Virus record (IMG/VR): IMGVR_UViG_3300020375_000001
Coordinates: 143,749 to 207,748 of that record
Source of the DNA: a virus
Taxonomy: Duplodnaviria; Caudoviricetes
Length of the DNA stretch: 64,000 bases
Direction: 5' to 3' (one strand)
Position numbers and translations under genes: made by a program
Shown here: piece after piece, positions 1-64,000 of the stretch
Position numbering within the stretch: position 1 is the stretch's first letter
How the letters are laid out: every line of letters begins with the position of its first letter
Notes under the pieces: generated by a model
Told to the model about the DNA's origin: nothing
Databases searched by the model: none
Seen by the model: only the letters and a program-made list of their open reading frames with translations

Positions 1-627
1 TAAAACTAGACCTTGTTCCATATTGGTATCTATTGAATATAGCATACCGTTAAGAAACTCCTCAGCCTCATTATCTTTAAGGATTACGCTACGACGTTCG
101 CGCTCCTCATCAATGTAGTCAGAGTCACGGTCAGTTTGGTAATACCTCTCAGGGTCTTGTAAAGCTGGTTCTCGAGCAGAAATACAATCGTACAGTCTGT
201 CCACATCAAAGCAATCGGCAACCCTGGATTTATCGAGTCGGTATCGTTTACGTATCCGTTTTACATGGGGATAGGTAAAGATGAACTCTTGTTTAAGTGT
301 CCAGAATTTATCTTTTACAATCATAGTGGCAGCGTTTTTTGTAATGGACGGGTATTCGTGTTCACGTAACGCGAAACCAGTTCCTGCTCGTAGGTCATCC
401 AAAGTAATTAAATCCGACATCTTTTTTGTCTCACCATTACTAAACGTTTCGTACGTGGTGAGTACTTCATAGTTGTCGATTAATATTTGGGTTATTGTGT
501 CAAACTCAGAATCGGTTATGAAGCTATCTAAGTCTGGTCTTAAGTAATAGATGTACGATGCCATCAACCATATACGTATTGCGTGCGGAACGTTCGCATC
601 TGATATGGTGAATCTATCATGTATCAT
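1..627 (-). CDS. Partial CDS (runs off the left edge); N-terminus resembles stand-alone NAD-dependent DNA ligase domain Ia-like phage proteins
   Basis: Hand-translated open frame from ATG at 627 to position 1 with no stop (209 codons), absent from the ORF track: MIHDRF...WLMASYIYYLRPDLDSFITDSEFDTITQIL...LITLDDLRAGTG...YP. Starts 1 nt after the stop of the upstream ORF. Confidence 0.75.
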   Translation of the reverse strand, partial: MIHDRFTISDANVPHAIRIWLMASYIYYLRPDLDSFITDSEFDTITQILIDNYEVLTTYETFSNGETKKMSDLITLDDLRAGTGFALREHEYPSITKNAATMIVKDKFWTLKQEFIFTYPHVKRIRKRYRLDKSRVADCFDVDRLYDCISAREPALQDPERYYQTDRDSDYIDEERERRSVILKDNEAEEFLNGMLYSIDTNMEQGLVL

Positions 628-628
628 A

Positions 629-1249
629 CTACGCCTGCTCTTTCTCTTCCAATTCCTTTAACGCCTCTTCGGCGGCAAAGACATCGAAAGCAGCAATAGC
701 AGCAAGACGGTTACGCATGTGCTCGGCCTCAAAGAAGTCAGTGTCAATCATCCACTGGCCAATATTGGTGATGTACTCTATCTCATCGTAGGTGTCGGGT
801 AACACCGCTGGGATAGCCATCCATACTTGACCTAAACGCGACATAACGGGTTCGTTACGGAATTCTTTTGCCATGGTGTAGTTTGCTACAGTGGCCATAC
901 CATCTGCATCTGCACCATGAATCACCATAGAGTCAGCCTCAATTACAAAGCTGTCCTCACCTTGCTCATGAATGAATCCGTAGATAACAGTCCAATCACG
1001 GGGAACCTGATTAAGACATTCAGAGATTGCTTCTGCAAGTAACACTCTGTTTTTCTGGTTCGGTTCTGCGCGAAGTAAATCTTGCATACCCATATTGGCA
1101 GTGCTGTCAATTGCAGTGCCGCCAACAAACCGTAACTTAGAGCCACGGCGATTTAGTATACTTTGTGCTTTTCTAGCAAAGCGCTTTGCTAAAGCCTCGT
1201 TATTTCTTGCCATTTTCAGTACCTCGTTTATTTTACTTGTAATGGTCAA
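629..1249 (-). CDS. Hypothetical protein (206 aa)
   Basis: Clean ORF in a tightly packed minus-strand run. Confidence 0.75.
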   Translation of the reverse strand: MTITSKINEVLKMARNNEALAKRFARKAQSILNRRGSKLRFVGGTAIDSTANMGMQDLLRAEPNQKNRVLLAEAISECLNQVPRDWTVIYGFIHEQGEDSFVIEADSMVIHGADADGMATVANYTMAKEFRNEPVMSRLGQVWMAIPAVLPDTYDEIEYITNIGQWMIDTDFFEAEHMRNRLAAIAAFDVFAAEEALKELEEKEQA

Positions 1250-1290
1250 TTGAACAGGGAATGCTGTATTTTTTTATTGTTAGTTTTCTT

Positions 1291-1575
1291 CTAACTTTTC
1301 TTACCAAACCCACCTACGATATTCATGAAGCCAGTTTTAATACCTCTGAACTTACCTATAGGAGCCCGTGACGTTCTGGTTTCATATTCTGCAATAACAT
1401 CATCAAATGAAATTGCAGGGTCTAAATCATGGATGTTCTTACCGGTAAGTTCTGGTATAGTAACCTCTCTGCCATCTTTATATACCGCAATAACGTTTTG
1501 GGACATTACTACGATATCGTACAGACTTACAGTTGTTACTTGGCCGTATCTGAGTAAATCTACTTTATCAGACAT
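1291..1575 (-). CDS. Hypothetical protein (94 aa)
   Basis: ORF with upstream AAAGGA SD, in operon. Confidence 0.7.
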   Translation of the reverse strand: MSDKVDLLRYGQVTTVSLYDIVVMSQNVIAVYKDGREVTIPELTGKNIHDLDPAISFDDVIAEYETRTSRAPIGKFRGIKTGFMNIVGGFGKKS

Positions 1576-1589
1576 ACGTTGGTTTCCTT

Positions 1590-1940
1590 TTATTGGGGCT
1601 TACGTCGCGTCGTTCTTTTAATGGGCGGGGCGTAAGGTTTACTTATTTCGATACCCAGCTTTTCAAGGTTATCAAGCTGGTCGTCTGGTACGGCCTGCAT
1701 GATTTCGCCGTATACATCATTCAATGTATCATCTCTGTATTTTTCACACGCCGCTATAATAGCACTTAGGATTTCTGCCGTTAGCGTACTAACCGTTTGC
1801 GTCACATCGAGGACGAGCATTGTCTGACCTTTCACTTCGATTGAAAACGAGTCACCGGAACCAGCTATTAACACGATGTCTTTACTTAGGGTTATGGATT
1901 CACCTTTCTTCAAGGCTTTGATTTCTTGCAATAATGACAT
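1590..1940 (-). CDS. Hypothetical early protein (116 aa)
   Basis: Strong extended RBS AAATAAAAGGAG; first gene after a putative early promoter. Confidence 0.8.
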   Translation of the reverse strand: MSLLQEIKALKKGESITLSKDIVLIAGSGDSFSIEVKGQTMLVLDVTQTVSTLTAEILSAIIAACEKYRDDTLNDVYGEIMQAVPDDQLDNLEKLGIEISKPYAPPIKRTTRRKPQ

Positions 1941-1985
1941 ACTTTTCTCCTTTTATTTGTTTAAGTTTATCATCAACTCACTAGG

Positions 1986-1995
1986 ATGATATATG
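1986..1995 (-). promoter_or_regulatory. Putative early (vRNAP) promoter core CATATATCAT
   Basis: Matches the YAYATATYAY motif seen upstream of five minus-strand clusters; resembles the phiKZ early motif TATATTAC. Confidence 0.55.
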
Positions 1996-2013
1996 TCTAT
2001 AAAAAAATTAATG

Positions 2014-2040
2014 CGGCATAGGTAGCGGGTTTCCCCGCTA
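2014..2040 (-). terminator. Hairpin TAGCGGG-GAAA-CCCGCTA followed by TATGCCG
   Basis: Perfect 7-bp stem just after the protease stop codon; no adjacent U-tract. Confidence 0.6.
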
Positions 2041-2052
2041 ACCTAATAACAC

Positions 2053-2826
2053 TTACCAGTTTGCTAAAGCACTCAAGTTAGCAACCTTACGCTTGAATCC
2101 CTGTTGGTCAATGACAGTCAGGATGTCCAGTCCCGATTCCATAGAGACCCCAGAAGTTTCTTGCTCACCTTTGGCGTTGTTAAAATCTTCCATACCCAAC
2201 GATACAGAATCATCTAAGCTTTCCAGAGATGGGTTATGGTACTTGGTGGCGATAGAGATACCCGGCTCGTTAACGTAATCCCACGTAACCAATGTGGTCA
2301 TGTGTTTGTACTTCTGTCCGGCAATACGTGTGTCACGTGTCAATGAGCGTACAGAGAACGATACGTTTTCATTTGGGTTATCCAACGCTTCTTTCAATGC
2401 AGGTCCCATTGGACCAGAAGGTTTGATTTTACCCATAACCGCAGTAACCGCACGGCCGTTTGGACCCTTAACCGTTTCCTTATCTATCCACACTTCTTTG
2501 ATGTGGAAAGCGACTTTGGTCTCTTCGATAGTACAGATACGGGTAATGAACTGCGTTTTAGTCATCCCTGGCTCGAGTTTAGGATGACCACATTCACCAC
2601 GTTGTTGGCCGGTGGTAATACGACGCAACAAAGCACCTGAAGCATCAAACAGCTTTTTAGCAGATTGCCATGGGTAGATATCACCCGTTGAGTTAGGGAA
2701 ATCAAATGCACCTAGGATAACGGTATAATAACCATCTGCATCCGGCGCTAATACCCCTGCTTTGTTTGTACCGGCCAGCGCAGTACAGTTGTAAAAGACT
2801 TTATCCGACATTAGATTCAACTCCAT
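2053..2826 (-). CDS. Prohead (head maturation) protease, phiKZ gp175-like
   Basis: Motifs GYYTVILGA, GECGHP (His), FSVRS (Ser), TWDYVNEPGI; synteny with the vRNAP/tape measure block. Confidence 0.88.
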   Translation of the reverse strand: MELNLMSDKVFYNCTALAGTNKAGVLAPDADGYYTVILGAFDFPNSTGDIYPWQSAKKLFDASGALLRRITTGQQRGECGHPKLEPGMTKTQFITRICTIEETKVAFHIKEVWIDKETVKGPNGRAVTAVMGKIKPSGPMGPALKEALDNPNENVSFSVRSLTRDTRIAGQKYKHMTTLVTWDYVNEPGISIATKYHNPSLESLDDSVSLGMEDFNNAKGEQETSGVSMESGLDILTVIDQQGFKRKVANLSALANW

Positions 2827-2860
2827 CTAAAAGTAGTTATAAGCAGCAGCTCTCACAGTA

Positions 2861-3643
2861 TTAACGTCGTAAGAGCTCTTCTACGCCTTCCAGACGGTCT
2901 GACTTAGTTACCAAGGCCGATGACAAGCCATCATTGAAATAGTTCCCCATAAGCTTTGCTGTAGTGTTTGTAGCACCCAGTTCGATGTTCTTCAGTGAGA
3001 TATAACTCACACCACCGTTGCCAAGGATTTCAGGATGTTCAAAGTCTGCCTGTGAACGCAGTGCATGGCGTAAATACTTTGTACGGTCTTTTACCTGACG
3101 AGAAAGACTGGCCGCAATTGCCTCAAGGATTGCCGGGTCAACGTTCAAGTCTGTACCAGCGTGTTTAATGGCAGTGTCAAATAACTCAGACAAATCGTTG
3201 TAATTGATAAACCACGGTACGTCCCCTTTCGAATAGAAATGGTCAGAAATGTAATATACCAAAATTGCCGATTGTACCAAGTTTAAGGATTTGATGATAA
3301 CAGCGCCTGCCTCAAAGAACAGTTCAATGTATTCCTCACCCTCAATAATCACACTGCGAGTACTGGTTGGTAGTAGGTCTACGTTAGCACATACCTTCAT
3401 TACCGAGTAGTGATTACCCACCACGATAGGGAAGATGCCGATTACACGGGTAGTGTTACCAAACGATGCCAAAGAACGAGCACGGTATTTTAGTGGGACA
3501 TAAATCCGGGTTTCTTTTTTAGCAACCAGACTACCGTCTTTTGCTTTAGTCAAATGTGGTAATACCGCATCTGGCTTTCTAATGAGTTTTGAGATATCCA
3601 TAGATACATCCCCATAAAGTGGGGGACCGAAGTCCCCCGACAT
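2861..3643 (-). CDS. phiKZ gp176 / SPN3US gp244-like virion protein, proposed vRNAP beta-prime C-terminal subunit
   Basis: Position next to the protease, 260-aa size, C-terminal NTTAKLMGNYFNDGL; assignment from remembered synteny. Confidence 0.65.
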   Translation of the reverse strand: MSGDFGPPLYGDVSMDISKLIRKPDAVLPHLTKAKDGSLVAKKETRIYVPLKYRARSLASFGNTTRVIGIFPIVVGNHYSVMKVCANVDLLPTSTRSVIIEGEEYIELFFEAGAVIIKSLNLVQSAILVYYISDHFYSKGDVPWFINYNDLSELFDTAIKHAGTDLNVDPAILEAIAASLSRQVKDRTKYLRHALRSQADFEHPEILGNGGVSYISLKNIELGATNTTAKLMGNYFNDGLSSALVTKSDRLEGVEELLRR

Positions 3644-3649
3644 TTAACA

Positions 3650-5023
3650 CTATGCTTGTTCAGTGATTAGCTGGTCTGCCAGCCATTCGCCTACCAAGTC
3701 AATGGTAACCATTGTTGCTGCTTCACGGTTAGTCAGCGTTTCATCAGCTGCCATGTATTCCATGATACCGGACAATACCGGATATGCATTGTAACGTGGG
3801 AAGATGATTCCACACACTGCACGCAGTACATAGTTGTCCAGGTCAAACTTCTTACGGAAAGGATTGGCTGTTAACCATTCACGTGCACCACGAGTGGTGG
3901 GACGGTCCAAATCTTCAGGGAAGTTGTCTTCAGCAATCAATGTAGAAACCACATCGATAACCGCCGCATGAACGTTGGCTTCGTATTCCGCTTTGATACG
4001 GTTTTGGATAGCGCGTTCATTTACCTGTACAGCTTTAGCACCACCGTAGGCATCTTCCAGTAAGTCAGCGTATACCGGACGAGAGATACCGCGCAGACAC
4101 GCACCGATGATTGCTTCCGGTGTACCACCTTCTTTCAAGTAACGGCGATAGACGCTGGCATTAACACGAATCTCAGCACCAGCAAAGTCAGCAGGCGGCA
4201 TGTAATCGATAATGTCATTCTGACGTTCGATACGTTCCTGACGACGCAATGCTTGGAATACACGACGGCCAAACTCAGCAATGAAGAATGCAGTACGCTC
4301 ACGGTAGAACGCCAACTCTTCATTTACACCTTCAGGTACATTCATGTTAAGGTTGCGAGCCAAAACAAATGCAACTACGATTTCGCTGTAGCGAGAACCT
4401 TCAACGGCGTCTTGGCTAAGTTTGCCCAAGAAGTATTCATCGTAGACACGGCTAACAATACCTGGAGATGCTTCAATCATCGACTTCAGTTTTTCGTCAA
4501 TGCGTGACATGCCAGTTTTACAACGCTCAATCAAATCTTCAGCAGACAACTCCGGCATGATGTTGCCCAGAGGAGTCAGTTCCAACTGTGGTTGAGTTTT
4601 GAAGCGGTCAACCATATCGCTCAGGCCACTTTCCAGATATACTTCAGGCAGCTGTACTTCAACGATAGAGTTACGCAGCGTAGATACCGGAACCTGGTCC
4701 AAATGGGCAGTTACCTTTTCAAATGCATCCGTTACAACAGGGCGTACAATTTCACGCGCAAACTTAAGTTGACGCTGTACGGCACCGGCAGCAATATCTA
4801 CCATTTCATCAATGGCGACAGCGTAGGCTTTCTCACCAGCAACGTCTTTACGTTCTGATGCACCAATGACCGATTCTTCGACTGACTCACCCAACGTGAA
4901 TTCACCAAGTGCATCACCCAGTACTGCAAGTGGGGTGGTGGCTTGTGGAAGGATGATGAGGCCGTTTTGTTCAGCTACCTGAGCCAATGAATAAATAGAG
5001 GTTACAGATTGACGAGTAATCAT
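3650..5023 (-). CDS. Virion (head) structural protein, phiKZ gp177-like
   Basis: 457-aa ORF at the syntenic position between gp176-like and gp178-like genes. Confidence 0.6.
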   Translation of the reverse strand: MITRQSVTSIYSLAQVAEQNGLIILPQATTPLAVLGDALGEFTLGESVEESVIGASERKDVAGEKAYAVAIDEMVDIAAGAVQRQLKFAREIVRPVVTDAFEKVTAHLDQVPVSTLRNSIVEVQLPEVYLESGLSDMVDRFKTQPQLELTPLGNIMPELSAEDLIERCKTGMSRIDEKLKSMIEASPGIVSRVYDEYFLGKLSQDAVEGSRYSEIVVAFVLARNLNMNVPEGVNEELAFYRERTAFFIAEFGRRVFQALRRQERIERQNDIIDYMPPADFAGAEIRVNASVYRRYLKEGGTPEAIIGACLRGISRPVYADLLEDAYGGAKAVQVNERAIQNRIKAEYEANVHAAVIDVVSTLIAEDNFPEDLDRPTTRGAREWLTANPFRKKFDLDNYVLRAVCGIIFPRYNAYPVLSGIMEYMAADETLTNREAATMVTIDLVGEWLADQLITEQA

Positions 5024-5214
5024 TACTTAGCGCCCCCATTCAACATTAACTTTTTAGAGATACGTGCAGACAAGGTATCCTTTACGGTTTCCTTAATTTG
5101 CACACCACCGACTTGGTCAGACGCTTCGTTACCTGCAACTTTCTGCACAACGCGAGCGCCAAGCTCTACGGCATTTGCCAGACTGGCATACGTGATATGT
5201 CTTCTATCTTTCAT
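5023..5214 (-). CDS. Small hypothetical protein (63 aa)
   Basis: Fills the gap in the operon; its stop overlaps the next start. Confidence 0.6.
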   Translation of the reverse strand: MKDRRHITYASLANAVELGARVVQKVAGNEASDQVGGVQIKETVKDTLSARISKKLMLNGGAK

Positions 5215-5252
5215 TATCAGTCAGGGGAGCGTTTAACTCCCCTCTCCTTTAT

Positions 5253-7814
5253 TTACAAATTTGCAAAGTATTCGTCCGCTACCTTTTTGGAGAGAACTTC
5301 TAAAACCCGATTGGTAGTGCCCATGATATCGGGACTTAGTACGATACGGTTAGCAATCGACTGACGCCCAAAGATTACATCAATCGGTTCCCCGCTCTCG
5401 GTTTCGTTAGTACCAGTCATTACCCGCCCGATAATGGTCTTCAGCTGATTACCCAATACCGCCTTATCACCGACCCCTGCAGGGAGTGACTTAGTGATAT
5501 AAATCTTAATAACCGCTTGGTCCATTACAAGTCGACGTCCCTCAACGTTGATAGGTTCGTTTACTTGTCCGGTGGTGGCATCTTCCAGAGAAAGACTTTT
5601 GACTCGTTCAGCCCGTTCTTTATCAGCTCGGTTGACGATAGTCTTAAGTGAACTAGACATGTCGGCTTTGTCACCGTTATAGAGAACTTCGATTTTCTCT
5701 ACCACACCTTTGTTCTTTGCCTTAGGGTTTAACTGACCCAACGCCTTTAGAGATTCCGCACTTTCACTATCAATAAGCGAGTTATTGGCCGTTAGTTGGT
5801 CCTCTAGCGTACATAGGATAGTTTCTAAATCTACTTCATCTCCGACTTTTACAAGATTTAAAATACCCTGTTCGAAGTCAATTACGATGTTTCGCACCGC
5901 TGTGATTTCAGTAGAAAGACCCGCACCCAGTTTTTCCGATACCGCACAGGAGTCCTCAAGTGTATCTACTGACTCCATCAATGCCACGTTAACAAGCGCA
6001 CCTGCTTTCCAGTTGACCTGAGTATTATCATCATAGTCACGTTCAAAGAAACCAGTGTTCCAAGACAGGATATGTCCCGCCTTAAACTTCTGGCCTTTAA
6101 TCAAGTCAGACTCAATGCGCTGGGGTACGTGAGTACCGTTAACTGTACCGTAAACCGTTCCCAGTTCAATCTTCACAGAGCTGCCGTCTTTGTACTCAAC
6201 TGTCAGGTGCGTTTCCCCAACATCCGTTACCTTCCCTTCTTGCTCCGCTGCAACAGCGAACATTGGGTCGACACGGTGAGCCAATACTTGTTCGTATCCA
6301 GTGGATAATGGCATGACCTTGTAGTTCTCAGCGGCAACGCCATGAGAATGCTGAATACTAATGAAGTTTGTCCGCTTAGGGTCATCACTGGTTGCACCCG
6401 GTGACAGAATAGCAGACGTTGACAACAGTTTGGTAGCTGACTTCTCTTTACTATCCACTCGCTTAGTTGTACCACGAATTGAATCAAAGTTCGGGTCCGC
6501 AGTTAAGTAAGTGTTAATAGCTACTGAGCCAGAGTCCACCGTTGCTTCTGAAATAACACCCATGTCGTTCTTGTGGTATACACGCGAACTCGCTACCATG
6601 GAACGAGAGGAACGACCGCCATCACCAGAGTAAGTCACCAGTTCTTTCTCTTTCAGGTTATGGACAGGGTTCAACTCTTCTACCGTTTTAGTAGTAGCAT
6701 CTTTTAGGATGTTCATCCACACAGCTTTTGGATTCATCTCAATGCGAGACTGAGAGCTCATGGGCTGTGCTTGTTGTTTACGAATAGAAGCAATCAGCTC
6801 TTTGTAGATAAAGCCAGGCATACGCTCGTAGCCTTTGATGCGCATATATTCCGTATCAGTCTCATCAGGAGTTCGGTCGTCTTTTAGCAGTTCAACTGCT
6901 TTGACTACCAGCCCTTCAAAAGACCGTGGCTCTTTACGACGCTCTAAGATACCATCGGTAATGGGGTCGATAAATAAAGGTTGCAGTAAATCCATCTCAC
7001 GAATGAAACGAAGTCCCACACCACGAGATTCCAACACTGGTTGGTATACCGTCTTCTTATCAAACTCTTCGCGGTTGAATTGTTTGATTGCCGAACGATA
7101 CTCGTAGAACCCATTTAGCAACATGGTGATTTCTGGGTCATCCGTTGGGTAAATAAGCGTTTCATCTTTAAAGACGATACTGGCTTCCCCATCCTCTAAC
7201 TCTACCCGCTGCCCCTTACGTACCGAACGAGTCTTTACTTTAATAATGCGTAGCAACTTGGTTAAACCAAGCATGTAGCCCAGTACTACGCCCGCCGGTA
7301 TAGCCGTCGAGAATATCTTAACTTCGGCCATGTCGTTGGGTTCTTTACCCAAATCAGTGCCGAGCAGACTAGCCAGACTACCAATAGTGTCAACATTGCC
7401 ATCAACGTCGCTGTAATGATACAGGCCAGCGTTATCCAAGGTAATGAACTTGTTACCTTTCCCTTTACCGCAGACCACGTGTCCACGACGTTCAAGTTTC
7501 TTAAGTACGTCCGCACCATAAAGAACTTCTCGTTTATCGTACTCATACGACATGTCACCAGCAGCACACTTAAAACTAAGAATGCCTTTAGCCATTCCAC
7601 TATAGGTTGGTGGAACTTTCGCTGACTTACTGACCGCATTACCCTGACGAACGGAAGTGATAATTGTGTTTTCATCATCCACTCCAAGCGTAATAATCTT
7701 TTTACGCTGCCATGCCGAACGGTCATAGACCGCCTTCGAGCTTCGAGTTACGAACAGCTTACCGTAATAACTGGTTAGCGCTACGGTATCTGCCTTGGTT
7801 TTACGGATGGGAAG
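5253..7814 (-). CDS. Virion RNA polymerase beta subunit (phiKZ gp178-like), exon 2
   Basis: Beta motifs (VTYSGDGGR, SISIQH-like FISIQHSH, DTLEDS, GVGDKAVLGNQLKT); begins LPIRK after the predicted intron 3' G at 7815. Confidence 0.88.
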   Translation of the reverse strand, partial: LPIRKTKADTVALTSYYGKLFVTRSSKAVYDRSAWQRKKIITLGVDDENTIITSVRQGNAVSKSAKVPPTYSGMAKGILSFKCAAGDMSYEYDKREVLYGADVLKKLERRGHVVCGKGKGNKFITLDNAGLYHYSDVDGNVDTIGSLASLLGTDLGKEPNDMAEVKIFSTAIPAGVVLGYMLGLTKLLRIIKVKTRSVRKGQRVELEDGEASIVFKDETLIYPTDDPEITMLLNGFYEYRSAIKQFNREEFDKKTVYQPVLESRGVGLRFIREMDLLQPLFIDPITDGILERRKEPRSFEGLVVKAVELLKDDRTPDETDTEYMRIKGYERMPGFIYKELIASIRKQQAQPMSSQSRIEMNPKAVWMNILKDATTKTVEELNPVHNLKEKELVTYSGDGGRSSRSMVASSRVYHKNDMGVISEATVDSGSVAINTYLTADPNFDSIRGTTKRVDSKEKSATKLLSTSAILSPGATSDDPKRTNFISIQHSHGVAAENYKVMPLSTGYEQVLAHRVDPMFAVAAEQEGKVTDVGETHLTVEYKDGSSVKIELGTVYGTVNGTHVPQRIESDLIKGQKFKAGHILSWNTGFFERDYDDNTQVNWKAGALVNVALMESVDTLEDSCAVSEKLGAGLSTEITAVRNIVIDFEQGILNLVKVGDEVDLETILCTLEDQLTANNSLIDSESAESLKALGQLNPKAKNKGVVEKIEVLYNGDKADMSSSLKTIVNRADKERAERVKSLSLEDATTGQVNEPINVEGRRLVMDQAVIKIYITKSLPAGVGDKAVLGNQLKTIIGRVMTGTNETESGEPIDVIFGRQSIANRIVLSPDIMGTTNRVLEVLSKKVADEYFANL

Positions 7815-9355
7815 CACCCCCATCCAAAGTGGACCATATCTTCATCCTCAATTGAGGAGCCTACCGTTTGGGGTTTCCCCTACTCTACTCACTTCAATCA
7901 CTTGTGTGACCAACCGATTATTACACCACGGTCGTCATTAGTCCGTACTATGTACGAATGTAGTTTTCGATGGCCTCTGAACACATCCCGTATCTAACGA
8001 CTTAGGGACTTCGCTGCGTCGGTTATGTCTCCATTAAACGTTTTTACCCTGCCACCCTCTTCCATTACTGGGGATGGTATTGTGGCGTGTTTCCACCCAC
8101 AAGTGGTAGTTTAATAGATTATAGACATTTTCCCGCAATTAGGTAGGTTTGTCTTAGTCGTATTACTACGACTGGGAGACCCTATGTTAATTGGTTTTAA
8201 ATTATCGAGATATTAAGTTTAGCTAACTCGAGTGAAAGCATCTTCCTAAGTCTTCTTCTATCCAAATCAAGATAGTTCAATACTACTAGCGGAATCTGTT
8301 TACTATTAGCTAACTTTACTTTATCCCAATCCCGCATCTTGGTTTCCTCTAAAGCTTCGTAACCACCGAACCGTTCTACTGGCTCATAGTGTTGGATACC
8401 GTGAAACTCAATGAGTACTTCAAATTTGGGTAGAAAGAAATCGTATCTAAATAACGACCCGTCGAATTTATATTCTCTTTTAAACTCAATCCCGTTTACT
8501 TCCAAGATATGTGCTATCTGACGCTCACCTAAAGATTCCCTACATCTAGGGCAACCCTGTTTCTGGGAAACGTGTCGGTTAGGATTAGTTTTAAAAGGAC
8601 CATGTCCTTTACAGACCACCGTTATAGGTGTCTTGTTATTGACATACTCGACTCTGTCGTAATTGTAGATATGACCATGTACCTGTTGTGCCTCAGCTAT
8701 AAAATCTTCTAAAGTCTTTTTAGTCGACTCACGATAGCAGGCTGGACACCCAGAACCATTTAGGTGTACCCTAGCCTTTTGATGGAATGTCCCATGTTTG
8801 AAACACCCAATCTTTACGGTTTCGGTATAACCCCTGAAATCAAGGTTTTGGTAACAGTACTTGTTGCCATGTACTAACTTAGCTTTTTCTAGGAACTTCC
8901 CTTTATCCATTATGGCTTCCGAAGTCGCACACGTTGGACAATTGGTCCCCAACTTGTAATGATTATAGGGCTTTACTTTAAAATCCCCATGCTCCCTACA
9001 GGTAACGATAATAGGTGTATCGGTGTTACTAAACACCACCTTATCGTAGAGGTAGCGGTCACCGTGTTGTTCTTTAGCCAATTTAATAAAATCATCTTTA
9101 GTAAATTTACCGGAACAAGCCAAACAACCTTTAGAGCCTCTAACTAAGTAACACGGCTTGGTTATATATTCACCGTGTTCCATACAACGAACTTTAATAG
9201 GTTTCTTAGAACCTAAGTATTTTGACTCCGAAAAATCTAATGAGTCATTATACATTTCTTTCATCTTGTCGTAGAATTCTTTCTCTCTACGTTTAAAACC
9301 TTTTAACATAATTCATATCTCATGGATATTATTCACATAAGATATGTTGCTTTTT
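7815..9355 (-). mobile_element. Group I intron (IA-like) with endonuclease ORF in the P1 loop
   Basis: IGS GTCTCCC (8174-8180) pairs with exon GGGAGAT via U.G; P2 with GTAA loop (8156-8173); P3 CCTACC/GGTAGG (8142-8147/7860-7865); P element AATTGCGGGAAA; Q ACGCAGC; R TCAGAGGCCA; P8 (7845-7858); S AAGATATGGTCC (7831-7842). Splicing gives an in-frame QRGD|LPIRK. Confidence 0.9.
8197..9309 (-). CDS. Intron-encoded homing endonuclease: four zinc-ribbon-like repeats plus C-terminal Vsr/DUF559-like PD-(D/E)xK nuclease
   Basis: Four C-x2-HG...H...CxxC repeats; C-terminal GERQIAHIL...REYKF...RYDFFLP...IEFHGIQHY; lower GC than flanks. Confidence 0.85.
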   Translation of the reverse strand: MLKGFKRREKEFYDKMKEMYNDSLDFSESKYLGSKKPIKVRCMEHGEYITKPCYLVRGSKGCLACSGKFTKDDFIKLAKEQHGDRYLYDKVVFSNTDTPIIVTCREHGDFKVKPYNHYKLGTNCPTCATSEAIMDKGKFLEKAKLVHGNKYCYQNLDFRGYTETVKIGCFKHGTFHQKARVHLNGSGCPACYRESTKKTLEDFIAEAQQVHGHIYNYDRVEYVNNKTPITVVCKGHGPFKTNPNRHVSQKQGCPRCRESLGERQIAHILEVNGIEFKREYKFDGSLFRYDFFLPKFEVLIEFHGIQHYEPVERFGGYEALEETKMRDWDKVKLANSKQIPLVVLNYLDLDRRRLRKMLSLELAKLNISII

Positions 9356-10768
9356 ATCTCCCCGCTGTTTGGCCATATGGTACACAACGCCATTGGCTTT
9401 GAACTTGCCATCCTTTCCTACTTTAGGAAGTCTGACGTGAACAGTCGAGGGCTTACCACCTAACGGAGTTAACTGAATAGAATAGTGGTCGTATTTGTTC
9501 GCCGCATCCATTACAGTTTCACGTTTAAAACTGGTTACTGCCACACCGGTGTTCTGAACATTCAGAACCATTGCCGCTACGTCCTTCTCGAGGATTTTAC
9601 TGATGTAGTGGGCATCCGCTGTTTTAAGCGATGACTTAAGCATGTTTTTATCAAGCACGCCATCTAAGTCAGGGGCAGACCATTCAGGAATCTCAAGGTC
9701 TTTCTCTTTTACAGTAGCCTGCTCTTCAAGAGACCCAGAGCCATCGGTGGCTTCGATGGTTTTATACGTGTTGGCCAGACGTACGGCACGTTTGTATTCC
9801 GGTAATGACATCTGACCGGCATCGCGCAATTCTCTAGCCTTACCTTCAACCGCAATAGTGCGGTCATTAGTATACACATTGGTAGACAGGTCAAGGTCTT
9901 CTTCGGTGAAGTCTTCTTCGGTTGCATTGGTAATCGTCTCCAATTCCTGCACGCGAGTCAGGTAACGAACAAAGGCTTTGTCAAACTCACCATTAATTTG
10001 CTCTTCGTCATCGCTTAACTTTTCGACCTTCCATGCCTGTAACTCACCCAAGTTCAGAATACTGAATTTACCCCCACGCATAAATACCAAGTTAACATAC
10101 TTGATATTCTCACCAAGAATAGTATCCAGTTCATGAGTACCTTGAGTACAGTACTGCCACAGGTAATAGAAGTACAGGGATTCCACTTTCTTAAACGGTT
10201 CAAGCGATTCAAGCGTGGGTTTCTTATTTAACATACGCAGTTCTTCCAGCTCAGGAAATACTTCAGGTATCTCCATGTGGATAAACTGGTTACGTAGAGT
10301 TTCTGCCGTTAGTTTTGCCACGGTATCCCAAACAGTACGATTTAGGTTACTCCACTCGTACCAGCTTTGTAGTGCATTACGGCTATAGCGGTAAATGTGG
10401 GGTAGCATGGCATAGTTTACAACAACCAAATTGTTTTGGTCCCGTACACCCTGCTCAAACTTCCGTAGCTGGCGAATCTTTCTCATTCGCTTGTGGTATA
10501 TCTTTAAACGCGAACGCAGCTCAGAGCTACGCTGACGCGGTCTACCAAGGTCTAAGGTTAATTCTTCAATGTGCCATGCATGGCAAGACTCACGTCCATT
10601 AAACAGTGGACTGTCCTGGTCTGGACCATTTTCAGTCTCTTCGGTCGGGATGTGGTGTAGTAGCGATTCCTTTGGAAGAATCAGAGAAGCCTGTTCAAAG
10701 AACATTGGCGACTTCAACTTCTCGTAGGTTCGCACACCATACTTCCGATAAAATTCTGGATAAAGCAT
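9356..10768 (-). CDS. Virion RNA polymerase beta subunit (phiKZ gp178-like), exon 1
   Basis: N-terminus MLYPEFYRKYGVR; ends KQRGD at the predicted 5' splice site. Spliced product 471+853=1324 aa. Confidence 0.85.
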
Positions 10769-10781
10769 TTGCTATTTCCTA

Positions 10782-11033
10782 TTAAAAGATGGTGTAATTT
10801 AGTAGGAACTGTTCTTCGCTTAGTTGTTCATAAAAGCCGTGGTCGTTCCTAATGATGATAAATCCCGAAGGGACGTACACGGTGGCGGTGCCATCTGGAA
10901 TCCGCACACCGCCATCTGGACCTTTGGTAATTCTACCTTTACCCCAAGCGATAATCTCTTCCTGCACTTCTGTATCGAACTCAACTTTACGGAACGATAC
11001 AAGGTTAGCTTTTAAAGTAGCCTGCATTTTCAT
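10782..11033 (-). CDS. Hypothetical protein (83 aa)
   Basis: ORF coupled to its neighbours inside the vRNAP operon. Confidence 0.65.
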   Translation of the reverse strand: MKMQATLKANLVSFRKVEFDTEVQEEIIAWGKGRITKGPDGGVRIPDGTATVYVPSGFIIIRNDHGFYEQLSEEQFLLNYTIF

Positions 11034-11440
11034 TATTTAAGCTCCCGGTTAACATTCCAACCAAATTTAATCTGCTTAGCTGGTATATCTTTAGTATAAC
11101 CAAATGTACCAAAGCGATTAATGGAGTCCAACCAATTCCCCTTACCGGAGTCTTCGTCAGCTACCGCAAATTCAGGTAGTAGCCCACTAACTTCGAAGAC
11201 ATCAAAGTCCCCGAACTTTTTAAGGAACTCATGGTGCAAATTAACGTTACCGCTATGGGCAAGGTAAATGGCTTTCTTCTCAGGTGCAGGACCGTACCCA
11301 GATGGGTCAGTATCTAAACTTAACCCGTCCTTAAGTATGGATTCTCGATTCTTTCTAGGGCTATAGTGGTAGAAGACATCTTTCTTAAACTGTCGTTCTT
11401 CCTTAATGGCCTCTAGACCTTCGGCTAGTATGGGTCTCAT
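11033..11440 (-). CDS. Putative ADP-ribosyltransferase-fold (Tpt1/DUF952-like) protein
   Basis: FYHYSPRKNRESILKDGL...IYLAH...F.V...DED...IP pattern typical of the H-type ART fold. Confidence 0.55.
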   Translation of the reverse strand: MRPILAEGLEAIKEERQFKKDVFYHYSPRKNRESILKDGLSLDTDPSGYGPAPEKKAIYLAHSGNVNLHHEFLKKFGDFDVFEVSGLLPEFAVADEDSGKGNWLDSINRFGTFGYTKDIPAKQIKFGWNVNRELK

Positions 11441-13077
11441 TATTTCAATACCTTTTCTGAACCGAAAGTTAAACCACGTAACAACCAGTCGATAGTATCC
11501 GTACCAAACATCTGTAATCCACCACGAGGGTCGATGTAACCAGTAGGCTTATCAAAATACTTGTGAATTTCACTTTCGGCATCATCTGACATCAGGAAGT
11601 TACAACTTACTGTATCACCATCGAAGTCAGCACCTAGACCTACGAGTCGGTTAGGGTTAACACCAATGGTATCGAAGAACGGAACATTGAAGCGCGGGAA
11701 CTCGTAAGCAACGTGTTCATCGTCCATCGGTTCCCACTGGTCATCAAGTTCACGTAAGATGTCACCTTCAACCGTAGTCTTTAAATAGACCGTCGAAGGA
11801 TACGTTGAACCTAGGCCGGTAATTGGATATCGGGTAATGGTACACGTCAAACGATTCCAGTGACGATACCCGGCGATGTACAGGAACTCAGCATACGTTA
11901 CCGGGTGACACTTTTCTTTTTGGCTAGGTACCAATCGGTCAAACTCACCAGGGTTTAATAGACGGAAGTGTTGCTCGTCTTTAAAAATCAGAGCAAGATA
12001 CTTACCTTCTACCAAGATAGGCTTATGGCGAATGGAAGCATTCCCGTAATAGTTGATGAACTTCTCGAGTCCTTCTACTGTGGTCCAGCGGTCCATGGTT
12101 TCCGTGGTAACATTAACCCAGACAGTTTTCTTTGTCTTGCGGTCTACCAATGGAACATTCGTACCGCCAGTAAATATTTTCGAGAGGTGTCCTTTAGATA
12201 ACCATGAAGTAGTTAAAGGTAGAACCCCTTTCGCCGTTTGGTATAAACCCACTACGGTGTCAGTGGAGTCGATACTACGTGGACTGTCCAAGTCGTCGGT
12301 ACCAACATCCATGGAAGTGATTACGTTACGTGTACCGTTGAAGATACGACGTGAACCCCACTTAGCCTGAATGAAACCTTTCTTACCAGTGATAAACGTT
12401 TCAAGATGCTCGTAGATAGCATTGATGGCTAACTGGAGCGAGTAGCGCGAACGGTCATAGACCGGGTCGTTATTGTTATTAACGTTCACGGCTATCGTAT
12501 TGGCAACGGAGAGTACTTTACGATACATGTCGTTAATCTCATCTTCTTGGGTATACCCGTCTTCTGAGACTTGTACTTCACGTAACCCAGCAGGCAACAC
12601 TAACCATTTATTGGTGGTGGCCGTGTCACGATATTTTTCAATTACGCTAATCCGTAGATTACGCTGGTCAGACTCCGTCTTCTTAAAACGCAGGTCTTTA
12701 AAATGGGACATGAAGAAAGCGTAACCAGTTTCCCCCTCTACTTCGCTAGATGCAACGAAGTCTTTCTCACCAGCAACCCATTTGGCATATTTCTTACCGG
12801 CAAGGATTTCACCATACAGTCCTTTAATACGAACAAGGTGGCGATGGATTAAAGGGTGGAGTACTTGTACTTTCAAGTCGATGAAACTAAAACGGTTACT
12901 TCTTTCCGTGGTACCAGACGCACCGAAGATAGAAACAGAGTAGAGTCCATCTTCATGGAAGTTTGTAGTGCCGCCATCGTATATATCTGAAACCCTAACA
13001 GGTTTCATGGATGCAGTATTCTGACCCGTCAAGTTTAACAGTTGAACATTGAACGGCATCTTGCCTATTGCTGTCAT
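11440..13077 (-). CDS. Virion RNA polymerase beta-prime catalytic subunit (phiKZ gp180-like)
   Basis: GADFDGD catalytic motif, GLYSVSIFG, KWLVLPAGLR, KKGFIQAKWGSR, RYPIT. Confidence 0.93.
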   Translation of the reverse strand: MTAIGKMPFNVQLLNLTGQNTASMKPVRVSDIYDGGTTNFHEDGLYSVSIFGASGTTERSNRFSFIDLKVQVLHPLIHRHLVRIKGLYGEILAGKKYAKWVAGEKDFVASSEVEGETGYAFFMSHFKDLRFKKTESDQRNLRISVIEKYRDTATTNKWLVLPAGLREVQVSEDGYTQEDEINDMYRKVLSVANTIAVNVNNNNDPVYDRSRYSLQLAINAIYEHLETFITGKKGFIQAKWGSRRIFNGTRNVITSMDVGTDDLDSPRSIDSTDTVVGLYQTAKGVLPLTTSWLSKGHLSKIFTGGTNVPLVDRKTKKTVWVNVTTETMDRWTTVEGLEKFINYYGNASIRHKPILVEGKYLALIFKDEQHFRLLNPGEFDRLVPSQKEKCHPVTYAEFLYIAGYRHWNRLTCTITRYPITGLGSTYPSTVYLKTTVEGDILRELDDQWEPMDDEHVAYEFPRFNVPFFDTIGVNPNRLVGLGADFDGDTVSCNFLMSDDAESEIHKYFDKPTGYIDPRGGLQMFGTDTIDWLLRGLTFGSEKVLK

Positions 13078-13151
13078 ATTGCTGTTCCTATGATTAGGTG
13101 GTCTTATTATAGGCGACCACAGTATTTTTTAAATTAGAAAAGGAGTCCGTT

Positions 13152-16100
13152 ATGTCCGACGATATAGACATCGATGATGACGGCTTTGATAGCTTTGATG
13201 ATTTCGATGCTCCTGATTTCGACGGTGATGTCGGGGGCGGTAATGAATCCCGCACGCCGATTACGGCTGCAGCCAGTAGCTTCACTGAAGCGGCAACTAA
13301 CGACTTAATGAGCGTTAATGCGGCTAAGCAGATAGCTCGTAAGGGATTACCCGAAGGCTATGGCGAGGCCATGGACCTCGTTGATGAGACTGCAGGCCGG
13401 GCTTCTGACCTATACGATAAAGCCGAGAAAAGGTTAGAACCTGCTATCAAATCCACGAAACAGGCAACCCGTGGATTGCTTCCTAAGGCAGAGGGTATTC
13501 TTCCTAAAAAACTATACGAACGTATGGCTAAATGGTCGGAGGATGATGATAACAGTGGTCCTCGAGTCAATGCCGATGAGGAATCTATTTCCACTGCACT
13601 AAGTAGTATCTTCACTACGCAGTTAGAACAACAGGAAGCCGACAAGCAAGAACAAACCGTCCGTGACACATTAAAAGGTGAAGTGGAAGGGGAGCGACAC
13701 GAGCAGAACATTGACAAGTTGAGTCTGATTCAAAAGTCGATGTCGCGCTTGGTTGGCTATCAAGATTCTGTTACTGCAGCGTACCAAAAGAAATCATTGG
13801 ACCTACAGTTTCGTCATTACTTCGCAGCGCGTGATTTACTTAAATTACAAACCGCAAGTAATGCTGATGTTATCACAGCCTTAAATGACATCAAAACAAA
13901 CACAGGTTTACCTGACTGGATTAAAACCCAGACTAACGAAAACTTTAATGCAATGCTCTCTCAACGGTTGATGGGTGGTACCGTTGATACTGTTAGTGAC
14001 TACATGGGCAATTTCCGTGAGAACCTTTTTAAGGGTATTGAGACGAAAGTCATGGGTACTGTGGGAGAGGTTGCTGACGGTATTCAGGAAATTACTGGCG
14101 GTATCAGTCAGATGAATGAAGCCCAAGCAATGATGGCGGATTTCGATGATGGACCAACTAAAAGCGGGGCGGTGCAAGCTGCCGAGATGGCTGGTGGCAT
14201 TGGTGGTAGTACGGTTGCTAATAAAATTATTAACTTTATTGGTAGGCGGATGCGTAAGGAAACTGGCGCAACTAAAGCCATTGCTGAAAAGGGTATTGAA
14301 GCATCTAACTTTGTCAGAGGCTTCGACGGTAGATTGAAGGAGTTTATAGATACTGCGGATAGTCGCGATGGAATGCTAGGTGTAGCTGGACGCTTCTTAC
14401 AGGACGTTGCACCTACAATGAATACTACGCCAAGTGTACTGCAAAATCTTTCTAAGGATGCTACAGCTTCGGTTGAGTGGGATTTATTGTCTCGCCGTAC
14501 TTTGGTGGAAATCATTCCTGAGTATTTAGCACGCATTACTCAAAACACCGAATCTATGGCAACGGGTAAAGCTGCTGAGAAGATGGTGTACAGTAAGCAA
14601 TCTGAATCTTTCATGACAGAATCGGATGCTATTGCTGAAGCTACTGATAAGTTTGTGCGTCGTGATGAGATTACGGAATACCGTAGTCGTTCTGATGAGT
14701 TACTGAATAGACTGTTTAGTGGTGCACGTATTTCACCTGAAGCCCGTATGGCAATGTCTGAACAGTTACACACCGACCTGAGTCGTGGTTGGAACTTTGA
14801 TGTACGTCGCTATGTAAACGCCGATGCCTTTGAATCACACCTAGACCCTGATGCTGTTGCTGAACTACGTGACTTTTTCCGCGATAAGTTTAAAGCGAAA
14901 GAGAAGGTCGTTGACGGTAAGAGTAGTTGGGATTTTGAGTACGGTGAGCAAACCGGTAAGTTACTTGGTAGCTTGCAGAATCAGGGTAAGAATCTTCAAA
15001 ATCGAATCCCTGAAATGCAAAGTAGTATCAATGAGTTCGTTGCCACTGGCGATAAAGATTTGTTGCGCGCTACGGGGTGGATTGACTCTACCTCAGGTAG
15101 AGACCAGTTTAACTTACAGCGCATGAATAACCTGATGACCGGTCGTCTTGAATTAGATGACTTACAGTCGGAATGGGAACGTGACCGCTTGAAAGAGGAA
15201 CGGGGTGCTGAGAAAACCAAGTGGCAAGAGCGCGACCGTGGACAATGGGTAGTTGACGATAACAGTACTGTGGAACCTGTTAAGAGCGAGCGGGCTGAGA
15301 AATCTAACCTACCACCTGTCATGAGCAGTGAAGACCGTAGTATTATCTCTGGTCTGAATGCAATGATGGGGCAGTTAAGTACTACCAGTAAAGCAAGCCT
15401 TGACCGTTTAGCGGAAATGGCTACTAACAATGTAGAAGCTTCTGAATTCAACAGTCAACAGGTACAAATCCTGACTGAGATTCGTGACCTACTGATTGCA
15501 CAGCAGATGACTGGCTTGTCCAGTGAAGACGCAGCAATGGGTGCGGAGCTATTGAAGAAGTTTACTGCGGCGGCTAACTGGGAACAACCTAAATGGTACA
15601 ATACCCTTACTAGTGGCATTGTCGATGGTGCTAAAGCTGGCGCGGGGATGTTAAGTAGTTACTACGGTGCACTTGGTAATGCTGCGTCATCCACTGTCGG
15701 TTTCTTGAAAGAGAAGGGTACTGCAGCTTGGGGTAAAATCCAAGAAAAAGGTGCCGCACTGTCAGATGTCTACATAAACGGTATGCAAATGCCTGCACTG
15801 CGTGCACAGCTTATAAAGGCTGGTCGCTATGTGGACTCGCAGACGGGGAAGGTAATTACTAGCTTAGACGATATCAGTGGCGAGGTCATTGATAAAGTAA
15901 CCGGCAATGTAGTTATCTCAGCTGAGGATTATCGTGGGGGTCTATTTGATAACCGTGGCAATACCCTGTTCGCTAAACTAGGTGCAGGAGCTCAGAAGTT
16001 AATCTCTGGCGGAATGGAAGCTCTGGGTAGCTACTATGGCTTTTTAGGTAACACTGCTGGTAATGTACTCACATGGGGCAAGGAGAAGATTACGGACCTT

Positions 16101-19100
16101 GACCGTAAACTAAGAACTGAGAGTGACGTATACGTTAAGAACCGTATGGGCGATGGTCCTGCATTATTACGTACTAAGTTGTTGCGTGGTGCATACTTCG
16201 ATATTGAAGGTAATCCTATCTTCTCTGTCGGGGACATTACGGGACCAGTCTTTGATGAAGACGGTAACCAGTTGATTAGTGACGAGGATATCTCTGCTGG
16301 CTTAGTTGACCCTCAAGGGGATGACATTAAGACTGCGGGTATTCTAGGCAACGGGTTAGGGATAGTTGGTGCTGGCATCGGCCTTGCTAAGAAAGGTGCG
16401 AGTAAAGCATTCAGTGCTTTGAAAACTTACTATTCTGGTCTGGGTCAAATCTCAGGTAGTCTACTTGACAAGCTAAAGCATGGCTTTTCTGGGTTTGGTG
16501 GTTCGGAAGTTGCAGAGACAATGAATGTCACGGCGACCAACGTATACCTTAATGGTAACATCATTCGGGAAGGTGAACCTTCGGTAGCTGAAAAGGCTGG
16601 TACCACTGTAAGCTCTGCTGTATCTACGGTACGTGAAAAGACCGGAGAGATGAGCGAGCAGTTGAAGGCCGCTACTGCATCCGTAAAAGAGAGGGCATCT
16701 GCTGAACTAAACACCGCCACAGCGAAAGCTTCAGAACTTACTGGGGCAGCAAAGGCCAAAGCGAAGGAAACCAAAGACAGTCTACTTGGTCGTGAGATTG
16801 GGGAAGACACGACACTGGTTGCTGACGCTAACGGTAATGTAAGCCTTAAGACTGAAGAAGGGGTTATTCCTGCTGGGGATGGTTCTACCAAAGGTTACAT
16901 GGCTGCATTACTTGCTTACTTCCATCGTCAGAGTCAACAAGATTCAGCCGATGGTGATGGCGATGGTCTACGTGATGGTGGTTGGCGCTCCAAACTCTTT
17001 GGTCGTAAGAAAACCGAAGACGACTCCACTGAGGACAAACCTAAAGAAGGGAACCGGAAAGCTGGTAAGGGTATGTTAGCTGGAATGGCTGGCTTACTTG
17101 GACTTGGCGGAGGGTCTGATGAAGATAGTGGGGATGGCGACAGTTTCGCAGGTGACGTTGCTGCTGAAGTTGCAGGGGAGTACGCTGCAGATAAACTAGG
17201 TGGTAAAGGTGGTGACAGTGATAGTGGTGGTAGAAGACGTACCCGTACGCCGAAAGGTAAGGGGAATCTAGCATCGCGAGCGTGGGGTGCAATTAAAGGT
17301 GCTGGTAGTAGCGTTAAGGAAATGGCTACCAATGCTAAAGGTCGTAGTATAATGGGGAATGCGAAAGCGTTAACCACAGGTACGGCTGGATTAGTTGCAG
17401 GCCTTGGTAAAGGCATTAAGTCATTCGGTGGTAAACTTACCTCTGGTCCTGGTTCTAGCCTGCTTAAAAAAGCAGGGCTATTTGGGGCAAGGGCTGGCCT
17501 AGGTTTACTGGGTGGTACCTTAGCGGCGGTAGGTGGGGTGGCGGCTGCCCCTATAGTAGCAAGTGCATTGGCTATAGCGGGTACTGCATGGACAGCCTAC
17601 GAAGTGGCAAGTGGTGTGGGTGGATTCCTGTTCCGACGTTCTGAGGCAGAACCTATTGAGCGTTATCGTTTCTTACAGTACGGTTTAAATCCGGATAACA
17701 AAGAGCATCGTGTGTTCCTGCGTATCTTGGAAGCTGGCGCTGCTGATAACGTTGAGTACATGGGACAGGATGGTACTAATAACCGTATCCTACTAGGTGA
17801 CGACCCTGAGTGGTTGTACGAGGCTATGGATTACATTGGTATCGATGCACATACGGAATACGAGGAAGACCCTGAAAATGGTGAGCGTTTTGGCAAGTGT
17901 TACAAATGGTTCAAGAATCGTTTTGAGCCTGTGTTCTTATTACACCATGGCCATGCTCGTCAGTTGGATGAAGACGTAGACCTACTTGACATTGACGATG
18001 AAATGGACGATGAACTGAAACATAGGTTTGTTGACCGTTCGTATTATCCCAATAACGGTGAGAGTCAATCGCCATACTTTGTGGATACGCCATTCATCGA
18101 AGGGTATACCATCGGCTACGATGACATCGATGCGCAACGTGACGCTCTATTAGCTGAATATAAAGCGTATCAAGAAGGGGACAAGGAAGAGTCGGGTATT
18201 GGTTCTAAAATCAAGTCGGCGTTAATGATGGCTACTCCGGTAGGCATGGCAATGAAAGCCGCTGAAACATTAACGAGTAAAGATGCTGGTACTGGTACTA
18301 AGGATGAGGAATCATCTGGAAGTATTAGTAAGATTCTTAAGGGTGGCCTTATGGCTGTTCCTGGGGTAGGCATTGGAGCAATGTTGTACAACATGTTCTC
18401 CGACGACGATGAGGAAGTGAAGGTGAAGGTGCCACAGTTTAAAACTGAAGACGGCAGTGACATCTCTCACTTGGATGCTATACGCTTCTACCAATACGGT
18501 GTGGGTAAACTTACTGATAGAACCGCTGCATTACTCTACCGTTTAGAGCGTGCAGTCTCTGCTGACCTTGCATACGCAGGGGATACAGTAGAGTGGTCTG
18601 GTAATCTGAAACGTATCTGGCACGATATGGCAACCGCCCTTGGCTACTCTAGAAGGGATGGTGCTGCTAGAGGGGAGTGGAACAAATGGTTTACCATTAC
18701 CTTCCTACCAGTGTTTTCAGCTTACGCCGCTGCATTAAGAAGTAAGTCCGTTAACGAAATTCACAGTCCTAAGCTGTCGAAGAAGGATATGTGGGAAGTG
18801 GCGAAAGTCATTGTTCTTGACATAGCCCCTCGCTTTGCGGGTATGTTGAGACGTGGACATGAAGCGGTGGCTAACGACGACATGGTTACTAAACTATTGT
18901 TAGCGTTAGAAGAACAGGCTAAGGTGAAAGAGAAAGAGTTTGAGCTAACTACCCCTAACACTAAAGGCCCTGTGGTCGATGGTGTTGCTCCGGTAATGAA
19001 GTTGACTAGTACTGTTACTAGCGCAGCGTCTAAAGGGGATACGGAAGCGAAGACATCTACTCCTACATCTACTCCGACAACAGTCAAGCGGAAACTGGAG

Positions 19101-20231
19101 ACTACCAAAACTGCTACAGGCGGTGACGGGTTCGTTGTACCTGCGGATGGAAACATTAGTTCCCCGTATGGTAACCGAGTCCACCCAATTGACGGTACAA
19201 AGAAATTCCATGCTGGCATTGATATCGCCGGACCGGAAGGTACTCCTATCGTGGCCAGTGCAAGTGGCGTTATCAGTCGTCGTGATTACTCACGTGACTA
19301 TGGTAATGTTATCTACATTGAAAACGATGATGGTACACATAGCCGTTACGCACACATGTATCGCTTTGAACCTGGCTATCGTGTTGGGGACAGAGTAGAG
19401 CAAGGTGCTAAAATTGGTGAGATGGGGTCGACAGGTGCGTCTACTGGTTCACACCTACACTTCGAAGTACGTAAAGATACGTATGATAAAAACTCAGCCC
19501 TAAACCCTCTGGACCTGTTTAACGGGGACAAGGCTACAAAGGCAAGAGAAGAAGTGGCCAAGGCAGTGAAAGCTGCTGAGGATGAGAAGAGTGGTAAGAT
19601 AGATACAAGCCTTGAAGGTGAGAATACTATTGCATCCACTGTGAAAGGTGAAGCGACTAACCACGATGCTAAACGAGAAGCTACGGCTAGGGTGAATACT
19701 CCTCTGGTGAAACCTGCTAACATGGTACCATCTACTCCGGTAATGGAAACTGTTAAGGTAGGCTACACTGAGGATGAGGTGGCTACATTAGCACCGACTC
19801 AACCTGTTACGGCTAAGAAGTTACCAACAATTAACCATGCCCCGGTTACACCGGTACGGAAACCTAAGCAGGCAGTTGAAGGTGAGCTAATCGTTGAAGC
19901 TGAGGTGTTACAGCAAAAACGTGCACAACTTGGTCAAGAAGTTGCAAATGCGAAAAGTGAGCAACAGCTCGAGTTAATCGGGATGATACTGCATCGTCAG
20001 TTAGAGTCTAACTATCGCATGGAAGAACTAATGGCTAAGGTGGTTGATAACACAATGGCTACAGCCGAAAGGGTAACGCCTGTTACACAACAAGCACAGA
20101 AAGACACCGGTAGCGTAAAGCCTAAACCAGATGCAAAAGCTGCTACTGGTAAAGAGCTAAACGCACTCTTCGCTAGTCGAGAGAAAACTAAGCCACTTTC
20201 GCACCCTCTACTTATGGGTCGAAACAAGTAA
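13152..20231 (+). CDS. Tape measure protein (phiKZ gp181-like) with C-terminal M23 peptidase
   Basis: 2359-aa helical/Gly-Ala-rich protein divergent from the vRNAP genes; M23 motifs HAGIDI, SRYAHM, STGSHLHFEVR. Confidence 0.88.
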   Translation: MSDDIDIDDDGFDSFDDFDAPDFDGDVGGGNESRTPITAAASSFTEAATNDLMSVNAAKQIARKGLPEGYGEAMDLVDETAGRASDLYDKAEKRLEPAIKSTKQATRGLLPKAEGILPKKLYERMAKWSEDDDNSGPRVNADEESISTALSSIFTTQLEQQEADKQEQTVRDTLKGEVEGERHEQNIDKLSLIQKSMSRLVGYQDSVTAAYQKKSLDLQFRHYFAARDLLKLQTASNADVITALNDIKTNTGLPDWIKTQTNENFNAMLSQRLMGGTVDTVSDYMGNFRENLFKGIETKVMGTVGEVADGIQEITGGISQMNEAQAMMADFDDGPTKSGAVQAAEMAGGIGGSTVANKIINFIGRRMRKETGATKAIAEKGIEASNFVRGFDGRLKEFIDTADSRDGMLGVAGRFLQDVAPTMNTTPSVLQNLSKDATASVEWDLLSRRTLVEIIPEYLARITQNTESMATGKAAEKMVYSKQSESFMTESDAIAEATDKFVRRDEITEYRSRSDELLNRLFSGARISPEARMAMSEQLHTDLSRGWNFDVRRYVNADAFESHLDPDAVAELRDFFRDKFKAKEKVVDGKSSWDFEYGEQTGKLLGSLQNQGKNLQNRIPEMQSSINEFVATGDKDLLRATGWIDSTSGRDQFNLQRMNNLMTGRLELDDLQSEWERDRLKEERGAEKTKWQERDRGQWVVDDNSTVEPVKSERAEKSNLPPVMSSEDRSIISGLNAMMGQLSTTSKASLDRLAEMATNNVEASEFNSQQVQILTEIRDLLIAQQMTGLSSEDAAMGAELLKKFTAAANWEQPKWYNTLTSGIVDGAKAGAGMLSSYYGALGNAASSTVGFLKEKGTAAWGKIQEKGAALSDVYINGMQMPALRAQLIKAGRYVDSQTGKVITSLDDISGEVIDKVTGNVVISAEDYRGGLFDNRGNTLFAKLGAGAQKLISGGMEALGSYYGFLGNTAGNVLTWGKEKITDLDRKLRTESDVYVKNRMGDGPALLRTKLLRGAYFDIEGNPIFSVGDITGPVFDEDGNQLISDEDISAGLVDPQGDDIKTAGILGNGLGIVGAGIGLAKKGASKAFSALKTYYSGLGQISGSLLDKLKHGFSGFGGSEVAETMNVTATNVYLNGNIIREGEPSVAEKAGTTVSSAVSTVREKTGEMSEQLKAATASVKERASAELNTATAKASELTGAAKAKAKETKDSLLGREIGEDTTLVADANGNVSLKTEEGVIPAGDGSTKGYMAALLAYFHRQSQQDSADGDGDGLRDGGWRSKLFGRKKTEDDSTEDKPKEGNRKAGKGMLAGMAGLLGLGGGSDEDSGDGDSFAGDVAAEVAGEYAADKLGGKGGDSDSGGRRRTRTPKGKGNLASRAWGAIKGAGSSVKEMATNAKGRSIMGNAKALTTGTAGLVAGLGKGIKSFGGKLTSGPGSSLLKKAGLFGARAGLGLLGGTLAAVGGVAAAPIVASALAIAGTAWTAYEVASGVGGFLFRRSEAEPIERYRFLQYGLNPDNKEHRVFLRILEAGAADNVEYMGQDGTNNRILLGDDPEWLYEAMDYIGIDAHTEYEEDPENGERFGKCYKWFKNRFEPVFLLHHGHARQLDEDVDLLDIDDEMDDELKHRFVDRSYYPNNGESQSPYFVDTPFIEGYTIGYDDIDAQRDALLAEYKAYQEGDKEESGIGSKIKSALMMATPVGMAMKAAETLTSKDAGTGTKDEESSGSISKILKGGLMAVPGVGIGAMLYNMFSDDDEEVKVKVPQFKTEDGSDISHLDAIRFYQYGVGKLTDRTAALLYRLERAVSADLAYAGDTVEWSGNLKRIWHDMATALGYSRRDGAARGEWNKWFTITFLPVFSAYAAALRSKSVNEIHSPKLSKKDMWEVAKVIVLDIAPRFAGMLRRGHEAVANDDMVTKLLLALEEQAKVKEKEFELTTPNTKGPVVDGVAPVMKLTSTVTSAASKGDTEAKTSTPTSTPTTVKRKLETTKTATGGDGFVVPADGNISSPYGNRVHPIDGTKKFHAGIDIAGPEGTPIVASASGVISRRDYSRDYGNVIYIENDDGTHSRYAHMYRFEPGYRVGDRVEQGAKIGEMGSTGASTGSHLHFEVRKDTYDKNSALNPLDLFNGDKATKAREEVAKAVKAAEDEKSGKIDTSLEGENTIASTVKGEATNHDAKREATARVNTPLVKPANMVPSTPVMETVKVGYTEDEVATLAPTQPVTAKKLPTINHAPVTPVRKPKQAVEGELIVEAEVLQQKRAQLGQEVANAKSEQQLELIGMILHRQLESNYRMEELMAKVVDNTMATAERVTPVTQQAQKDTGSVKPKPDAKAATGKELNALFASREKTKPLSHPLLMGRNK

Positions 20232-20237
20232 CAATTC

Positions 20238-20266
20238 GGGAGGCCTAGCGCCTCCCTTATTTTTTT
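20238..20266 (+). terminator. Intrinsic terminator
   Basis: GGGAGGC-ctagc-GCCTCCC followed by a T-tract. Confidence 0.8.
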
Positions 20267-20287
20267 CTTTTAATAAGGAGTGGTTAT

Positions 20288-22246
20288 ATGGCTGCTGAAA
20301 AAGACGCCACTACGTTTAACGATTCCTCTTGGCTACGTCAAGCTTTTATTCTACCGAATACAGAAAAAGCTATTACGGCTAAAGACAATTTCAATCGAAC
20401 GTATTCTGGGTCGTTTAACAAGTTCACAGATACCACTCCGGGTGGTAACTTTACAATAAACAATCCACCACAAGCTTGCCGCTTTGCTGACCGTAAGAAT
20501 CATAACTTGCGAGACTACTTACAGCGAAACAACATTAAGGCTTCGAACAGTAAAGGGATGGGACGCTTTTACAGTGAAGCGTATGACGATAACTCAGTAA
20601 AGGTACACTTGAGTTTTGGGGTTCCAGAGTTTAATAGTGTTACACGCTTCTTCTCAAACTTCTATGACCCAGAGATGGGTGCTTTAGCAAGAACAGGTGA
20701 AACAGCTGGACTGAGCTATTCGTTAGGCAAGGCAGTAGGTTGGCTAGTCTCTGCTCCACTGATTCCTTTCGTTATGGCTGGGTCATTGATTCGCTATTTA
20801 AGTGGGAAGCCTAGTAGTAAATATTACTACGTTAAACCTACCATGGGACCTTACTGGAATGCTGTGAATATCATGGCCAATAAACTGGCAGTAAACATTG
20901 GTATTCAGCCTGGGGTATTCAGTGAGGGCACTGCTGAAGAATCGGTTGACTTTGGTGGTAAGAACGGTTCGGTAAAAAGGGCAGATTACTCAGGGGACTC
21001 CCCTGGGGCTTCTTGGGAAGAGTATACAAAAATATTACCGCAGATATTTCGTCGTGAAGGTGGTATAGATGTATACGCCATGGCTACCCGTGCTCAACGT
21101 ATTTACGATGCCCAGCTAAACGCACAAATCAAAGCTATCCAATCCGCAGCTACTGAAGAGGAGCTGGAGAAGAAGTTGGCTGCGGTTGCCGGTGGTAACT
21201 TTGACAGTAACGTGAATAACAAAACCATTCGCGAGTATACAGAGAACTACCGCGAGTCAAGTCTAGCAAAGGCAAAAGAGCAAGATGCCGCTGCAGCAGC
21301 TGCTTCTGGGGACGATACGACATTTAAGTCTGACGACTCTAGCTTCACGGATTATATTCAGGCAGAACTTCGTGACGGTTCTAATTGGGTTGCCTTCCGT
21401 TTAGATGAAGTGGGTAGTATTGGTGAGAGTTTCAACAACTCTACTAAAGAGCCAGGTATTGCCGCTACCATTAACGGTATCTCCTCACAAGCCAAAGACT
21501 TTGGTACTAACACCATGAACTTCAATCTTGGTGGGGGTGTGGTAGGTGATGTACTTGGTGCATTTGCGGATAGCCTTAAACAGTTCTCTTTGGGTGCTTT
21601 GGATGGAGTTGGCCTAAGTGGTCTTGCTGTATTAGGTGGCGGTGCATTTGCGGATATCCAGAATGTATGGGATAACTCCTCTGCGCAGTTACCGTCTGAG
21701 TCATTTACTATCCAGTTGCGTACACCGTACGGTAATAAGGTAAGTATCTTCCAGAACCTGTACATGCCTTTGGCTATGTTACTTGCTGGTGCACTACCTT
21801 TATCTACCGGTCCTAGTTCATACACCTCACCGTTTATGTGTCAGTGTTTCGTTCCGGGACGTATGCAAACTCGTTGCGGTATGATTACCGACTTATCCAT
21901 TACTCGCGGTACATCAAATGCGGGTTGGAGTGTTGATGGTTTACCATTAGGCATTGACGTAACCTTTACCGTTACCGACATGTCTTCGGTTATTCATGTC
22001 CCCCTAGATGAGCGAGCAGGTATCTTAGACGATGATAATGCGTTTAATGATTACATGGCTATCTTAGGTGCCTTGGGTGTAGCGGAACAGTTCTACCCGA
22101 CGGCAAAGCTTAAGCGTGCTATGGTTACCAAGTTTAGACAGTTTGAAAGTATGTTCTCTACTGCACATACTGCTCAGTGGGCTGCCGGTACAATGCCCGG
22201 TCGATTACTATCAGCTTTCTATCGTGGTGCCCAAGGTATCAGTTAA
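20288..22246 (+). CDS. Tail/baseplate structural protein, phiKZ gp182-like
   Basis: Follows the tape measure; motifs DTTPGGNFTINNPPQ, TPYGN..SIFQNLYMP, ITRGTSN.GW. Confidence 0.75.
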   Translation: MAAEKDATTFNDSSWLRQAFILPNTEKAITAKDNFNRTYSGSFNKFTDTTPGGNFTINNPPQACRFADRKNHNLRDYLQRNNIKASNSKGMGRFYSEAYDDNSVKVHLSFGVPEFNSVTRFFSNFYDPEMGALARTGETAGLSYSLGKAVGWLVSAPLIPFVMAGSLIRYLSGKPSSKYYYVKPTMGPYWNAVNIMANKLAVNIGIQPGVFSEGTAEESVDFGGKNGSVKRADYSGDSPGASWEEYTKILPQIFRREGGIDVYAMATRAQRIYDAQLNAQIKAIQSAATEEELEKKLAAVAGGNFDSNVNNKTIREYTENYRESSLAKAKEQDAAAAAASGDDTTFKSDDSSFTDYIQAELRDGSNWVAFRLDEVGSIGESFNNSTKEPGIAATINGISSQAKDFGTNTMNFNLGGGVVGDVLGAFADSLKQFSLGALDGVGLSGLAVLGGGAFADIQNVWDNSSAQLPSESFTIQLRTPYGNKVSIFQNLYMPLAMLLAGALPLSTGPSSYTSPFMCQCFVPGRMQTRCGMITDLSITRGTSNAGWSVDGLPLGIDVTFTVTDMSSVIHVPLDERAGILDDDNAFNDYMAILGALGVAEQFYPTAKLKRAMVTKFRQFESMFSTAHTAQWAAGTMPGRLLSAFYRGAQGIS

Positions 22247-22249
22247 ACA

Positions 22250-22284
22250 AAAAAAATAAGGGGAGCGCAAGCTCCCCTATTTAT
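22250..22284. terminator. Bidirectional terminator between convergent genes
   Basis: AGGGGAGC-gcaa-GCTCCCCT flanked by an A-tract and a T-rich tract. Confidence 0.8.
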
Positions 22285-22297
22285 TCCGTCGCGGCGA

Positions 22298-23434
22298 TTA
22301 ACCTTCCGGCAATAACACCCCATTGACCATACGGTGCGAATACCCTTTCTTGGGGTAGCGTCCTGCCATGGCAATATTACGAGCGTGTGTCATGTCGTAA
22401 GATAATATATGTAGTGCTTCATCGGTAGCCTTGTAATAGTATTCTAGGTTACTGATGGTTTTACCGCCACGTTGCATTGTATACCAGTTAGGGTCAATGT
22501 CATTGAGTGAAGAGGTCAATTCATTGTACGCGTTTTCCCACGTGGTATCGTAGGAGTCGGTAAAGCCCCATGGATATTTATTTAAGATATCCGGGATAAG
22601 CTGAGGGTTGTAGCGAGCAAGACGTTCGGTAGCAGGTGCCCCTTCGTCTTCGTTCATCTTCTTCACTGCCTTCCTAACAAAGCGAACCTGCTTGTCACTT
22701 TGGAAGTCACTCAGCGTGGTCTCCATAAAGCTATCGGATTGGTCACGTAGCCCGCGTCCCATTTCCTCAAGCATCCCATCATACGCTGGGTCGGTTAACC
22801 ACTTAGCTCCGCATCGTAATGCTGCTAATAAACTTGTGTCCTTAGCTGCACGGGTACCCTTACCGTCACTGTTGTCCCCAAACGTAATGTTAGGAAAGAG
22901 TGCACTGAGTCCGGAGAACAAAGCCCGCATGGATTTGTCACAGGCAGTCGTACTCCAATCATACTCCTTAAGTAGTTTCAACTTAAGTTTGTTGTTGTAC
23001 GTTTTCTCATCGTAATCTGGTGTTATTTCTTTTAACCGCTTTTCTAAGCCAGTTGCTGTCACCAGTTTATTGATGGCTTGACCATTCCCCTCTAAGGAAT
23101 CTAGTTGTCCTTTTTCTTTCAGTTCTTTGACTGTTGCATTTGCCGCATCTTCATCTTTCATGTCGATGTTATTAACGGCTGCTAAAGTCTCTGCCCCCGC
23201 ACTACTTGAGTTAACCTCAGAAGCTGAGCTACTGGCAGATTGACCTGCTGGTGATTTTAATGCTTCTTGTTTCTCAGGTGGGGTTGTTTCTGGAATTGCA
23301 TTTTCAAATGTAGACAGACTAGCCCCTGCATTAGAGGCGGCCTCTTCGGCGGCAACTATCTCTACCGTATCCCCGACAAGGACTTCGTCGTCTGCCCCAT
23401 TAATAAATATGGGGTCGGCAACTTTACCACTCAT
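22298..23434 (-). CDS. Probable virion protein (start moved to 23434)
   Basis: AAAAGGAG SD before MSGKVADP; low-complexity Ala/Ser/Glu N-terminus. Confidence 0.65.
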   Translation of the reverse strand: MSGKVADPIFINGADDEVLVGDTVEIVAAEEAASNAGASLSTFENAIPETTPPEKQEALKSPAGQSASSSASEVNSSSAGAETLAAVNNIDMKDEDAANATVKELKEKGQLDSLEGNGQAINKLVTATGLEKRLKEITPDYDEKTYNNKLKLKLLKEYDWSTTACDKSMRALFSGLSALFPNITFGDNSDGKGTRAAKDTSLLAALRCGAKWLTDPAYDGMLEEMGRGLRDQSDSFMETTLSDFQSDKQVRFVRKAVKKMNEDEGAPATERLARYNPQLIPDILNKYPWGFTDSYDTTWENAYNELTSSLNDIDPNWYTMQRGGKTISNLEYYYKATDEALHILSYDMTHARNIAMAGRYPKKGYSHRMVNGVLLPEG

Positions 23435-23472
23435 GTCAAGAGCTCCTTTTAATTGAACGTCATAGGAAAGAC

Positions 23473-23507
23473 AAAAAAAAAGAAGAGGGTGCTGCCACAC
23501 ACCCTCT
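23473..23507 (-). terminator. Intrinsic terminator
   Basis: AGAGGGTG/CACCCTCT stem with a U-tract on the minus strand. Confidence 0.7.
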
Positions 23508-23563
23508 TTCTTTATACGAATGGAATAAACATAATACTAGACTCTATAGATATAGGGTTATGT

Positions 23564-24343
23564 TTACTGCTGTTCCTCAGTAGATTTTACGATTGGCTGT
23601 CGTAACTTCTCTAGACGCTCTTTACGTTGTTTAACAACTTCTTCAAAGCGCTTTCGGAAACTCACTCGATTGCATACATTTCGAATAAGGATTCGATGAC
23701 TGGTTTCTTCTCCATCGCGAAAGCAGATTACTTTAAGTGCCATTTCATGTACACCCAAGAACCGCATTCCTCGAAGGAACATCTTCCACGTCATTGTGTC
23801 CGTACCCAAATCTTTCTCAACTTTGGATTTAACGGCACTTCGTTCACCCCCTCTGTCAGGTAACCCCAACTCAGGTGCTTTCAGGAAAGTGTCCATTAAT
23901 AGTATCCAGTTATCTGGACCTATACCCAAATCAAGTCGTATGCGTTTGAATATCAGCGCAAGGATTTCACCAGCATCCTTGTTACGGTTAATACCGTCGT
24001 AGGAATGTATGGATACTTCATCCAAGCGTTTAAGTTCAATTTCAAGAACGACTCTGTCCATCCCCAACACTAAGAAGGTTTTACAAAATACCTTCCAGGC
24101 AATTTCATCCTTGGAAAATTCTTTTGTTATATTCCCTTTAAGTGTAGAGCGCGAACTCCCGGATTGGTTTTCTTTTTCAACGGTATCGAGATACTTATTG
24201 ACCCTTCGTTCCCATTCCATTGGCGTGACTTCTAAGTCCGCCAGAACAGTTCTGAATAAACCAGCTAAGGCATCTTTTACCCGTCCTCTACCATAGTCGC
24301 TTAACTTAAGCAATTGAACCATGCTGTTTTTGCCTCTGGCCAT
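23564..24343 (-). CDS. Hypothetical protein with two tandem ~100-aa homologous domains
   Basis: RSTLKGNITKEFSKDEIAWKVFCKTFLVLG versus RSAVKSKVEKDLGTDTMTWKMFLRGMRFLG. Confidence 0.8.
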   Translation of the reverse strand: MARGKNSMVQLLKLSDYGRGRVKDALAGLFRTVLADLEVTPMEWERRVNKYLDTVEKENQSGSSRSTLKGNITKEFSKDEIAWKVFCKTFLVLGMDRVVLEIELKRLDEVSIHSYDGINRNKDAGEILALIFKRIRLDLGIGPDNWILLMDTFLKAPELGLPDRGGERSAVKSKVEKDLGTDTMTWKMFLRGMRFLGVHEMALKVICFRDGEETSHRILIRNVCNRVSFRKRFEEVVKQRKERLEKLRQPIVKSTEEQQ

Positions 24344-24361
24344 GGTTAATCCTTTTATTCG

Positions 24362-24841
24362 TTAAGTTATATTATTGACTAACACTCGAAAGTCAATTGC
24401 TTCGGTGACGTAGGACTTTATTTTTCTACAATAGTAGCTGTGCTTAGTTTCGCTTGTATCGCGTACTCTCACCAACGACGTTGAGAGTTCATCTAAGACA
24501 CTTCTAAGGTCTCTGTCTACTTTAGCAATTGGGTATGGGTACCCGTCTTTGTTTGTCAAATAGTTTGTTAATGTTATTTCTCCTTTATCTACGCTTACGT
24601 GTTTAATGGGTGGTATGTCCTCTAACATGGCTACGGCTTCACGTAACCTAGTTAAAGAGTCTACCAGCTTTTCTGCTGAAGCACACTTGGACATAATCGA
24701 CATTTTGTCTAACTGTTTAGAAGAGGGCTCTTCTTTACTGTACGATTCGATGTAAATCTGATTATGTAAGCGGTACTCCCATGCATCTTTGTCGGAGTTA
24801 AATTTACTGAGCTTCCGCTTAGTTAGCCACTTCTTTAACAT
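24362..24841 (-). CDS. Hypothetical protein (159 aa)
   Basis: ORF in operon. Confidence 0.75.
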   Translation of the reverse strand: MLKKWLTKRKLSKFNSDKDAWEYRLHNQIYIESYSKEEPSSKQLDKMSIMSKCASAEKLVDSLTRLREAVAMLEDIPPIKHVSVDKGEITLTNYLTNKDGYPYPIAKVDRDLRSVLDELSTSLVRVRDTSETKHSYYCRKIKSYVTEAIDFRVLVNNIT

Positions 24842-25269
24842 TAATGGTCCTTTTCGTTATCACCTATTTCGGGACACTTGCCAAAGAATGAAATTTTGCC
24901 TTGAGTTAAATCGCCATCTTCGAACATCAGCCGACAAACATCGGATACACTAGCGCTGGTACCCAGTGCAAAGTATTTGTTAAATATCGCCCAATCTTCG
25001 TCGGTAGCCTCGCCCCTACTAGTTGCCACATACGCTTTAACAAAAGCGGTGTCCTCAAGCTCTATCCGGTAATACTTGGATATATAGTCCACCTTACCAC
25101 ACAGTTTGATTATGACGGCAGTGTCATCAGTAATTTCCATGCCATCAAGTAGCCACTTTTTGTATACCTCATTTGACAATACAAGTTTCATGAACCCATA
25201 CTTCAGTGGATTCCATACACCGTAGAAAGCGTTACCGACTTTAATTAGAAAATTTGTACACTTTACCAT
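24841..25269 (-). CDS. Hypothetical protein (142 aa)
   Basis: GGGAGG SD; downstream of a promoter motif. Confidence 0.75.
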   Translation of the reverse strand: MVKCTNFLIKVGNAFYGVWNPLKYGFMKLVLSNEVYKKWLLDGMEITDDTAVIIKLCGKVDYISKYYRIELEDTAFVKAYVATSRGEATDEDWAIFNKYFALGTSASVSDVCRLMFEDGDLTQGKISFFGKCPEIGDNEKDH

Positions 25270-25336
25270 AATAGTCCTCCCTTTTAATTAGTAACTTATT
25301 TGGTATTTGTTTATTTTCCTATGATACATGCCCTTA

Positions 25337-25347
25337 GATAATATGTG
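25337..25347 (-). promoter_or_regulatory. Putative early promoter core CACATATTATC
   Basis: YAYATATYAY motif with an upstream A-tract. Confidence 0.5.
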
Positions 25348-25373
25348 CTTATAATTTTTTTCCGGAGTTAATT

Positions 25374-25814
25374 ATGACCCATGAAGAGTTGATGAAGCTC
25401 GCCCAGACTGGAGAGCTCAACGAGGATATCATCCTCAAACTAACGCAAGAAACACGTCGGTCGATGTTGGTTAACACACTAGCAGAAGGAATTCCTTCTG
25501 GTAAAGATATGTACCGCACGATGAAACTTCTTGAAGACATGGATGCAACTGCACTCAATGTTAAGAAGCTGGAGTCAGATGATGCAAACCAAGATGCTGA
25601 CCGTAGAGCCGCAATGATTATTGCCTCTATGAATAAACAACTTGGTGGAGATAATCCTTTCCGTGTTCAAGACCCAGGTGCACCGATGAAAGACATCACA
25701 CCAGATGCATCTGAAATCCCCACCATCGAACCTAAGCACGAAGAAGATGCTATTGGGGTGTCTGCTTTAACTTACGATGAGTTTGTCAAAGAAGCCCCTG
25801 CTGACGAAGACTAG
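25374..25814 (+). CDS. Hypothetical protein (146 aa)
   Basis: GGAG SD; overlaps the convergent gene by 4 nt. Confidence 0.75.
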   Translation: MTHEELMKLAQTGELNEDIILKLTQETRRSMLVNTLAEGIPSGKDMYRTMKLLEDMDATALNVKKLESDDANQDADRRAAMIIASMNKQLGGDNPFRVQDPGAPMKDITPDASEIPTIEPKHEEDAIGVSALTYDEFVKEAPADED

Positions 25815-26500
25815 ATGACGATAGATACTTCTTGTGGAGTTATCCATTCGACACCTAGAAATTCAACAAGTGCTCCGGAAACCGCTACGGTCGGGTCAAT
25901 GTCCATGTCCTCATCCAACGGCTTCTTAAGAAGTCTAGGTGCAACACAGACTACCGATGGAATAGGGGTGTCCAATAAAGCCTCACGATGAAGTTCGAAC
26001 CATTCGTCAAAGTTGTAAACGCTAAAGCTACACCATTTACCGCGTATAGTCTTGGGGGTTAAGCTCCCAGGACTTGCGCGCACTATGCCGACTTTAATGT
26101 CGCCTAGGTATTCCCGCATTACGGACTTAAGTGCTTCTTTCTCGTCTTCGGCGAAGTTGTATGGCCAGATATTGATGTCCAGCGTTATCTCCCCCGCCAA
26201 CGGATGGTTCTCCGATTGTGCCCTCAAGATTTTCACATCAGCTATTAAACGTGACATGTATCCTGTCATCAGCGCGTTCGTATGGATATCCCCATCTCGA
26301 CCACGGTACCAATAGTGAGTATTGAAAAGGTCTTGGTCAAAACCATCAATCCATTTGGAATAGAAGTCGCCACTACGGTCCTTCCATCCATTTTCCAGTA
26401 CAATTTGGGGATACTGCATATTCATCTTAGCCAGAGTAGCGAGACGTGTATCCAGTAATACATCCAAACTAACTAGTAGGTTTTGATTCACCTTCTTCAT
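25811..26500 (-). CDS. Conserved jumbo-phage protein, possibly HAD-like fold
   Basis: N-terminal LLVSLDVLLDTRL motif; function uncertain. Confidence 0.65.
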   Translation of the reverse strand: MKKVNQNLLVSLDVLLDTRLATLAKMNMQYPQIVLENGWKDRSGDFYSKWIDGFDQDLFNTHYWYRGRDGDIHTNALMTGYMSRLIADVKILRAQSENHPLAGEITLDINIWPYNFAEDEKEALKSVMREYLGDIKVGIVRASPGSLTPKTIRGKWCSFSVYNFDEWFELHREALLDTPIPSVVCVAPRLLKKPLDEDMDIDPTVAVSGALVEFLGVEWITPQEVSIVI

Positions 26501-26978
26501 TTATCACACCTTCAAAATCAATGGAGTACAACGCAAGAAGAACAATAGGCCAGCGATGTGTCTGTAAGACTTGTAATGCCGCATCACTATCCAGTATAAT
26601 ACGGTCACCCAAATCTTTATCACCGTACAACGTAACAATGTCACCGAAGAACAGGCTTTCAACGTACAGTTCTTGTATGGCCGTGTAGATACCCTTTGTA
26701 CCACAAACAGAGACCGCCATGCGATACGTATCCATAATCCAATGAACTATGTCTTGGTCGGTGTTACGGGCTGTCTCCCAGATGGTTTCCAGGGTTTCGT
26801 CGTTTAGGACAGTATGTGGCATTTTCTGCAACATACGCAGAAAGAAGTTTTGTGTCTTACTCCCTGCCGCTTGTAGCTGGTGGATAACCACATTTTCAAA
26901 CTTAGCCAAAGCAGAAGTAATTCCCTCTGCTACTTCAAAGTCGTCTTTGTTTAATTGTACTCGAGTTGGGTTTCCCAC
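26469..26978 (-). CDS. Hypothetical protein (169 aa)
   Basis: ORF in operon, overlapping its neighbour. Confidence 0.7.
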   Translation of the reverse strand: MGNPTRVQLNKDDFEVAEGITSALAKFENVVIHQLQAAGSKTQNFFLRMLQKMPHTVLNDETLETIWETARNTDQDIVHWIMDTYRMAVSVCGTKGIYTAIQELYVESLFFGDIVTLYGDKDLGDRIILDSDAALQVLQTHRWPIVLLALYSIDFEGVINEEGESKPTS

Positions 26979-26989
26979 AATTGCATCCT

Positions 26990-27670
26990 TTATAAGTTAT
27001 TATTCAGGTGCATCGCCTTCAGTAACGTAGCAAGGGTTTCGGTAGATTTAACTTTACCGCCAGCCTTAGCCACTTGGTCTAAAGAGAAGCCGCCTGTTTC
27101 GTGAGCGAATTTATTCATGGCTGTGTATGCTGCTGCATCACCACCACGAACTTTCAGTAGTTCCTCAATTGTTTTATCCAAGCCAAGCGCATACAGTACT
27201 TGCATCTCAGGGTTAGATAAAGAAGAACCTTTTGATTTACCGGTAGGTTGACCAGTCAAATCATCGCGGGATTCGTTATCCGCAGGAACAGACATCTTCT
27301 TAACCAAGTGTTGTGCCTGTCGGCGAAACGGTAAAGAAAGAATTAAATACTTCTCCGGCGTTGTGTACTGTTGTCCCGTTGCAGGGTCTTTCAGTCGTAG
27401 TCGCTGGAAGAAATCGTAACCTAATTCCTTACCAATTTTAATGTTACGCGCCACATTTAACTTAGCGTCTGCTAGGTTAGGGGCTTTAATACGGATGGTT
27501 ACGTTACCATCGCGTAAGTCTGTCATGTAAGTAGCAAACTGCTTGTCGGACATTTTCTCCAGACGTTCTTTTAGCTTTTCACTATTACCTGACTTTGGCG
27601 AAATCTTTTCAACATACGCTACCGCCATTTCGGTAGCAAGCTTACGTGCCTTAGACATGGTAGTCTCCAA
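26990..27670 (-). CDS. Virion RNA polymerase beta C-terminal subunit (phiKZ gp149-like)
   Basis: RRQAQHLVKK, DDLTGQPTGKSKGSSLSNPEMQVL (echoes beta TQQP..GG...EME), KVRGGD. Confidence 0.8.
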   Translation of the reverse strand: METTMSKARKLATEMAVAYVEKISPKSGNSEKLKERLEKMSDKQFATYMTDLRDGNVTIRIKAPNLADAKLNVARNIKIGKELGYDFFQRLRLKDPATGQQYTTPEKYLILSLPFRRQAQHLVKKMSVPADNESRDDLTGQPTGKSKGSSLSNPEMQVLYALGLDKTIEELLKVRGGDAAAYTAMNKFAHETGGFSLDQVAKAGGKVKSTETLATLLKAMHLNNNL

Positions 27671-27697
27671 TAAACCTTATCAACTCAAAAGATTTGG

Positions 27698-28231
27698 CTA
27701 AGCTGCCACTTCAAACTCTTTTGGTAGTAAGGGTATTAATTCACCCCATCCTTTCTTAGAGAGGTCGTCCGACATTCTACGATTTTCGTAATGGGTAATT
27801 GGACACACTTCTTCAGTCTGCATGTTCTTATCCAAACGAACTACTACCAGACGCTTACGTTTCTTAATAGCGTAGTCGATAGCATGTTTGGTCCCCTTAC
27901 TCTGCCCATCCCAGAAAGCAACGACCATATCCCCTGCATTAATCATTTCAATGTTTCTTAGGATACCGGCACGTTTACCAAATTTATCCCAATCAGCATG
28001 GAAACGTTCATGGCGAACCTTGCGCATAATAGCGTAAGTTCTAGCTAAGCGGTCTATGCCCCTTGCCCCACCTTCAAACAGGCGAATGTAGGATTTAGTA
28101 CGATACGTTTTTAATACCTCATCTAAAGCTGTAGCAAATTTATCGAACTCCGTGAATTCACGGGAGCCTGAGATTACAACATTAAAAGTATCGTCCCACA
28201 TATCATGCCCTGTATGTACGTGCGTCCTCAA
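27698..28231 (-). CDS. SLOG-family (YspA/DUF2493-like) protein
   Basis: VISGSREF, EGGARGIDRLA, ADWDKFGKRAGILRNIEM, AFWDGQSKGT. Confidence 0.85.
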   Translation of the reverse strand: MRTHVHTGHDMWDDTFNVVISGSREFTEFDKFATALDEVLKTYRTKSYIRLFEGGARGIDRLARTYAIMRKVRHERFHADWDKFGKRAGILRNIEMINAGDMVVAFWDGQSKGTKHAIDYAIKKRKRLVVVRLDKNMQTEEVCPITHYENRRMSDDLSKKGWGELIPLLPKEFEVAA

Positions 28232-28553
28232 GGAACGGGAATACTTTACTGGTCAAGTTCATGTACCAGTATTCGATGTTGTCATGGTCATCCAAGTAGA
28301 TACGGATAGCAATGGTGTCACACGGAAGTCCACTAAGTATTCCACGGAAGTGACGGTTAATTTGTTTACGAAATTCATCAATGTTTGCGGTGTACACCGC
28401 AATGCTATTGATGTCGTTACCGAAGTCCGCTGCCAACGTAGGGTGACTAGCGGTTAGAAACCCAATCAGTTGTTGGCTGAAACCCACAACGGTTGTTTGT
28501 TCAGACATTTGAAAATTCCTTGCACTGAAACAGTTAAACTCTGCACTATACAA
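28203..28553 (-). CDS. Hypothetical protein (~116 aa)
   Basis: ORF in operon; true start may be MSEQTT. Confidence 0.65.
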   Translation of the reverse strand: MYSAEFNCFSARNFQMSEQTTVVGFSQQLIGFLTASHPTLAADFGNDINSIAVYTANIDEFRKQINRHFRGILSGLPCDTIAIRIYLDDHDNIEYWYMNLTSKVFPFLEDARTYRA

Positions 28554-28582
28554 ATAAATCGTTCAGTAAATTATAGTTATTA

Positions 28583-29017
28583 TCAGGAAGCCTTTTTGAC
28601 GTCGTACACATTGTCTTTCAAAACCAACGTGTAATACTTTTCATGCAACATCATTTCACGAGTCATCATGAGAAGCTTGTAGCAGTCAAACTTACCCGTC
28701 ATCCCCAAAGGGTAGGCACTAGATAATAGGTTCCGTTCTTTATCCCCCAACCCGTTTATAAAAGGCATGTATAAACAGCGACACATTGAGTTGATATGTG
28801 GGTACTCTTTTTCCATTGTATCGCTAAAGAAGCTATTGGGTAAGTCAGTGCCAGAAGTGAAGGGTAGGGCACATATTTCAATTAACTGATGTTTCCATTC
28901 TTCCACTCGTTCGATGTTATCACACTTAGCCCCCTTCATGATATTGCTGAAGCTAGCCAATAAAGGTGCAAACTTTTCAAATAGGTCATTTAGGGTAGGC
29001 CCTGAACTCTTAAACAT
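28583..29017 (-). CDS. Hypothetical protein (144 aa)
   Basis: GAGG SD, ORF in operon. Confidence 0.7.
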   Translation of the reverse strand: MFKSSGPTLNDLFEKFAPLLASFSNIMKGAKCDNIERVEEWKHQLIEICALPFTSGTDLPNSFFSDTMEKEYPHINSMCRCLYMPFINGLGDKERNLLSSAYPLGMTGKFDCYKLLMMTREMMLHEKYYTLVLKDNVYDVKKAS

Positions 29018-29076
29018 GGCAGTGTTACCTCTAGATAAAAAATAAAGGAGTCGTTAGACTCCCCTATTTAGTTTAA

Positions 29077-30525
29077 TTACTTCTTCAATGGTTCCATCCA
29101 ATACGGATGATATACATCTACGTCGTCAGCAGGTAATGCCATTTTCAGAAGGTCCATAGTGGATAGGAAGTTTAATGGGTCTGTAGAGCCCTCAAACACC
29201 CAGTAGCCGCGAGTATTCAATAACACCGACCAATCATAGCCTTTCTCTTTAAGGCGCGTGTAGAGCTCCTCAGGAGTTATACGGTACTTGTCCGCTAACT
29301 TGTCACCCTTCCAGATTAACTGCATCTGACACATCTCAGCAGTAATCTCCATTGCGCGCTGCAACAGATAGTCTTCATCCGCAATACCACGAACAGTAGT
29401 ACGGGATAATTTAACATCCGGATAAATATCCAAGAAATAGCCACGGTCATTACCACCGACACCGAAGCCCATTGGGTAGTTAGTGTTAGACACTTTCTTG
29501 TTGTTACGTAAGTACGTCAACTCAGTCAGTGTAGGTAGTAGACCTTCCGTTTGCGAAACGACAATCTGAAATGGAATACCAGACGGACCTGATTTAGCAC
29601 GCAGGTTTTGCACCTGAATGATTTGTAGGTCTTGGTCTCCAGGGTTACGGTCGTGTTCACTTTTTGGGAAGTAAGGTGTTTTGTCCGCTTGGTTGTGGTG
29701 CGCCTTTGCACCAGAGCAATAATACAAGTTGTTGGTTAGGAACGTGAAATTCTCAGGTACCTTCTTAAACTTGATTTTCTGTTTCATGGTCGCCAGCTTT
29801 TTCTGCGGCGGAGCCATGGGGTCAAGTGCTAAGTCATCCCCCATATGCGCAACTACAGTACAGTAGATAGAACCCTTAGAAGCAACGCTTGGCATCTGAC
29901 CCAACATACGTGATTTGATAAGGTTATCACGCAGAGCGATGGTGTTCTGGTCTTTGGAGTCAACCACCGCTTTATCGTTAATGGTTTCAGTAGCATCAAA
30001 CTGCATCTGTGACATCGAGTCCAGTAACAACAAGCTAGGTGCGATGATAGAAATTTGTTTACCGTCTACAAAGAACGGGGTAGCCAGTTTAGCTTTATCA
30101 CCCATTTTTGCTTTCTTATCAGCAAAGTTACGTACCATTTCCCAGTAGTCATTTGCCATAGTTGTGCCGTCGGAAAGGATACAACGATTTTCAGCAAACA
30201 GGTCCAATCCACCGATGTTGTGCATTCTTGATGCCAGTGAGTTTAAGCGTGCAGGAGTTTTGGAGTACTCTGAGTCATACGCCATCTCGTTGACTTGTTC
30301 GTAACGGTTCACTACCGTCAAGTTAAGGTGGTCCGACAGGGTAGACTTATACGAGTTACCGCGACCACATGTACCGGTTACTTGTTGTAACCCGCCATTT
30401 AAAATTGACTCACCGTGTTTCCCGGTGTAATACGTACCAATTGGAATATCGAACAGACAACCGACGTTCATCGCTGGTCGCAAACTTGGTACTTGTGGGA
30501 ATAATTCTTCAGCTCCGAAATTCAT
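29077..30525 (-). CDS. RecA/UvsX-like recombinase (phiKZ gp152-like)
   Basis: Walker A GRGNSYKST, Walker B LLLLDSMS, NLRAKSGPSG. Confidence 0.85.
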   Translation of the reverse strand: MNFGAEELFPQVPSLRPAMNVGCLFDIPIGTYYTGKHGESILNGGLQQVTGTCGRGNSYKSTLSDHLNLTVVNRYEQVNEMAYDSEYSKTPARLNSLASRMHNIGGLDLFAENRCILSDGTTMANDYWEMVRNFADKKAKMGDKAKLATPFFVDGKQISIIAPSLLLLDSMSQMQFDATETINDKAVVDSKDQNTIALRDNLIKSRMLGQMPSVASKGSIYCTVVAHMGDDLALDPMAPPQKKLATMKQKIKFKKVPENFTFLTNNLYYCSGAKAHHNQADKTPYFPKSEHDRNPGDQDLQIIQVQNLRAKSGPSGIPFQIVVSQTEGLLPTLTELTYLRNNKKVSNTNYPMGFGVGGNDRGYFLDIYPDVKLSRTTVRGIADEDYLLQRAMEITAEMCQMQLIWKGDKLADKYRITPEELYTRLKEKGYDWSVLLNTRGYWVFEGSTDPLNFLSTMDLLKMALPADDVDVYHPYWMEPLKK

Positions 30526-30646
30526 CCGCTGTTCCTTTTTTAAACGAAAATAATGTTAAGGCTATTAGACATAAGTAAGGCTCTTTGCGTATTTTTTAAT
30601 AATGGTATGTCTAGACACCCATTCACTTGTACCATAGGAGCTCAAA

Positions 30647-31456
30647 GTGGACCACTTAACAAAATTATATCAGCGTGCTTCGCTAGAGGCCCGCACCGAT
30701 GCTACCGACCAGACTGTATTTGGTGTACAGTTTGTTCGCTTTATCGAAGGAATCAAAGACTTTACTAACGGCATGGTTGGTAATGGCGTATTTGGTTTTA
30801 CCGGTCAGGTGGAACGTGTACGTAGTAAAGAGGATTATATGGCAGTGAGGAACACTACCGTATATCGTCCTCTGCACCTTGCTGCACGTACTACAATGCT
30901 ACAGCTAGCTGAGGTCATCGAAGAGAACTTCAAGCTACAGAAGGACATTGAGAGCCGCGTCTTCGCCCCTTGGCGTGCGGTGCTGGCTAACTTTTTAACT
31001 AACCCATCTGAACTGAAGAAGTTGTACGATGTGGATGAGTTAAAGAAAGGTAAGCTTATTGACTTTGTGGACATTGCCGATATTCATAAAGACGTAAAGA
31101 AGGTTTACTCGCCAAGTAATTCACAGGCCACCGACACCTTTGGTAACCTGTACCGCAATTACAAAGAGTGGGAAGAAACCTGTAAGATAGTTGCCAAGTT
31201 GAATGAAGAAGCCATTCGCTTGAACTTTGAAGGTATAGTACGTCAAGCTGAGGAACTGAATGAAATGGCTGGTCGTCTGGCTGACCATATCAGTGAAAGT
31301 CCTGAAGAATACGAGATTTCTAAATCCGCTCAACAGTTACTGGCTGAAGCCAGCTACATGGTAGGACGTGAATTAGAATACCTTGGTTCTACTGGTGCCA
31401 TGTTAGACTCAATTTCCGGTGCAATTGCTTCCACCGCCGACATACTTAAAAAGTAA
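30647..31456 (+). CDS. Probable internal head (ejection) protein
   Basis: N-terminal RASLEART matches the S/A-x-E head-protease cleavage motif; helical; lies between the RecA-like and RNase H genes as in phiKZ. Confidence 0.6.
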   Translation: MDHLTKLYQRASLEARTDATDQTVFGVQFVRFIEGIKDFTNGMVGNGVFGFTGQVERVRSKEDYMAVRNTTVYRPLHLAARTTMLQLAEVIEENFKLQKDIESRVFAPWRAVLANFLTNPSELKKLYDVDELKKGKLIDFVDIADIHKDVKKVYSPSNSQATDTFGNLYRNYKEWEETCKIVAKLNEEAIRLNFEGIVRQAEELNEMAGRLADHISESPEEYEISKSAQQLLAEASYMVGRELEYLGSTGAMLDSISGAIASTADILKK

Positions 31457-31459
31457 CGA

Positions 31460-31500
31460 CGGCATAAGTCAGGGCGGGTCACCCCGCCCTTACTTTTTTT
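31460..31500. terminator. Bidirectional terminator
   Basis: AGGGCGGG-tcac-CCCGCCCT; T-tract on plus, TATGCCG on minus. Confidence 0.8.
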
Positions 31501-31506
31501 GCTTGC

Positions 31507-31884
31507 CTAACTAAGTGCAAACTCAACAGCCCCTTGAACATCTTTCTGCATGTCGCTAATGCGACCGTAACGAAGCCAGGGTGGTATGTTATCCAAAATC
31601 TTCGTAACGATGGAATCGTGTCCACCATGCAAGTCGATATTGTCAAGTTCACTACCCTTCCATAAGTTACTCCCTACAGCTGCAGGGAAATCGAGCGCAT
31701 GTACGTTATGTGACAACCTGCACTTATCGTTCAAGTCTTTTAACTTGCACTCGCCACTCCGGTTTAGGGTGTGTAAGTAAGTAGCGGTTGATACGACAAC
31801 AATCATCCGTCGCATTTTAGGATTTAAACACAGTCCTAATAAGCCGCCTCCTACCGCTTTTCCAAGTTTACTTATTTTGCCCAT
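31507..31884 (-). CDS. Hypothetical protein (125 aa)
   Basis: GAGG SD, clean ORF. Confidence 0.7.
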   Translation of the reverse strand: MGKISKLGKAVGGGLLGLCLNPKMRRMIVVVSTATYLHTLNRSGECKLKDLNDKCRLSHNVHALDFPAAVGSNLWKGSELDNIDLHGGHDSIVTKILDNIPPWLRYGRISDMQKDVQGAVEFALS

Positions 31885-31898
31885 AGATTAATCCTCGA

Positions 31899-33383
31899 TT
31901 AAACTAGACACAAGTTAGAATAAGCCGAAGCATACAGACCTACATCGTCCTCAGTTTCGACCACCACTGCGTAGCGGATAGTTTGTTTGGATTCGGGCCA
32001 AGTAATAACCTTAATGGTTGGTGATTCCTTAGACATGGCATTTAACATGTTTTTGGTTGGTGCATCCATACCGATGGTTAATACAACGTCCTTAGTACCA
32101 GAACGCTTACCAGACTTCCAGTCGACTGCAACGGTTAAAAACTTTGCGTTATCTACGATGTCTTTACTTGGGACAAGTTTCACCTTGCCTTTAGAATCCG
32201 TATCCGACACATAGAATTTGTCTGTTACATCAGTAACAACCATTTGCGAGCCAGCTTTACTGGTATTGGTCTTAGGGTCAATGTACTCTTCAAGACGTTG
32301 ACGCAAGTGGTCTAGAACCTCTAAACCGATAAACGCTAGGCCAGTAGGTCGAGCAGGCTCAGTCAAGATTTGCTCCGTTACTGTACCCAGCGTTGGTGTA
32401 CGTAAACCAACCTGAAGGTAGTCACAACCGTTGTGGTATATCTCAGGATAAATCTTTGCCCCACGGATGGTATCAAACTTACCGTAGATAGGTACGATAT
32501 ATTCATCGCTAACCTCATCCTGCTTGGCACGCAGTGATTCCAGTACCTTGTCTTCTTCCTTTAAAAAGACGACAGAGTTAGAGGCATCGGATACACGTTT
32601 ACCATACAGTTCATTATCACTGTGGATACCAAACATATAAACGTTACGGCCATCGGTAGATGTCTGCTTACCTGTGTTAGTGGTGAAGTACCATTTAGAA
32701 TGCATGAGTAGACGGTTGTAAGGTGGAGTCTTTGGCTTCTTAGGCTTGACGACCTTTTCCTTACCTTTGCTGTCTTCCTGCACTTCCATGATTAGTTCAT
32801 GTACTGGCTCGTAGTTTCCAGCTCCGGCAAGTGCCCCACCTTTCTTAGCACACTCATCTGCTAAGTCATTTCCCACATTACCAGAATGACCTTTTACCCA
32901 AGTCCACTTAATGTTCAGGTCCCCAGCATTGGTCAGTGCATTATCTAACATCTCCCACTGGTTCTGATAAGGGACATCACCCCCATTAGCTTTCTTCCAA
33001 CCCCGAGCTTTCCACTTAGGCATCCAATCTTGAGCACCATTTAGTGCTAACTTAGAATCTGAACGTATTTCCAGATTAGTGATGGAGTTGTCAATTGCGA
33101 AGTTAATTGCGTTGGTGACGGCATAAATCTCACCTTCGTTATTATCGCATCGCCCTTTAAGTCCGCCCCAAGATTGCCATTCCATAATCTTTACTGGCTC
33201 TGCCGGTTTTCCGTCAGTCCCCTTAACTACTTCAGTGGTAACCTTCAACCCTTTGGTATCTTTAGGTTTGTCGTACGTTACTGTTTCGGTATAGGTGTAA
33301 CCATAGTTACCCCAGCCACTCATTGGACCTGGGTTAGGGCGAGCCGAGCCATCCGTATAAATCGTGGCATGTAATTTAGTCAT
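31899..33383 (-). CDS. rnhA: Ribonuclease HI with long C-terminal extension (phiKZ gp155-like)
   Basis: IYTDGSARPNPG, NNEGE, SDSK, WVKGHSGNVGNDLADE. Confidence 0.92.
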   Translation of the reverse strand: MTKLHATIYTDGSARPNPGPMSGWGNYGYTYTETVTYDKPKDTKGLKVTTEVVKGTDGKPAEPVKIMEWQSWGGLKGRCDNNEGEIYAVTNAINFAIDNSITNLEIRSDSKLALNGAQDWMPKWKARGWKKANGGDVPYQNQWEMLDNALTNAGDLNIKWTWVKGHSGNVGNDLADECAKKGGALAGAGNYEPVHELIMEVQEDSKGKEKVVKPKKPKTPPYNRLLMHSKWYFTTNTGKQTSTDGRNVYMFGIHSDNELYGKRVSDASNSVVFLKEEDKVLESLRAKQDEVSDEYIVPIYGKFDTIRGAKIYPEIYHNGCDYLQVGLRTPTLGTVTEQILTEPARPTGLAFIGLEVLDHLRQRLEEYIDPKTNTSKAGSQMVVTDVTDKFYVSDTDSKGKVKLVPSKDIVDNAKFLTVAVDWKSGKRSGTKDVVLTIGMDAPTKNMLNAMSKESPTIKVITWPESKQTIRYAVVVETEDDVGLYASAYSNLCLV

Positions 33384-33478
33384 TGTTATCTGGCTCCGTT
33401 ATTCAATACTACTACACAATAGTACCATTAAATATTTTTTCTTTAGGGTCATAGAGGCGGGAAGACCCCGCCCACTAT

Positions 33479-34078
33479 TTAAGGTTTAAGCACTTTATTT
33501 TCAAGCGACCGTACTTTCTCTCGAAGTAAGGCATTGCTTCGCTCAAGTTCTTGTGTCTTAGCGTAGTCTGATGTACGTTGAGTAACTGCAACTTCACGGC
33601 CTGCTTCAATGGCCGGTACGTCACCTGACGACTTCCGACCTAGCAATGGAATGCTGTGTAACTCAACTTCTGGTTCCCCGCCTGCAATATCGCTGGCGAG
33701 GTTACGCATTTGTTCAATCAGATAATCAGGACTCCAGTGACTACTGATGACACCGATATCCACTGAGATAATCAGACGCTGTGGTACGGCTTCCCCCAAG
33801 TTAGGGTAAGACGCAATATAGCTGTCTGGTATGTACAGTGTGGGTTGCCCCTCAGTCATCAAAGCGATGATGTTAATACCGGCTGCTTCATCGGTAAGGT
33901 ACTTGTCACGACCAATCCCGTTCGCCTCGTACACCTCTTTAAAGACGTCCATACCGCGTTGCTGACATTCTTTAAAGGTTCTAACCGCATGGCACGTATA
34001 GTCAACCCCGTCAACCAATGTGAAGGGGTCTCGTACCTGATAGCGACCTGTGGCGTAGATGGTAGGCGTTAACTGCAT
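33479..34078 (-). CDS. Probable virion structural protein (199 aa)
   Basis: Type of conserved phiKZ-like protein (PTLYIPDSYIASYP) recalled from memory. Confidence 0.55.
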   Translation of the reverse strand: MQLTPTIYATGRYQVRDPFTLVDGVDYTCHAVRTFKECQQRGMDVFKEVYEANGIGRDKYLTDEAAGINIIALMTEGQPTLYIPDSYIASYPNLGEAVPQRLIISVDIGVISSHWSPDYLIEQMRNLASDIAGGEPEVELHSIPLLGRKSSGDVPAIEAGREVAVTQRTSDYAKTQELERSNALLREKVRSLENKVLKP

Positions 34079-34088
34079 CGTCTACTCC

Positions 34089-35405
34089 TTACTGTGCTGG
34101 CTGAGAAAGCGCTTCGCACGAACGTTTAGTAAGTGCGTGGTACAAGTAGCCATCGTAACTAACCGTAATGAATTCTTTACCGGCCCTTTCAGTACGGCTG
34201 TAGTCTTCCGGCAGTACAGTGTAATCGTTGTACGTTTCAGCGTGCTTTAACAGGTTAAAGATAATAGACACCACATCACGGGTACTGACGTTCATACGGT
34301 GGAAATCCGTATCCGTTGTCTTAGCCAAAATGTAGTCTGGATACATCTCAGTAAATGTTGGACTTGGGTCATCGTTAGCGGGTTCATGTGGAACCGCCGA
34401 CATCACAATACCGCGCCACAGAGTTGGCACCAACACTACCTTGTCCTGGATATGTCCAGGAGAGAAATTAGGAGTATAGTCTAAGGCCATCTGTACGATA
34501 GCATTCGGTCTAACACTCGATTGATATATATCGTCTTCCAGAGGGTCGTATGATTCCAGTGGTGAGTTCCAGTATGGAATAAAGACCATCTCGTTAGGGC
34601 TAAAAAGTTCAGGGAGTACCTTAGCCCATGCAGACCGGTCATAGTTACTAACCGCAAGAATGTCTTTAACGATTGCTTCACGAATAACATCGATGTTATC
34701 GCCCGCACGACCGTAAATTACAATTGCAAAGCTGATAGGTAATGTGATAGTGGTGTCCGATTGGTCATGCCACGTATAATCCTGACCTTTATTAATTGTA
34801 GCCGGTGCATCGCGCTCTATCTGCATTATCTTGGATAACATCTTAGTAGACGTTGACCCACGCAGTAGCTCACTGACATCGCTGTAGTTACGATGCAGGT
34901 CATCAATGTTATCAATTGGGAAAACCGTTTTGATTTGGTATTCATCATATTGAACACGAAACTCTGCATCGGAGAACCACAGTCTCCAGACACGTCCCGC
35001 TGTAGCATAGCGCACTGACGAAGCAAAGTACCCGCCACGGTATTCCACTAGATTCCCAATGGAAAATTCTCCCGTCATCCCAATAAAGTGACCTGTAATA
35101 GAATCAATGTATGAGGGGAGGTCCGACGGTGCCAGTTTTAAATCGCCGCGATTAATAACCCACTCCGCAACCATTTGCATCTCCGCAAGGTCATCTTCTG
35201 AGGGGGGTAGGTATACTTCTGGGGCAGCAACATCGTAGCCAGAAAACATATTCAGTAAAATCTCAGGCGACTCTGCATTAGGGTAGACTTTATTGTCTTG
35301 GCTAAAAGAGCGACTGATTTTGCTAAGCTCCCCTACGGGTGCCGTCGCATCGTTTTCATTGTTGGCGTACGTTGTTACTGAAACGAAAGCCTTATATTCT
35401 ATCAT
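34089..35405 (-). CDS. Probable virion structural protein (438 aa)
   Basis: APVGELS, RLWFSDAEFRVQYDEY, YGRAG, PELF motifs recalled for a phiKZ-like structural family. Confidence 0.6.
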   Translation of the reverse strand: MIEYKAFVSVTTYANNENDATAPVGELSKISRSFSQDNKVYPNAESPEILLNMFSGYDVAAPEVYLPPSEDDLAEMQMVAEWVINRGDLKLAPSDLPSYIDSITGHFIGMTGEFSIGNLVEYRGGYFASSVRYATAGRVWRLWFSDAEFRVQYDEYQIKTVFPIDNIDDLHRNYSDVSELLRGSTSTKMLSKIMQIERDAPATINKGQDYTWHDQSDTTITLPISFAIVIYGRAGDNIDVIREAIVKDILAVSNYDRSAWAKVLPELFSPNEMVFIPYWNSPLESYDPLEDDIYQSSVRPNAIVQMALDYTPNFSPGHIQDKVVLVPTLWRGIVMSAVPHEPANDDPSPTFTEMYPDYILAKTTDTDFHRMNVSTRDVVSIIFNLLKHAETYNDYTVLPEDYSRTERAGKEFITVSYDGYLYHALTKRSCEALSQPAQ

Positions 35406-35447
35406 GGACTTAGCTCCAAGCTGGTTAAAATTAAGGGAGGTTTAGCT

Positions 35448-35981
35448 TTGTTTTCCATACTCGAAAAGCTGCTAGTATTCATACTAGAAGGCGCAAAACC
35501 CATGCCTCCTGGGGAGGAAGAGGTTAGCACCCACCAGCAGTCTGCTAAAAAAAGAACCATGGTGGTTTCTATCGTGGGGATTGTCATCTTTGGCATTGGT
35601 TATACTTGGTACGAAGGTTACGTCAAAGGTGACGCAAAAATTGCCAAGATAAAAGAGTCCCAAAGTAAACAAGTAATCTTTGAACTGAGGCAAGCCAATC
35701 AGCGCATCAAAGAAGAACGTATTATTCTAAGTGCTGAAGCTAAAAAGCTCACGGATAAAAACACGGAACTTCTACGAGAACGCGATAAACTACGCCTTGA
35801 ACTTTCAACCGCACTAGCCAATAACCTAGAATCAGAAGAATCCAATCGACGGTTAATAGAGACACAACGTACTCTTGAACATGAGATTGAGAAACTGCGC
35901 CTTCAAATCGATAGCTATGTTAAGGACAATCGCCTTATCTGGGATGAGATTGTGACGCTAGGTAAAGAGGAGGGTACGTAG
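35448..35981 (+). CDS. Putative inner-membrane spanin (Rz-like)
   Basis: Single N-terminal TM (VVSIVGIVIFGIGY) followed by a long coiled coil. Confidence 0.6.
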   Translation: MFSILEKLLVFILEGAKPMPPGEEEVSTHQQSAKKRTMVVSIVGIVIFGIGYTWYEGYVKGDAKIAKIKESQSKQVIFELRQANQRIKEERIILSAEAKKLTDKNTELLRERDKLRLELSTALANNLESEESNRRLIETQRTLEHEIEKLRLQIDSYVKDNRLIWDEIVTLGKEEGT

Positions 35982-36538
35982 TGCAACAAATTATAATAAT
36001 TATAATGCTTACTTTGTTAACCGCATGTGTAAGTATGCCTGATGAAGCAACAGGTACCATTAATACTAAGGACGGGGAACTGGGTCAGGAATCTTACATT
36101 CCTTATCATTACGTTCACACTAATCCACCAAACCCTTTGCTTCCACCCCCAACCTTTATTCATTCTAAGAATGGTGAGTATACTTACTACGATGCGAATG
36201 AGTTAGAGGCATACGCCGATGCGTTGGTCGCTTACCATAGATACTTGGAGCGTTACATCGGTTCTATGGAAGGGAGTGATGGTAAACCTATTGTTACCAT
36301 CGGTGCAGGTAAGTGTCTAGTAGAGTTAGGTAAGATTACTTTACTCAAGCCACCACCTAAACGACCAGTACCACCTTCTTTTAGCAGCGTGGAAAAATCG
36401 AAAGGTAGCAGTCTAATGGTTAAGCATCTTAATGAAATTGACCGTTGGATTGAAGATTTAGAAGGTCACCACACCGATACCGTTAGCGAATTCAACCTTC
36501 GCTTAAAACGCATAAGGGCAGTGTGTGGGCTAGACTAA
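35981..36538 (+). CDS. Lipoprotein, putative outer-membrane spanin (Rz1-like)
   Basis: GTG start overlapping the upstream stop; lipobox LTAC; Pro-rich segments. Confidence 0.6.
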   Translation: MQQIIIIIMLTLLTACVSMPDEATGTINTKDGELGQESYIPYHYVHTNPPNPLLPPPTFIHSKNGEYTYYDANELEAYADALVAYHRYLERYIGSMEGSDGKPIVTIGAGKCLVELGKITLLKPPPKRPVPPSFSSVEKSKGSSLMVKHLNEIDRWIEDLEGHHTDTVSEFNLRLKRIRAVCGLD

Positions 36539-36539
36539 G

Positions 36540-36580
36540 CGGCATATCGAGGAGGCTTCGGCCTCCTCTACTTTATGCCG
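36540..36580. terminator. Convergent terminator with TATGCCG on both strands
   Basis: cggcata-N2-GAGGAGGC-ttcg-GCCTCCTC-N5-tatgccg. Confidence 0.75.
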
Positions 36581-36581
36581 T

Positions 36582-36914
36582 TTAACCGACGTGTTCGTCA
36601 ACGAACTCGTTTAACTGGGCTTGTGTTACAGCGCCAATTTTACTACCTACCAATTCACCGCCTTTAAACAGTAACATGGCAGGGATACCACGAACGCCGT
36701 ACTGAGGATGAATTTCTTTGTGTTCATCTACGTTAAGCTTACACACTTTAACGTCGTCTCTGTTCTCGGCCATGATGGCAAGGTACGGGGCTACGGCTTT
36801 ACAAGGACCACACCAAGGTGCCCAAAAGTCAACCAGTACTAATTTATCAGACCCTTTAACTTCTTCGTCAAAGTTTGCCTGTGTCCCTGTTAACGTGACA
36901 ATTTTATCACTCAC
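36582..36914 (-). CDS. trxA: Thioredoxin
   Basis: VLVDFWAPWCGPCK, KLNVDE, YGVRGIP. Confidence 0.97.
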   Translation of the reverse strand: MSDKIVTLTGTQANFDEEVKGSDKLVLVDFWAPWCGPCKAVAPYLAIMAENRDDVKVCKLNVDEHKEIHPQYGVRGIPAMLLFKGGELVGSKIGAVTQAQLNEFVDEHVG

Positions 36915-36937
36915 TTATTTTTCTCCGGTTATCGTAG

Positions 36938-37228
36938 TTATCTTACTACGCCCTGCTTTATTTCTACACTACTACGGTAGGCAAGGTTATTGATAAAAGG
37001 AATAGCCGCTTCATACGACTCCCAAGTACTACCGATTGCATACGACTGTACCTTCTTATCGGGGTACATCGAGACATGGAGCTTACAGCGAGAACAACAG
37101 CGAGAAGACCCGCTTACATACTTCATGTTCTCCCATCCACCCCAACGGTGTCCCTTGTCGTGACACTCGGCAATCAAACGCTTATGCTCCCCGTCCATAA
37201 ACTGGAGGGGAGTTTTAGTTTCGTCCAT
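36938..37228 (-). CDS. Hypothetical protein (96 aa), possible zinc binder
   Basis: C-x3-GH-x-W...CSRC pattern. Confidence 0.65.
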   Translation of the reverse strand: MDETKTPLQFMDGEHKRLIAECHDKGHRWGGWENMKYVSGSSRCCSRCKLHVSMYPDKKVQSYAIGSTWESYEAAIPFINNLAYRSSVEIKQGVVR

Positions 37229-39717
37229 TACCCAAACTCCACGTGCTCGTTATACTTGCTAGGTACTGTAATGTTTGATTTGTCTACCACACACGTTTCA
37301 CACGCACCTAGAGAGTTCTGAACTGCATACGCATGTGAGATAGTCCAAAGCTGACTACAGTGGCTACTATCGATTAAGAGTTTTAAGAACCGTTGTAGGT
37401 TCTCTCTATGCTCTTCATCAAAAGAAGACCCTAACTCGTCAGTGTAGAGTGGATAATCTTCCATTCCCAAATAAGACATGGCAACCAAGATGAATGCAAA
37501 GTCGATGATATCGGCCTGTCCGGTGGAACACATTGCTATATCAGCTTGTGGGTCACCACCGTCAACGCGCAGTGGAAATTTATAATCCAAATTCTCGCCG
37601 TTACCCTTACAGGGCAATACCTCAAGGTCATGTGACCATACTTTGTCAATAATCTTGTTTAGCGAATCTGAAAACTGATGGATAAAGCCAAGTAGCTGCT
37701 CAGCAATTAGACCAGAGGTGGGAGACAGGGCACTGCTGAGTAATTTCCATAATTCCAAATCCTCTTCGAGTATTGCAGACTGTGCTTCCAAGTCACGTAA
37801 AATACCGCGCTGGGTTTCTTGTTCTTGGATAGTCTTTGTTACCGTCGCCAACTTCTGCTGGTGCAAGGCAATGTCTTCTTGCAGACGAAGCTCCCTCATC
37901 GCTTCTAAGCGTTCATTGAACAATTCTTCATAGTCGGCTATCATTTTACTAATAGCTTGCTCAGCACGCGTTACAAAGTCCGCACGCTTATGATTCGACT
38001 GTAGGTATGTTCTGGTCTTTTCTAATTCTTCCAATGCTTCCATAGCAGCATTGAGTTTATTGGTAAGACTTGATTCACGCTTGGCTATCGACTCAAGACG
38101 ACTGTTTACCCCACTGGACTCACCTGCCTTAATAAGCTTTTTCTCTGCATCAAAAATTTGAGTTTCTAACTCAGAGATTCTACGCATGTTAAGCAGGTCT
38201 TGCTCAGCATCCCCTAAGTAGTGCAGTACGTTCATTGGGTCGTTGTATAATACTTCGTCTCCAATTACTTCTTTCCACACACCACGAAACATCATGAAAC
38301 CATTAATGATATTGCGGAAATCCCGCATATTGATTTCACACTGTTCGTAGTTCTTAGTTTCTTCCTCAAGTGTAGCAATGAGCTTTTCCGATTCCTCGAG
38401 GTACTTAACACCCTTCGCAATCTTTTCCTTGAGCTCTTCAGCTTCTTTCTCACTGACACCGGGAATGAAGATGTACTTACACTTAGGACATTCCTCTTTC
38501 TTCGCCTCTTCGATATCCGAGACACGGTGACGCATTCTATCCAACGCACTCTCAGCACGAACATGTTGATGCTTCTGTTCAGTGAGCTCTAACACACGTT
38601 GGTCATAGGTAGCTCTGTCCATCTGTCCCTTAAAGTCAATAGATGTTTTACCATCCAAAAACTTCATGAGTGTATCGCGGACTTCATCCAGTAGAGCGAT
38701 GTATTCATTATCGAAGTTCATCCAAGAGAAGCGCTCAGACTTACTTTTAAGCTTCTCCAGTTCCAGCTCAGACTCTTCTTTAATCCTTGCCCACTTTACC
38801 GCATCAATGGATTCGTACTGACGTAGGTCTTCCAGCTCCTTTTGTAAGTCATCTAACTCACCCATGATGATATCACGGTTAGTCATCAACCCACTACGGC
38901 TGCCGTTTAGCTCAGAAAGCTTGTCTTGGTAATCTGCCAAAGAGAAGATGTTGTGTTCTTCAATTGCCAGTGGTTTAAAAGCCATGTACTCGTCAAGATG
39001 TTTATCAACCAAGTTGTGCATTCTTGATGCGTGGTCTTGAAACTGCCTGTCTACCTCAGAGAAGTTACGAACCGAAGAATTGGTATAGCCCATCAGTTGC
39101 GTTAGTGTAGAGGACAATCTATCCTGAATACCTTTCCACTGATTCCAGTCCTCTTCCTTCCAAACGTTAGCGGTCTCATTAACCAAGCGTTTATCCAGAA
39201 CTTTCTTAGCCCCCATGACATCACGTCCCGCTGAGGCCACGCGTTTAAACAACCCAATCGCGTACGTCAGGTCAAGTCCAGATATACGAGTCAACATCTC
39301 ACGACGCTGGGTAGGGTTCATGCGAGTAAACCGTAGTTTACCTAAGAACAAATCAACAATCTCTTGGTCTAGACCAAAGTGAATCTTAATCAGTTCTTTT
39401 TGCACTGCTCCAGTCTCACCCTCGTTGATGTTCTGACCATCAACAATGAATTCAAAGGTAGAATTCTTCTTGTGGAAATATTGGCGCGTCTCGTAAATGG
39501 AGCTATTGTGTTCTAACTTAACAATTTTCTTCCCACCCACTTTAAAGTCTTTACGGTCCGCTACCCAACAGTTAATCTGCTCTTGTAGGCTAGACTTACC
39601 GGAACCATTTGTCCCGATGATTAACTGAATCAACTCGGACGCAGTAATCTTGATGCTGTTTACTTTATTCAGCTTTAGGCGGTTATACCCTTCGAGGTAT
39701 ACTTCTAATATCTTCAT
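37228..39717 (-). CDS. sbcC: SbcC/Rad50-like SMC ATPase (phiKZ gp165-like)
   Basis: Walker A GTNGSGKSS, coiled coils, CPKC hook, CSTGQ signature, YTDELGSSFD. Confidence 0.9.
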   Translation of the reverse strand: MKILEVYLEGYNRLKLNKVNSIKITASELIQLIIGTNGSGKSSLQEQINCWVADRKDFKVGGKKIVKLEHNSSIYETRQYFHKKNSTFEFIVDGQNINEGETGAVQKELIKIHFGLDQEIVDLFLGKLRFTRMNPTQRREMLTRISGLDLTYAIGLFKRVASAGRDVMGAKKVLDKRLVNETANVWKEEDWNQWKGIQDRLSSTLTQLMGYTNSSVRNFSEVDRQFQDHASRMHNLVDKHLDEYMAFKPLAIEEHNIFSLADYQDKLSELNGSRSGLMTNRDIIMGELDDLQKELEDLRQYESIDAVKWARIKEESELELEKLKSKSERFSWMNFDNEYIALLDEVRDTLMKFLDGKTSIDFKGQMDRATYDQRVLELTEQKHQHVRAESALDRMRHRVSDIEEAKKEECPKCKYIFIPGVSEKEAEELKEKIAKGVKYLEESEKLIATLEEETKNYEQCEINMRDFRNIINGFMMFRGVWKEVIGDEVLYNDPMNVLHYLGDAEQDLLNMRRISELETQIFDAEKKLIKAGESSGVNSRLESIAKRESSLTNKLNAAMEALEELEKTRTYLQSNHKRADFVTRAEQAISKMIADYEELFNERLEAMRELRLQEDIALHQQKLATVTKTIQEQETQRGILRDLEAQSAILEEDLELWKLLSSALSPTSGLIAEQLLGFIHQFSDSLNKIIDKVWSHDLEVLPCKGNGENLDYKFPLRVDGGDPQADIAMCSTGQADIIDFAFILVAMSYLGMEDYPLYTDELGSSFDEEHRENLQRFLKLLIDSSHCSQLWTISHAYAVQNSLGACETCVVDKSNITVPSKYNEHVEFG

Positions 39718-39772
39718 TTTTATAAAACCCTCAAGGCGTTCTATAGTAGAAGACCTTGGAGTAATTTTTTAA

Positions 39773-39800
39773 CGGCATAAGTGGACGGTTTCCCGCCCAC
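39773..39800 (-). terminator. Hairpin GTGGGCGG-GAAA-CCGTCCAC followed by TTATGCCG
   Basis: Stem is complete only on the minus strand (G.U pair); no U-tract. Confidence 0.6.
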
Positions 39801-39807
39801 CTAGAAC

Positions 39808-40119
39808 TTACGCTAACGCTAAAGCCATGTCTGACTCTACGTCGCCAATAATATCACTGTGGGTCATGTGACCTACCAGTCTCTGCAATCTCGCTTTAAC
39901 GGAACTTTCAGCGGTATCCACCTGTTGAGAAACCAGTACTTGTAAAGTACCCGATTTATCTACGGCGTCTACCCTTGCGAATGTTTCCTCGCTAATCCAA
40001 GACACCGGAACGATATTAACTTCGGGTTGAGAGTTAGCTTTTCTCACCTTGGGTATCTCCAATAGTCTCTTGCGCCTTCTGCCTAGCCTCAGCCATTTTC
40101 TGTTTATAGAACTTGACAA
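39808..40119 (-). CDS. Hypothetical protein (up to 103 aa; start uncertain)
   Basis: Overlaps the upstream ORF by 86 nt. Confidence 0.5.
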   Translation of the reverse strand: MSSSINRKWLRLGRRRKRLLEIPKVRKANSQPEVNIVPVSWISEETFARVDAVDKSGTLQVLVSQQVDTAESSVKARLQRLVGHMTHSDIIGDVESDMALALA

Positions 40120-40843
40120 GGTTTAAACCTTCTGGCGATTCATGTCTAATCATGAAGAGTTTGAAAACCAACTCTTCTTCGGTGCGACGCCTGTACTCCA
40201 ATGCCTCATCTGACATTTCCTTACGCTCCGCATCAGATTCGCGGAACACCAAGAATTCATCAGTGAACCAGTGAGGTTTCATATTCATACTTTTCCAATT
40301 CACCAAGTCTTGATTGATAAGGTGTTGGGAAGTAAACACTTGTTCAGGCTTGATGTCTACTGCAGCAAAGCGCTCACGCTTATTAACCATGATACGGGAA
40401 AGTACCATGAGTCGCATTAATCCAGCGACGGGCTTTTCAATACTGAGCTCATTAAGCTTTCTCTGCTCAGCTTTCCAAATCTCTTCGCGGCCTTTGAGAG
40501 GCATTTCTGCTAAAGCTTCAACGCGTAAGAAGAATGCAGTCACCTCATCTGGGGTTGGTGGTGCAGTGATATCTGGCTCGATACCGTTCATCAACTCTTT
40601 AGCAAAAACCCAACCGTTCATTTTTTCAGAGGCTGGCTGGTTTGCAGATTGTACGCCGATGATTTCCAACATACGTAAACCTGCTTTGTAAGCTTGCTCG
40701 CGATTCTCTCCATCTGGCAGTAAAAGAGTATCCATGATAAGCTTGAAGAACCTTAGTCGTTGGACTAAAGTTTTGTCAACGTGGTGCGAACACGACTCAC
40801 CATGAGCATGGTCGTGAGCATGATTGTGGTCATGTGTAGACAT
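40034..40843 (-). CDS. Hypothetical protein with His-rich N-terminus
   Basis: MSTHDHNHAHDHAHGESCSHH followed by a helical domain. Confidence 0.8.
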   Translation of the reverse strand: MSTHDHNHAHDHAHGESCSHHVDKTLVQRLRFFKLIMDTLLLPDGENREQAYKAGLRMLEIIGVQSANQPASEKMNGWVFAKELMNGIEPDITAPPTPDEVTAFFLRVEALAEMPLKGREEIWKAEQRKLNELSIEKPVAGLMRLMVLSRIMVNKRERFAAVDIKPEQVFTSQHLINQDLVNWKSMNMKPHWFTDEFLVFRESDAERKEMSDEALEYRRRTEEELVFKLFMIRHESPEGLNLVKFYKQKMAEARQKAQETIGDTQGEKS

Positions 40844-40928
40844 TATTAAATCCTAAATAATTCAGAACGGGTTAGTTTCGTCTATAGTATTATCTAGGCG
40901 TGTATTTTTTATAGGCCTATAGCCACCA

Positions 40929-41228
40929 TTAATTAACCTCCTGTCCTAAAAGCATCCGTAAGTCGTCCGACGACAATACGATATTAAATTCTGACGATGT
41001 CTGTTGCGGTGCTAGTACTGCTATCGTTTCCATTAGCTCCTGTTTCCACAGGCTGTACATATCCTCGACTGCCCTGTCAAAGTCACCAGCGAACACATCT
41101 GCGGCAATATCTAAATCTACGTATCCAGTGTCACCGACTACACGTAGCCTTGCCCGTGGTTCAAATACACTTGGGTCAAGGTTGATAATGCCTTGTACAA
41201 TTTTAGAAAACTGATTATCTCTATCCAC
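40929..41228 (-). CDS. Hypothetical protein (99 aa)
   Basis: GAGG SD before a GTG start. Confidence 0.6.
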   Translation of the reverse strand: MDRDNQFSKIVQGIINLDPSVFEPRARLRVVGDTGYVDLDIAADVFAGDFDRAVEDMYSLWKQELMETIAVLAPQQTSSEFNIVLSSDDLRMLLGQEVN

Positions 41229-41783
41229 AATAGATACCTCTGTTACATACTACATTTTTTTAGAGTTATCTCTGGAGGCTCTTATTATTATCAAAAACTT
41301 TCCATAGGCCCTCATCCGATAAAGGTGGTAAACAAAAAATACTGGACTCTCTTAAAATTTGGGGAGGGGAGGAGATTATATAAAATCAATATTAAATCGA
41401 GTTATACGAGAGTTAATATTGAATCCTTATTCCTCTCTCTTTAGAGAGAGTATTGGTTACAAATTAATCAAGTTAATACGCTATCTTAAGGATAGCTAAT
41501 TACTAATATTTTTTTATCAATAATTTTACTATATATTATGTCTCACCGAAAAGAGAAGACACAGAGAGTTCCTATGGTAACTAAGGAATATCGAATCGCC
41601 AATAGTCATCGTCCTGCTCTAGTATCCTTAGGGGTATTAGGGTAGGATGGACTACCACAAGCATTAGCTCCTCTTGGCGTGGACGCAACCTAGTAAGAAA
41701 CCCCCCAACAAGTAGTGGTGTTATAACTTACAACTGAGACTCCCTAAGAGTCTCGTTTGATAGTTAAATAACAAGTAATATTA

Positions 41784-41809
41784 AGAATTATATAAAAGAA
41801 TTATATAAA
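41784..41809. repeat. Tandem 13-bp direct repeat AGAATTATATAAA x2
   Basis: Exact copies at 41784-41796 and 41797-41809. Confidence 0.85.
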
Positions 41810-41848
41810 TTTTTAAAAAATTTTCGAAAATGTATATTTTTTAACCAA

Positions 41849-41887
41849 AAAAAAATAAGAGGAGCCGAAGCTCCTCAGATTATGTCG
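41849..41887. terminator. Terminator: U-tract on minus, TATGTCG on plus
   Basis: GAGGAGC-cgaa-GCTCCTC (41859-41876). Confidence 0.75.
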
Positions 41888-41889
41888 TC

Positions 41890-42591
41890 TTACAGAATTT
41901 CTTTGGGTGACTGCTCAAGTACGGTGACATTAGATGTCTTAGCTTCTGCAGTAAAGAAATCCGGATTGATGTATTCCATGTGGTTCTCATGTGTAATGAC
42001 TACACGTTCATTTTCATGGTTTACGATGGTAGCTTCACCTGGGGCTGGCCATTGTTCATCTGACCAGCTTTCTCTGAGGCTCTCAGCAAGCTTGTCACGG
42101 CTTTCTTTCTTAAGGTCCATAAAGTCATAGGCTTCATGTGTTTCCCAGTGCAGGATGGTTGACAGTGGCCTTACTGCCTCACTACCAACCCACTGCTTGA
42201 CTACTTTACCGCGTTTAAGTAAAGAATTACCCGCAACCAGATAATAGCCGTTATCTCGGTTCCTCACCAGTTCCCACGTATACTTACAATGGGCTTCCAA
42301 CGCAGGACTGAGGATAAGGGGCTCACGTATTGAGCTAGCAAGCCATTTACGGTTGTCCAGCTTTTCACCAAGCTCCTCAAGAGTGTATTTACCAATCTCA
42401 AGACGACCCATGACTTCAATGCTGAAGCCCACGCCTTTGGTGCAGACGTAGTAACAATTGAAGCGACGTTCCACGTCTGGTGTTCTGTTCAGCAGTTTTA
42501 CCGAGTACAGTGCATCTGTTGGAATGGGTCCCAATAACGCATCTGCCTGACCTGGGGTTGATACCAGTTGATTCAGTGTAAATAATGACAT
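41890..42591 (-). CDS. Hypothetical early protein (233 aa)
   Basis: Extended RBS TTAAATAACAGGAG. Confidence 0.8.
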   Translation of the reverse strand: MSLFTLNQLVSTPGQADALLGPIPTDALYSVKLLNRTPDVERRFNCYYVCTKGVGFSIEVMGRLEIGKYTLEELGEKLDNRKWLASSIREPLILSPALEAHCKYTWELVRNRDNGYYLVAGNSLLKRGKVVKQWVGSEAVRPLSTILHWETHEAYDFMDLKKESRDKLAESLRESWSDEQWPAPGEATIVNHENERVVITHENHMEYINPDFFTAEAKTSNVTVLEQSPKEIL

Positions 42592-42656
42592 TTCATTTCT
42601 CCTGTTATTTAAGATGTCAATAAGAAAAGAAGGGATAGTAAATTACCCCTGTCCGA

Positions 42657-43304
42657 TTAAAGTTGTAGTTTATTCAAACGGTATCCAAGTATTGTGGGAA
42701 GAGACACTTTTATACCACCAAGCATGAAGTAAATCTCCGTGCCATCTACAGTGGCGTGGTATATATTAAAGTCCTCGTCTATCACAAAGCCTTTATGGAT
42801 AAAGGTATAGGGCTTACCCTTACTAACAAACGTAGTTGCTTGGGTACGCAGCTCCGCTTGAAGGATGGGTAAATGGGGATAGGTGTCTTTAATGCAGTTA
42901 AAAACACGTTTATCCTTAGCCCCAATTGGCAGCCCGTCCCATGCCAATAGTTCGGTGAGTAACTCAGCGCTCCATTCTAGCACGTTATAACTACTCCACT
43001 TGTATATTAGCTCCACACAATGCTTATGCACTTTTACTAGTTTACCCGATGTATCATCTTCTAGTTCAATGCGATAAGAGTCTTCTAAGGTATTCTTAAG
43101 CTTTTCACTTAACTCCACTCTTGTACCGTCATTACTTACAAAAATGCAGGAATACGTTTTAAGTAAATAGTCAATTGGGTCCACGTTAGGTTTTACCATC
43201 ACGCTAGCCTGACTGATTACCACCCCCAGTTTCCTACGCCCTACACGGACTGGCTGACAACGCCGGTCGTTACCCACCGTTGCAAAAGGTGGAGACGTTA
43301 ACAT
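42657..43304 (-). CDS. Hypothetical protein (215 aa)
   Basis: ORF coupled to the upstream gene. Confidence 0.75.
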   Translation of the reverse strand: MLTSPPFATVGNDRRCQPVRVGRRKLGVVISQASVMVKPNVDPIDYLLKTYSCIFVSNDGTRVELSEKLKNTLEDSYRIELEDDTSGKLVKVHKHCVELIYKWSSYNVLEWSAELLTELLAWDGLPIGAKDKRVFNCIKDTYPHLPILQAELRTQATTFVSKGKPYTFIHKGFVIDEDFNIYHATVDGTEIYFMLGGIKVSLPTILGYRLNKLQL

Positions 43305-43765
43305 GTCATGTCCTCCATTGTTAGTGGCCTTGTGTGCTTAGCTAACAGCAATAAACTGCGGGTCCCCCACATATCCATCATGAGGGTTTTCTCCCCTTCG
43401 TTGTCCGGTATTTCCAAACGACGAGTATCGCGACCAATAACATTGAATAATTTTAAGTAAAATATTTCATCTGTACTGGTGTTAACGAATTTCATCTGGT
43501 ACATATGCCAAAGTTGGTCTAAGTTATCAGCACGCTCCAGTAAGTGGTAGATGATTTCATCTACACTGCTGTTATCCAGTGCTGAAGGATTAGGATGACA
43601 CCCCTCTGGCTTCTGCTCGAATATGGCGAAAAAGTTATGATACTTCTCCTGCATAGCCATTACTGTACCACATTCACTGTTATCTTTACGTGTCCACGGT
43701 ATTGCTCCGTTACGTCTTGACGAGATGGTTATCTCTTCCATTTTCATTTTGTGTTCAACCAGCAT
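43298..43765 (-). CDS. Hypothetical early protein (155 aa)
   Basis: Extended RBS TTAAATAAAAGGAG. Confidence 0.8.
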   Translation of the reverse strand: MLVEHKMKMEEITISSRRNGAIPWTRKDNSECGTVMAMQEKYHNFFAIFEQKPEGCHPNPSALDNSSVDEIIYHLLERADNLDQLWHMYQMKFVNTSTDEIFYLKLFNVIGRDTRRLEIPDNEGEKTLMMDMWGTRSLLLLAKHTRPLTMEDMTC

Positions 43766-43797
43766 TGCATTTACTCCTTTTATTTAAAATGTTAAAG

Positions 43798-43828
43798 CGG
43801 CATAAGTTGGGGCCCCGTTAGGAACCCC
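43798..43828 (-). terminator. Hairpin GGGGTTCC-TAAC-GGGGCCCC followed by TTATGCCG
   Basis: Minus-strand-specific stem with G.U pairs. Confidence 0.55.
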
Positions 43829-43836
43829 TAATTAGT

Positions 43837-45018
43837 TTAACTTACGGAATACCCATTAAGAATGTTTTCCCATTCTTTCCAAGTTAGTTCTACATCGCCA
43901 AAAGGTGCAGGAATAACAACATCCTCGCCTTCTTCTGGCCAATCTACAGTTGGTAAATAGTTTACCAAGTTCAATTCCAATTCCTGACGTTGCTCGTCAG
44001 TAAGTTCGATTAGTTTCATTTTACGAAACTCCTTCTCAGGCACGTCTTTGTGACGGACAGGGTTGAACTTAAGAGATGGATATTTCCACTCCACAAATTC
44101 AATGTCCTTCACCTTACCCAGCAGCTCAGAAAAACGCCCCGTGGTTATCGGGTAGAATTTGCGAGCCAGTTTGAAATCTACCGCATCTTGCAGCATGGCA
44201 AAAGTGATGGGGCTCAGACCAGCATTGTCATAAACAGAACTCCACTTGTAATTCAGCTTACGTAACATGGCCTCCATCAGTGCAGTGTCGTTGAAGTTAA
44301 ATTCGTCACTAATGATTAGCAGCGCACTACAACCATTAACCCCGCCACTTACAATGACACGCCAGCCATCTGGTCCAATTTTACCCAGCGGCTCTTTTAC
44401 TTTACAAATGGTCAGTGCACCTTGCGACAGAGTTTCACGCGGCAAAGGGGACAGTCGTCCACCACCCAAGGTCATCCATTCATCTGTACCATACGGCAAC
44501 ATCATCTCACGGTCGCTTGTGACGCCAACTAACATACCAGTGCGGTAAGTCATGCCGCGACCTATAAAGATGCGGTGTGTGTCCACTACGGGCGTTATAT
44601 CGACAGTCTCAGCGTCGATTACCAGACCACCATCGTCAAAGCCAGATACCGGTGTAGTTTTACTTGGTGGGAAACTGGTACCAATTGAATTACTGTATTC
44701 GGCAACTGTTAATGGCTCACCAATCTCTACCCAGTTCTTTTCCAAAGCCAATTCATTAATCTGACGTTGCCAGTCTCCAGACAACCCTATGATTTGGTCA
44801 CTGTCGAAAAATACGTTGGGTTTCATCCATATCAGGCAGTCCATATAACGGACCGATGGGATGTCTTCTTTCAGTTCGGGTGAAAGAGAGTATCTGACGG
44901 CAAAGTCTAACTCGTCGATTTTGTCAAACAACTTGTGGTTATCGGGCAGGTCACCCAATCCCACGAAACGAACGCGTCCACGTGCAATGTTTGTAGTTGC
45001 AGTATTTTCAGTTTGCAT
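43837..45018 (-). CDS. Hypothetical early protein (393 aa)
   Basis: Extended RBS; first gene after a promoter motif. Confidence 0.8.
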   Translation of the reverse strand: MQTENTATTNIARGRVRFVGLGDLPDNHKLFDKIDELDFAVRYSLSPELKEDIPSVRYMDCLIWMKPNVFFDSDQIIGLSGDWQRQINELALEKNWVEIGEPLTVAEYSNSIGTSFPPSKTTPVSGFDDGGLVIDAETVDITPVVDTHRIFIGRGMTYRTGMLVGVTSDREMMLPYGTDEWMTLGGGRLSPLPRETLSQGALTICKVKEPLGKIGPDGWRVIVSGGVNGCSALLIISDEFNFNDTALMEAMLRKLNYKWSSVYDNAGLSPITFAMLQDAVDFKLARKFYPITTGRFSELLGKVKDIEFVEWKYPSLKFNPVRHKDVPEKEFRKMKLIELTDEQRQELELNLVNYLPTVDWPEEGEDVVIPAPFGDVELTWKEWENILNGYSVS

Positions 45019-45085
45019 TATATGCTTACCCTTTTATTTATTGAGTTTAGTTTGTCTCCGTAGCATAGATGTTAAACTACACTTA

Positions 45086-45096
45086 GATAATATATG
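45086..45096 (-). promoter_or_regulatory. Putative early promoter core CATATATTATC
   Basis: YAYATATYAY motif immediately after a terminator hairpin (45107-45126). Confidence 0.55.
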
Positions 45097-45145
45097 CTTC
45101 AAAAAAGATAGGGCCGAAGCCCTATCCCTAAAACATGCTATTGTT

Positions 45146-45697
45146 TTATGGCGCTGGTTCTTCAGCTGCCGCTGCTTCTGCTGCAGCTACTGCTGCGTCA
45201 TGGTCAGCCTTAGCTTGGTCAGCTTCTTCTTGTGTCCAGACGTACCAGTTCGAACACTGAAGGTCAAGACGGTTAGGGTGCCAATCTTGGAAAACTTCAA
45301 GTTCTTCCGTAGTCAGTTGGAACATTGGTGCATCGTACAGCATGGTAACTGCTGTAGGGTATTCTGTTAGCGTACCGTCGGCGATTTCTTCCAAAGGTGG
45401 CAGCGGTTGTTTAACCGTACCAAGCTCAACCCGCATGAAGAAAGTGTTCCAGTGATTACATGCCACACTATGACCTTGCTTCATCATATACAGCGCTTCT
45501 GTGAAGCTCATTGCGGTAGTAGGTTTGTAAGCAGCATCGAACACGTCTTTTGGTGACCATGAAACATACCCGTCCGGATAGGTTACTTCATAACCTTCTG
45601 TGCCTTCTGGATGACCGTCCATTGATGGATACTGCGGAGTAGCCGCAACAACCATAGGAACTGCATCGACTTGTTTAATACCAACGTATTTAGACAT
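45146..45697 (-). CDS. Two-domain putative anti-defence sponge: GYxVxYPDGYxSWSPKxxF domain fused to a DUF2829/Tad2-like domain
   Basis: KYVGIKQVDAVPM...GYEVTYPDGYVSWSPKDVFDAAY, then MSFTEALYMMKQGHSVACNHWN...DWHPNRLDLQCSNW. Confidence 0.7.
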   Translation of the reverse strand: MSKYVGIKQVDAVPMVVAATPQYPSMDGHPEGTEGYEVTYPDGYVSWSPKDVFDAAYKPTTAMSFTEALYMMKQGHSVACNHWNTFFMRVELGTVKQPLPPLEEIADGTLTEYPTAVTMLYDAPMFQLTTEELEVFQDWHPNRLDLQCSNWYVWTQEEADQAKADHDAAVAAAEAAAAEEPAP

Positions 45698-45748
45698 CGT
45701 TTGTCCTTTTGTTTTGATTAACTATAAATTGTACCGAGGGAGAGTATA

Positions 45749-46735
45749 ATGCTTTCAGGTCTTAAGATGATTAGCTTAGGTATCGTAGCCGAGCATAAAA
45801 AACCATCTCAAAAAACAGCAATGATACACCCTGCGGAAGTATTGACTGAGATAGACGGGGAATTAAGAGCCTTACCTATCACACTATATGCCGCTGGGGT
45901 TGACGGTGAGAACCGTGAATACCAAGTGAATATAAAGGCAAATACCGCTTTAGAATGTGAGTGGCTATCGCTGTGTGAACATCGACAGACTGCCCCAGAT
46001 ATACGAAGAGGCGAACAAGTAATAATTTGGGAAGTCGAGGGTTCAACCGATGGCAGGTACTATTGGAGTACTTTAGGTAGGGATTCTAATCTTCGCCGTT
46101 TAGAAACTGTTCTCTGGGCGTTTAGTAATATATCTGACCCAGAAGAAAACGTAGAGGCGCTTAGTTATGAGAATGCCTACACGGTAGAAGTATCTACTCA
46201 CCATAAGCAAATTACTATCCGTACCAACAAGTACGATGGGGAACCGTTTGCCTACGTAATACAGCTTAATACCAAAGACGGTACCTTTACTGTACAGGAT
46301 GATGTGGGTAACTACATGCAGTTAGATTCGGCTGAGACGACAATTGACTTTACTAATAAAGACAAGACTCATCTCAGACTGAAGAAAAAGGATATCTTCG
46401 GCTATGCACCAGATAGCATGTATCTTCATGCTGTGAACACCATGGAGCTAAAGTGTAAAGACTTTATCTTGGAAGCAGAGAACTCCATTACTACTAAGAC
46501 AAAGACGGCCACCCATGAAGCTAAGACGATGTTACATAAAGCAGATAACATCACTATGGAAGCAACGGCAGTTAAGATTGATGCCCCCAATACCGAATGT
46601 ACGGGGTTGCTTAAGTGTGCAGAATTAGATGCTGGTAATGGGTCATTGACTGCGGACTCAAGCGGTATTAAAGCTAAAGCAGCGGAGTTTGAAGCTGCCC
46701 CTACTGCCCCTGGTGGTAAGTGGCACATGCCTTAA
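45749..46735 (+). CDS. Probable baseplate central spike (gpV/gp5-like) virion protein
   Basis: OB-fold-like N-terminus (APDIRRGEQV, YYWSTLG), beta-helix-like repeats toward the C-terminus, terminal His (KWHMP). Confidence 0.6.
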   Translation: MLSGLKMISLGIVAEHKKPSQKTAMIHPAEVLTEIDGELRALPITLYAAGVDGENREYQVNIKANTALECEWLSLCEHRQTAPDIRRGEQVIIWEVEGSTDGRYYWSTLGRDSNLRRLETVLWAFSNISDPEENVEALSYENAYTVEVSTHHKQITIRTNKYDGEPFAYVIQLNTKDGTFTVQDDVGNYMQLDSAETTIDFTNKDKTHLRLKKKDIFGYAPDSMYLHAVNTMELKCKDFILEAENSITTKTKTATHEAKTMLHKADNITMEATAVKIDAPNTECTGLLKCAELDAGNGSLTADSSGIKAKAAEFEAAPTAPGGKWHMP

Positions 46736-46737
46736 AC

Positions 46738-46778
46738 CAAAAAAAATAGGAGGGGCATTGCGCCCCTCCTTTATGCGG
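46738..46778. terminator. Bidirectional terminator
   Basis: AGGAGGGGC-attgc-GCCCCTCCT; U-tract on minus, TTATGCGG on plus. Confidence 0.75.
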
Positions 46779-46787
46779 TTAAACTAG

Positions 46788-47132
46788 TTAACCAATATCA
46801 ACCTGCTCCATCTCAGTTCGACTGATGTGGTAACTAAGTTGATTGCTACGAGATTTCGTAAGTCCGTGTTCCCTTAATAGCTGTGTCCAGTTGCCATGTT
46901 CAGAGTCTCCCTCCAAGTTAACAACCAACGCAGCCGTCCCCAGCTGCTTAGCAATATTAAAGACACGTCGGAAGTAATACTGGCAACGCATGAAGTTTTT
47001 ATCAATACGCTGTAGTGTTACGGTAATCGCGCCTGCAATGGAGCCTTCCACCAAAAATCCTTCACTCAAAGAAGTTGGTTTCAGAGCCCCGTTATTAATT
47101 AATTGTTCTTGCAGTGTTGTTTCTTTTGGCAT
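46788..47132 (-). CDS. Hypothetical protein (114 aa)
   Basis: AAAGG SD. Confidence 0.7.
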   Translation of the reverse strand: MPKETTLQEQLINNGALKPTSLSEGFLVEGSIAGAITVTLQRIDKNFMRCQYYFRRVFNIAKQLGTAALVVNLEGDSEHGNWTQLLREHGLTKSRSNQLSYHISRTEMEQVDIG

Positions 47133-47152
47133 TCGTATACCTTTTTCTATTT

Positions 47153-47443
47153 TTAGTTGTTAAAGTCTTCTTCAAAATCCGACAGGATAGTTTCGATGCA
47201 ATCCACCAGTTCAAGGTCACAGTCTTGTGCGCGCCACAAGCGATACTTGATGTGGGTCTCTGAGTAACCGCGCTTCTCGAACTCTGCGTAAATCAGAGGG
47301 TAAAGCAGTTTGGTTGCTGACTTAACTGACACGTCAAAGTACGGGGTGTCGCGTTGTGGTACGTTGCGGTGCGTTTGCTCCCATTCGCAGGTGGTTACAA
47401 ATTGTTCAATTACTGGATTTAGTTCTACGTTTGTATCTAACAT
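47153..47443 (-). CDS. Hypothetical early protein (96 aa)
   Basis: Extended RBS. Confidence 0.75.
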   Translation of the reverse strand: MLDTNVELNPVIEQFVTTCEWEQTHRNVPQRDTPYFDVSVKSATKLLYPLIYAEFEKRGYSETHIKYRLWRAQDCDLELVDCIETILSDFEEDFNN

Positions 47444-47473
47444 TGTTATTCTCTTTCCTGTTATTTAAGAGTT

Positions 47474-47842
47474 TTAGTTGATGCTTCGTGGCGAAGCAAG
47501 TTTAGCTGCATGGTCAGTGTATTTCCATACAGGGGTTTTGAGGATAGGTAGGTTTACCATATCCTGCAACCGTTGGTCCACTAAAATTTCTTTAGCAACC
47601 GTTTGTATAGTTAATTTCTTATCTTTACAATTGAAGTCACCGATAATAGTTTCGCGGGTATCCGGGATGATTACTAAATCGTCCGCATCTTCACGACTAA
47701 TACCTTGACCTTCTTTTAAGATTGTATACACAACGTAATTTATATCATCATTGTCATTTACCGACATACGCTGTTCAATATATACTTTTGGAGCACGTTG
47801 GGTGCGAGCGATAAAGTCAGTTATACATTCGTCACTGTACAT
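47474..47842 (-). CDS. Hypothetical early protein (122 aa)
   Basis: Extended RBS. Confidence 0.75.
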   Translation of the reverse strand: MYSDECITDFIARTQRAPKVYIEQRMSVNDNDDINYVVYTILKEGQGISREDADDLVIIPDTRETIIGDFNCKDKKLTIQTVAKEILVDQRLQDMVNLPILKTPVWKYTDHAAKLASPRSIN

Positions 47843-47915
47843 TTCTCTTTCCTTTTATTTAAGAGAGGTGGGCTACCTAAGTAACACTTATGTTCACACG
47901 GTTCAATCTAACCTT

Positions 47916-48224
47916 TTAGAATCCACGTAGTTCATCAACCATTTCAGCAAGCTTATACTTAGTAGTACCTAAGTCTTCTGCCTTACCTTCATATTCGATT
48001 GGAACCATAGCGTCTACGTCAAGTGCTAATAAAGTTTTATGTTGCATTATTTTAGACACGCCGTTGTTGATAGTATTGCACACAGCCTCAACTACTTTGA
48101 TTTCTAGGAAACCTTCTTCAATGCTTACGTTACAGTAATTGAACTTAGTACTCTTACGCACTAGTCCACGGATGGCTAAGTTAAACTGTTGAATTTTAGT
48201 TAACGATGATTCATTAGTATTCAT
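47916..48224 (-). CDS. Hypothetical early protein (102 aa)
   Basis: Extended RBS; first gene after a promoter motif. Confidence 0.75.
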   Translation of the reverse strand: MNTNESSLTKIQQFNLAIRGLVRKSTKFNYCNVSIEEGFLEIKVVEAVCNTINNGVSKIMQHKTLLALDVDAMVPIEYEGKAEDLGTTKYKLAEMVDELRGF

Positions 48225-48290
48225 TGTTTTCTCTTCCTTTTATTTAGAGATAATTGATTAACATGGCTGATTAAGTAGCCACTTCACCAA

Positions 48291-48301
48291 TGTAATATGT
48301 A
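48291..48301 (-). promoter_or_regulatory. Putative early promoter core TACATATTACA
   Basis: Closest match to the phiKZ early motif TATATTAC; upstream A-tract. Confidence 0.6.
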
Positions 48302-48364
48302 TCTATTGTTTTTTGGAAACGACATAATTAGGGGGTCTTTTGACCCCCGTGGTTTTATGCCGTT

Positions 48365-49654
48365 TTAGAAGTTTTCTGGTAGGACGTGATACTGAACCAT
48401 TTTAACAATCGGGTGTTGTAGAACACCGCCCGCATGTACAGAGTCGGTACCATGTTGAGATAAACCTTTAAGACGGGTATCAAAAAGACTAGGGTACTCT
48501 GGCTTCACCGGTAAATTGTAAACGGTGTGACCCTCACGAGCAATTGCATAACTACTGCGGTCTGCAAATTTCTTATAAGATAAAGTATTACCTGAATCCA
48601 ACATCGCCATACCGTCAATCGCATACGGGTACTCATAGATACCAGCCAGTCCTTTACTGATTAGTTCATTGGTTGAACGAGTAACATCAGAACGCTTCAG
48701 TGTAACTAAAAAAGTAAAGGGGCTCAAAATCAAATCGGTAATCCATTCGTTGGTACGAACATCTGCTTCTGAAACACGTTCAAGATTACGAACGGTACTG
48801 TCGCTAAGGGTAGAACCCGCATCAATGATGGCACGTTTTAACAGCGGCACCATTCTCCAGTTAATTCTAATGCTGGTTTTACCAATTACCTGCACAACCC
48901 CGTCCAATAGATGTAGGTATCCATCAATGACTATACCGAATACTTTATCTGTTGTCTTATACCCCAGATTAAAGCAACAGTTGTCGTATAGCTTTATGCT
49001 CCCACCGACCTGGCTATACATCTTGGAAGTAACTAAACGCTCTACTTTAAAACCACCCAACTCTTGAAAGTTGATTAGGTTAACGTCTGTTACCGCTTTA
49101 CCACGTAAGGCTTTGTGTCCACCCTTTGCGTAAAACCCATTATCACTAGATGACGTAGGATGAATGCGGCCATTTACCGCCAATAACACATTCCCCACAA
49201 ACTTACTGTAGTCGGTGTTAGGTCGGGTTAGTCTCAAATCTTCGCCTAACTTATTGGCATCTGAGTTAGGGTTAATGTAGAAGTTAGAACGGTCCACTGA
49301 AAAGCCAATGTCGTATGCACTATAGGATGAAATACTTTTTAGTTTTTCAAACGTAAATGGGGTACTAGTGGTGTCCAGGCGAATGTTGTTTTCATTGCAA
49401 TGGGTAAGCCATTCGGTTAACGTAAATGGTGCCGTGCGTAAAGTGGGGCGGTGAACCGATAACATGGGTCGCCAATTCACTAAGTCGTCGCCGTCTTTTA
49501 ACGTGATGTGTACTTCCTCAAAACCTGTGAGGAGTTCGTTAGTCTTAACATTAGCAAGGCCGATATTTTGCCATTCTCGTTTGGTACGAACAAACGATTC
49601 AACAAGTGTATACATGATTTTGTTCCTCAAGGTCACTAAGGTAATAACATACAA
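48365..49654 (-). CDS. Probable virion (baseplate-associated) structural protein
   Basis: DLRLTRPNTDY, LLAVNGRIHP motifs recalled for phiKZ-like structural proteins; next to the fibre cluster. Confidence 0.55.
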   Translation of the reverse strand: MYVITLVTLRNKIMYTLVESFVRTKREWQNIGLANVKTNELLTGFEEVHITLKDGDDLVNWRPMLSVHRPTLRTAPFTLTEWLTHCNENNIRLDTTSTPFTFEKLKSISSYSAYDIGFSVDRSNFYINPNSDANKLGEDLRLTRPNTDYSKFVGNVLLAVNGRIHPTSSSDNGFYAKGGHKALRGKAVTDVNLINFQELGGFKVERLVTSKMYSQVGGSIKLYDNCCFNLGYKTTDKVFGIVIDGYLHLLDGVVQVIGKTSIRINWRMVPLLKRAIIDAGSTLSDSTVRNLERVSEADVRTNEWITDLILSPFTFLVTLKRSDVTRSTNELISKGLAGIYEYPYAIDGMAMLDSGNTLSYKKFADRSSYAIAREGHTVYNLPVKPEYPSLFDTRLKGLSQHGTDSVHAGGVLQHPIVKMVQYHVLPENF

Positions 49655-49762
49655 AAAACCATCTGGAGTGTGTTTAATACTTTATTGAGAGAAATAGTAT
49701 GCAGAGGCAGTATAGGCCTTAGCTGTCTCGGACGTATAACGAATTCGTTAGAGGAGTTCATT

Positions 49763-51298
49763 TTGACTAGTCACTATCAATACCCATACGACCCAACGGG
49801 AGAAAATCCCTTAAATGTCGTTACGGATTTACCACATCCGCTTACCCCCGTACAAGGTAAGGGTTATTCTTTAATCGTTCCTAAAGCTGGTCCATTCTTT
49901 AAGAAAGATTTCAAACTTGTACACAAGACAAGTGGTGCAGTACTTACTCCAGACGTGGATTATGTATTTACTCACTTGGTGTTGGATTTATCACAAGCGT
50001 TACAGAAACATATCTATGGCTCCGTAACTGTTGTTAACCAACGTTTTATGGGCGAGGTTGTCCCAATCTATCGCACCGTTGGCGGTGAGCTTGCATTGGA
50101 TGATAACCACTTTGCAGAATATGCCATCCATTTGCTAGAAGCAGATGGTGCGTATCCCTGGGATAAATTAAAGAACATCCCAACCGAGTTTCCAGTAGAT
50201 GGTCACAAAGTACCTATCGAAACTACAGCCGGTTACGATGACCTTGTTGCAGCCGTTAAAGGGTTAGGTACTAGCGGCGACCACATGCATGACATTCAGA
50301 ACATCCGTCACTTAGATGACAGACTTAGAAATAAGTTGGATGCCAATGGAAGTTATAAGGTATTGTCGAATGCCAAGCTGCATGTTCAAAACGTATTTAC
50401 TGGCACCATCCAGTGTCGCTTACCAAAGGTAAAAACACGTTGTTTGATTAGGGCCAAACTTCAAATCACTGACGGTAGTCTAATTAAGACACTCGAAGTA
50501 TCTGGTGAAGTGAAGCCCTACAATGACGGTGTTATACCAGAGCAATGGGCGGCACAACGCATTACCCCTTCCTACACATGTTGGAACGGTGATGTGTATC
50601 TGAGTTACGACAGTGAACACTACCCTACGGTATTTCTTGGTAACAACGAAGAATGGAACAATGCACATATTGCCATCATCGAATATTTCACGGTTAACCC
50701 AGATGAAATTGAAGGTGAGCTAAGTCCTTTCCGTGTTAGTATTGCCTCTTCCTTCGCTGGTCTGCAGTACACCAATACCAATGACGCCGGTTTAATCATG
50801 ACGCCGCAGGATACTGTCGGTGAATTGTCTAACGTCGTTAATCGTCGTTACTACGGGGTTATGCCAGAAGGTATCTACTACGGATTTAGTATTGTACAAA
50901 CCGAAGTGGATAAGATACGTGTTGGTAATGTCACCGAGCGTAGCTCAGCCGTTATCTACGAGGGTGAAGAGTCGGCCACCGTTGTGCTTAATAAGCAGGC
51001 ACAAATTCTAACCGTCGCCAATCCTCAGTTTAGCGCAATCGTCCTCGAACTTGTTCCACTTGGGCAGGTTGGTGACCCACGCTTTAAGGTGGATTTACCT
51101 GACAGGGAAGCGCAGATTCGATTGGTGGATACCAATGCCGTCACTGACAACATGTTGGTTATTGGTGAAATTAACTGGCCACATGGTGACCCAGAATTGA
51201 CGGTAGACCACTTGTCGTACAACAATCGTCAGAACGCCCAATGGGATGCAGGTGTTATTACGCCGATAACTTCGGATGTGGTATATCAAGCCCCATAG
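49763..51298 (+). CDS. Baseplate/fibre-attachment protein (start moved to TTG 49763)
   Basis: GAGGAG SD; N-terminal YPYDPTGENPLN...IVPKAGPFF domain, paralogous to the N-terminus of 58540..62712. Confidence 0.7.
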   Translation: MTSHYQYPYDPTGENPLNVVTDLPHPLTPVQGKGYSLIVPKAGPFFKKDFKLVHKTSGAVLTPDVDYVFTHLVLDLSQALQKHIYGSVTVVNQRFMGEVVPIYRTVGGELALDDNHFAEYAIHLLEADGAYPWDKLKNIPTEFPVDGHKVPIETTAGYDDLVAAVKGLGTSGDHMHDIQNIRHLDDRLRNKLDANGSYKVLSNAKLHVQNVFTGTIQCRLPKVKTRCLIRAKLQITDGSLIKTLEVSGEVKPYNDGVIPEQWAAQRITPSYTCWNGDVYLSYDSEHYPTVFLGNNEEWNNAHIAIIEYFTVNPDEIEGELSPFRVSIASSFAGLQYTNTNDAGLIMTPQDTVGELSNVVNRRYYGVMPEGIYYGFSIVQTEVDKIRVGNVTERSSAVIYEGEESATVVLNKQAQILTVANPQFSAIVLELVPLGQVGDPRFKVDLPDREAQIRLVDTNAVTDNMLVIGEINWPHGDPELTVDHLSYNNRQNAQWDAGVITPITSDVVYQAP

Positions 51299-51460
51299 TA
51301 GTTTCTGAGCTTTTCTACACCTACTCTTATGTAGGGTGTTCCGTGGAAGTTTTTTGAAATGCACCCTATGTTTCCTTGTATACGGGGATTCTTCAAATGG
51401 GACTAGCAGGCCAAAGTCTTCCACAACCTTTATATTCCGGTAAACCTTAAGGAACCTCAA

Positions 51461-52549
51461 ATGACCGTACAAATTCGTGTTAAAACTGGTTTAGAAGCAA
51501 ACCGCCTGGCCTACACGCCCGCGCAAGGTGAACTTCTTGTAACAACTGACACCCAGAAGATTTACGTTGGTAACGGCGCTACTCCTGGTGGTGTTGGTGT
51601 TGGGGCCAGTTGTGAATTGGTAGCCGACGAAACAGCGATGCTTGCTTCAAAAGCAATGCCTGGAGACCTGGTATTCCGTTCAGACCTCGGCCACGTTTTC
51701 GTACTTGCGGGTGCAGACCCAACAGTAATTGGAAACTGGATTGATACTGACGTAACTGACGCTGCCGATGTCGGCCTTGACAAAGTTCAGAACTACGGTA
51801 TCAGTGACTCTGTTGATGAAAACGTTTCTAACCAGTACGCAAGCTCTAAAGCTGTGTATACGGCTAACCAACGTGCCATCGCTGCAGAAAACACTGCTAT
51901 CTCTTACGCTGACCAAGTTAAAGCTGACTTACTTGGTGGTGCACCAGATGCCGCTCTTGATACCCTTCTTGAGCTTGGCGCAGCCATCACAGACAATGAT
52001 TCAGAAATCGCTGCAATCACATCTACGCTGGCAAACAAACTGGACATCTCTGCGTTTGATGCTTTCGTAGCTCGTACCGATAACCCACATAGCGTAACTA
52101 AAGCGCAAGTGGGCCTTGACCTGGTTGAAAACTATGGTATCACTGATGCCATTGACCAAGACGTGTCAACTCTGTACGCATCTGCCAAAGCAGTTAAAAC
52201 TGCTTACGACCTTGCTGCACTTGCTCGCTCTGAATCACTTGATTCACAGCAGTTAGAAGGTAAGACCCTGGCAGAAGTTGTTGCTCAAGCACAAGCTGGT
52301 CTTGCAACTGATGCAAACCTGCAAGCTCACTTAAGCGACACCAACAACCCGCACAACGTAACTAAGGCACAAGTTGGCTTGGGTAACGTTGAAAACAAAT
52401 CGGTTGCTGAAATCTTAGCGTCTGACGCTGAGACAATGCTGGCTACTGATAAGTCACAGCGCGTTGCTACTACGCAATTCGTTGACGACAAGCTGGTTAA
52501 CGACAAGTACATCAAAGATGGCGACGTTATTGATGGGGGCACCTTCTAA
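51461..52549 (+). CDS. Tail/head fibre protein with MTD-N-like N-terminus and NPHxVTKAQVGL repeats
   Basis: GELLVTTDTQKIYVGNG; two NPH(S/N)VTKAQVGL repeats plus a DVGLDKVQNY variant; C-terminal IDGGTF. Confidence 0.8.
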   Translation: MTVQIRVKTGLEANRLAYTPAQGELLVTTDTQKIYVGNGATPGGVGVGASCELVADETAMLASKAMPGDLVFRSDLGHVFVLAGADPTVIGNWIDTDVTDAADVGLDKVQNYGISDSVDENVSNQYASSKAVYTANQRAIAAENTAISYADQVKADLLGGAPDAALDTLLELGAAITDNDSEIAAITSTLANKLDISAFDAFVARTDNPHSVTKAQVGLDLVENYGITDAIDQDVSTLYASAKAVKTAYDLAALARSESLDSQQLEGKTLAEVVAQAQAGLATDANLQAHLSDTNNPHNVTKAQVGLGNVENKSVAEILASDAETMLATDKSQRVATTQFVDDKLVNDKYIKDGDVIDGGTF

Positions 52550-52597
52550 CCATCCTTTAACGATTTATCGTTAATCGGTTAGATAGCCAAAAAAAAA

Positions 52598-52623
52598 CAG
52601 GGGACTTCGGTCCCCTTGTTTTT
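52598..52623 (+). terminator. Intrinsic terminator
   Basis: GGGGAC-ttcg-GTCCCC, then a T-tract and GCCG. Confidence 0.8.
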
Positions 52624-52681
52624 GCCGTCTAAATTATTTCGACGGACATAGGGGAGGAAACCCCCCCCCTGTATATGCTAC

Positions 52682-53299
52682 TTATAGCGTATCCATGTTG
52701 AATAGGATATTACAGATTTTCTTGGTCCACGTTTCACAACGGTCACCGCCAGCAGAGAGAAGTTCTTCAGGTAGATACCAGCCAAACCAATCCAGTTCAT
52801 CTTCTTCTTGGTTAGGGGCAATATCCTGCGCTTCCAGTTCAACTACTGTAACCAATGCGATGTACTGACGGTCAGTAATAGTCTCATCAGCAGCAATGGC
52901 TTGCTTCAAAGCGACTGCGCGTAATTGACGGGCACCCAATATAACTTCTTCTTCTACTTCACGTGCACTGGCTTCAGCCAGGGAACTAGGTAGGTCAACT
53001 ACTGACCCATCAAAGACCAAGTCGCTCACTTCAAAGTGACCACCAATACCCACGGTAATTTTACCACGTAGGGCTTCATGTTGATGGTCCATCTTACGGC
53101 TAAACGCTGCAACCTTACCACCACTAACGAAAACAGTCAGTGGAATAACTTTACGATAGTTGAAATCGTTAAGTAATGTGGCACGACGCTTCAGCACAAG
53201 TTCGTCGCTAAGGTCTGCCGGTAATTCCACTATCCCGTCAACACGGCTTTTGACTACGTGGGCAGGGATGGCTACAATGTGTTGTTGATGTTTCTTCAT
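52682..53299 (-). CDS. Nudix/MutT-family hydrolase (COG4112-like); start moved to 53299
   Basis: YRKVIP, ITVGIGGH, Nudix box AREVEEEV; GGAG SD. Confidence 0.75.
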   Translation of the reverse strand: MKKHQQHIVAIPAHVVKSRVDGIVELPADLSDELVLKRRATLLNDFNYRKVIPLTVFVSGGKVAAFSRKMDHQHEALRGKITVGIGGHFEVSDLVFDGSVVDLPSSLAEASAREVEEEVILGARQLRAVALKQAIAADETITDRQYIALVTVVELEAQDIAPNQEEDELDWFGWYLPEELLSAGGDRCETWTKKICNILFNMDTL

Positions 53300-53490
53300 T
53301 TGTTTCTCCGGATGTCGGTTATTGTCAATATGATTAAAAGGACAAATAAAAAATGACCCATCAAAAAAATACATGGTCAGCTAATAGCCAAAGTTTACAG
53401 GCTATCCTATGAGCGCCGTCTCCGGAGATAGCGCTGTAGGTGCATAGTGTACCCTTATTTTTTTTCGAAAAAAACCATGGAGAATCTCCA

Positions 53491-53853
53491 ATGATTGTTT
53501 TGGATATCATTACGTCAACCGAAGATGGACGTAATAACTTCATTCCAGAACCGGGCCAGTTTTTAGTCTGCACCGATTCAAAGAAGTTATACCTTGGTGA
53601 CGGTAAAACCGTTGGTGGTGTAGCCACTACCAAGAAAGCAGAACGCTTGAGTTCAGGTCTCGATGATTTAGGTCTACGGGAGACTCTGGAATCGCACTAC
53701 GTTATTACCATCCCCGATGAAAAGGCTACCAGCGAAACAGAAGGTACTTTGTTTTTGATTACTGATGAAACATCTAGTCACCCTCTTTACGGTGCCCCCA
53801 CTCTCCCCGATGCCAATGACCACGTTGTTGGCGACATCGTGTTCGTTTATTAA
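53491..53853 (+). CDS. Small fibre adaptor with MTD-N-like domain (start moved to 53491)
   Basis: PEPGQFLVCTDSKKLYLGDGKTVGG; C-terminal VGDIVFVY; GGAG SD. Confidence 0.7.
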   Translation: MIVLDIITSTEDGRNNFIPEPGQFLVCTDSKKLYLGDGKTVGGVATTKKAERLSSGLDDLGLRETLESHYVITIPDEKATSETEGTLFLITDETSSHPLYGAPTLPDANDHVVGDIVFVY

Positions 53854-53865
53854 GGAGTCTGTCTA

Positions 53866-56679
53866 ATGGAACAATTAGATGTTTTAATGCACGACCAGCA
53901 CTCCACACTACGTGTTCGCCAAATTGCTCAAAAGCAAACGGATGGTACGTGGCGCTCTTTGTACGCTCTTAACAACAACGTAACAATCGAGACGGCATGG
54001 AATACTGGTGTTACCACTCAAACTCAGTGGGGTACTATCTTTAACACATCACGCATGACAAACAGTGCTTTTGAGACTGGTAAAACGACTTCACAGTCAA
54101 CGACCACCAACTGGACGACGTCACGCACAACTGATGTATCACAGCTGACCGCTAAGTCTACCCAAACGGAATGGACTACTAGCCGCCAGACTGAGCATAC
54201 CACTGACCAGGCCACTAATACCAATTGGAACATCCAGACGCAGACAGTGTTTACAACTAACACATCTACGACTACCAATTGGACGTCTAGTCGACAAACG
54301 GATTATAATTATTCTAAGTCGACGACTACTCAGTGGACAACCGCTGCTGAAACTGAACTCGTTACTTCACATAACACGACAACTGAATGGACCACGTCCC
54401 ATTCGTCAAATACCATGTGGGCAACCAGTCACAGTACAGATTATTCTACCTCACATTCTACCACCACTACTTGGTCTACCTCTGACACTACTTCAAAGAG
54501 TACCACCACCCAGTGGACAACGGTTGTGAGCACGGATAAGACTACCTCGAAAAGTACCACTACTACGTGGACAACTGGTAACACGACTTTGAAGACAACG
54601 TCTACTAGTTGGGCAACTCTTCGTAGCACCAGTAATTCAACATCGAAGAGCACCACTACTACGTATAATACCTCGCATTCTACCAGTCATTCAACGGTAA
54701 CCAGTTACCTGACTGCAAAGACCACGTCGTATAATACCAGTAAGTCAACCACTACCAGTTACACGACAACTTTTGGCACAAGCCGTAGTACATCTACCAG
54801 CTGGAACACTAGTAAGTCAACCACAAAGACTGCGTCTAAGTCTACGACCACAAGTTACAATACTTCGTGGAATACGTCACGTGGCACATCCAAGTCAACC
54901 AGTTATTCTGGCGGTACGTCTAAGTCCACTACAACGACTTGGGGGACTTCTAAGACAAAGTCAACGTCACGTTCCACGTCAAAAACGAGGTCTACGTCTC
55001 GCTCAACTACCAAGTCTGCCAGTCGCACCACGTCATGGAGCACTAGCTATCAAACGGTAACTGGTGGGGCATTTGATGAAGGTCCGGTATCTCGAACTAC
55101 GACCAGAAGTACATCTGGTACAACAAGATGGAACTATTCGGCTACTACGTCATGGAGCACCGGGTATAGTAAAAATACTTCGTGGTCGACTGGATACACC
55201 GGTAACACTAGCCGTGGGACTACCACGTCGTATAATACGACTAAAGGTAAGACCACGTCGTATACAACAACGTTTTCGACCAGTAAAGGAACTTCGAAGT
55301 CAACCACTACTTCTTGGGGTTATTCTGCGACAACCACGTACGCCACCTCTAAGAATACAGTGACGTCGTTTAATACGTCTCGTGGCACATCCAAGTCAAC
55401 TACGACTACGTGGGGTACATCGCACAGTACTAATAAGAGTACTTCCCATAGCACCAGCACCGGCTATAGTACGGTGTATGCTACGGCACGTTCTACTAAC
55501 ACTGGTTGGACAACCACGTATAACACCAACGTATCGACCTCATCGTCGTTTTCAACGTCGTATACGACTAACTATAGTACTAGTAAGTCAACGACTACCC
55601 AGTGGACTACTACAGGTAATACCGATAAAGTAACGGGTCAGAGCACCACCACTTACTTTGGAACTACTTGGAGCACTAGTCAGTCTACTACGACTACGTA
55701 CTTGACGGCTAAAACCACAGAGTATCAAACCTCTTTTGGTACCATGACCTCGTATCAAACGTCGGCTTCGACGGCCACGTCATATACGACTATTCATGTA
55801 ACGGACCGTACGACCAGTCAGTCAACCAATACGGCGTGGACAATAAGTTCAACGACCAGCGTAGCCATGTCTACCCAGACTTCAACGGTATGGGGAACAC
55901 AGCGGTTAACGGATGAGGCGCGTAGTGCGTCTACTACTACCGCATGGACTACGTCCTACAGTACGGATGTATTGACTGATGCAACAACCACTTCCAGCTG
56001 GATGACCGATTTCCAACGTTCAACTGATGCATTAACTGGTCAGAGCACAACGACAGAATGGACTACGTCTGCGGGAACTCAGAGTGGTTGGGTAACGTCT
56101 TACTCGACTAGTCGCGCTACTGCTGCATTTACGCAGTCACAGTGGAGCACTACTCGTGACACTATTGCCACGGTAGGTGAACAAGTAACATCTGCAAGCA
56201 CCACATGGTTAACGTCTCACACAACAACCAGTTCTTTCACTACCTCAGGTGGACAGGCTCAGGTTAAAGATACTAGCTGGGAAACTTCAGCAAGTACTCT
56301 GACTGTGTGGACAACAACTACAGTAGTTGACGGTGTTACTAGTAACACTGACACGCTTCGCAGTACTAATACTGTTTGGTCTACAACGGTACAAACCACC
56401 ACTACAGTGGCTGGTGACCGTACTACGACTACAAGCTGGACTACGTCTTATACTACCAACGCGGAAGTAACGTATACCACTAACGCACAATACACCACTC
56501 AGTGGAGTACAGCGAGACAAACCGATGTGTTGAATGCAACTTCAATATTGACATCGACTCAATGGACCACTACTGATTATTACGGTGTAACGCGTCAGAC
56601 ATCACAAGTAGCATCGACTGCTTGGATTACTGGTTACGAACGTCAAACCACGTGGGTGACAAGCCGTACTACATCTTAA
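53866..56679 (+). CDS. Thr/Ser-rich fibre-like protein predicted to form a giant beta-hairpin (937 aa)
   Basis: AAGGAG SD; aromatic-x-Thr repeats; mirror complementarity around D404-E405 (i+j=809). Confidence 0.85.
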   Translation: MEQLDVLMHDQHSTLRVRQIAQKQTDGTWRSLYALNNNVTIETAWNTGVTTQTQWGTIFNTSRMTNSAFETGKTTSQSTTTNWTTSRTTDVSQLTAKSTQTEWTTSRQTEHTTDQATNTNWNIQTQTVFTTNTSTTTNWTSSRQTDYNYSKSTTTQWTTAAETELVTSHNTTTEWTTSHSSNTMWATSHSTDYSTSHSTTTTWSTSDTTSKSTTTQWTTVVSTDKTTSKSTTTTWTTGNTTLKTTSTSWATLRSTSNSTSKSTTTTYNTSHSTSHSTVTSYLTAKTTSYNTSKSTTTSYTTTFGTSRSTSTSWNTSKSTTKTASKSTTTSYNTSWNTSRGTSKSTSYSGGTSKSTTTTWGTSKTKSTSRSTSKTRSTSRSTTKSASRTTSWSTSYQTVTGGAFDEGPVSRTTTRSTSGTTRWNYSATTSWSTGYSKNTSWSTGYTGNTSRGTTTSYNTTKGKTTSYTTTFSTSKGTSKSTTTSWGYSATTTYATSKNTVTSFNTSRGTSKSTTTTWGTSHSTNKSTSHSTSTGYSTVYATARSTNTGWTTTYNTNVSTSSSFSTSYTTNYSTSKSTTTQWTTTGNTDKVTGQSTTTYFGTTWSTSQSTTTTYLTAKTTEYQTSFGTMTSYQTSASTATSYTTIHVTDRTTSQSTNTAWTISSTTSVAMSTQTSTVWGTQRLTDEARSASTTTAWTTSYSTDVLTDATTTSSWMTDFQRSTDALTGQSTTTEWTTSAGTQSGWVTSYSTSRATAAFTQSQWSTTRDTIATVGEQVTSASTTWLTSHTTTSSFTTSGGQAQVKDTSWETSASTLTVWTTTTVVDGVTSNTDTLRSTNTVWSTTVQTTTTVAGDRTTTTSWTTSYTTNAEVTYTTNAQYTTQWSTARQTDVLNATSILTSTQWTTTDYYGVTRQTSQVASTAWITGYERQTTWVTSRTTS

Positions 56680-56686
56680 TTGGTTA

Positions 56687-56708
56687 GGGGTTGGGTTTTC
56701 TCAACCCC
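56687..56708 (+). terminator. Stem-loop between the fibre gene and the enzyme genes (attenuator or stabiliser)
   Basis: GGGGTTGGG-tttt-CTCAACCCC followed by ACTTATTT. Confidence 0.55.
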
Positions 56709-57494
56709 ACTTATTTGAGGATGGTAATTTTGAATACTGTTAAACGTAGTAACTTTAAAGCCATTGAACAGGTATGTGCTGAACACGGGGTAAGGCTTGT
56801 TGCCAACCACAAAGCAAATACTGGTGTCTATGGTAAAGAAAAGGCACTAATCTACGGTGAGGTTCTAGGTGGGTTTATTTTAATTCCCTTTTCGGTGGGA
56901 CATCGCATTAAACATCTCAATGAGGTGTTGGATACTCCATCGGGCAGTGGGTTAGAGAAATTCTTACCGCAGCAAATGGAACCGCCGCGTAACAATAAAC
57001 TGATTGTTCTTTCAGAACTGTTGGTATTGGAGCGGACACCTAAGTGCTGCAATCAATTGGTGGACTGGGCTAGGGGAGAACCTTGTCAGGTAATCCTTGC
57101 TGAAGATACCCCACCAGAGTTGGTGTACGGTATGCGTGCAACAGGGGACAACTTTACCTTCCTACCCCATACGGTCGATAAGTCAGAACACTTGCGCAAT
57201 GCTAAATCGATATTGTGTAGTACTGACAGTGGGATGGCACTAGAGGCACTTTGGTACCATAAAGAGCTCTCCTTTATGAAAGAGGGCAAACCCCACGACA
57301 TCGGACCGTTTAGACTAATTAATGTTCTGCTGGCCAACAAGGCTAGTGTACGACGTAAACGTCTTGTCAATTTCTTAAATGCTAAGTCGGGCGGCTTCTT
57401 CCTACCTGGGAAAGATGGTCTGACTGAGCTCCGTACATTCTTAATATCTTACGAGGATAATCATGAAAAATTTACCAACGCACATCGCGCTTAA
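56691..57494 (+). CDS. KpsS/KpsC (Capsule_synth)-like glycosyltransferase-fold protein; true start probably ~56720-56730
   Basis: LRNAKSILCSTDSGMALEALWYHK resembles the T.NS..GLEAL..GKP motif; GAGG SD at 56717. Confidence 0.55.
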   Translation: MGFLNPTYLRMVILNTVKRSNFKAIEQVCAEHGVRLVANHKANTGVYGKEKALIYGEVLGGFILIPFSVGHRIKHLNEVLDTPSGSGLEKFLPQQMEPPRNNKLIVLSELLVLERTPKCCNQLVDWARGEPCQVILAEDTPPELVYGMRATGDNFTFLPHTVDKSEHLRNAKSILCSTDSGMALEALWYHKELSFMKEGKPHDIGPFRLINVLLANKASVRRKRLVNFLNAKSGGFFLPGKDGLTELRTFLISYEDNHEKFTNAHRA

Positions 57495-58422
57495 CATGAC
57501 CAGCGCATGTAACATGGATTGCTCGTACTGCTATCAGGATAAACTGAATTCTGGTAAACGTATGTCAATCGAAGTCGTTGACCAAGTGGTTGAGATGATT
57601 AACCAAACTGAAGGTCAGATGTTTGATGTAAGCTTCTTTGGTGGGGAACCTACTTTAGCGAGCCGAGCCATCGAGCACTTTATCTGTTCTGCTGACCTTG
57701 CACGCATTGAGTCTTTCAGCCTGACTACCAATGGTACCAACATCGACGTGGCAAACCGCGTTGCTCGTATGGGCTACGAGTTGTCTAACGGTCGTATCAT
57801 GACAAAGGTAATGGTTTCTAATAAAGAAGTCCGTGCCCCACATGAAGACTTGGACTTGGAAGTTATCTCCAGTTCTTACCGTTACATTATCGGTATCGAA
57901 GATTTGGATATCTTGAACGAGTCAGTGGTTAGTGAATTACTGGAAAGCGATTTCGCTGCTGTGGATTTCCGTTTTGACTATTATGTCAACTGGGAAGACG
58001 TTGAGCATAGTAAAGTTGCCCGCATTGTTGAAATGTTACGTAATTTCCAAAGCATGACCAACCGTGTAACTTTCAATCCACCAAAAATCTTTAAGCCGGT
58101 ACTTGCCAAGAAGTGTCCTGCCCCACACATGAGCATTGACACCAATGGTGATATCATGCCGTGTCACCGTATGTTCAACGCCACTCGTGGCATTGGTCAA
58201 GCGGTCGGTAACATCATGGTTGATATGGAACAGGCAGTTAAAAGCCTTGCTTCTTTCCATGGTGAGACCCATGTAAGCAGTAGTTGTATTGGGTTTAACG
58301 CTAACTTTGGTCAGGACAGCGATACGTTTGTATTGTCTCTGGGTACCACTGAAGCCGATGTCGACACTGACTACATGTTGGAAGGTGAACTACAGGCTGC
58401 TATCCAACAAAGTTGTCGATAA
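57463..58422 (+). CDS. Radical SAM enzyme with SPASM/Twitch-like C-terminal domain
   Basis: CNMDCSYC, FFGGEP, TTNG, CPAPHMSIDTNGDIMPCH...GNI; overlaps the upstream gene by 32 nt. Confidence 0.92.
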   Translation: MKNLPTHIALNMTSACNMDCSYCYQDKLNSGKRMSIEVVDQVVEMINQTEGQMFDVSFFGGEPTLASRAIEHFICSADLARIESFSLTTNGTNIDVANRVARMGYELSNGRIMTKVMVSNKEVRAPHEDLDLEVISSSYRYIIGIEDLDILNESVVSELLESDFAAVDFRFDYYVNWEDVEHSKVARIVEMLRNFQSMTNRVTFNPPKIFKPVLAKKCPAPHMSIDTNGDIMPCHRMFNATRGIGQAVGNIMVDMEQAVKSLASFHGETHVSSSCIGFNANFGQDSDTFVLSLGTTEADVDTDYMLEGELQAAIQQSCR

Positions 58423-58451
58423 GTTGTAATTCTAAAAATTACATTTATAGG

Positions 58452-58488
58452 GGGATGGGCCAAAGCGCCCATCCCTTTTATATGACCG
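58452..58488 (+). terminator. Intrinsic terminator
   Basis: GGGATGGGC-caaagc-GCCCATCCC-TTTT, then TATGACCG. Confidence 0.75.
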
Positions 58489-58539
58489 GACGCGGTTAAA
58501 TATAAAAGATTCTAGAATGTTTTATTAAGGATTCATCCA

Positions 58540-61500
58540 ATGTCAATCGAGCCTATTAATAAATACCCGTTCGATAGTACTGCTGAGTCACCGACGAATT
58601 TCTTTCAGGATGAACGTCATGTGATTGAGCCGGATGGTTATAAAACACGAGTGGTGAGAGCTGGTCCTTTTTACAGCGAAACCCTAGTTGTTCGAACACC
58701 GTCTTCTATCGAACCGTTAGAGCGAGGTAAAGATTATCTCGTTAAGTATCTCTTTGAAGATGCGACACTAAAAACAGGTAAAGAAGTACACATTGCCATT
58801 TCAATGGTAGACCCTAACTGGCATGGGGAGCTTTTAATCTCTGGTCAAGTTGTGGGTGGTATGTATTCCTCTTTATACCCTACTGTGGTTGACGTGGTCA
58901 ATGGAATTCGTAAGAATTACGAAAACGTTGACTATAACGACTTAACCAATTTGCCAACTGCTTTCCCACCGGTATCACATCCTCACCATGTTAATGACTT
59001 GACTGGTATGGAGACACTGATTGAAGCAGTGCGTGAAAACAACCGTGCTATGAACGGGTCCTTGTTGTTCGATACCCGCCCATTAGAACGTTTGATTCGT
59101 CAGTCTGTTAATCGTACTGACCGTATTCAGCGACAGCCCTTTGAAGGCTCAACGTACGTCGGTCGCCATACCGGACCTATGACCTTTATCATGCCCGGTA
59201 CTCAAACACACAACTCTAACTTTGTGGCACGTATCCAGATTCAGAACCATGAAGGGTTTGAAATCCTTACGGTGTCTGGTCAGGAAGTCATTGAGCGCAT
59301 CGAGAAAGTCAAAGTACATGGTACAACGGCTTATGCCGTGGATATCTACCGTGACCGCAATATGCGCATCTGTGTATCAATTGGTAACGACACCACCGAG
59401 TGGGTAGATGCCACCATTGCCATTGAAAGTATTCTGTGGAGCGTGGATGACCCTGTGTATCGTGAGGTACCTTTACGTTGGTCACAAATGTCCGTCAATG
59501 AGTTGAAGACTCGTGAACCGACCCATATGGAGAAAATATTGGTTGTTGGTTCGCAGGCCCTGGGTAAACTGTACGGATACAGCGACGGCATTCCGATTGA
59601 CCTTGGTGCTGAAACCGAACCGTCTGAAACAACAGAGCTTACGGAAGAGGAAGCACAGCTTCGTGCTATTGAAAGTACGCTGCGGTCACTTCAACCGCAC
59701 AGCTTTGGTACGTTGAGTCGCCCTGAGATTGAAGGGGTTAAGATTAACCAATGGGTTAGCTCTTACGAAACTGGGGACACCATTATTCGTGTGGCCAGTA
59801 TCCCGGAAGGCATGATTGAAGACATGGACAACTCACTGCGTTGGGTTTTACGTGTTAACGATTTAGACGGTTATGTGTACTCTGAGGCAGGAATCATTCT
59901 GTCTGATGGGTCCGTGGCTTGGCGCTTTACTGGACGTGAATTATCCGACTGGCATTATTGGGAATTCGGACGGGCTATCCAAGAACGTTTGGAGATGGCA
60001 AAAGTTCCTGCTGGGGTATTGGAGACAATTACTCAGCCTGAACAGCTTGACCCGTATATCCTGAACACTGTTCCAACCTGGGGCACTGCATGGGATACTG
60101 CCTACGGTACCACGTATTCAACCACTGAGTACGAGAAGGTTAATACCAACTGGCTTACAGAAGCATCGCCAGAGGTTCAGACTAGCCGTTCTACGAGCTG
60201 GACAACTATGGACCTTACCAGTAAAACCACCACCATTCAAGGTGACGGTGAGTATCAGACACTGTGGACTACTACGAAGTCAACCGAGACTACGTATAAT
60301 ACTGGGTACAATACCGATACGTCCAGAAGTACAAGCAAGTCTACTACGACTACTTGGACAACTGCGACCGGTAAGACTACCGACCGTTCTACGTCGCGTG
60401 CGACTAATACGGCTTGGACTACGTCCTACAGTACCACTAAGTCACGTACTACTGAACTGGGTACAACTACTACCTGGTCTACTGCGCGTTCAACAACGAA
60501 ATCGCGTACAACTACAGTTAGTACCGGCGGGACTGCGACTACAAGTCATAGTACCACTACATCGTACAGCACGAATTATAGCACCAGTTATAACACTAGC
60601 TATAATACGTCTAAGTCGACAACTACTGTCTTCGGTACGAATAAGTCAACAACCACGTCTTATAATTCAAGCTACACAACGAATTATAATACTACCTTCG
60701 GTACGAATAGAAGCACTAACACGACTTGGTCAACCTCGAAGCCTACTTCGAAATCGACTACGACTAGTTGGGGCGCGTCACGTAACACCACGAAGAGTAG
60801 AAGTACTACCAAGTCTGCTAGCCGCACCACTTCTTGGACGACTAACTACCAGACACTCATTCGTGAGTCGTTTGATGAAGGTCCTGTTAGTAGAGCCACG
60901 TCGCGTACGACTGAGGCCACCACGTCTTGGAACTACTCGGCAACAACCAGTTGGACGGTTAATACTTCGTACACCGCAAGTAAGTCGACCACTACATCGT
61001 ACAACACGAGTTATAATACTAACCGTGGCACTACGACTACCTGGAATACTTCTCGTGGTACAAGTAAGTCGACCTCTAAATCAACTAGCAGGTCAACTAC
61101 AACTGCTTGGAACACCTCTAAGTCAACTACGACTACATGGGGAACCTCGCATACAACCAGCAAGTCCACGTCACACTCGACGTCTAGGTCTACTACCACA
61201 AGTTACTCCACCGGGGTTAGTGGGAATACGTCTTGGACAACCAGTTACAGCACTAACACTTCAGTTAGTACTAGTGCGACCACTACTACCCAGTGGGCCA
61301 CAAATTACAATGCTACTACTTCTCGTTCTACTAACCAGTCAACGAACACTGTTTGGAATACCAGCTACTCTACCGGTAGCACAAAACAAACAAGTGCTTC
61401 TACTACAACGCAGTTTACTACTACGTTTAGTACTGTTACACAGGTTGCTACAAGTAGAAACACCAACACGGCATACCAGACTTCACGTGCAACCACTGGC

Positions 61501-62712
61501 TTCAGTGATGTAAGTGTAAGCTACTTGACCGAGGTGGAGACTTCAGTAACAACAACTGGTGAGAAGCTAACTACTTGGACAACGTCACACACGACAAGTT
61601 CTGAGCTGGTTAAGCAGACTGAAACTAGCTGGACCACTGACTACATTGGTGGTACCTCTTGGTCTACTTCACGCCTGACCAACCGAAACACTTCTAAGAC
61701 TACCACTACGGCAGTTGACATGAGTGCGACGACAACTGTGGGTACATCTGCGACTGTAACAACATCGTGGGTAACTTCACATGAGACGGCGGTAGAAGGT
61801 AACGTGGAAACGGCAACATCGTGGAACACGTTACGTCAGACATCATGGCTGACATCCGCATCTACAGTGACAGTCTTCAGTACTGTTGTTGATGGTGTAA
61901 CAAGAGAGACAATCACCTCTTGGACAACGGAGTTTACAACGACTGCGTCAACGTCCTTTAACACGGCTGCAACAACTCTGGTGGGAACTAATGCGACCAC
62001 TACTACGAGTTACGCAACCAGCGTTGAGACCGCTGTGGATGGCTCAGTAGAGACGACGACAAATTGGACAACCAACAAGTCTACGACTACTAACTGGACA
62101 ACTACGGATACAACTAGTTGGACAACTGGCGCTAACACTAGCGTCACTAAGACAACTGTGGGCAATACAGCTACTAGCTGGACTAGCTCGGTTGATACGT
62201 CGTACAACACTGGTGTGCTGACTGATACCCAATGGGCAACGAATTTCCATACTCGTTGGACAACGTCTACATCAACTGTGGTACAAACTGGTGCAACTGT
62301 TACGACCACTTGGTTAACTCAGGCTACCACAGCTGGACAAACCAACGTAGCGTTGCGTGAAACCAACACAGCTCAAATGGCTGAAGTGACCACAACTTGG
62401 TCTACAGAGACTACGGTTTCTGAGAACACAAGTCGAAGCACTGATGTTAGCTGGCAGACTGCGCACCCAAGTGACCCGACTACGTCGATTACTACAAGTG
62501 CGGCAATCACCACTGCGTGGGTTAACGAGCGTCAAACTTCCATTAGTACAAGCAGTAGCTACATGACAGCTATTGAATCTGCGTTCTTAACTGAACATAC
62601 ACAGCAGACTAACTGGTACACTAATGTGAACACTGACAAGCTTACTACAAGAACGTCCGAAGCGACGACCTCTGTAACCACGTCACGTGACACAAGCTGG
62701 AACGGTACGTAA
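58540..62712 (+). CDS. Virion-anchored fibre protein: baseplate-attachment N-terminus plus Thr/Ser-rich giant beta-hairpin (1390 aa)
   Basis: N-terminal YPFDSTAESPTN...VVRAGPFY domain; C-terminal ~870 aa Thr/Ser-rich, with mirror complementarity around D779-E780 (i+j=1559). Confidence 0.87.
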   Translation: MSIEPINKYPFDSTAESPTNFFQDERHVIEPDGYKTRVVRAGPFYSETLVVRTPSSIEPLERGKDYLVKYLFEDATLKTGKEVHIAISMVDPNWHGELLISGQVVGGMYSSLYPTVVDVVNGIRKNYENVDYNDLTNLPTAFPPVSHPHHVNDLTGMETLIEAVRENNRAMNGSLLFDTRPLERLIRQSVNRTDRIQRQPFEGSTYVGRHTGPMTFIMPGTQTHNSNFVARIQIQNHEGFEILTVSGQEVIERIEKVKVHGTTAYAVDIYRDRNMRICVSIGNDTTEWVDATIAIESILWSVDDPVYREVPLRWSQMSVNELKTREPTHMEKILVVGSQALGKLYGYSDGIPIDLGAETEPSETTELTEEEAQLRAIESTLRSLQPHSFGTLSRPEIEGVKINQWVSSYETGDTIIRVASIPEGMIEDMDNSLRWVLRVNDLDGYVYSEAGIILSDGSVAWRFTGRELSDWHYWEFGRAIQERLEMAKVPAGVLETITQPEQLDPYILNTVPTWGTAWDTAYGTTYSTTEYEKVNTNWLTEASPEVQTSRSTSWTTMDLTSKTTTIQGDGEYQTLWTTTKSTETTYNTGYNTDTSRSTSKSTTTTWTTATGKTTDRSTSRATNTAWTTSYSTTKSRTTELGTTTTWSTARSTTKSRTTTVSTGGTATTSHSTTTSYSTNYSTSYNTSYNTSKSTTTVFGTNKSTTTSYNSSYTTNYNTTFGTNRSTNTTWSTSKPTSKSTTTSWGASRNTTKSRSTTKSASRTTSWTTNYQTLIRESFDEGPVSRATSRTTEATTSWNYSATTSWTVNTSYTASKSTTTSYNTSYNTNRGTTTTWNTSRGTSKSTSKSTSRSTTTAWNTSKSTTTTWGTSHTTSKSTSHSTSRSTTTSYSTGVSGNTSWTTSYSTNTSVSTSATTTTQWATNYNATTSRSTNQSTNTVWNTSYSTGSTKQTSASTTTQFTTTFSTVTQVATSRNTNTAYQTSRATTGFSDVSVSYLTEVETSVTTTGEKLTTWTTSHTTSSELVKQTETSWTTDYIGGTSWSTSRLTNRNTSKTTTTAVDMSATTTVGTSATVTTSWVTSHETAVEGNVETATSWNTLRQTSWLTSASTVTVFSTVVDGVTRETITSWTTEFTTTASTSFNTAATTLVGTNATTTTSYATSVETAVDGSVETTTNWTTNKSTTTNWTTTDTTSWTTGANTSVTKTTVGNTATSWTSSVDTSYNTGVLTDTQWATNFHTRWTTSTSTVVQTGATVTTTWLTQATTAGQTNVALRETNTAQMAEVTTTWSTETTVSENTSRSTDVSWQTAHPSDPTTSITTSAAITTAWVNERQTSISTSSSYMTAIESAFLTEHTQQTNWYTNVNTDKLTTRTSEATTSVTTSRDTSWNGT

Positions 62713-62730
62713 CCGTGTTACCTTGATTTA

Positions 62731-62759
62731 GGAGGGCTTCGGCCCTCCCTTATTTTTTT
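62731..62759 (+). terminator. Intrinsic terminator (a second, minus-strand hairpin lies at ~62768-62797)
   Basis: GGAGGGC-ttcg-GCCCTCC followed by a T-tract. Confidence 0.8.
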
Positions 62760-62800
62760 GTTTAGGCAAAAAAAATAAGGGAGTAACCACCCCCTATTTT

Positions 62801-63160
62801 TTAATAATCGTTTTGGTCGGGTGGAACCACCACCACTATATTGACGTCAACGGTATCCCACTCAAGGTAGTTCCAAATCTGATTGAGCCAAAAGGTTAGC
62901 TCCTGCAATTTGTGAACCACCCAATCATGGTCGGCATCTTTTGGTATATCAACGACTAGGTCTGAGGATATCACCATTAGATATTGCTTACGGTCATGGC
63001 GCACTACTACCGGTAGATAGTCTATGGAGTAGCATCTATTAGCTTCCACCCTTAGTTCAAGTGCAGACATATTCAAATCGTCAAGGGGAACCATTTTAAT
63101 GTGTTTACCCAATCCTTCAGGTGCGTTGCCTACCATGTTCTTTGCATTATTAAAACTCAT
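62801..63160 (-). CDS. Hypothetical protein (119 aa)
   Basis: AAAGGA SD. Confidence 0.75.
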   Translation of the reverse strand: MSFNNAKNMVGNAPEGLGKHIKMVPLDDLNMSALELRVEANRCYSIDYLPVVVRHDRKQYLMVISSDLVVDIPKDADHDWVVHKLQELTFWLNQIWNYLEWDTVDVNIVVVVPPDQNDY

Positions 63161-63177
63161 TGTCCTTTCCTTTCTCT

Positions 63178-63768
63178 TCAGTATTTTTCAGGGAAGTGGA
63201 ACCCCTCAGTTCCCTCACCCTCTGGGTCTGGCCGCTCGTTACCCTCATGGTGGTAACGTAGTTGAGCCATGATATTATTGATAGAAACCCCCGTATCCTT
63301 ATATGCCTCCCAAGCATTGGCGTATAAGGTAGTTCCTTCCGCTGTGGTGTATGCTATCTCACCACTTAACCGGCGAAGGTCCACAATGGCCGACCACTCT
63401 TTACGATTGCGTGCTATGGACTCCTGTGCAATTTCATCTTCCGAAGGAAGTAAATCATTACCAGTCGGATTGTTATCGTGACAATACCACTGCTCCCTAG
63501 GAACCTCCCCCTCAGCAAGAGTCTCGTGGCAACGATGCATGTTTTCAAACTCCTTATTGACATCAACTAACTCCGCCATACGTGTACGGAATGTTTCCAA
63601 CTCAACACTATCTTCCACCTCAACAATGAACTTATCCATTTTCCAGTTTTCATTACCAGGGTCGCAAATTTCTTCATTAACGTATTTCGATACTCCTAGT
63701 TTTGCTAGTAGGGCAGGAACACGTTTACCATCGTCAAAACCTTCAGTTCTAAATGCAAAAGTTTTCAT
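63178..63768 (-). CDS. Hypothetical early protein (196 aa)
   Basis: Extended RBS; follows a promoter motif. Confidence 0.78.
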   Translation of the reverse strand: MKTFAFRTEGFDDGKRVPALLAKLGVSKYVNEEICDPGNENWKMDKFIVEVEDSVELETFRTRMAELVDVNKEFENMHRCHETLAEGEVPREQWYCHDNNPTGNDLLPSEDEIAQESIARNRKEWSAIVDLRRLSGEIAYTTAEGTTLYANAWEAYKDTGVSINNIMAQLRYHHEGNERPDPEGEGTEGFHFPEKY

Positions 63769-63811
63769 TATCTCTTCCTTTTATTTAAGATTAGTAACCT
63801 GTTACACCTGA

Positions 63812-63821
63812 ATGATATATG
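63812..63821 (-). promoter_or_regulatory. Putative early promoter core CATATATCAT
   Basis: Identical to the core at 1986-1995; again directly after a hairpin+ATGCCG element. Confidence 0.6.
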
Positions 63822-64000
63822 TTTATTATTTACCGGCATAAGCAGGGAGCATCCGCCCCCCACTTAAATGTACATACAGGGCCCTACAAGCCATTCTAAG
63901 CGACGTTGTGTTTATAGACCATAAAAGTTACCAGTCTGTAACTAACGCAGCTTAGAGAGGACGTGAGTGTGTTAGTGTGCAGGTACTACTTCTTCCTTGG

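Follow-up and report, generated by a model that had tools for sequence, protein, structure and literature searches.

Two probable fibre genes and the genes between them

The window, by which we mean the whole 64,000-nucleotide stretch of viral DNA analysed here, carries on its plus strand two genes that probably encode virion fibres, and all genes and features given below with a coordinate range lie on this strand. The product of the fibre 1 gene (P0001, 53866..56679) has 937 aa and consists of a short non-repeat N-terminus, two mirror-complementary arms rich in Ser and Thr, a single turn and a C-terminal extension. Arm 1 (aa 45-404, 53998..55077) has Thr or one of W/Y/F/K/R/H at its odd positions, here called face A, and Ser, Asn, Gly or Ala at its even positions, called face B; arm 2 (aa 405-764, 55078..56157) is its mirror complement. 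The turn, F403-D-E-G-P-V408 (55072..55089), marks the centre of the mirror register and its DNA is common to the paralogue, P0002; gene conversion keeps this tip the same in both fibres of one genome. Threonine makes up 34% and serine 18% of the protein (52% together), Cys is absent and the only Pro, residue 407, is in the turn. The C-terminal extension (aa 809-937, 129 residues; 56290..56676) lies past the range of the arm 1 partners. It is rich in Trp with few basic residues, its length differs by ~60 and ~120 aa among orthologues, and a search of the C-terminal extensions found no further mirror centre.

Fibre 2 (P0002, 58540..62712, 1390 aa) starts with a phiKZ-type virion-anchor N-domain (phrog_2163, ~170 aa), followed by a mirror-coded, presumably hairpin-like region with the turn SFDEGPV (aa 777-783, nt 60868-60888). 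The same N-domain is found in a 542-aa protein at 49670 and is absent from P0001. Directly upstream of P0001 lies a 137-aa ORF (53440..53853, start probably M18) with a weak match to an Mtd_N-type fibre N-terminal motif; relatives keep it as a gene of 119-120 aa. Between the two fibre genes we found P0003 (267 aa, 56691..57494), a gene conserved in this position, and P0004 (319 aa, 57463..58422), a radical SAM enzyme with CxxxCxxC at residues 16-23, a CX10GX4C half-motif at 218-234 and three further Cys. A language-model search hinted at a GT-B-type, polysialyl- or TagF-like transferase for P0003, which we take as a lead only; its AF2 model (pLDDT 40) was unusable. No match to the neighbouring genes was returned by blastn against phage records.

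P0001 itself had no sequence match in Pfam, PHROG or PDB, and phmmer against 1.8 billion representatives gave only three weak matches, probably due to compositional bias. Its orthologues are intact and in the same synteny in five related jumbo-phage contigs. Given this gene context, with tail-fibre and virion genes upstream and the phiKZ-type anchor domain on the paralogue, P0001 itself is probably a fibre.

A mirror code conserved in two unrelated fibre families

The initial annotation had proposed that P0001 is self-complementary about its turn, so that aromatic residues face Lys, Arg or His wherever two positions add up to 809. All 18 of the pairs it listed are present and sum to 809, while its count of 26 out of 29 inner aromatics facing K/R/H came to 25 out of 29 when we recounted the inner 143 positions. 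We scored aromatic (WYF) against basic (KRH) residues at every constant i+j. Register 809 gave 43 pairs, compared to 26 for the runner-up (823) and a mean of 3.7 over all registers. Pairing is directly opposite and not diagonal, as registers 807 and 811 (i+j=c±2) score 7 and 3. The score of 43 was compared with four null models, three of them taken as the maximum across all registers: a plain residue shuffle (14.8±1.2, max 21), a shuffle preserving parity and arm (19.2±1.4, max 26) and a permutation of the repeat units between aromatics (17.7±1.7, max 25). In the fourth, aromatic and basic labels were permuted over fixed special sites and scored at 809 (23±3.5, max 35). The observed score lies above all four, hence mirror complementarity beyond chance applies to positions as well as labels. 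Since permutation of the repeat units removes the signal, we reject chance or a by-product of repeats as the source of the symmetry. A DNA-level palindrome is rejected as well, because we found neither an inverted repeat nor a tandem repeat in the DNA that would explain it (Tandem Repeats Finder found nothing). The mirror code of P0001 is thus confirmed, and the superiority of register 809 over shuffles and other registers, a check proposed in the initial annotation, has been borne out.

The code has two faces. Face A is composed of ~50% Thr and ~40% W/Y/F/K/R/H and is nearly free of Ser; face B contains ~40% Ser together with Thr, Asn, Gly and Ala. On the face that bears the aromatics, Thr versus non-Thr agrees between the arms at register 809 in 98, 97, 90 and 85% of positions in successive distance bins out to 400, compared to ~50% at shifted registers. 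The earlier statement that the register holds out to W45-R764 is therefore true for Thr up to the N-terminus, but the aromatic-basic signal loses its strength at ~240 residues from the turn; farther out Trp stands opposite Gln, Ala or Thr instead of K/R/H. As to parity, each of the 34 aromatics in arm 1 has an odd number, and arm 2 keeps to even positions until about residue 597. Partner choice is specific too. Overall, His faces Tyr in 79 out of 84 cases, where ~39 would be expected (Fisher 9e-24), and in P0001, which has 13 His residues, in 9 out of 9.

The mirror code is not restricted to P0001. In P0002 the register i+j=1559 gives 38 pairs against 24 for the next best, with the peak exactly at D779|E780. 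Eleven further fibres from the five related jumbo-phage contigs show the same unique peak, always on FD|EGP or WDG|AGG. Neither P0018 (Trp/Gln-rich with a Gly-rich insert) nor P0017 has an aromatic-basic palindrome. A unique peak with a Gly/Pro-rich centre was also found in 18 of 19 gp7-like baseplate proteins of T4-like phages (z 3-17), one of them from the cultured Stenotrophomonas phage DLP6. In 16 of 16 proteins of this family, with arms of 247-334 residues, the two arms are balanced: measured from independent base anchors, c-(a1+a2) equals 9 or 8. The orthologues are akin, so that the counts are not all independent, but the gp7-like family represents an independent lineage. The code is shown to be conserved in two unrelated fibre families.

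Comparison of the orthologues revealed that an indel within the paired zone never stands alone: an equal one is always present at the mirrored position. Mirrored about the tip, we found +12/+12 at d=49, +22/+22 at d ~50 and +56/+56, as well as a compensated deletion of -30/-30 that is made up of -16 and -14 in one arm and of -10, -6 and -14 in the other. Indels lacking such a counterpart are confined to the unpaired regions. The fibre thus grows or shrinks by blocks that are gained or lost in both arms alike, which clearly exemplifies structural co-evolution. Covariation across homologues had been suggested as a check in the initial annotation, and the matched indels support its antiparallel pairing.

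A probable fold-back fibre and its alternatives

We consider it probable, at roughly three in four, that P0001 forms a fibre on the virion of a phiKZ-like jumbo phage and that its Ser/Thr-rich body folds back at one turn as antiparallel beta structure. The chain would reverse at F403-D-E-G-P-V408, placing residue i beside residue 809-i, with the N- and C-termini meeting at the fibre base and the turn forming the distal tip. On face A a ladder of Thr opposite Thr, or of an aromatic residue opposite Lys, Arg or His, would set the register, Trp and Phe being placed opposite Lys or Arg and His opposite Tyr. Face B, with small residues only (Ser, Thr, Asn, Gly, Ala), probably packs on other strands or bears sugars. 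The strand conformation of the arms is suggested by the two-residue periodicity. An antiparallel fold-back structure is well supported by the matched indels, the balanced arms of the gp7-like proteins and the partner specificity, all of them sequence evidence. The antiparallel arrangement of the halves, as claimed in the initial annotation, is further in line with the two-face dipeptide pattern and the unique Gly/Pro/Asp turn, so that its interpretation is supported in part.

Some observations count against the fold-back model. The aromatic-basic signal weakens far from the turn, as described above. Inside any 60-residue window, registers shifted by the repeat period (14, 18, 32, 36) score nearly as well, and only the sum over whole arms picks 809. 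At the true register face B displays no size compensation, pair preference or cross-strand covariation, and the C-terminal extension is left without a partner. An isolated ribbon of more than 100 nm with two free edges would be physically unusual. With regard to assembly, the odds seem about even for a closed oligomer, for example three hairpins forming a six-stranded tube, while a lone two-stranded ribbon is rather less probable. The initial annotation had proposed such a ribbon with a length of ~120 nm; the pairs along it might be of cation-pi, hydrogen-bonded or covalent type. Structure prediction of a tip-centred fragment, which had been suggested as a check, was uninformative: for residues 305-504 (tip ±100, alignment of four sequences) AF2 placed strands at 67-80 and 121-134 in the expected register, but with a pLDDT of 31 this is not evidence. 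The ESM Atlas model of P0001 reached 0.27. At such pLDDT values (27-31) the models do not bear on the question of a fold-back.

It might be asked whether the partner is provided by another chain, either in head-to-tail dimers or by pairing of arm 1 with arm 2 of a neighbour in a swapped oligomer. A hairpin and an antiparallel homodimer would account equally well for self-complementarity about a centre, and the covariation evidence is blind to which chain contributes the partner. However, each member of the family has a short non-repeat segment rich in Gly, Pro, Asp and Asn exactly at the centre, and there would be no need for such a segment in a continuous dimer strand. Moreover, the anchor domains (the phiKZ-type N-domain and the gp7-like wedge domain) are present at one end only, whereas a head-to-tail dimer would call for them at both ends. 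Based on the unique turn and the one-sided anchors we infer that the fold-back takes place within one chain, and regard pairing between chains as improbable; a swapped trimer is a possibility whose topology would be close to that of the fold-back model. Far less credible still is an ordinary low-complexity, mucin-like and probably O-glycosylated disordered stalk in which the palindrome stems from tandem repeats. Such a stalk would agree with the high Ser and Thr content, the adjoining transferase-like gene (a lead only), the missing Pfam or PHROG family and the failure of structure predictors to give a fold, and shifts by the repeat period do score fairly well locally. Yet the reading is already contradicted by the repeat-unit null, by a strict two-residue periodicity with a Ser-free face and one Pro in 937 residues, by the His-Tyr specificity and by the compensated indels and balanced arms, which repeats alone cannot yield.

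A further possibility adds to the fold-back model and does not exclude it. The mirror code might serve as a template for covalent stapling in which P0004, as a putative enzyme of twitch/SPASM type, links facing Trp/Tyr/Phe-Lys/Arg and His-Tyr side chains during or after fold-back, in a manner resembling RiPPs. In each of the six related contigs the two fibre genes flank the radical SAM gene, which makes stapling possible but unproven, and synteny in one narrow clade is weak evidence. P0004 matches PF04055 (1e-12) and its top NCBIfam matches are peptide and protein maturases, namely PapB (5e-24), QhpD, the geopeptide enzyme, the cyclophane formers AmcB and YhhB and the dynobactin enzyme DynA, although all family scores are far under the curated cut-offs and cover the N-terminal core only. 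Among solved structures, CteB and anSME are its best relatives, and the CX10GX4C half-motif with the spare Cys could hold an auxiliary cluster. Since the fibres lack Cys, thioether formation is excluded and aromatic chemistry becomes the obvious target; the His-Tyr preference would fit such links, and C-C links between Lys and Trp are made by radical SAM enzymes, e.g. in darobactin (PMC9055067). On the other hand, known enzymes of this type join residues 2-4 apart in unfolded peptides, whereas partners in the fibres are hundreds of residues apart, and local motifs in P0001 ([KRH]-x5-aromatic 28 times, aromatic-x3-basic 33 times) are equal or better candidate targets. In the gp7-like family, which has the same code, the surroundings searched out to 10 kb contain no radical SAM gene, so within this range the enzyme does not accompany the code. 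P0004 might instead modify a sugar, epimerise residues or oxidise Ser, and the literature searched contained nothing relevant on radical SAM modification of phage structural proteins. Taken together, we consider stapling unlikely, if less so than pairing between chains.

Implications and comparison with known systems

A mirror-coded fold-back architecture appears to be undescribed. The initial annotation knew of no virion fibre built in this way, which agrees with the database results for P0001 and with the literature searched, where we found nothing relevant on a fibre of this kind. If the fold-back is true, arms of 240-400 residues would be by far the longest hairpin-type elements known to us, and their register would be a readable sequence code of Thr-Thr, aromatic-basic and His-Tyr pairs. 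Mirror-coded proteins are probably the fibres with which marine jumbo phages and T4-like phages contact their hosts. As AF2, Pfam, PHROGs and PDB recognise nothing in such fibres, routine annotation would dismiss them as low complexity; this is a blind spot. The presence of the code in phage DLP6 offers direct experimental access, and protein nanofibres of a chosen length might be designed by following the mirror rule. With a radical SAM gene next door, a virion protein might undergo RiPP-style maturation, an idea that can be tested. Should stapling be true, dozens of RiPP-type cross-links would sew the fibre together, and it would be the first case of such maturation in a structural protein of a virus.

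Among known systems, the needle domain of gp37 at the tip of the T4 long tail fibre (PDB 2XGF), reportedly described by Bartual et al. in 2010, resembles the model of P0001: the chain extends to the tip and reverses there, its end returning to the base; the antiparallel strands follow the fibre axis and the turn is the receptor-facing tip. In P0001 this reversal at the tip is indicated by covariation only, and no sequence or profile match to gp37-type fibre tips was found in Pfam, PHROG or PDB. The gp37 arms comprise tens of residues, compared to 240-400 in P0001-type arms. The gp37 needle is held by seven iron ions at HxH motifs of three chains (PMC6957217), whereas P0001 has no H-x-H and places His opposite Tyr. 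Unlike in gp37, the register in P0001 would be set by Thr-Thr and aromatic-basic pairs.

In designed Trp-zipper and cation-pi hairpins, as in the model of P0001, aromatic cross-strand pairs at alternate positions of one face near a tight turn fix the register of a two-stranded antiparallel hairpin. These designs are peptides of 12-20 residues with 2-4 pairs, while P0001 is a natural protein with at least 43 pairs over hundreds of residues, its contacts being inferred from covariation and not seen directly. The central sheet of OspA and the G5-E repeats of SasG and Aap are single-layer beta rods without a hydrophobic core. They share with P0001 a long, thin and polar beta structure rich in Thr, Lys and similar residues, but they consist of successive short hairpins or meanders across the rod and have no mirror code, in contrast to the one chain reversal predicted for P0001. 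Mucin-like and serine-rich-repeat adhesin stalks match P0001 in their extreme Ser/Thr content and in having no database family, but are Pro-rich, aperiodic and disordered, whereas P0001 combines one Pro with a two-residue periodicity, the mirror code and compensated indels. Streptide, the His-Tyr-linked dynobactin and the products of cyclophane-forming enzymes are peptides cross-linked by radical SAM enzymes, made from short, leader-bearing substrates. As with the fibres, a maturase-type gene is adjacent and the substrates are rich in the same pairs (Trp/Tyr/Phe with Lys/Arg/His). Their links span 2-4 residues, whereas the candidate substrate here would be a virion protein of ~1000 aa, with P0004 matching at the superfamily level only.

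Mirror register in the fibre proteins

The gene of fibre 1 (53866..56679, + strand) encodes a 937-aa protein with 34% Thr, 18% Ser, no Cys and only one Pro, at position 407 inside the segment F403-D-E-G-P-V408. When aromatic residues (WYF) facing basic ones (KRH) were counted at every constant i+j, we found 43 pairs at i+j=809, against 26 at the runner-up register and a mean of 3.7. Four null models all gave lower values, with the maximum taken across all registers for plain shuffles (14.8±1.2), shuffles preserving parity and arm (19.2±1.4) and permutations of repeat units (17.7±1.7, maximum 25), and the value at 809 taken when aromatic/basic labels were permuted on fixed sites (23±3.5). Hence the spacing pattern and the labels are each mirror-complementary. 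The palindrome at i+j=809 proposed in the initial annotation thus stands out from shuffles and from other registers, and all 18 residue pairs listed there are correct; inner aromatics facing K/R/H, put at 26 of 29, number 25 of 29 on recounting. At registers 807 and 811 only 7 and 3 pairs are counted, which rules out diagonal pairing in favour of directly opposite partners. Over any stretch of 60 residues, registers displaced by a repeat period (14, 18, 32 or 36) score almost as high as the true one, and one register is singled out only over the whole arm. Aromatic-basic pairs predominate up to ~240 residues from the turn; beyond, Trp lies opposite Gln, Ala or Thr. Thr/non-Thr concordance on the aromatic-bearing face is 98, 97, 90 and 85% by distance bin out to 400 residues, compared with ~50% at shifted registers, and therefore the register continues to the N-terminus, as had been claimed. 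No inverted or tandem repeat was found in the encoding DNA, which places the symmetry at the protein level only.

Along the arms the chain alternates between two faces. Face A is ~50% Thr and ~40% W/Y/F/K/R/H, nearly without Ser; about half of the pairs across it are Thr-Thr and the others aromatic-basic. Partner choice on this face is specific: His is opposite Tyr in 79 of 84 cases across 11 fibres, where ~39 are expected (Fisher 9e-24), with 9 of 9 in fibre 1 by itself; Trp leans towards Lys and Phe towards Arg. Face B (~40% Ser, the rest Thr, Asn, Gly and Ala) showed neither pair preference nor size compensation. Residues 809-937 fall outside the partner range, and no mirror centre of their own was found. 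Both fibres run past the paired zone (56290-56676 and 61600-62709; 129 and ~370 aa) in Trp-rich, acidic Ser/Thr repeats that are poor in basic residues and have no mirror partner; among orthologues this extension varies in length by ~60-aa steps.

The 1390-aa paralogue, fibre 2, has its unique peak exactly between D779 and E780 of the same SFDEGPV turn (38 vs 24; null 20.7±1.5). Using the 267-aa protein encoded beside fibre 1 and the anchor domain, we retrieved five related contigs, 206-222 kb long, of which one comes from a Tara Oceans sample. The genes of all five are arranged as small ORF, fibre 1, 255-aa gene, radical SAM, fibre 2. The top-scoring register lies precisely at FD/EGP or, in one phage, at WDG/AGG in 13 of 13 fibre sequences.

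Each genome carries an identical tip in its two fibre genes (55072-55089 and 60871-60888 in the window; 6018-6620 and 12044-12646 in contig L007; likewise fibres 1 and 2 of contig L012). The paralogues of L007 and of L012 match at 100% identity over 60-90 nt of tip DNA with diverged flanks, and tips vary from genome to genome (FDEGP vs WGEDWDGAGG). This looks like gene conversion and suggests that the tip serves both fibres as a functional site, for receptor contact or for recognition by maturation enzymes. In fibre 2 of IMGVR_UViG_3300002038_000006, a 19-nt deletion at ~6380 of contig L001 takes out the codons of the turn (DEGPVS) and causes a frameshift, and the arm downstream is still perfectly open in the +2 phase; the deletion could have arisen by recent mutation, be a variant within the population or stem from faulty assembly. 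Another contig, of 218 kb, begins and finishes within fibre 1 with an end overlap of only 39 nt, so that its 'direct terminal repeat' is probably a repeat-induced assembly join that has lost the true tip; once joined, the arms still yield 77 aromatic-basic pairs at a single register.

Balanced arms and a second family

Each arm was aligned separately with the window's proteins as reference. All indels within the paired zone were matched by an equal indel at the mirrored distance (d) from the tip: +12 at d=49 in both arms (fibre 1 of L012 and L007), +22 in arm 1 balanced by arm 2 insertions of +18 and +4, near d=50 (L014), -16 and -14 against -10, -6 and -14 (L010), and +56 and +56 adjoining the tip (fibre 2 of G001). 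Unmatched indels were confined to the globular N-domain or to the C-terminal extension beyond d=410.

The same pattern was found in an unrelated lineage, the gp7-position baseplate-wedge proteins of T4-like phages, where the gene order is gp53, gp5, gp25, gp6 and then the mirror-coded protein. Phe/Tyr face Arg in their Thr-rich C-terminal region, and a unique peak centred on a Gly/Pro/Asn-rich segment is present in 18 of 19 members (z 3-17); among them is a protein of Stenotrophomonas phage vB_SmaS-DLP_6, which is in culture, annotated as 'baseplate wedge subunit'. Two base motifs independent of the aromatic-basic score, DNISVKELP ahead of arm 1 and IPTTF following arm 2, served to measure the arms: c-(a1+a2) was 9 (8 in one subclade) for 16 of 16 proteins with arms of 247 to 334 residues. 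Mutation alone, absent a DNA palindrome, cannot generate such compensated indels and balanced arms; hence selection keeps residue i opposite residue c-i. A metagenomic protein of 921 aa has Trp- and Gln-rich Ser/Thr segments (~5-190 and 440-620) either side of a Gly-rich domain; no aromatic-basic mirror code was found in it, and it may represent a different architecture from a similar alphabet.

Genomic setting and possible maturation

The window forms the final 64 kb of a 207,748-bp IMG/VR virus record, and the split multisubunit RNA polymerase genes of the source identify it as a phiKZ-like jumbo phage. Fibre 1 belongs to a fibre module. Upstream lie genes for a virion structural protein and for a tail fibre that has Mtd_N and fibre repeats, and immediately before it a 137-aa Mtd_N-like ORF; downstream follow a 267-aa protein with no assigned function (56691-57494), a 319-aa radical SAM enzyme (57463..58422, + strand) and fibre 2 with its phiKZ-type anchor domain. 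Elsewhere, a 2359-aa protein (13152-20231) matches tail-fibre family phrog_3201 over residues 2-1887 (E 3e-226) and includes, towards its C-terminus, an endolysin or metallo-endopeptidase domain (~1990-2170); a cell-wall hydrolase carried in the virion is its probable identity.

At residues 16-23 the radical SAM enzyme carries CxxxCxxC, and at 218-234 a CX10GX4C half-motif; three further Cys are present, and its best solved relatives are CteB and anSME. Its best family matches, all far under cut-off and covering mainly the core, are peptide and protein maturases (PapB 5e-24, QhpD, geopeptide, the cyclophane formers AmcB and YhhB, DynA), which would suit covalent stapling of the fibre. Since the fibres lack Cys, the natural guess is the aromatic-to-Lys/Arg/His chemistry known from darobactin (PMC9055067). 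However, known enzymes of this type join residues 2-4 apart, local motifs are equally plausible targets (28 copies of K-x5-W, 33 of W-x3-K/R), and the gp7-like family carries the mirror code without a radical SAM gene nearby. We consider stapling unlikely. The 267-aa protein, conserved in its place between fibre 1 and the radical SAM gene, belongs to no Pfam or NCBIfam family; a language-model Atlas feature search pointed to LIC12162, polysialyltransferase or TagF-like GT-B transferases (score 0.91), a lead only. O-glycosylation of the Ser-rich face is conceivable.

Proposed fold and known systems

Judged from sequence, fibre 1 is most likely a fold-back antiparallel beta fibre, with the turn as distal tip and both termini at the base. 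The two-residue periodicity and the Thr-rich face point to beta conformation, and intramolecular folding back is favoured by the short non-repeat Gly/Pro/Asp segment lying exactly central in every member and by the restriction of anchor domains to one end. With a rise of 3.3-3.4 Å per residue, the length would be ~80 nm for the 240 well-paired residues and ~130 nm for all 400. A lone two-stranded ribbon would have two free edges; alternatively, three hairpins might close up as a tube of six strands, the small face B turned inwards, resembling the T4 gp37 needle. In the T4 baseplate gp7 is present in one copy per wedge, and hence a monomeric ribbon is possible for the gp7-like family. Model confidence (AF2 pLDDT 31, ESM Atlas 0.27) is too low to bear on the fold.

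A literature search found no description of fibres of this kind; they would be phage fibres with fold-back topology, resting on a very simple sequence code that appears undescribed. Interest is high because the code is real, occurs widely, escapes present annotation and prediction, and can be tested directly in culture (phage vB_SmaS-DLP_6). Mechanistically, the nearest known system is the T4 gp37 needle, where each chain folds back at the tip as proposed here, although fibre 1 lacks HxH iron sites and has a different zipper, with no sequence relation found. Trp-zipper peptides and single-layer beta rods share principles with fibre 1, but differ from it in scale and topology.

Follow-up and report, generated by a model that had tools for sequence, protein, structure and literature searches.

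The 1390-aa putative fibre protein encoded in the 64,000-nucleotide stretch of phage DNA analysed here (the window) contains a segment that we read as the two arms of a very long antiparallel β-hairpin, the fibre shaft of a phiKZ-like jumbo phage. We put the probability of this reading at roughly three in four. The segment first singled out, nt 60265 to 61488, corresponds to residues 576 to 983 of the 1390-aa open reading frame (ORF). The protein is called W_B below, and its 937-aa paralogue W_A. The features of the locus are as follows.

49670 to 51298, plus strand: 542-aa putative fibre paralogue with a gp131-like N-terminal domain (phrog_2163, E 8e-41, aa 35 to 200)
53866 to 56679, plus strand: 937-aa paralogue (P0002, W_A), proposed hairpin at aa 35 to 774 (nt 53968 to 56187), mirror constant c=809
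56691 to 57494, plus strand: 267-aa ORF, function unknown, running into the start of the radical SAM gene, position conserved in relatives
57463 to 58422, plus strand: radical SAM gene (P0006), between the two fibre genes (Pfam PF04055, E 1e-12)
58540 to 62712, plus strand: gene of the 1390-aa putative fibre protein (P0001, W_B), from the ORF list and translation
58552 to 59055, plus strand: gp131-like N-terminal fibre-attachment domain, aa 5 to 172 of W_B (phrog_2163, E 7e-41)
60259 to 60876, plus strand: arm 1 of the proposed W_B hairpin, aa 574 to 779, ungapped mirror partner of arm 2
60796 to 60957, plus strand: tip module of W_B, aa 753 to 806, with the turn F-D-E-G-P-V at 778 to 783
60877 to 61494, plus strand: arm 2 of the proposed W_B hairpin, aa 780 to 985, complementing arm 1
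61495 to 62709, plus strand: C-terminal Thr/Val/Glu/Trp-rich region of W_B, aa 986 to 1390, outside the main hairpin

A preliminary description of this DNA had proposed that residues of W_B face each other according to the rule i+j=1559 around a turn at D779/E780, with the exact register reaching out to W576-R983. Both proposals were borne out: the register is free of gaps from pair 574:985 to the turn, a gapped fold-back alignment selects the same ungapped register from 574:985 to the tip, and the residue pairs that had been named are all present (22 of 22), each summing to 1559. The accompanying count of 21 of 23 aromatics facing Lys, Arg or His did not reproduce exactly; on recounting we obtained 20 of 23 over the inner 109 pairs and 21 of 24 over 110 pairs, the exceptions (W766, Y799 and F778) lying opposite Ala or Gly. 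Over the 204 pairs between residues 576 and 983, we observed 31 complementary pairs (an aromatic facing Lys, Arg or His), no same-class pairs and 18 pairs with a single large residue. When the register and shuffle tests were repeated, these 31 pairs exceeded every control. Shuffling of arm 2 gave a mean of 3.9 complementary pairs and a maximum of 12 (20000 trials), whereas permuting only the aromatic or basic identity among the large positions of arm 2 gave a mean of 15.5 (sd 2.8, max 26), with 0 of 20000 permutations reaching 31. Of all ~2000 registers scanned, the best is c=1559 with 31, followed by one with 17. Furthermore, slipped registers bring like residues together, with 6 to 8 same-class pairs at a shift of +/-4 and 12 at +6. 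The long-range relation within W_B is a mirror, with a score of 31 in the mirror register versus 13 in the direct one. A DNA inverted repeat was considered as the origin of the mirror and none was found; since Trp/Lys pairs cannot be obtained from in-frame reverse complements, such a repeat would provide no explanation anyway. Tandem Repeats Finder reported only two short arrays and no constant-period tandem repeat in W_B.

The large residues of the W_B hairpin are confined to one strand face (79 of 80), being found at even positions in arm 1 (43 of 44) and at odd positions in arm 2 (36 of 36), which correspond to the same face. On this face, hereafter the code face, Thr accounts for 50% of the residues and for ~85% of those that are not large; the opposite face consists of Ser, Thr, Asn and Gly. 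Thr lies opposite Thr, and unpaired large residues lie opposite Ala, Gly or Val, with Thr as the partner of an unpaired large residue in about 10 of 119 cases across six proteins. In the same six proteins, the pair types are YK (42), YR (35), YH (32), WK (32), WR (30), FR (14), FK (12), FH (1) and WH (0). In particular, Trp is partnered by Lys or Arg only and never by His, whereas Tyr faces His 32 times. The spacing along the chain depends on direction, from a basic residue to the next aromatic being 6 residues in 105 cases and 4 in 24, and from an aromatic to the next basic residue 4 in 114 cases and 6 in 16. This dependence fits a chiral, twisted sheet. Within W_B the spacings of 4 and 6 follow one another irregularly, and Tyr runs of one arm face basic runs of the other. 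Cys is absent from the hairpin, which has only 2 Pro and no periodic Gly, and its strand parity is unbroken over >200 residues.

These observations can be accommodated in the following fold, for which no three-dimensional model is available; the β-ribbon geometry, the cation-π or stacking nature of the contacts and the fibre role are all inferred. The gp131-like domain would plug W_B into the outer baseplate, and the chain would run outward as arm 1, turn at F-D-E-G-P-V and return as arm 2, which would bring the C-terminal 400 residues near the base again. At ~3.3 Å per residue, the ~206 residue pairs would extend over roughly 65 to 70 nm. Strict two-residue alternation would generate a small, polar face (Ser/Thr/Asn/Gly) and a code face on which Thr:Thr is the default and an aromatic is set opposite Lys, Arg or His every 4 or 6 residues. 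Because these pairs follow no regular order and are arranged differently in each protein, it is possible to hypothesize that their order serves as a register barcode, in that the correct register would contain no like-with-like contacts, while slipped registers would create them. The small-residue face may serve to pack several ribbons together, the oligomeric state being unknown. We note that a two-stranded ribbon of such length has no solved precedent.

Chain reversal at a fibre tip has been described before. In the T4 gp37 needle (PDB 2XGF), each chain reportedly reaches the distal tip and folds back, giving a shaft of antiparallel strands (a finding attributed to Bartual et al., 2010). The reversal that we propose for W_B would be similar, a proposal that rests on sequence statistics and on matched indels, without a structural model. 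The gp37 needle carries iron-binding histidines along its length (PMC6957217). Different from gp37, to which it shows no sequence similarity, W_B has no H-x-H in aa 574 to 985, and its arms would be several times longer and matched by aromatic:basic and Thr:Thr pairs, not by metal sites. Short designed and natural β-hairpins are stabilised by cross-strand pairs of Trp or Tyr with Lys or Arg and by Thr-Thr pairs. The same preferences, on one face of a putative two-stranded antiparallel sheet, recur here. However, those models comprise 12 to 20 residues with one to three such pairs, whereas here 30 to 40 pairs are distributed over 200 to 370 residue pairs and their order would serve as a register code.

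If the proposal is correct, phage shafts could be built from one chain folded back over 200 to 370 residue pairs, with the register set by a readable code in which aromatic faces cation, Thr faces Thr and large faces small. Such a shaft would be a new architecture beside coiled coils, triple β-helices and β-spirals, and a protein analogue of a nucleic-acid stem that evolves by paired indels and compensated swaps. It would also explain Thr-rich "hypothetical" virion proteins of jumbo phages, T4-like phages and marine podophages, a protein class unrecognised by Pfam, PDB and AlphaFold2. The mirror test would then be a cheap detector requiring nothing but sequence, fibre length would become predictable in the same way, and the code would offer a natural rule set for designing β-ribbons of programmable length.

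The hairpin had been described as fused to a baseplate-attachment-like domain, and we found support for this in the homology of aa 8 to 166 to phiKZ gp131, gp133, gp134 and gp135 (E 9e-15 to 5e-8). In phiKZ, gp131-like N-domains dock fibres on the outer baseplate, and gp131 ends in a seven-bladed propeller (PMC13250141). W_B resembles these proteins in its homologous N-domain of ~165 aa and in lying within a cluster of paralogues that have it. However, its distal part is unrelated to theirs, being a Ser/Thr-rich mirrored hairpin without Pfam or PDB match. Presence of W_B in the virion is a prediction from homology alone. To judge from sequence comparison, the 542-aa ORF identifies the locus as a phiKZ-type fibre gene cluster; the 362-aa ORF at nt 51461 to 52549 matches tail-fibre families. 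A phrog profile search detected no gp131-like N-domain in W_A, and the 137-aa ORF upstream of the W_A gene, considered as a detached gp131-like domain, shows no similarity to it. The source phage is uncultivated, and metagenome contigs are its only record.

W_A and the relatives of both proteins repeat the mirror. In W_A the register runs without gaps from 35:774 to 395:414, close to the turn at 404/405 (361 aligned pairs), and includes 35 complementary and 3 same-class pairs (240 pairs). Orthologues of W_B were found in two other jumbo-phage contigs (~71% identity). The complementary and same-class counts of the relatives in their own mirrors are 40 and 1 for L8_A (239 pairs), 32 and 0 for L8_B (203 pairs), 26 and 0 for L7_B, 20 and 2 for L7_A, and 16 and 1 for a distant orthologue. 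The inner 26 pairs of the tip are 73 to 77% identical between W_B and W_A, the tip module is 60 to 68% identical across all four proteins, and in the L008 phage the tips of the two paralogues are 85% identical in DNA. Outside the inner 26 pairs, the arms of W_A and W_B are only 18 to 32% identical. As the preliminary description had held, the aromatic and basic positions of the paralogues differ beyond the tip while the pairing is kept, each protein being fully self-complementary. The complementarity is specific to the paralogue: arm 1 of either paralogue, when matched with the reversed second arm of its counterpart, reaches only 10 to 13 (complementary minus clashing) in the best of all registers, versus 24 to 27 for its own partner arm at the expected register.

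The further claim that selection maintains the pairing as in an RNA stem is supported by this divergence, by the cross-arm control and by matched indels. W_A and an orthologue differ by an indel of 12 aa in each arm, at -49.5 and +48.5 relative to the tip, an observation made with four aligner settings. Another orthologue carries a tip-centred block of 56 + 53 aa, self-complementary by itself, which may reflect one recombination event across the tip instead of two indels. One-sided indels between W_B and its orthologue (63 aa and 8 aa) were found only outside the hairpin, in the C-terminal region. Between the window and the L008 phage, W730:R829 is replaced by K:Y and K353:Y456 by W:R, so that both swaps are compensated, and the comparison shows no clash at all; these are the only two true double swaps among orthologues. 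Purifying selection acts on the hairpin arms, with a dN/dS of 0.14 in arm 2 and dS saturated elsewhere. The L007 relative has a frameshift in the gene, precisely at the turn. Scans of viral and metagenome contigs for more orthologues returned the same three phages only, and a search of 1.8 billion proteins added one further orthologue and low-complexity false matches, such as a serine-rich adhesin. As the collections searched hold three to four related phages, the independent evolutionary events are few.

The same code was observed in other phage proteins. An unrelated T4-like baseplate protein at the gp7 position has 23 complementary and 1 same-class pairs in 200. In small podophage virion proteins, the lengths of two Thr-rich arms are correlated (r=0.96, n=47), and in other families a globular domain of 64 to 111 aa is exactly central between arms of equal length. 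For one small podophage protein, AlphaFold2 predicted long strands symmetric about c ~216, the aromatic:basic scan giving c=218; the arm pLDDT is <50 except next to the core, and contacts are not readable. For W_B aa 640 to 920, AlphaFold2 with a 5-sequence alignment returned a meander of 20-residue strands instead of a hairpin, unusable at a pLDDT of 35.7. Phmmer against all PDB chains gave nothing for the W_B hairpin and only a weak match for the N-domain (tail collar fibre 9d93, E 0.0014). A PDB sequence search with P0001 and P0004 gave nothing for the repeat regions, Foldseek no PDB match at E <= 0.001 for the model of P0011, a small podophage protein whose confident core lies between arms of ~55 residues, and Pfam and NCBIfam no family for the fibre proteins and the small-protein family. 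An ESM Atlas search by features found only unnamed viral clusters below 0.9. No described equivalent of the hairpin shaft was found in Pfam, PDB or the literature searched, which did not cover most subscription journals.

The radical SAM gene between the fibre genes raises the question of whether the facing residues are also covalently joined. Its product could staple facing Trp or Tyr to Lys, Arg or His in a streptide-like manner, an addition to the hairpin reading and not a replacement for it, which we consider unlikely. The gene order (fibre A, a gene of 255 to 267 aa, radical SAM, fibre B) is kept in 3 of 3 close phages, L007 and L008 among them, and the nearest NCBIfam families of the enzyme are radical SAM/SPASM peptide maturases (PapB, QHNDH maturase, DynA and cyclophane formers). 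Its conserved Cys residues (16, 20, 23, 218, 234, 275 and 318) comprise the CX3CX2C motif and four others, among which an arrangement of C-X15-C with G-X4-C would be consistent with an auxiliary cluster; the C-terminal Cys match a SPASM or twitch motif only in part. Radical SAM enzymes are known to form Lys-Trp (StrB) and Arg-Tyr (RrrB) cross-links, which counts in favour, as do the absence of His opposite Trp (compared with 32 cases for Tyr) and the lack of Cys in the hairpin, owing to which any chemistry would need other residues. However, the mirror code occurs without a nearby radical SAM gene in the distant orthologue, the T4-like baseplate protein and the podophage proteins. The enzyme stays far below the curated cut-off of every family, its best match, PapB, scoring 85 bits where 340 are required, and no direct evidence identifies the fibre as a substrate. 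Furthermore, the known cross-links connect residues of short peptides that are separated by a few positions, not cross-strand partners hundreds of residues apart. The likeness to streptide-type RiPP systems lies in a maturase-like gene beside genes rich in facing Trp/Tyr and Lys/Arg/His; the difference is that the putative substrate would be a virion protein of ~1000 aa, not a short leader-core peptide, and that no modification has been shown. That the mirror serves as both folding register code and enzymatic stapling template, yielding a covalently laddered fibre by RiPP-type chemistry on a structural protein of ~1000 residues, is equally doubtful. The 267-aa ORF beside the enzyme gene matches phrog_26179 (unknown function, E 1.6e-5) and nothing in Pfam and NCBIfam, and megablast of nt 56691 to 60200 (267-aa ORF, radical SAM gene and 5' part of the fibre gene) found no match among deposited phages.

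Whether the hairpin is intramolecular or the antiparallel pairing takes place between chains is not distinguishable by sequence, since i+j=constant, matched indels and compensated swaps would equally be met by an antiparallel homo-oligomer. With two chains, or neighbouring chains of a trimer, lying antiparallel, arm 1 would find its partner in arm 2 of a different chain, and the result could be a dyad-symmetric rod or a strand-swapped bundle. That phage fibres are as a rule oligomeric favours this arrangement. So does the meeting of six gp131-like N-domains at each phiKZ fibre base (PMC13250141). We nevertheless regard it as quite improbable: a turn-type sequence occupies the centre (D-E-G-P in W_B, D-G-A-G-G in the L008 phage), the central globular domain of the other families suits a stalk presenting a domain, and a fully extended dyad rod would place attachment domains at both ends.

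The remaining possibility, a β-solenoid, a repeat fold of some other kind or a glycosylated spacer of the mucin type, in which the mirror is a by-product of an alternating aromatic/basic repeat, we consider very improbable; a strict decamer (basic, 6, aromatic, 4) is by the spacing grammar automatically self-complementary on reversal, related proteins with near-perfect decamers exist, and about half of the own score remains in slipped or foreign registers, but the by-product reading is rejected because of the cross-paralogue control, in which the own arm beats the foreign one twofold and without clashes. The irregular pair order, Tyr runs facing basic runs, the lack of a constant period, mirrored indels, long unbroken parity with 2 Pro and no periodic Gly, and purifying selection on the arms also argue against this possibility. 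Thr-rich β-solenoids, such as insect antifreeze and ice-nucleation proteins, have flat Thr-rich strand faces and aromatic ladders. Different from these constant-period proteins stacked in parallel, W_B has no constant period and is related to itself by a mirror, not by translation.

Returning to the proposed hairpin, no register stood out when the C-terminal region (aa 986 to 1390) was scanned as a third strand pairing with either arm. The region shows only a weak fold-back (score 44.5 versus 207 for the main hairpin) and a weak similarity to the C terminus of the paralogue.

The window takes up the final 64 kb of a virus record of 207,748 bp, which has direct terminal repeats. A megablast search with nt 56691-60200 found no match among deposited phages, and the similarity of its proteins places the source phage among the phiKZ-like jumbo phages. 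The genes considered here are the following.

49670-52549, + strand: two further fibre-type genes, directly upstream of the locus of the two paralogues
53866-56679, + strand: ORF of the 937-aa paralogue of the 1390-aa protein
between the genes of the two paralogues: 267-aa ORF, function unassigned
57463-58422, + strand: radical SAM gene, 319 aa, also between the two paralogues
58540-62712, + strand: ORF of the 1390-aa fibre protein, inside which nt 60265-61488 correspond to aa 576-983

In the 1390-aa protein, counts, shuffles and a register scan confirmed the presence of a mirror pairing in which the numbers of facing residues sum to 1559, with arm 1 (aa 574 to 779) facing arm 2 (aa 780 to 985) across the turn at D779/E780. 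All 22 residue pairs listed in the preliminary description are present, each with this sum. Among the inner 109 pairs, the 23 aromatics reported there were recovered, but 20 of them face K/R/H, rather than 21 (21 of 24 in 110 pairs), and the three exceptions lie opposite Ala or Gly. Up to pair 576:983, we counted 31 complementary pairs (aromatic:basic), no same-class pair (aromatic:aromatic or basic:basic) and 18 in which only one member is large (W/Y/F or K/R/H). When arm 2 was fully shuffled, complementary pairs averaged 3.9, with a maximum of 12 in 20000 trials; when aromatic and basic identities were permuted among its large positions, the mean was 15.5 (sd 2.8), the maximum 26, and no permutation reached 31. 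Among all other registers the next best gave 17, and slippage produced same-class clashes (6 to 8 at a shift of +/-4, 12 at +6). Furthermore, gapped fold-back alignment preferred the ungapped register, which extends to the tip from 574:985 in the 1390-aa protein and from 35:774 (361 pairs) in its paralogue. Neither a DNA inverted repeat under the mirror region nor a constant-period tandem repeat within it was found.

The large residues of both arms lie, in 79 of 80 cases, on a single strand face, which is 50% Thr and where Thr represents about 85% of the non-large residues; the opposite face consists of Ser, Thr, Asn, Gly and Ala. The region as a whole (408 residues) contains 236 Ser and Thr, 40 aromatics, 40 K/R/H, 8 D/E, 2 Pro and no Cys. 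Its basic excess (37 K and R versus 8 D and E) suggests an affinity for anionic cell-surface polymers, which is an inference. Summed over six proteins, the pair types were YK 42, YR 35, YH 32, WK 32, WR 30, FR 14, FK 12, FH 1 and WH 0. Unpaired large residues in the six proteins have Ala, Gly or Val as partners and only rarely the abundant Thr (about 10 of 119); it follows that Thr is matched with Thr, and that opposite a large residue lies either a complementary residue or a small one. The spacing of large residues also obeys a grammar, which is closed under mirroring and complementing.

Spacing between large residues by class
Aromatic to aromatic: 4 (87 cases), 6 (18 cases)
Aromatic to basic: 4 (114 cases), 6 (16 cases)
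Basic to basic: 4 (93 cases), 6 (5 cases)
Basic to aromatic: 6 (105 cases), 4 (24 cases)

Such asymmetry would be expected, by inference, of a chiral, twisted sheet.

The same design could be recognized in other phages. A 1288-aa protein (L010:9764-13630, on a contig of Logan SRR33471241) is encoded where gp7 would be expected in a T4-like baseplate module, its gene being preceded by gp53, gp5, gp25 and gp6 homologues; its N terminus is unrelated, and its Thr-rich C-terminal mirror gives 23 complementary to 1 same-class pairs in 200, a result reached by no class permutation. A small insert occurs at the tip of its hairpin, and a gene for 1957 aa is its neighbour. In marine podophages, 60 small virion proteins (130 to 350 aa), encoded between the capsid and adaptor genes, present two Thr-rich decamer arms of equal length flanking an uncharacterised globular domain of 64 to 111 aa.

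L014:8001-8753 (TARA metagenome scaffold): small podophage family member P0011, with 59 relatives, P0013-P0071

The lengths of their arms (36 to 92 residues) co-vary with r=0.96 (n=47, proteins not phylogenetically independent). For one member, AlphaFold2 predicted a confident core and, with low pLDDT in the arms, strands E9-32/E184-207 and E42-74/E137-174 symmetric about a sum of ~216, and the aromatic:basic scan of the same protein gave 218. For this family, neither Pfam nor a comparison with PDB folds gave a match.

As to the link with the virion, the fusion of the hairpin to a baseplate-attachment-like domain, previously proposed, is borne out by homology: residues 5 to 172 of the 1390-aa protein match phrog_2163 (E 7e-41) and the N-terminal domains of phiKZ gp131, gp133, gp134 and gp135, so that the protein can be assigned, by this domain, to the gp131-like fibre family. 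In the phiKZ structural atlas, gp131-like N-domains are located at the outer-baseplate fibre-attachment sites, six per fibre base (PMC13250141). The upstream fibre-type genes encode a 542-aa protein with the same N-domain and one of 362 aa with matches to tail-fibre and collar-fibre PHROGs; the locus therefore corresponds to the gp131-135 cluster of phiKZ. The gp131-like N-domain is absent from the 937-aa paralogue.

Searches of PDB, Pfam, NCBIfam and the literature returned no match for the repeat region, and we could not find a description of this shaft design anywhere. The pairing interpretation of the preliminary description is supported, and the best-supported reading is that the segment is a very long antiparallel beta-hairpin forming the fibre shaft; no structural model is available, and predictions of the hairpin failed. 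Antiparallel pairing between chains, instead of within one, cannot be separated from the hairpin by sequence alone, but the hairpin is favoured by the turn-type centre of the 1390-aa protein and by the globular domains that other families have in this central place. With a rise of ~3.3 A per residue in an extended strand, a hairpin shaft would measure about 65 to 70 nm in the 1390-aa protein and about 120 nm in its paralogue, if extended. On this reading, the aromatic:cation pairs, in irregular order against a background of Thr:Thr pairs, would serve as a register barcode. By inference, the small-residue face may allow the packing of several ribbons.

All three close phages carry the radical SAM gene between their two fibre genes. 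It is an attractive possibility, for which no modification data exist, that the enzyme covalently staples facing aromatic and basic residues of the fibre. The protein contains CX3CX2C at residues 16 to 23 and further Cys residues (218, 234, 275 and 318) conserved in the three phages, where C-X15-C with G-X4-C represents a partial SPASM or twitch pattern; its nearest NCBIfam families are RiPP/peptide maturases, all far below cut-offs. However, the mirror code occurs in three other contexts without an adjoining radical SAM gene, so stapling is unnecessary for the mirror.

A perfect decamer (basic, 6, aromatic, 4) is self-complementary under reversal, and this was the null considered for a periodic repeat. 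As a control, arm 1 of one paralogue was compared with arm 2 of the other read backwards, excluding the inner 27 homologous pairs and taking the best of all registers. In any 150-pair window, cross-paralogue arms scored 10 to 13 (complementary minus clashing pairs), versus 24 to 27 for the own partner arm at the expected register and 21 to 25 for orthologous arms; thus, the generic repeat grammar accounts for about half of the signal, and the remainder is peculiar to the protein's own pair of arms. The pair order is also irregular, Tyr runs of one arm lying opposite basic runs of the other. The mirror as a mere by-product of a periodic repeat was rejected on the cross-paralogue control.

The two paralogues share 73 to 77% identity in the inner 26 pairs and 18 to 32% further out, where, as previously claimed, aromatic and basic positions differ while pairing persists: 45 positions have a pair in a single protein, 4 are swapped and 3 are the same, and both proteins are self-complementary (35 complementary to 3 same-class in 240 pairs for the 937-aa paralogue). 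Relatives were available from a 206-kb IMG/VR contig (L008, with an identical copy, L020, from a different sample), a 218-kb contig (L007, IMGVR_UViG_3300002038_000006) and a 148-kb contig encoding the distant orthologue P0008. Each has its own mirror, with complementary to same-class counts of 40/1 (239 pairs) and 32/0 (203 pairs) for the L008 orthologues of the 937-aa and 1390-aa proteins, 20/2 and 26/0 for those of L007, and 16/1 for P0008.

The expectation that an indel in one arm should be mirrored in the other was fulfilled between the 937-aa protein and its L008 orthologue, where 12-aa indels occur at -49.5 and +48.5 from the tip with four aligner settings, the 98 residues between them being 65% identical. 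The L007 orthologue of the 1390-aa protein is longer around the tip, by 56 residues in arm 1 and by 53 in arm 2; these additional residues are mutually complementary and may derive from a single recombination event across the tip. Between the window and L008, residue changes created no clashes, and in two pairs both members switched class (W730:R829 to K:Y, and K353:Y456 to W:R). Synonymous sites are saturated, yet the arms are still 71 to 73% identical, with a dN/dS of 0.14 in arm 2.

Some further features concern the turn. Its sequence is F-D-E-G-P-V in the window and W-D-G-A-G-G in L008. The tip modules of the paralogues share 85% DNA identity in L008 (5064-8141 versus 10001-14395, about 90 nt on each side of the turn) and 61% in the window, the former value suggesting that the fibre genes of the L008 phage have recently undergone gene conversion around their turns. 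In L007 (6330-6420), a frameshift interrupts the orthologous fibre gene precisely where the hairpin turns: the stretch encoding D-E-G-P-V-S is absent, its length is not divisible by three, and arm 2 runs on in another frame with no start codon nearby. Possible explanations are a misassembly, a pseudogene and a scar left by recombination. The wrong frame remains open for ~255 codons past the frameshift (6400-7169), and in the window a 423-aa ORF in another frame (60242-61513, + strand) overlaps the hairpin region; both look like by-products of ACN/TCN/AGY codon composition, not genes.

Past the hairpins, the C-terminal regions of the two paralogues (61495-62709, aa 986 to 1390 of the larger protein, and 56188-56676, aa 775 to 937 of the smaller) are rich in Thr, Val, Glu and Trp and weakly similar. 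One-sided indels of 61 to 63 aa are located outside the hairpin, and such blocks between orthologue C termini suggest a repeated module of that size.
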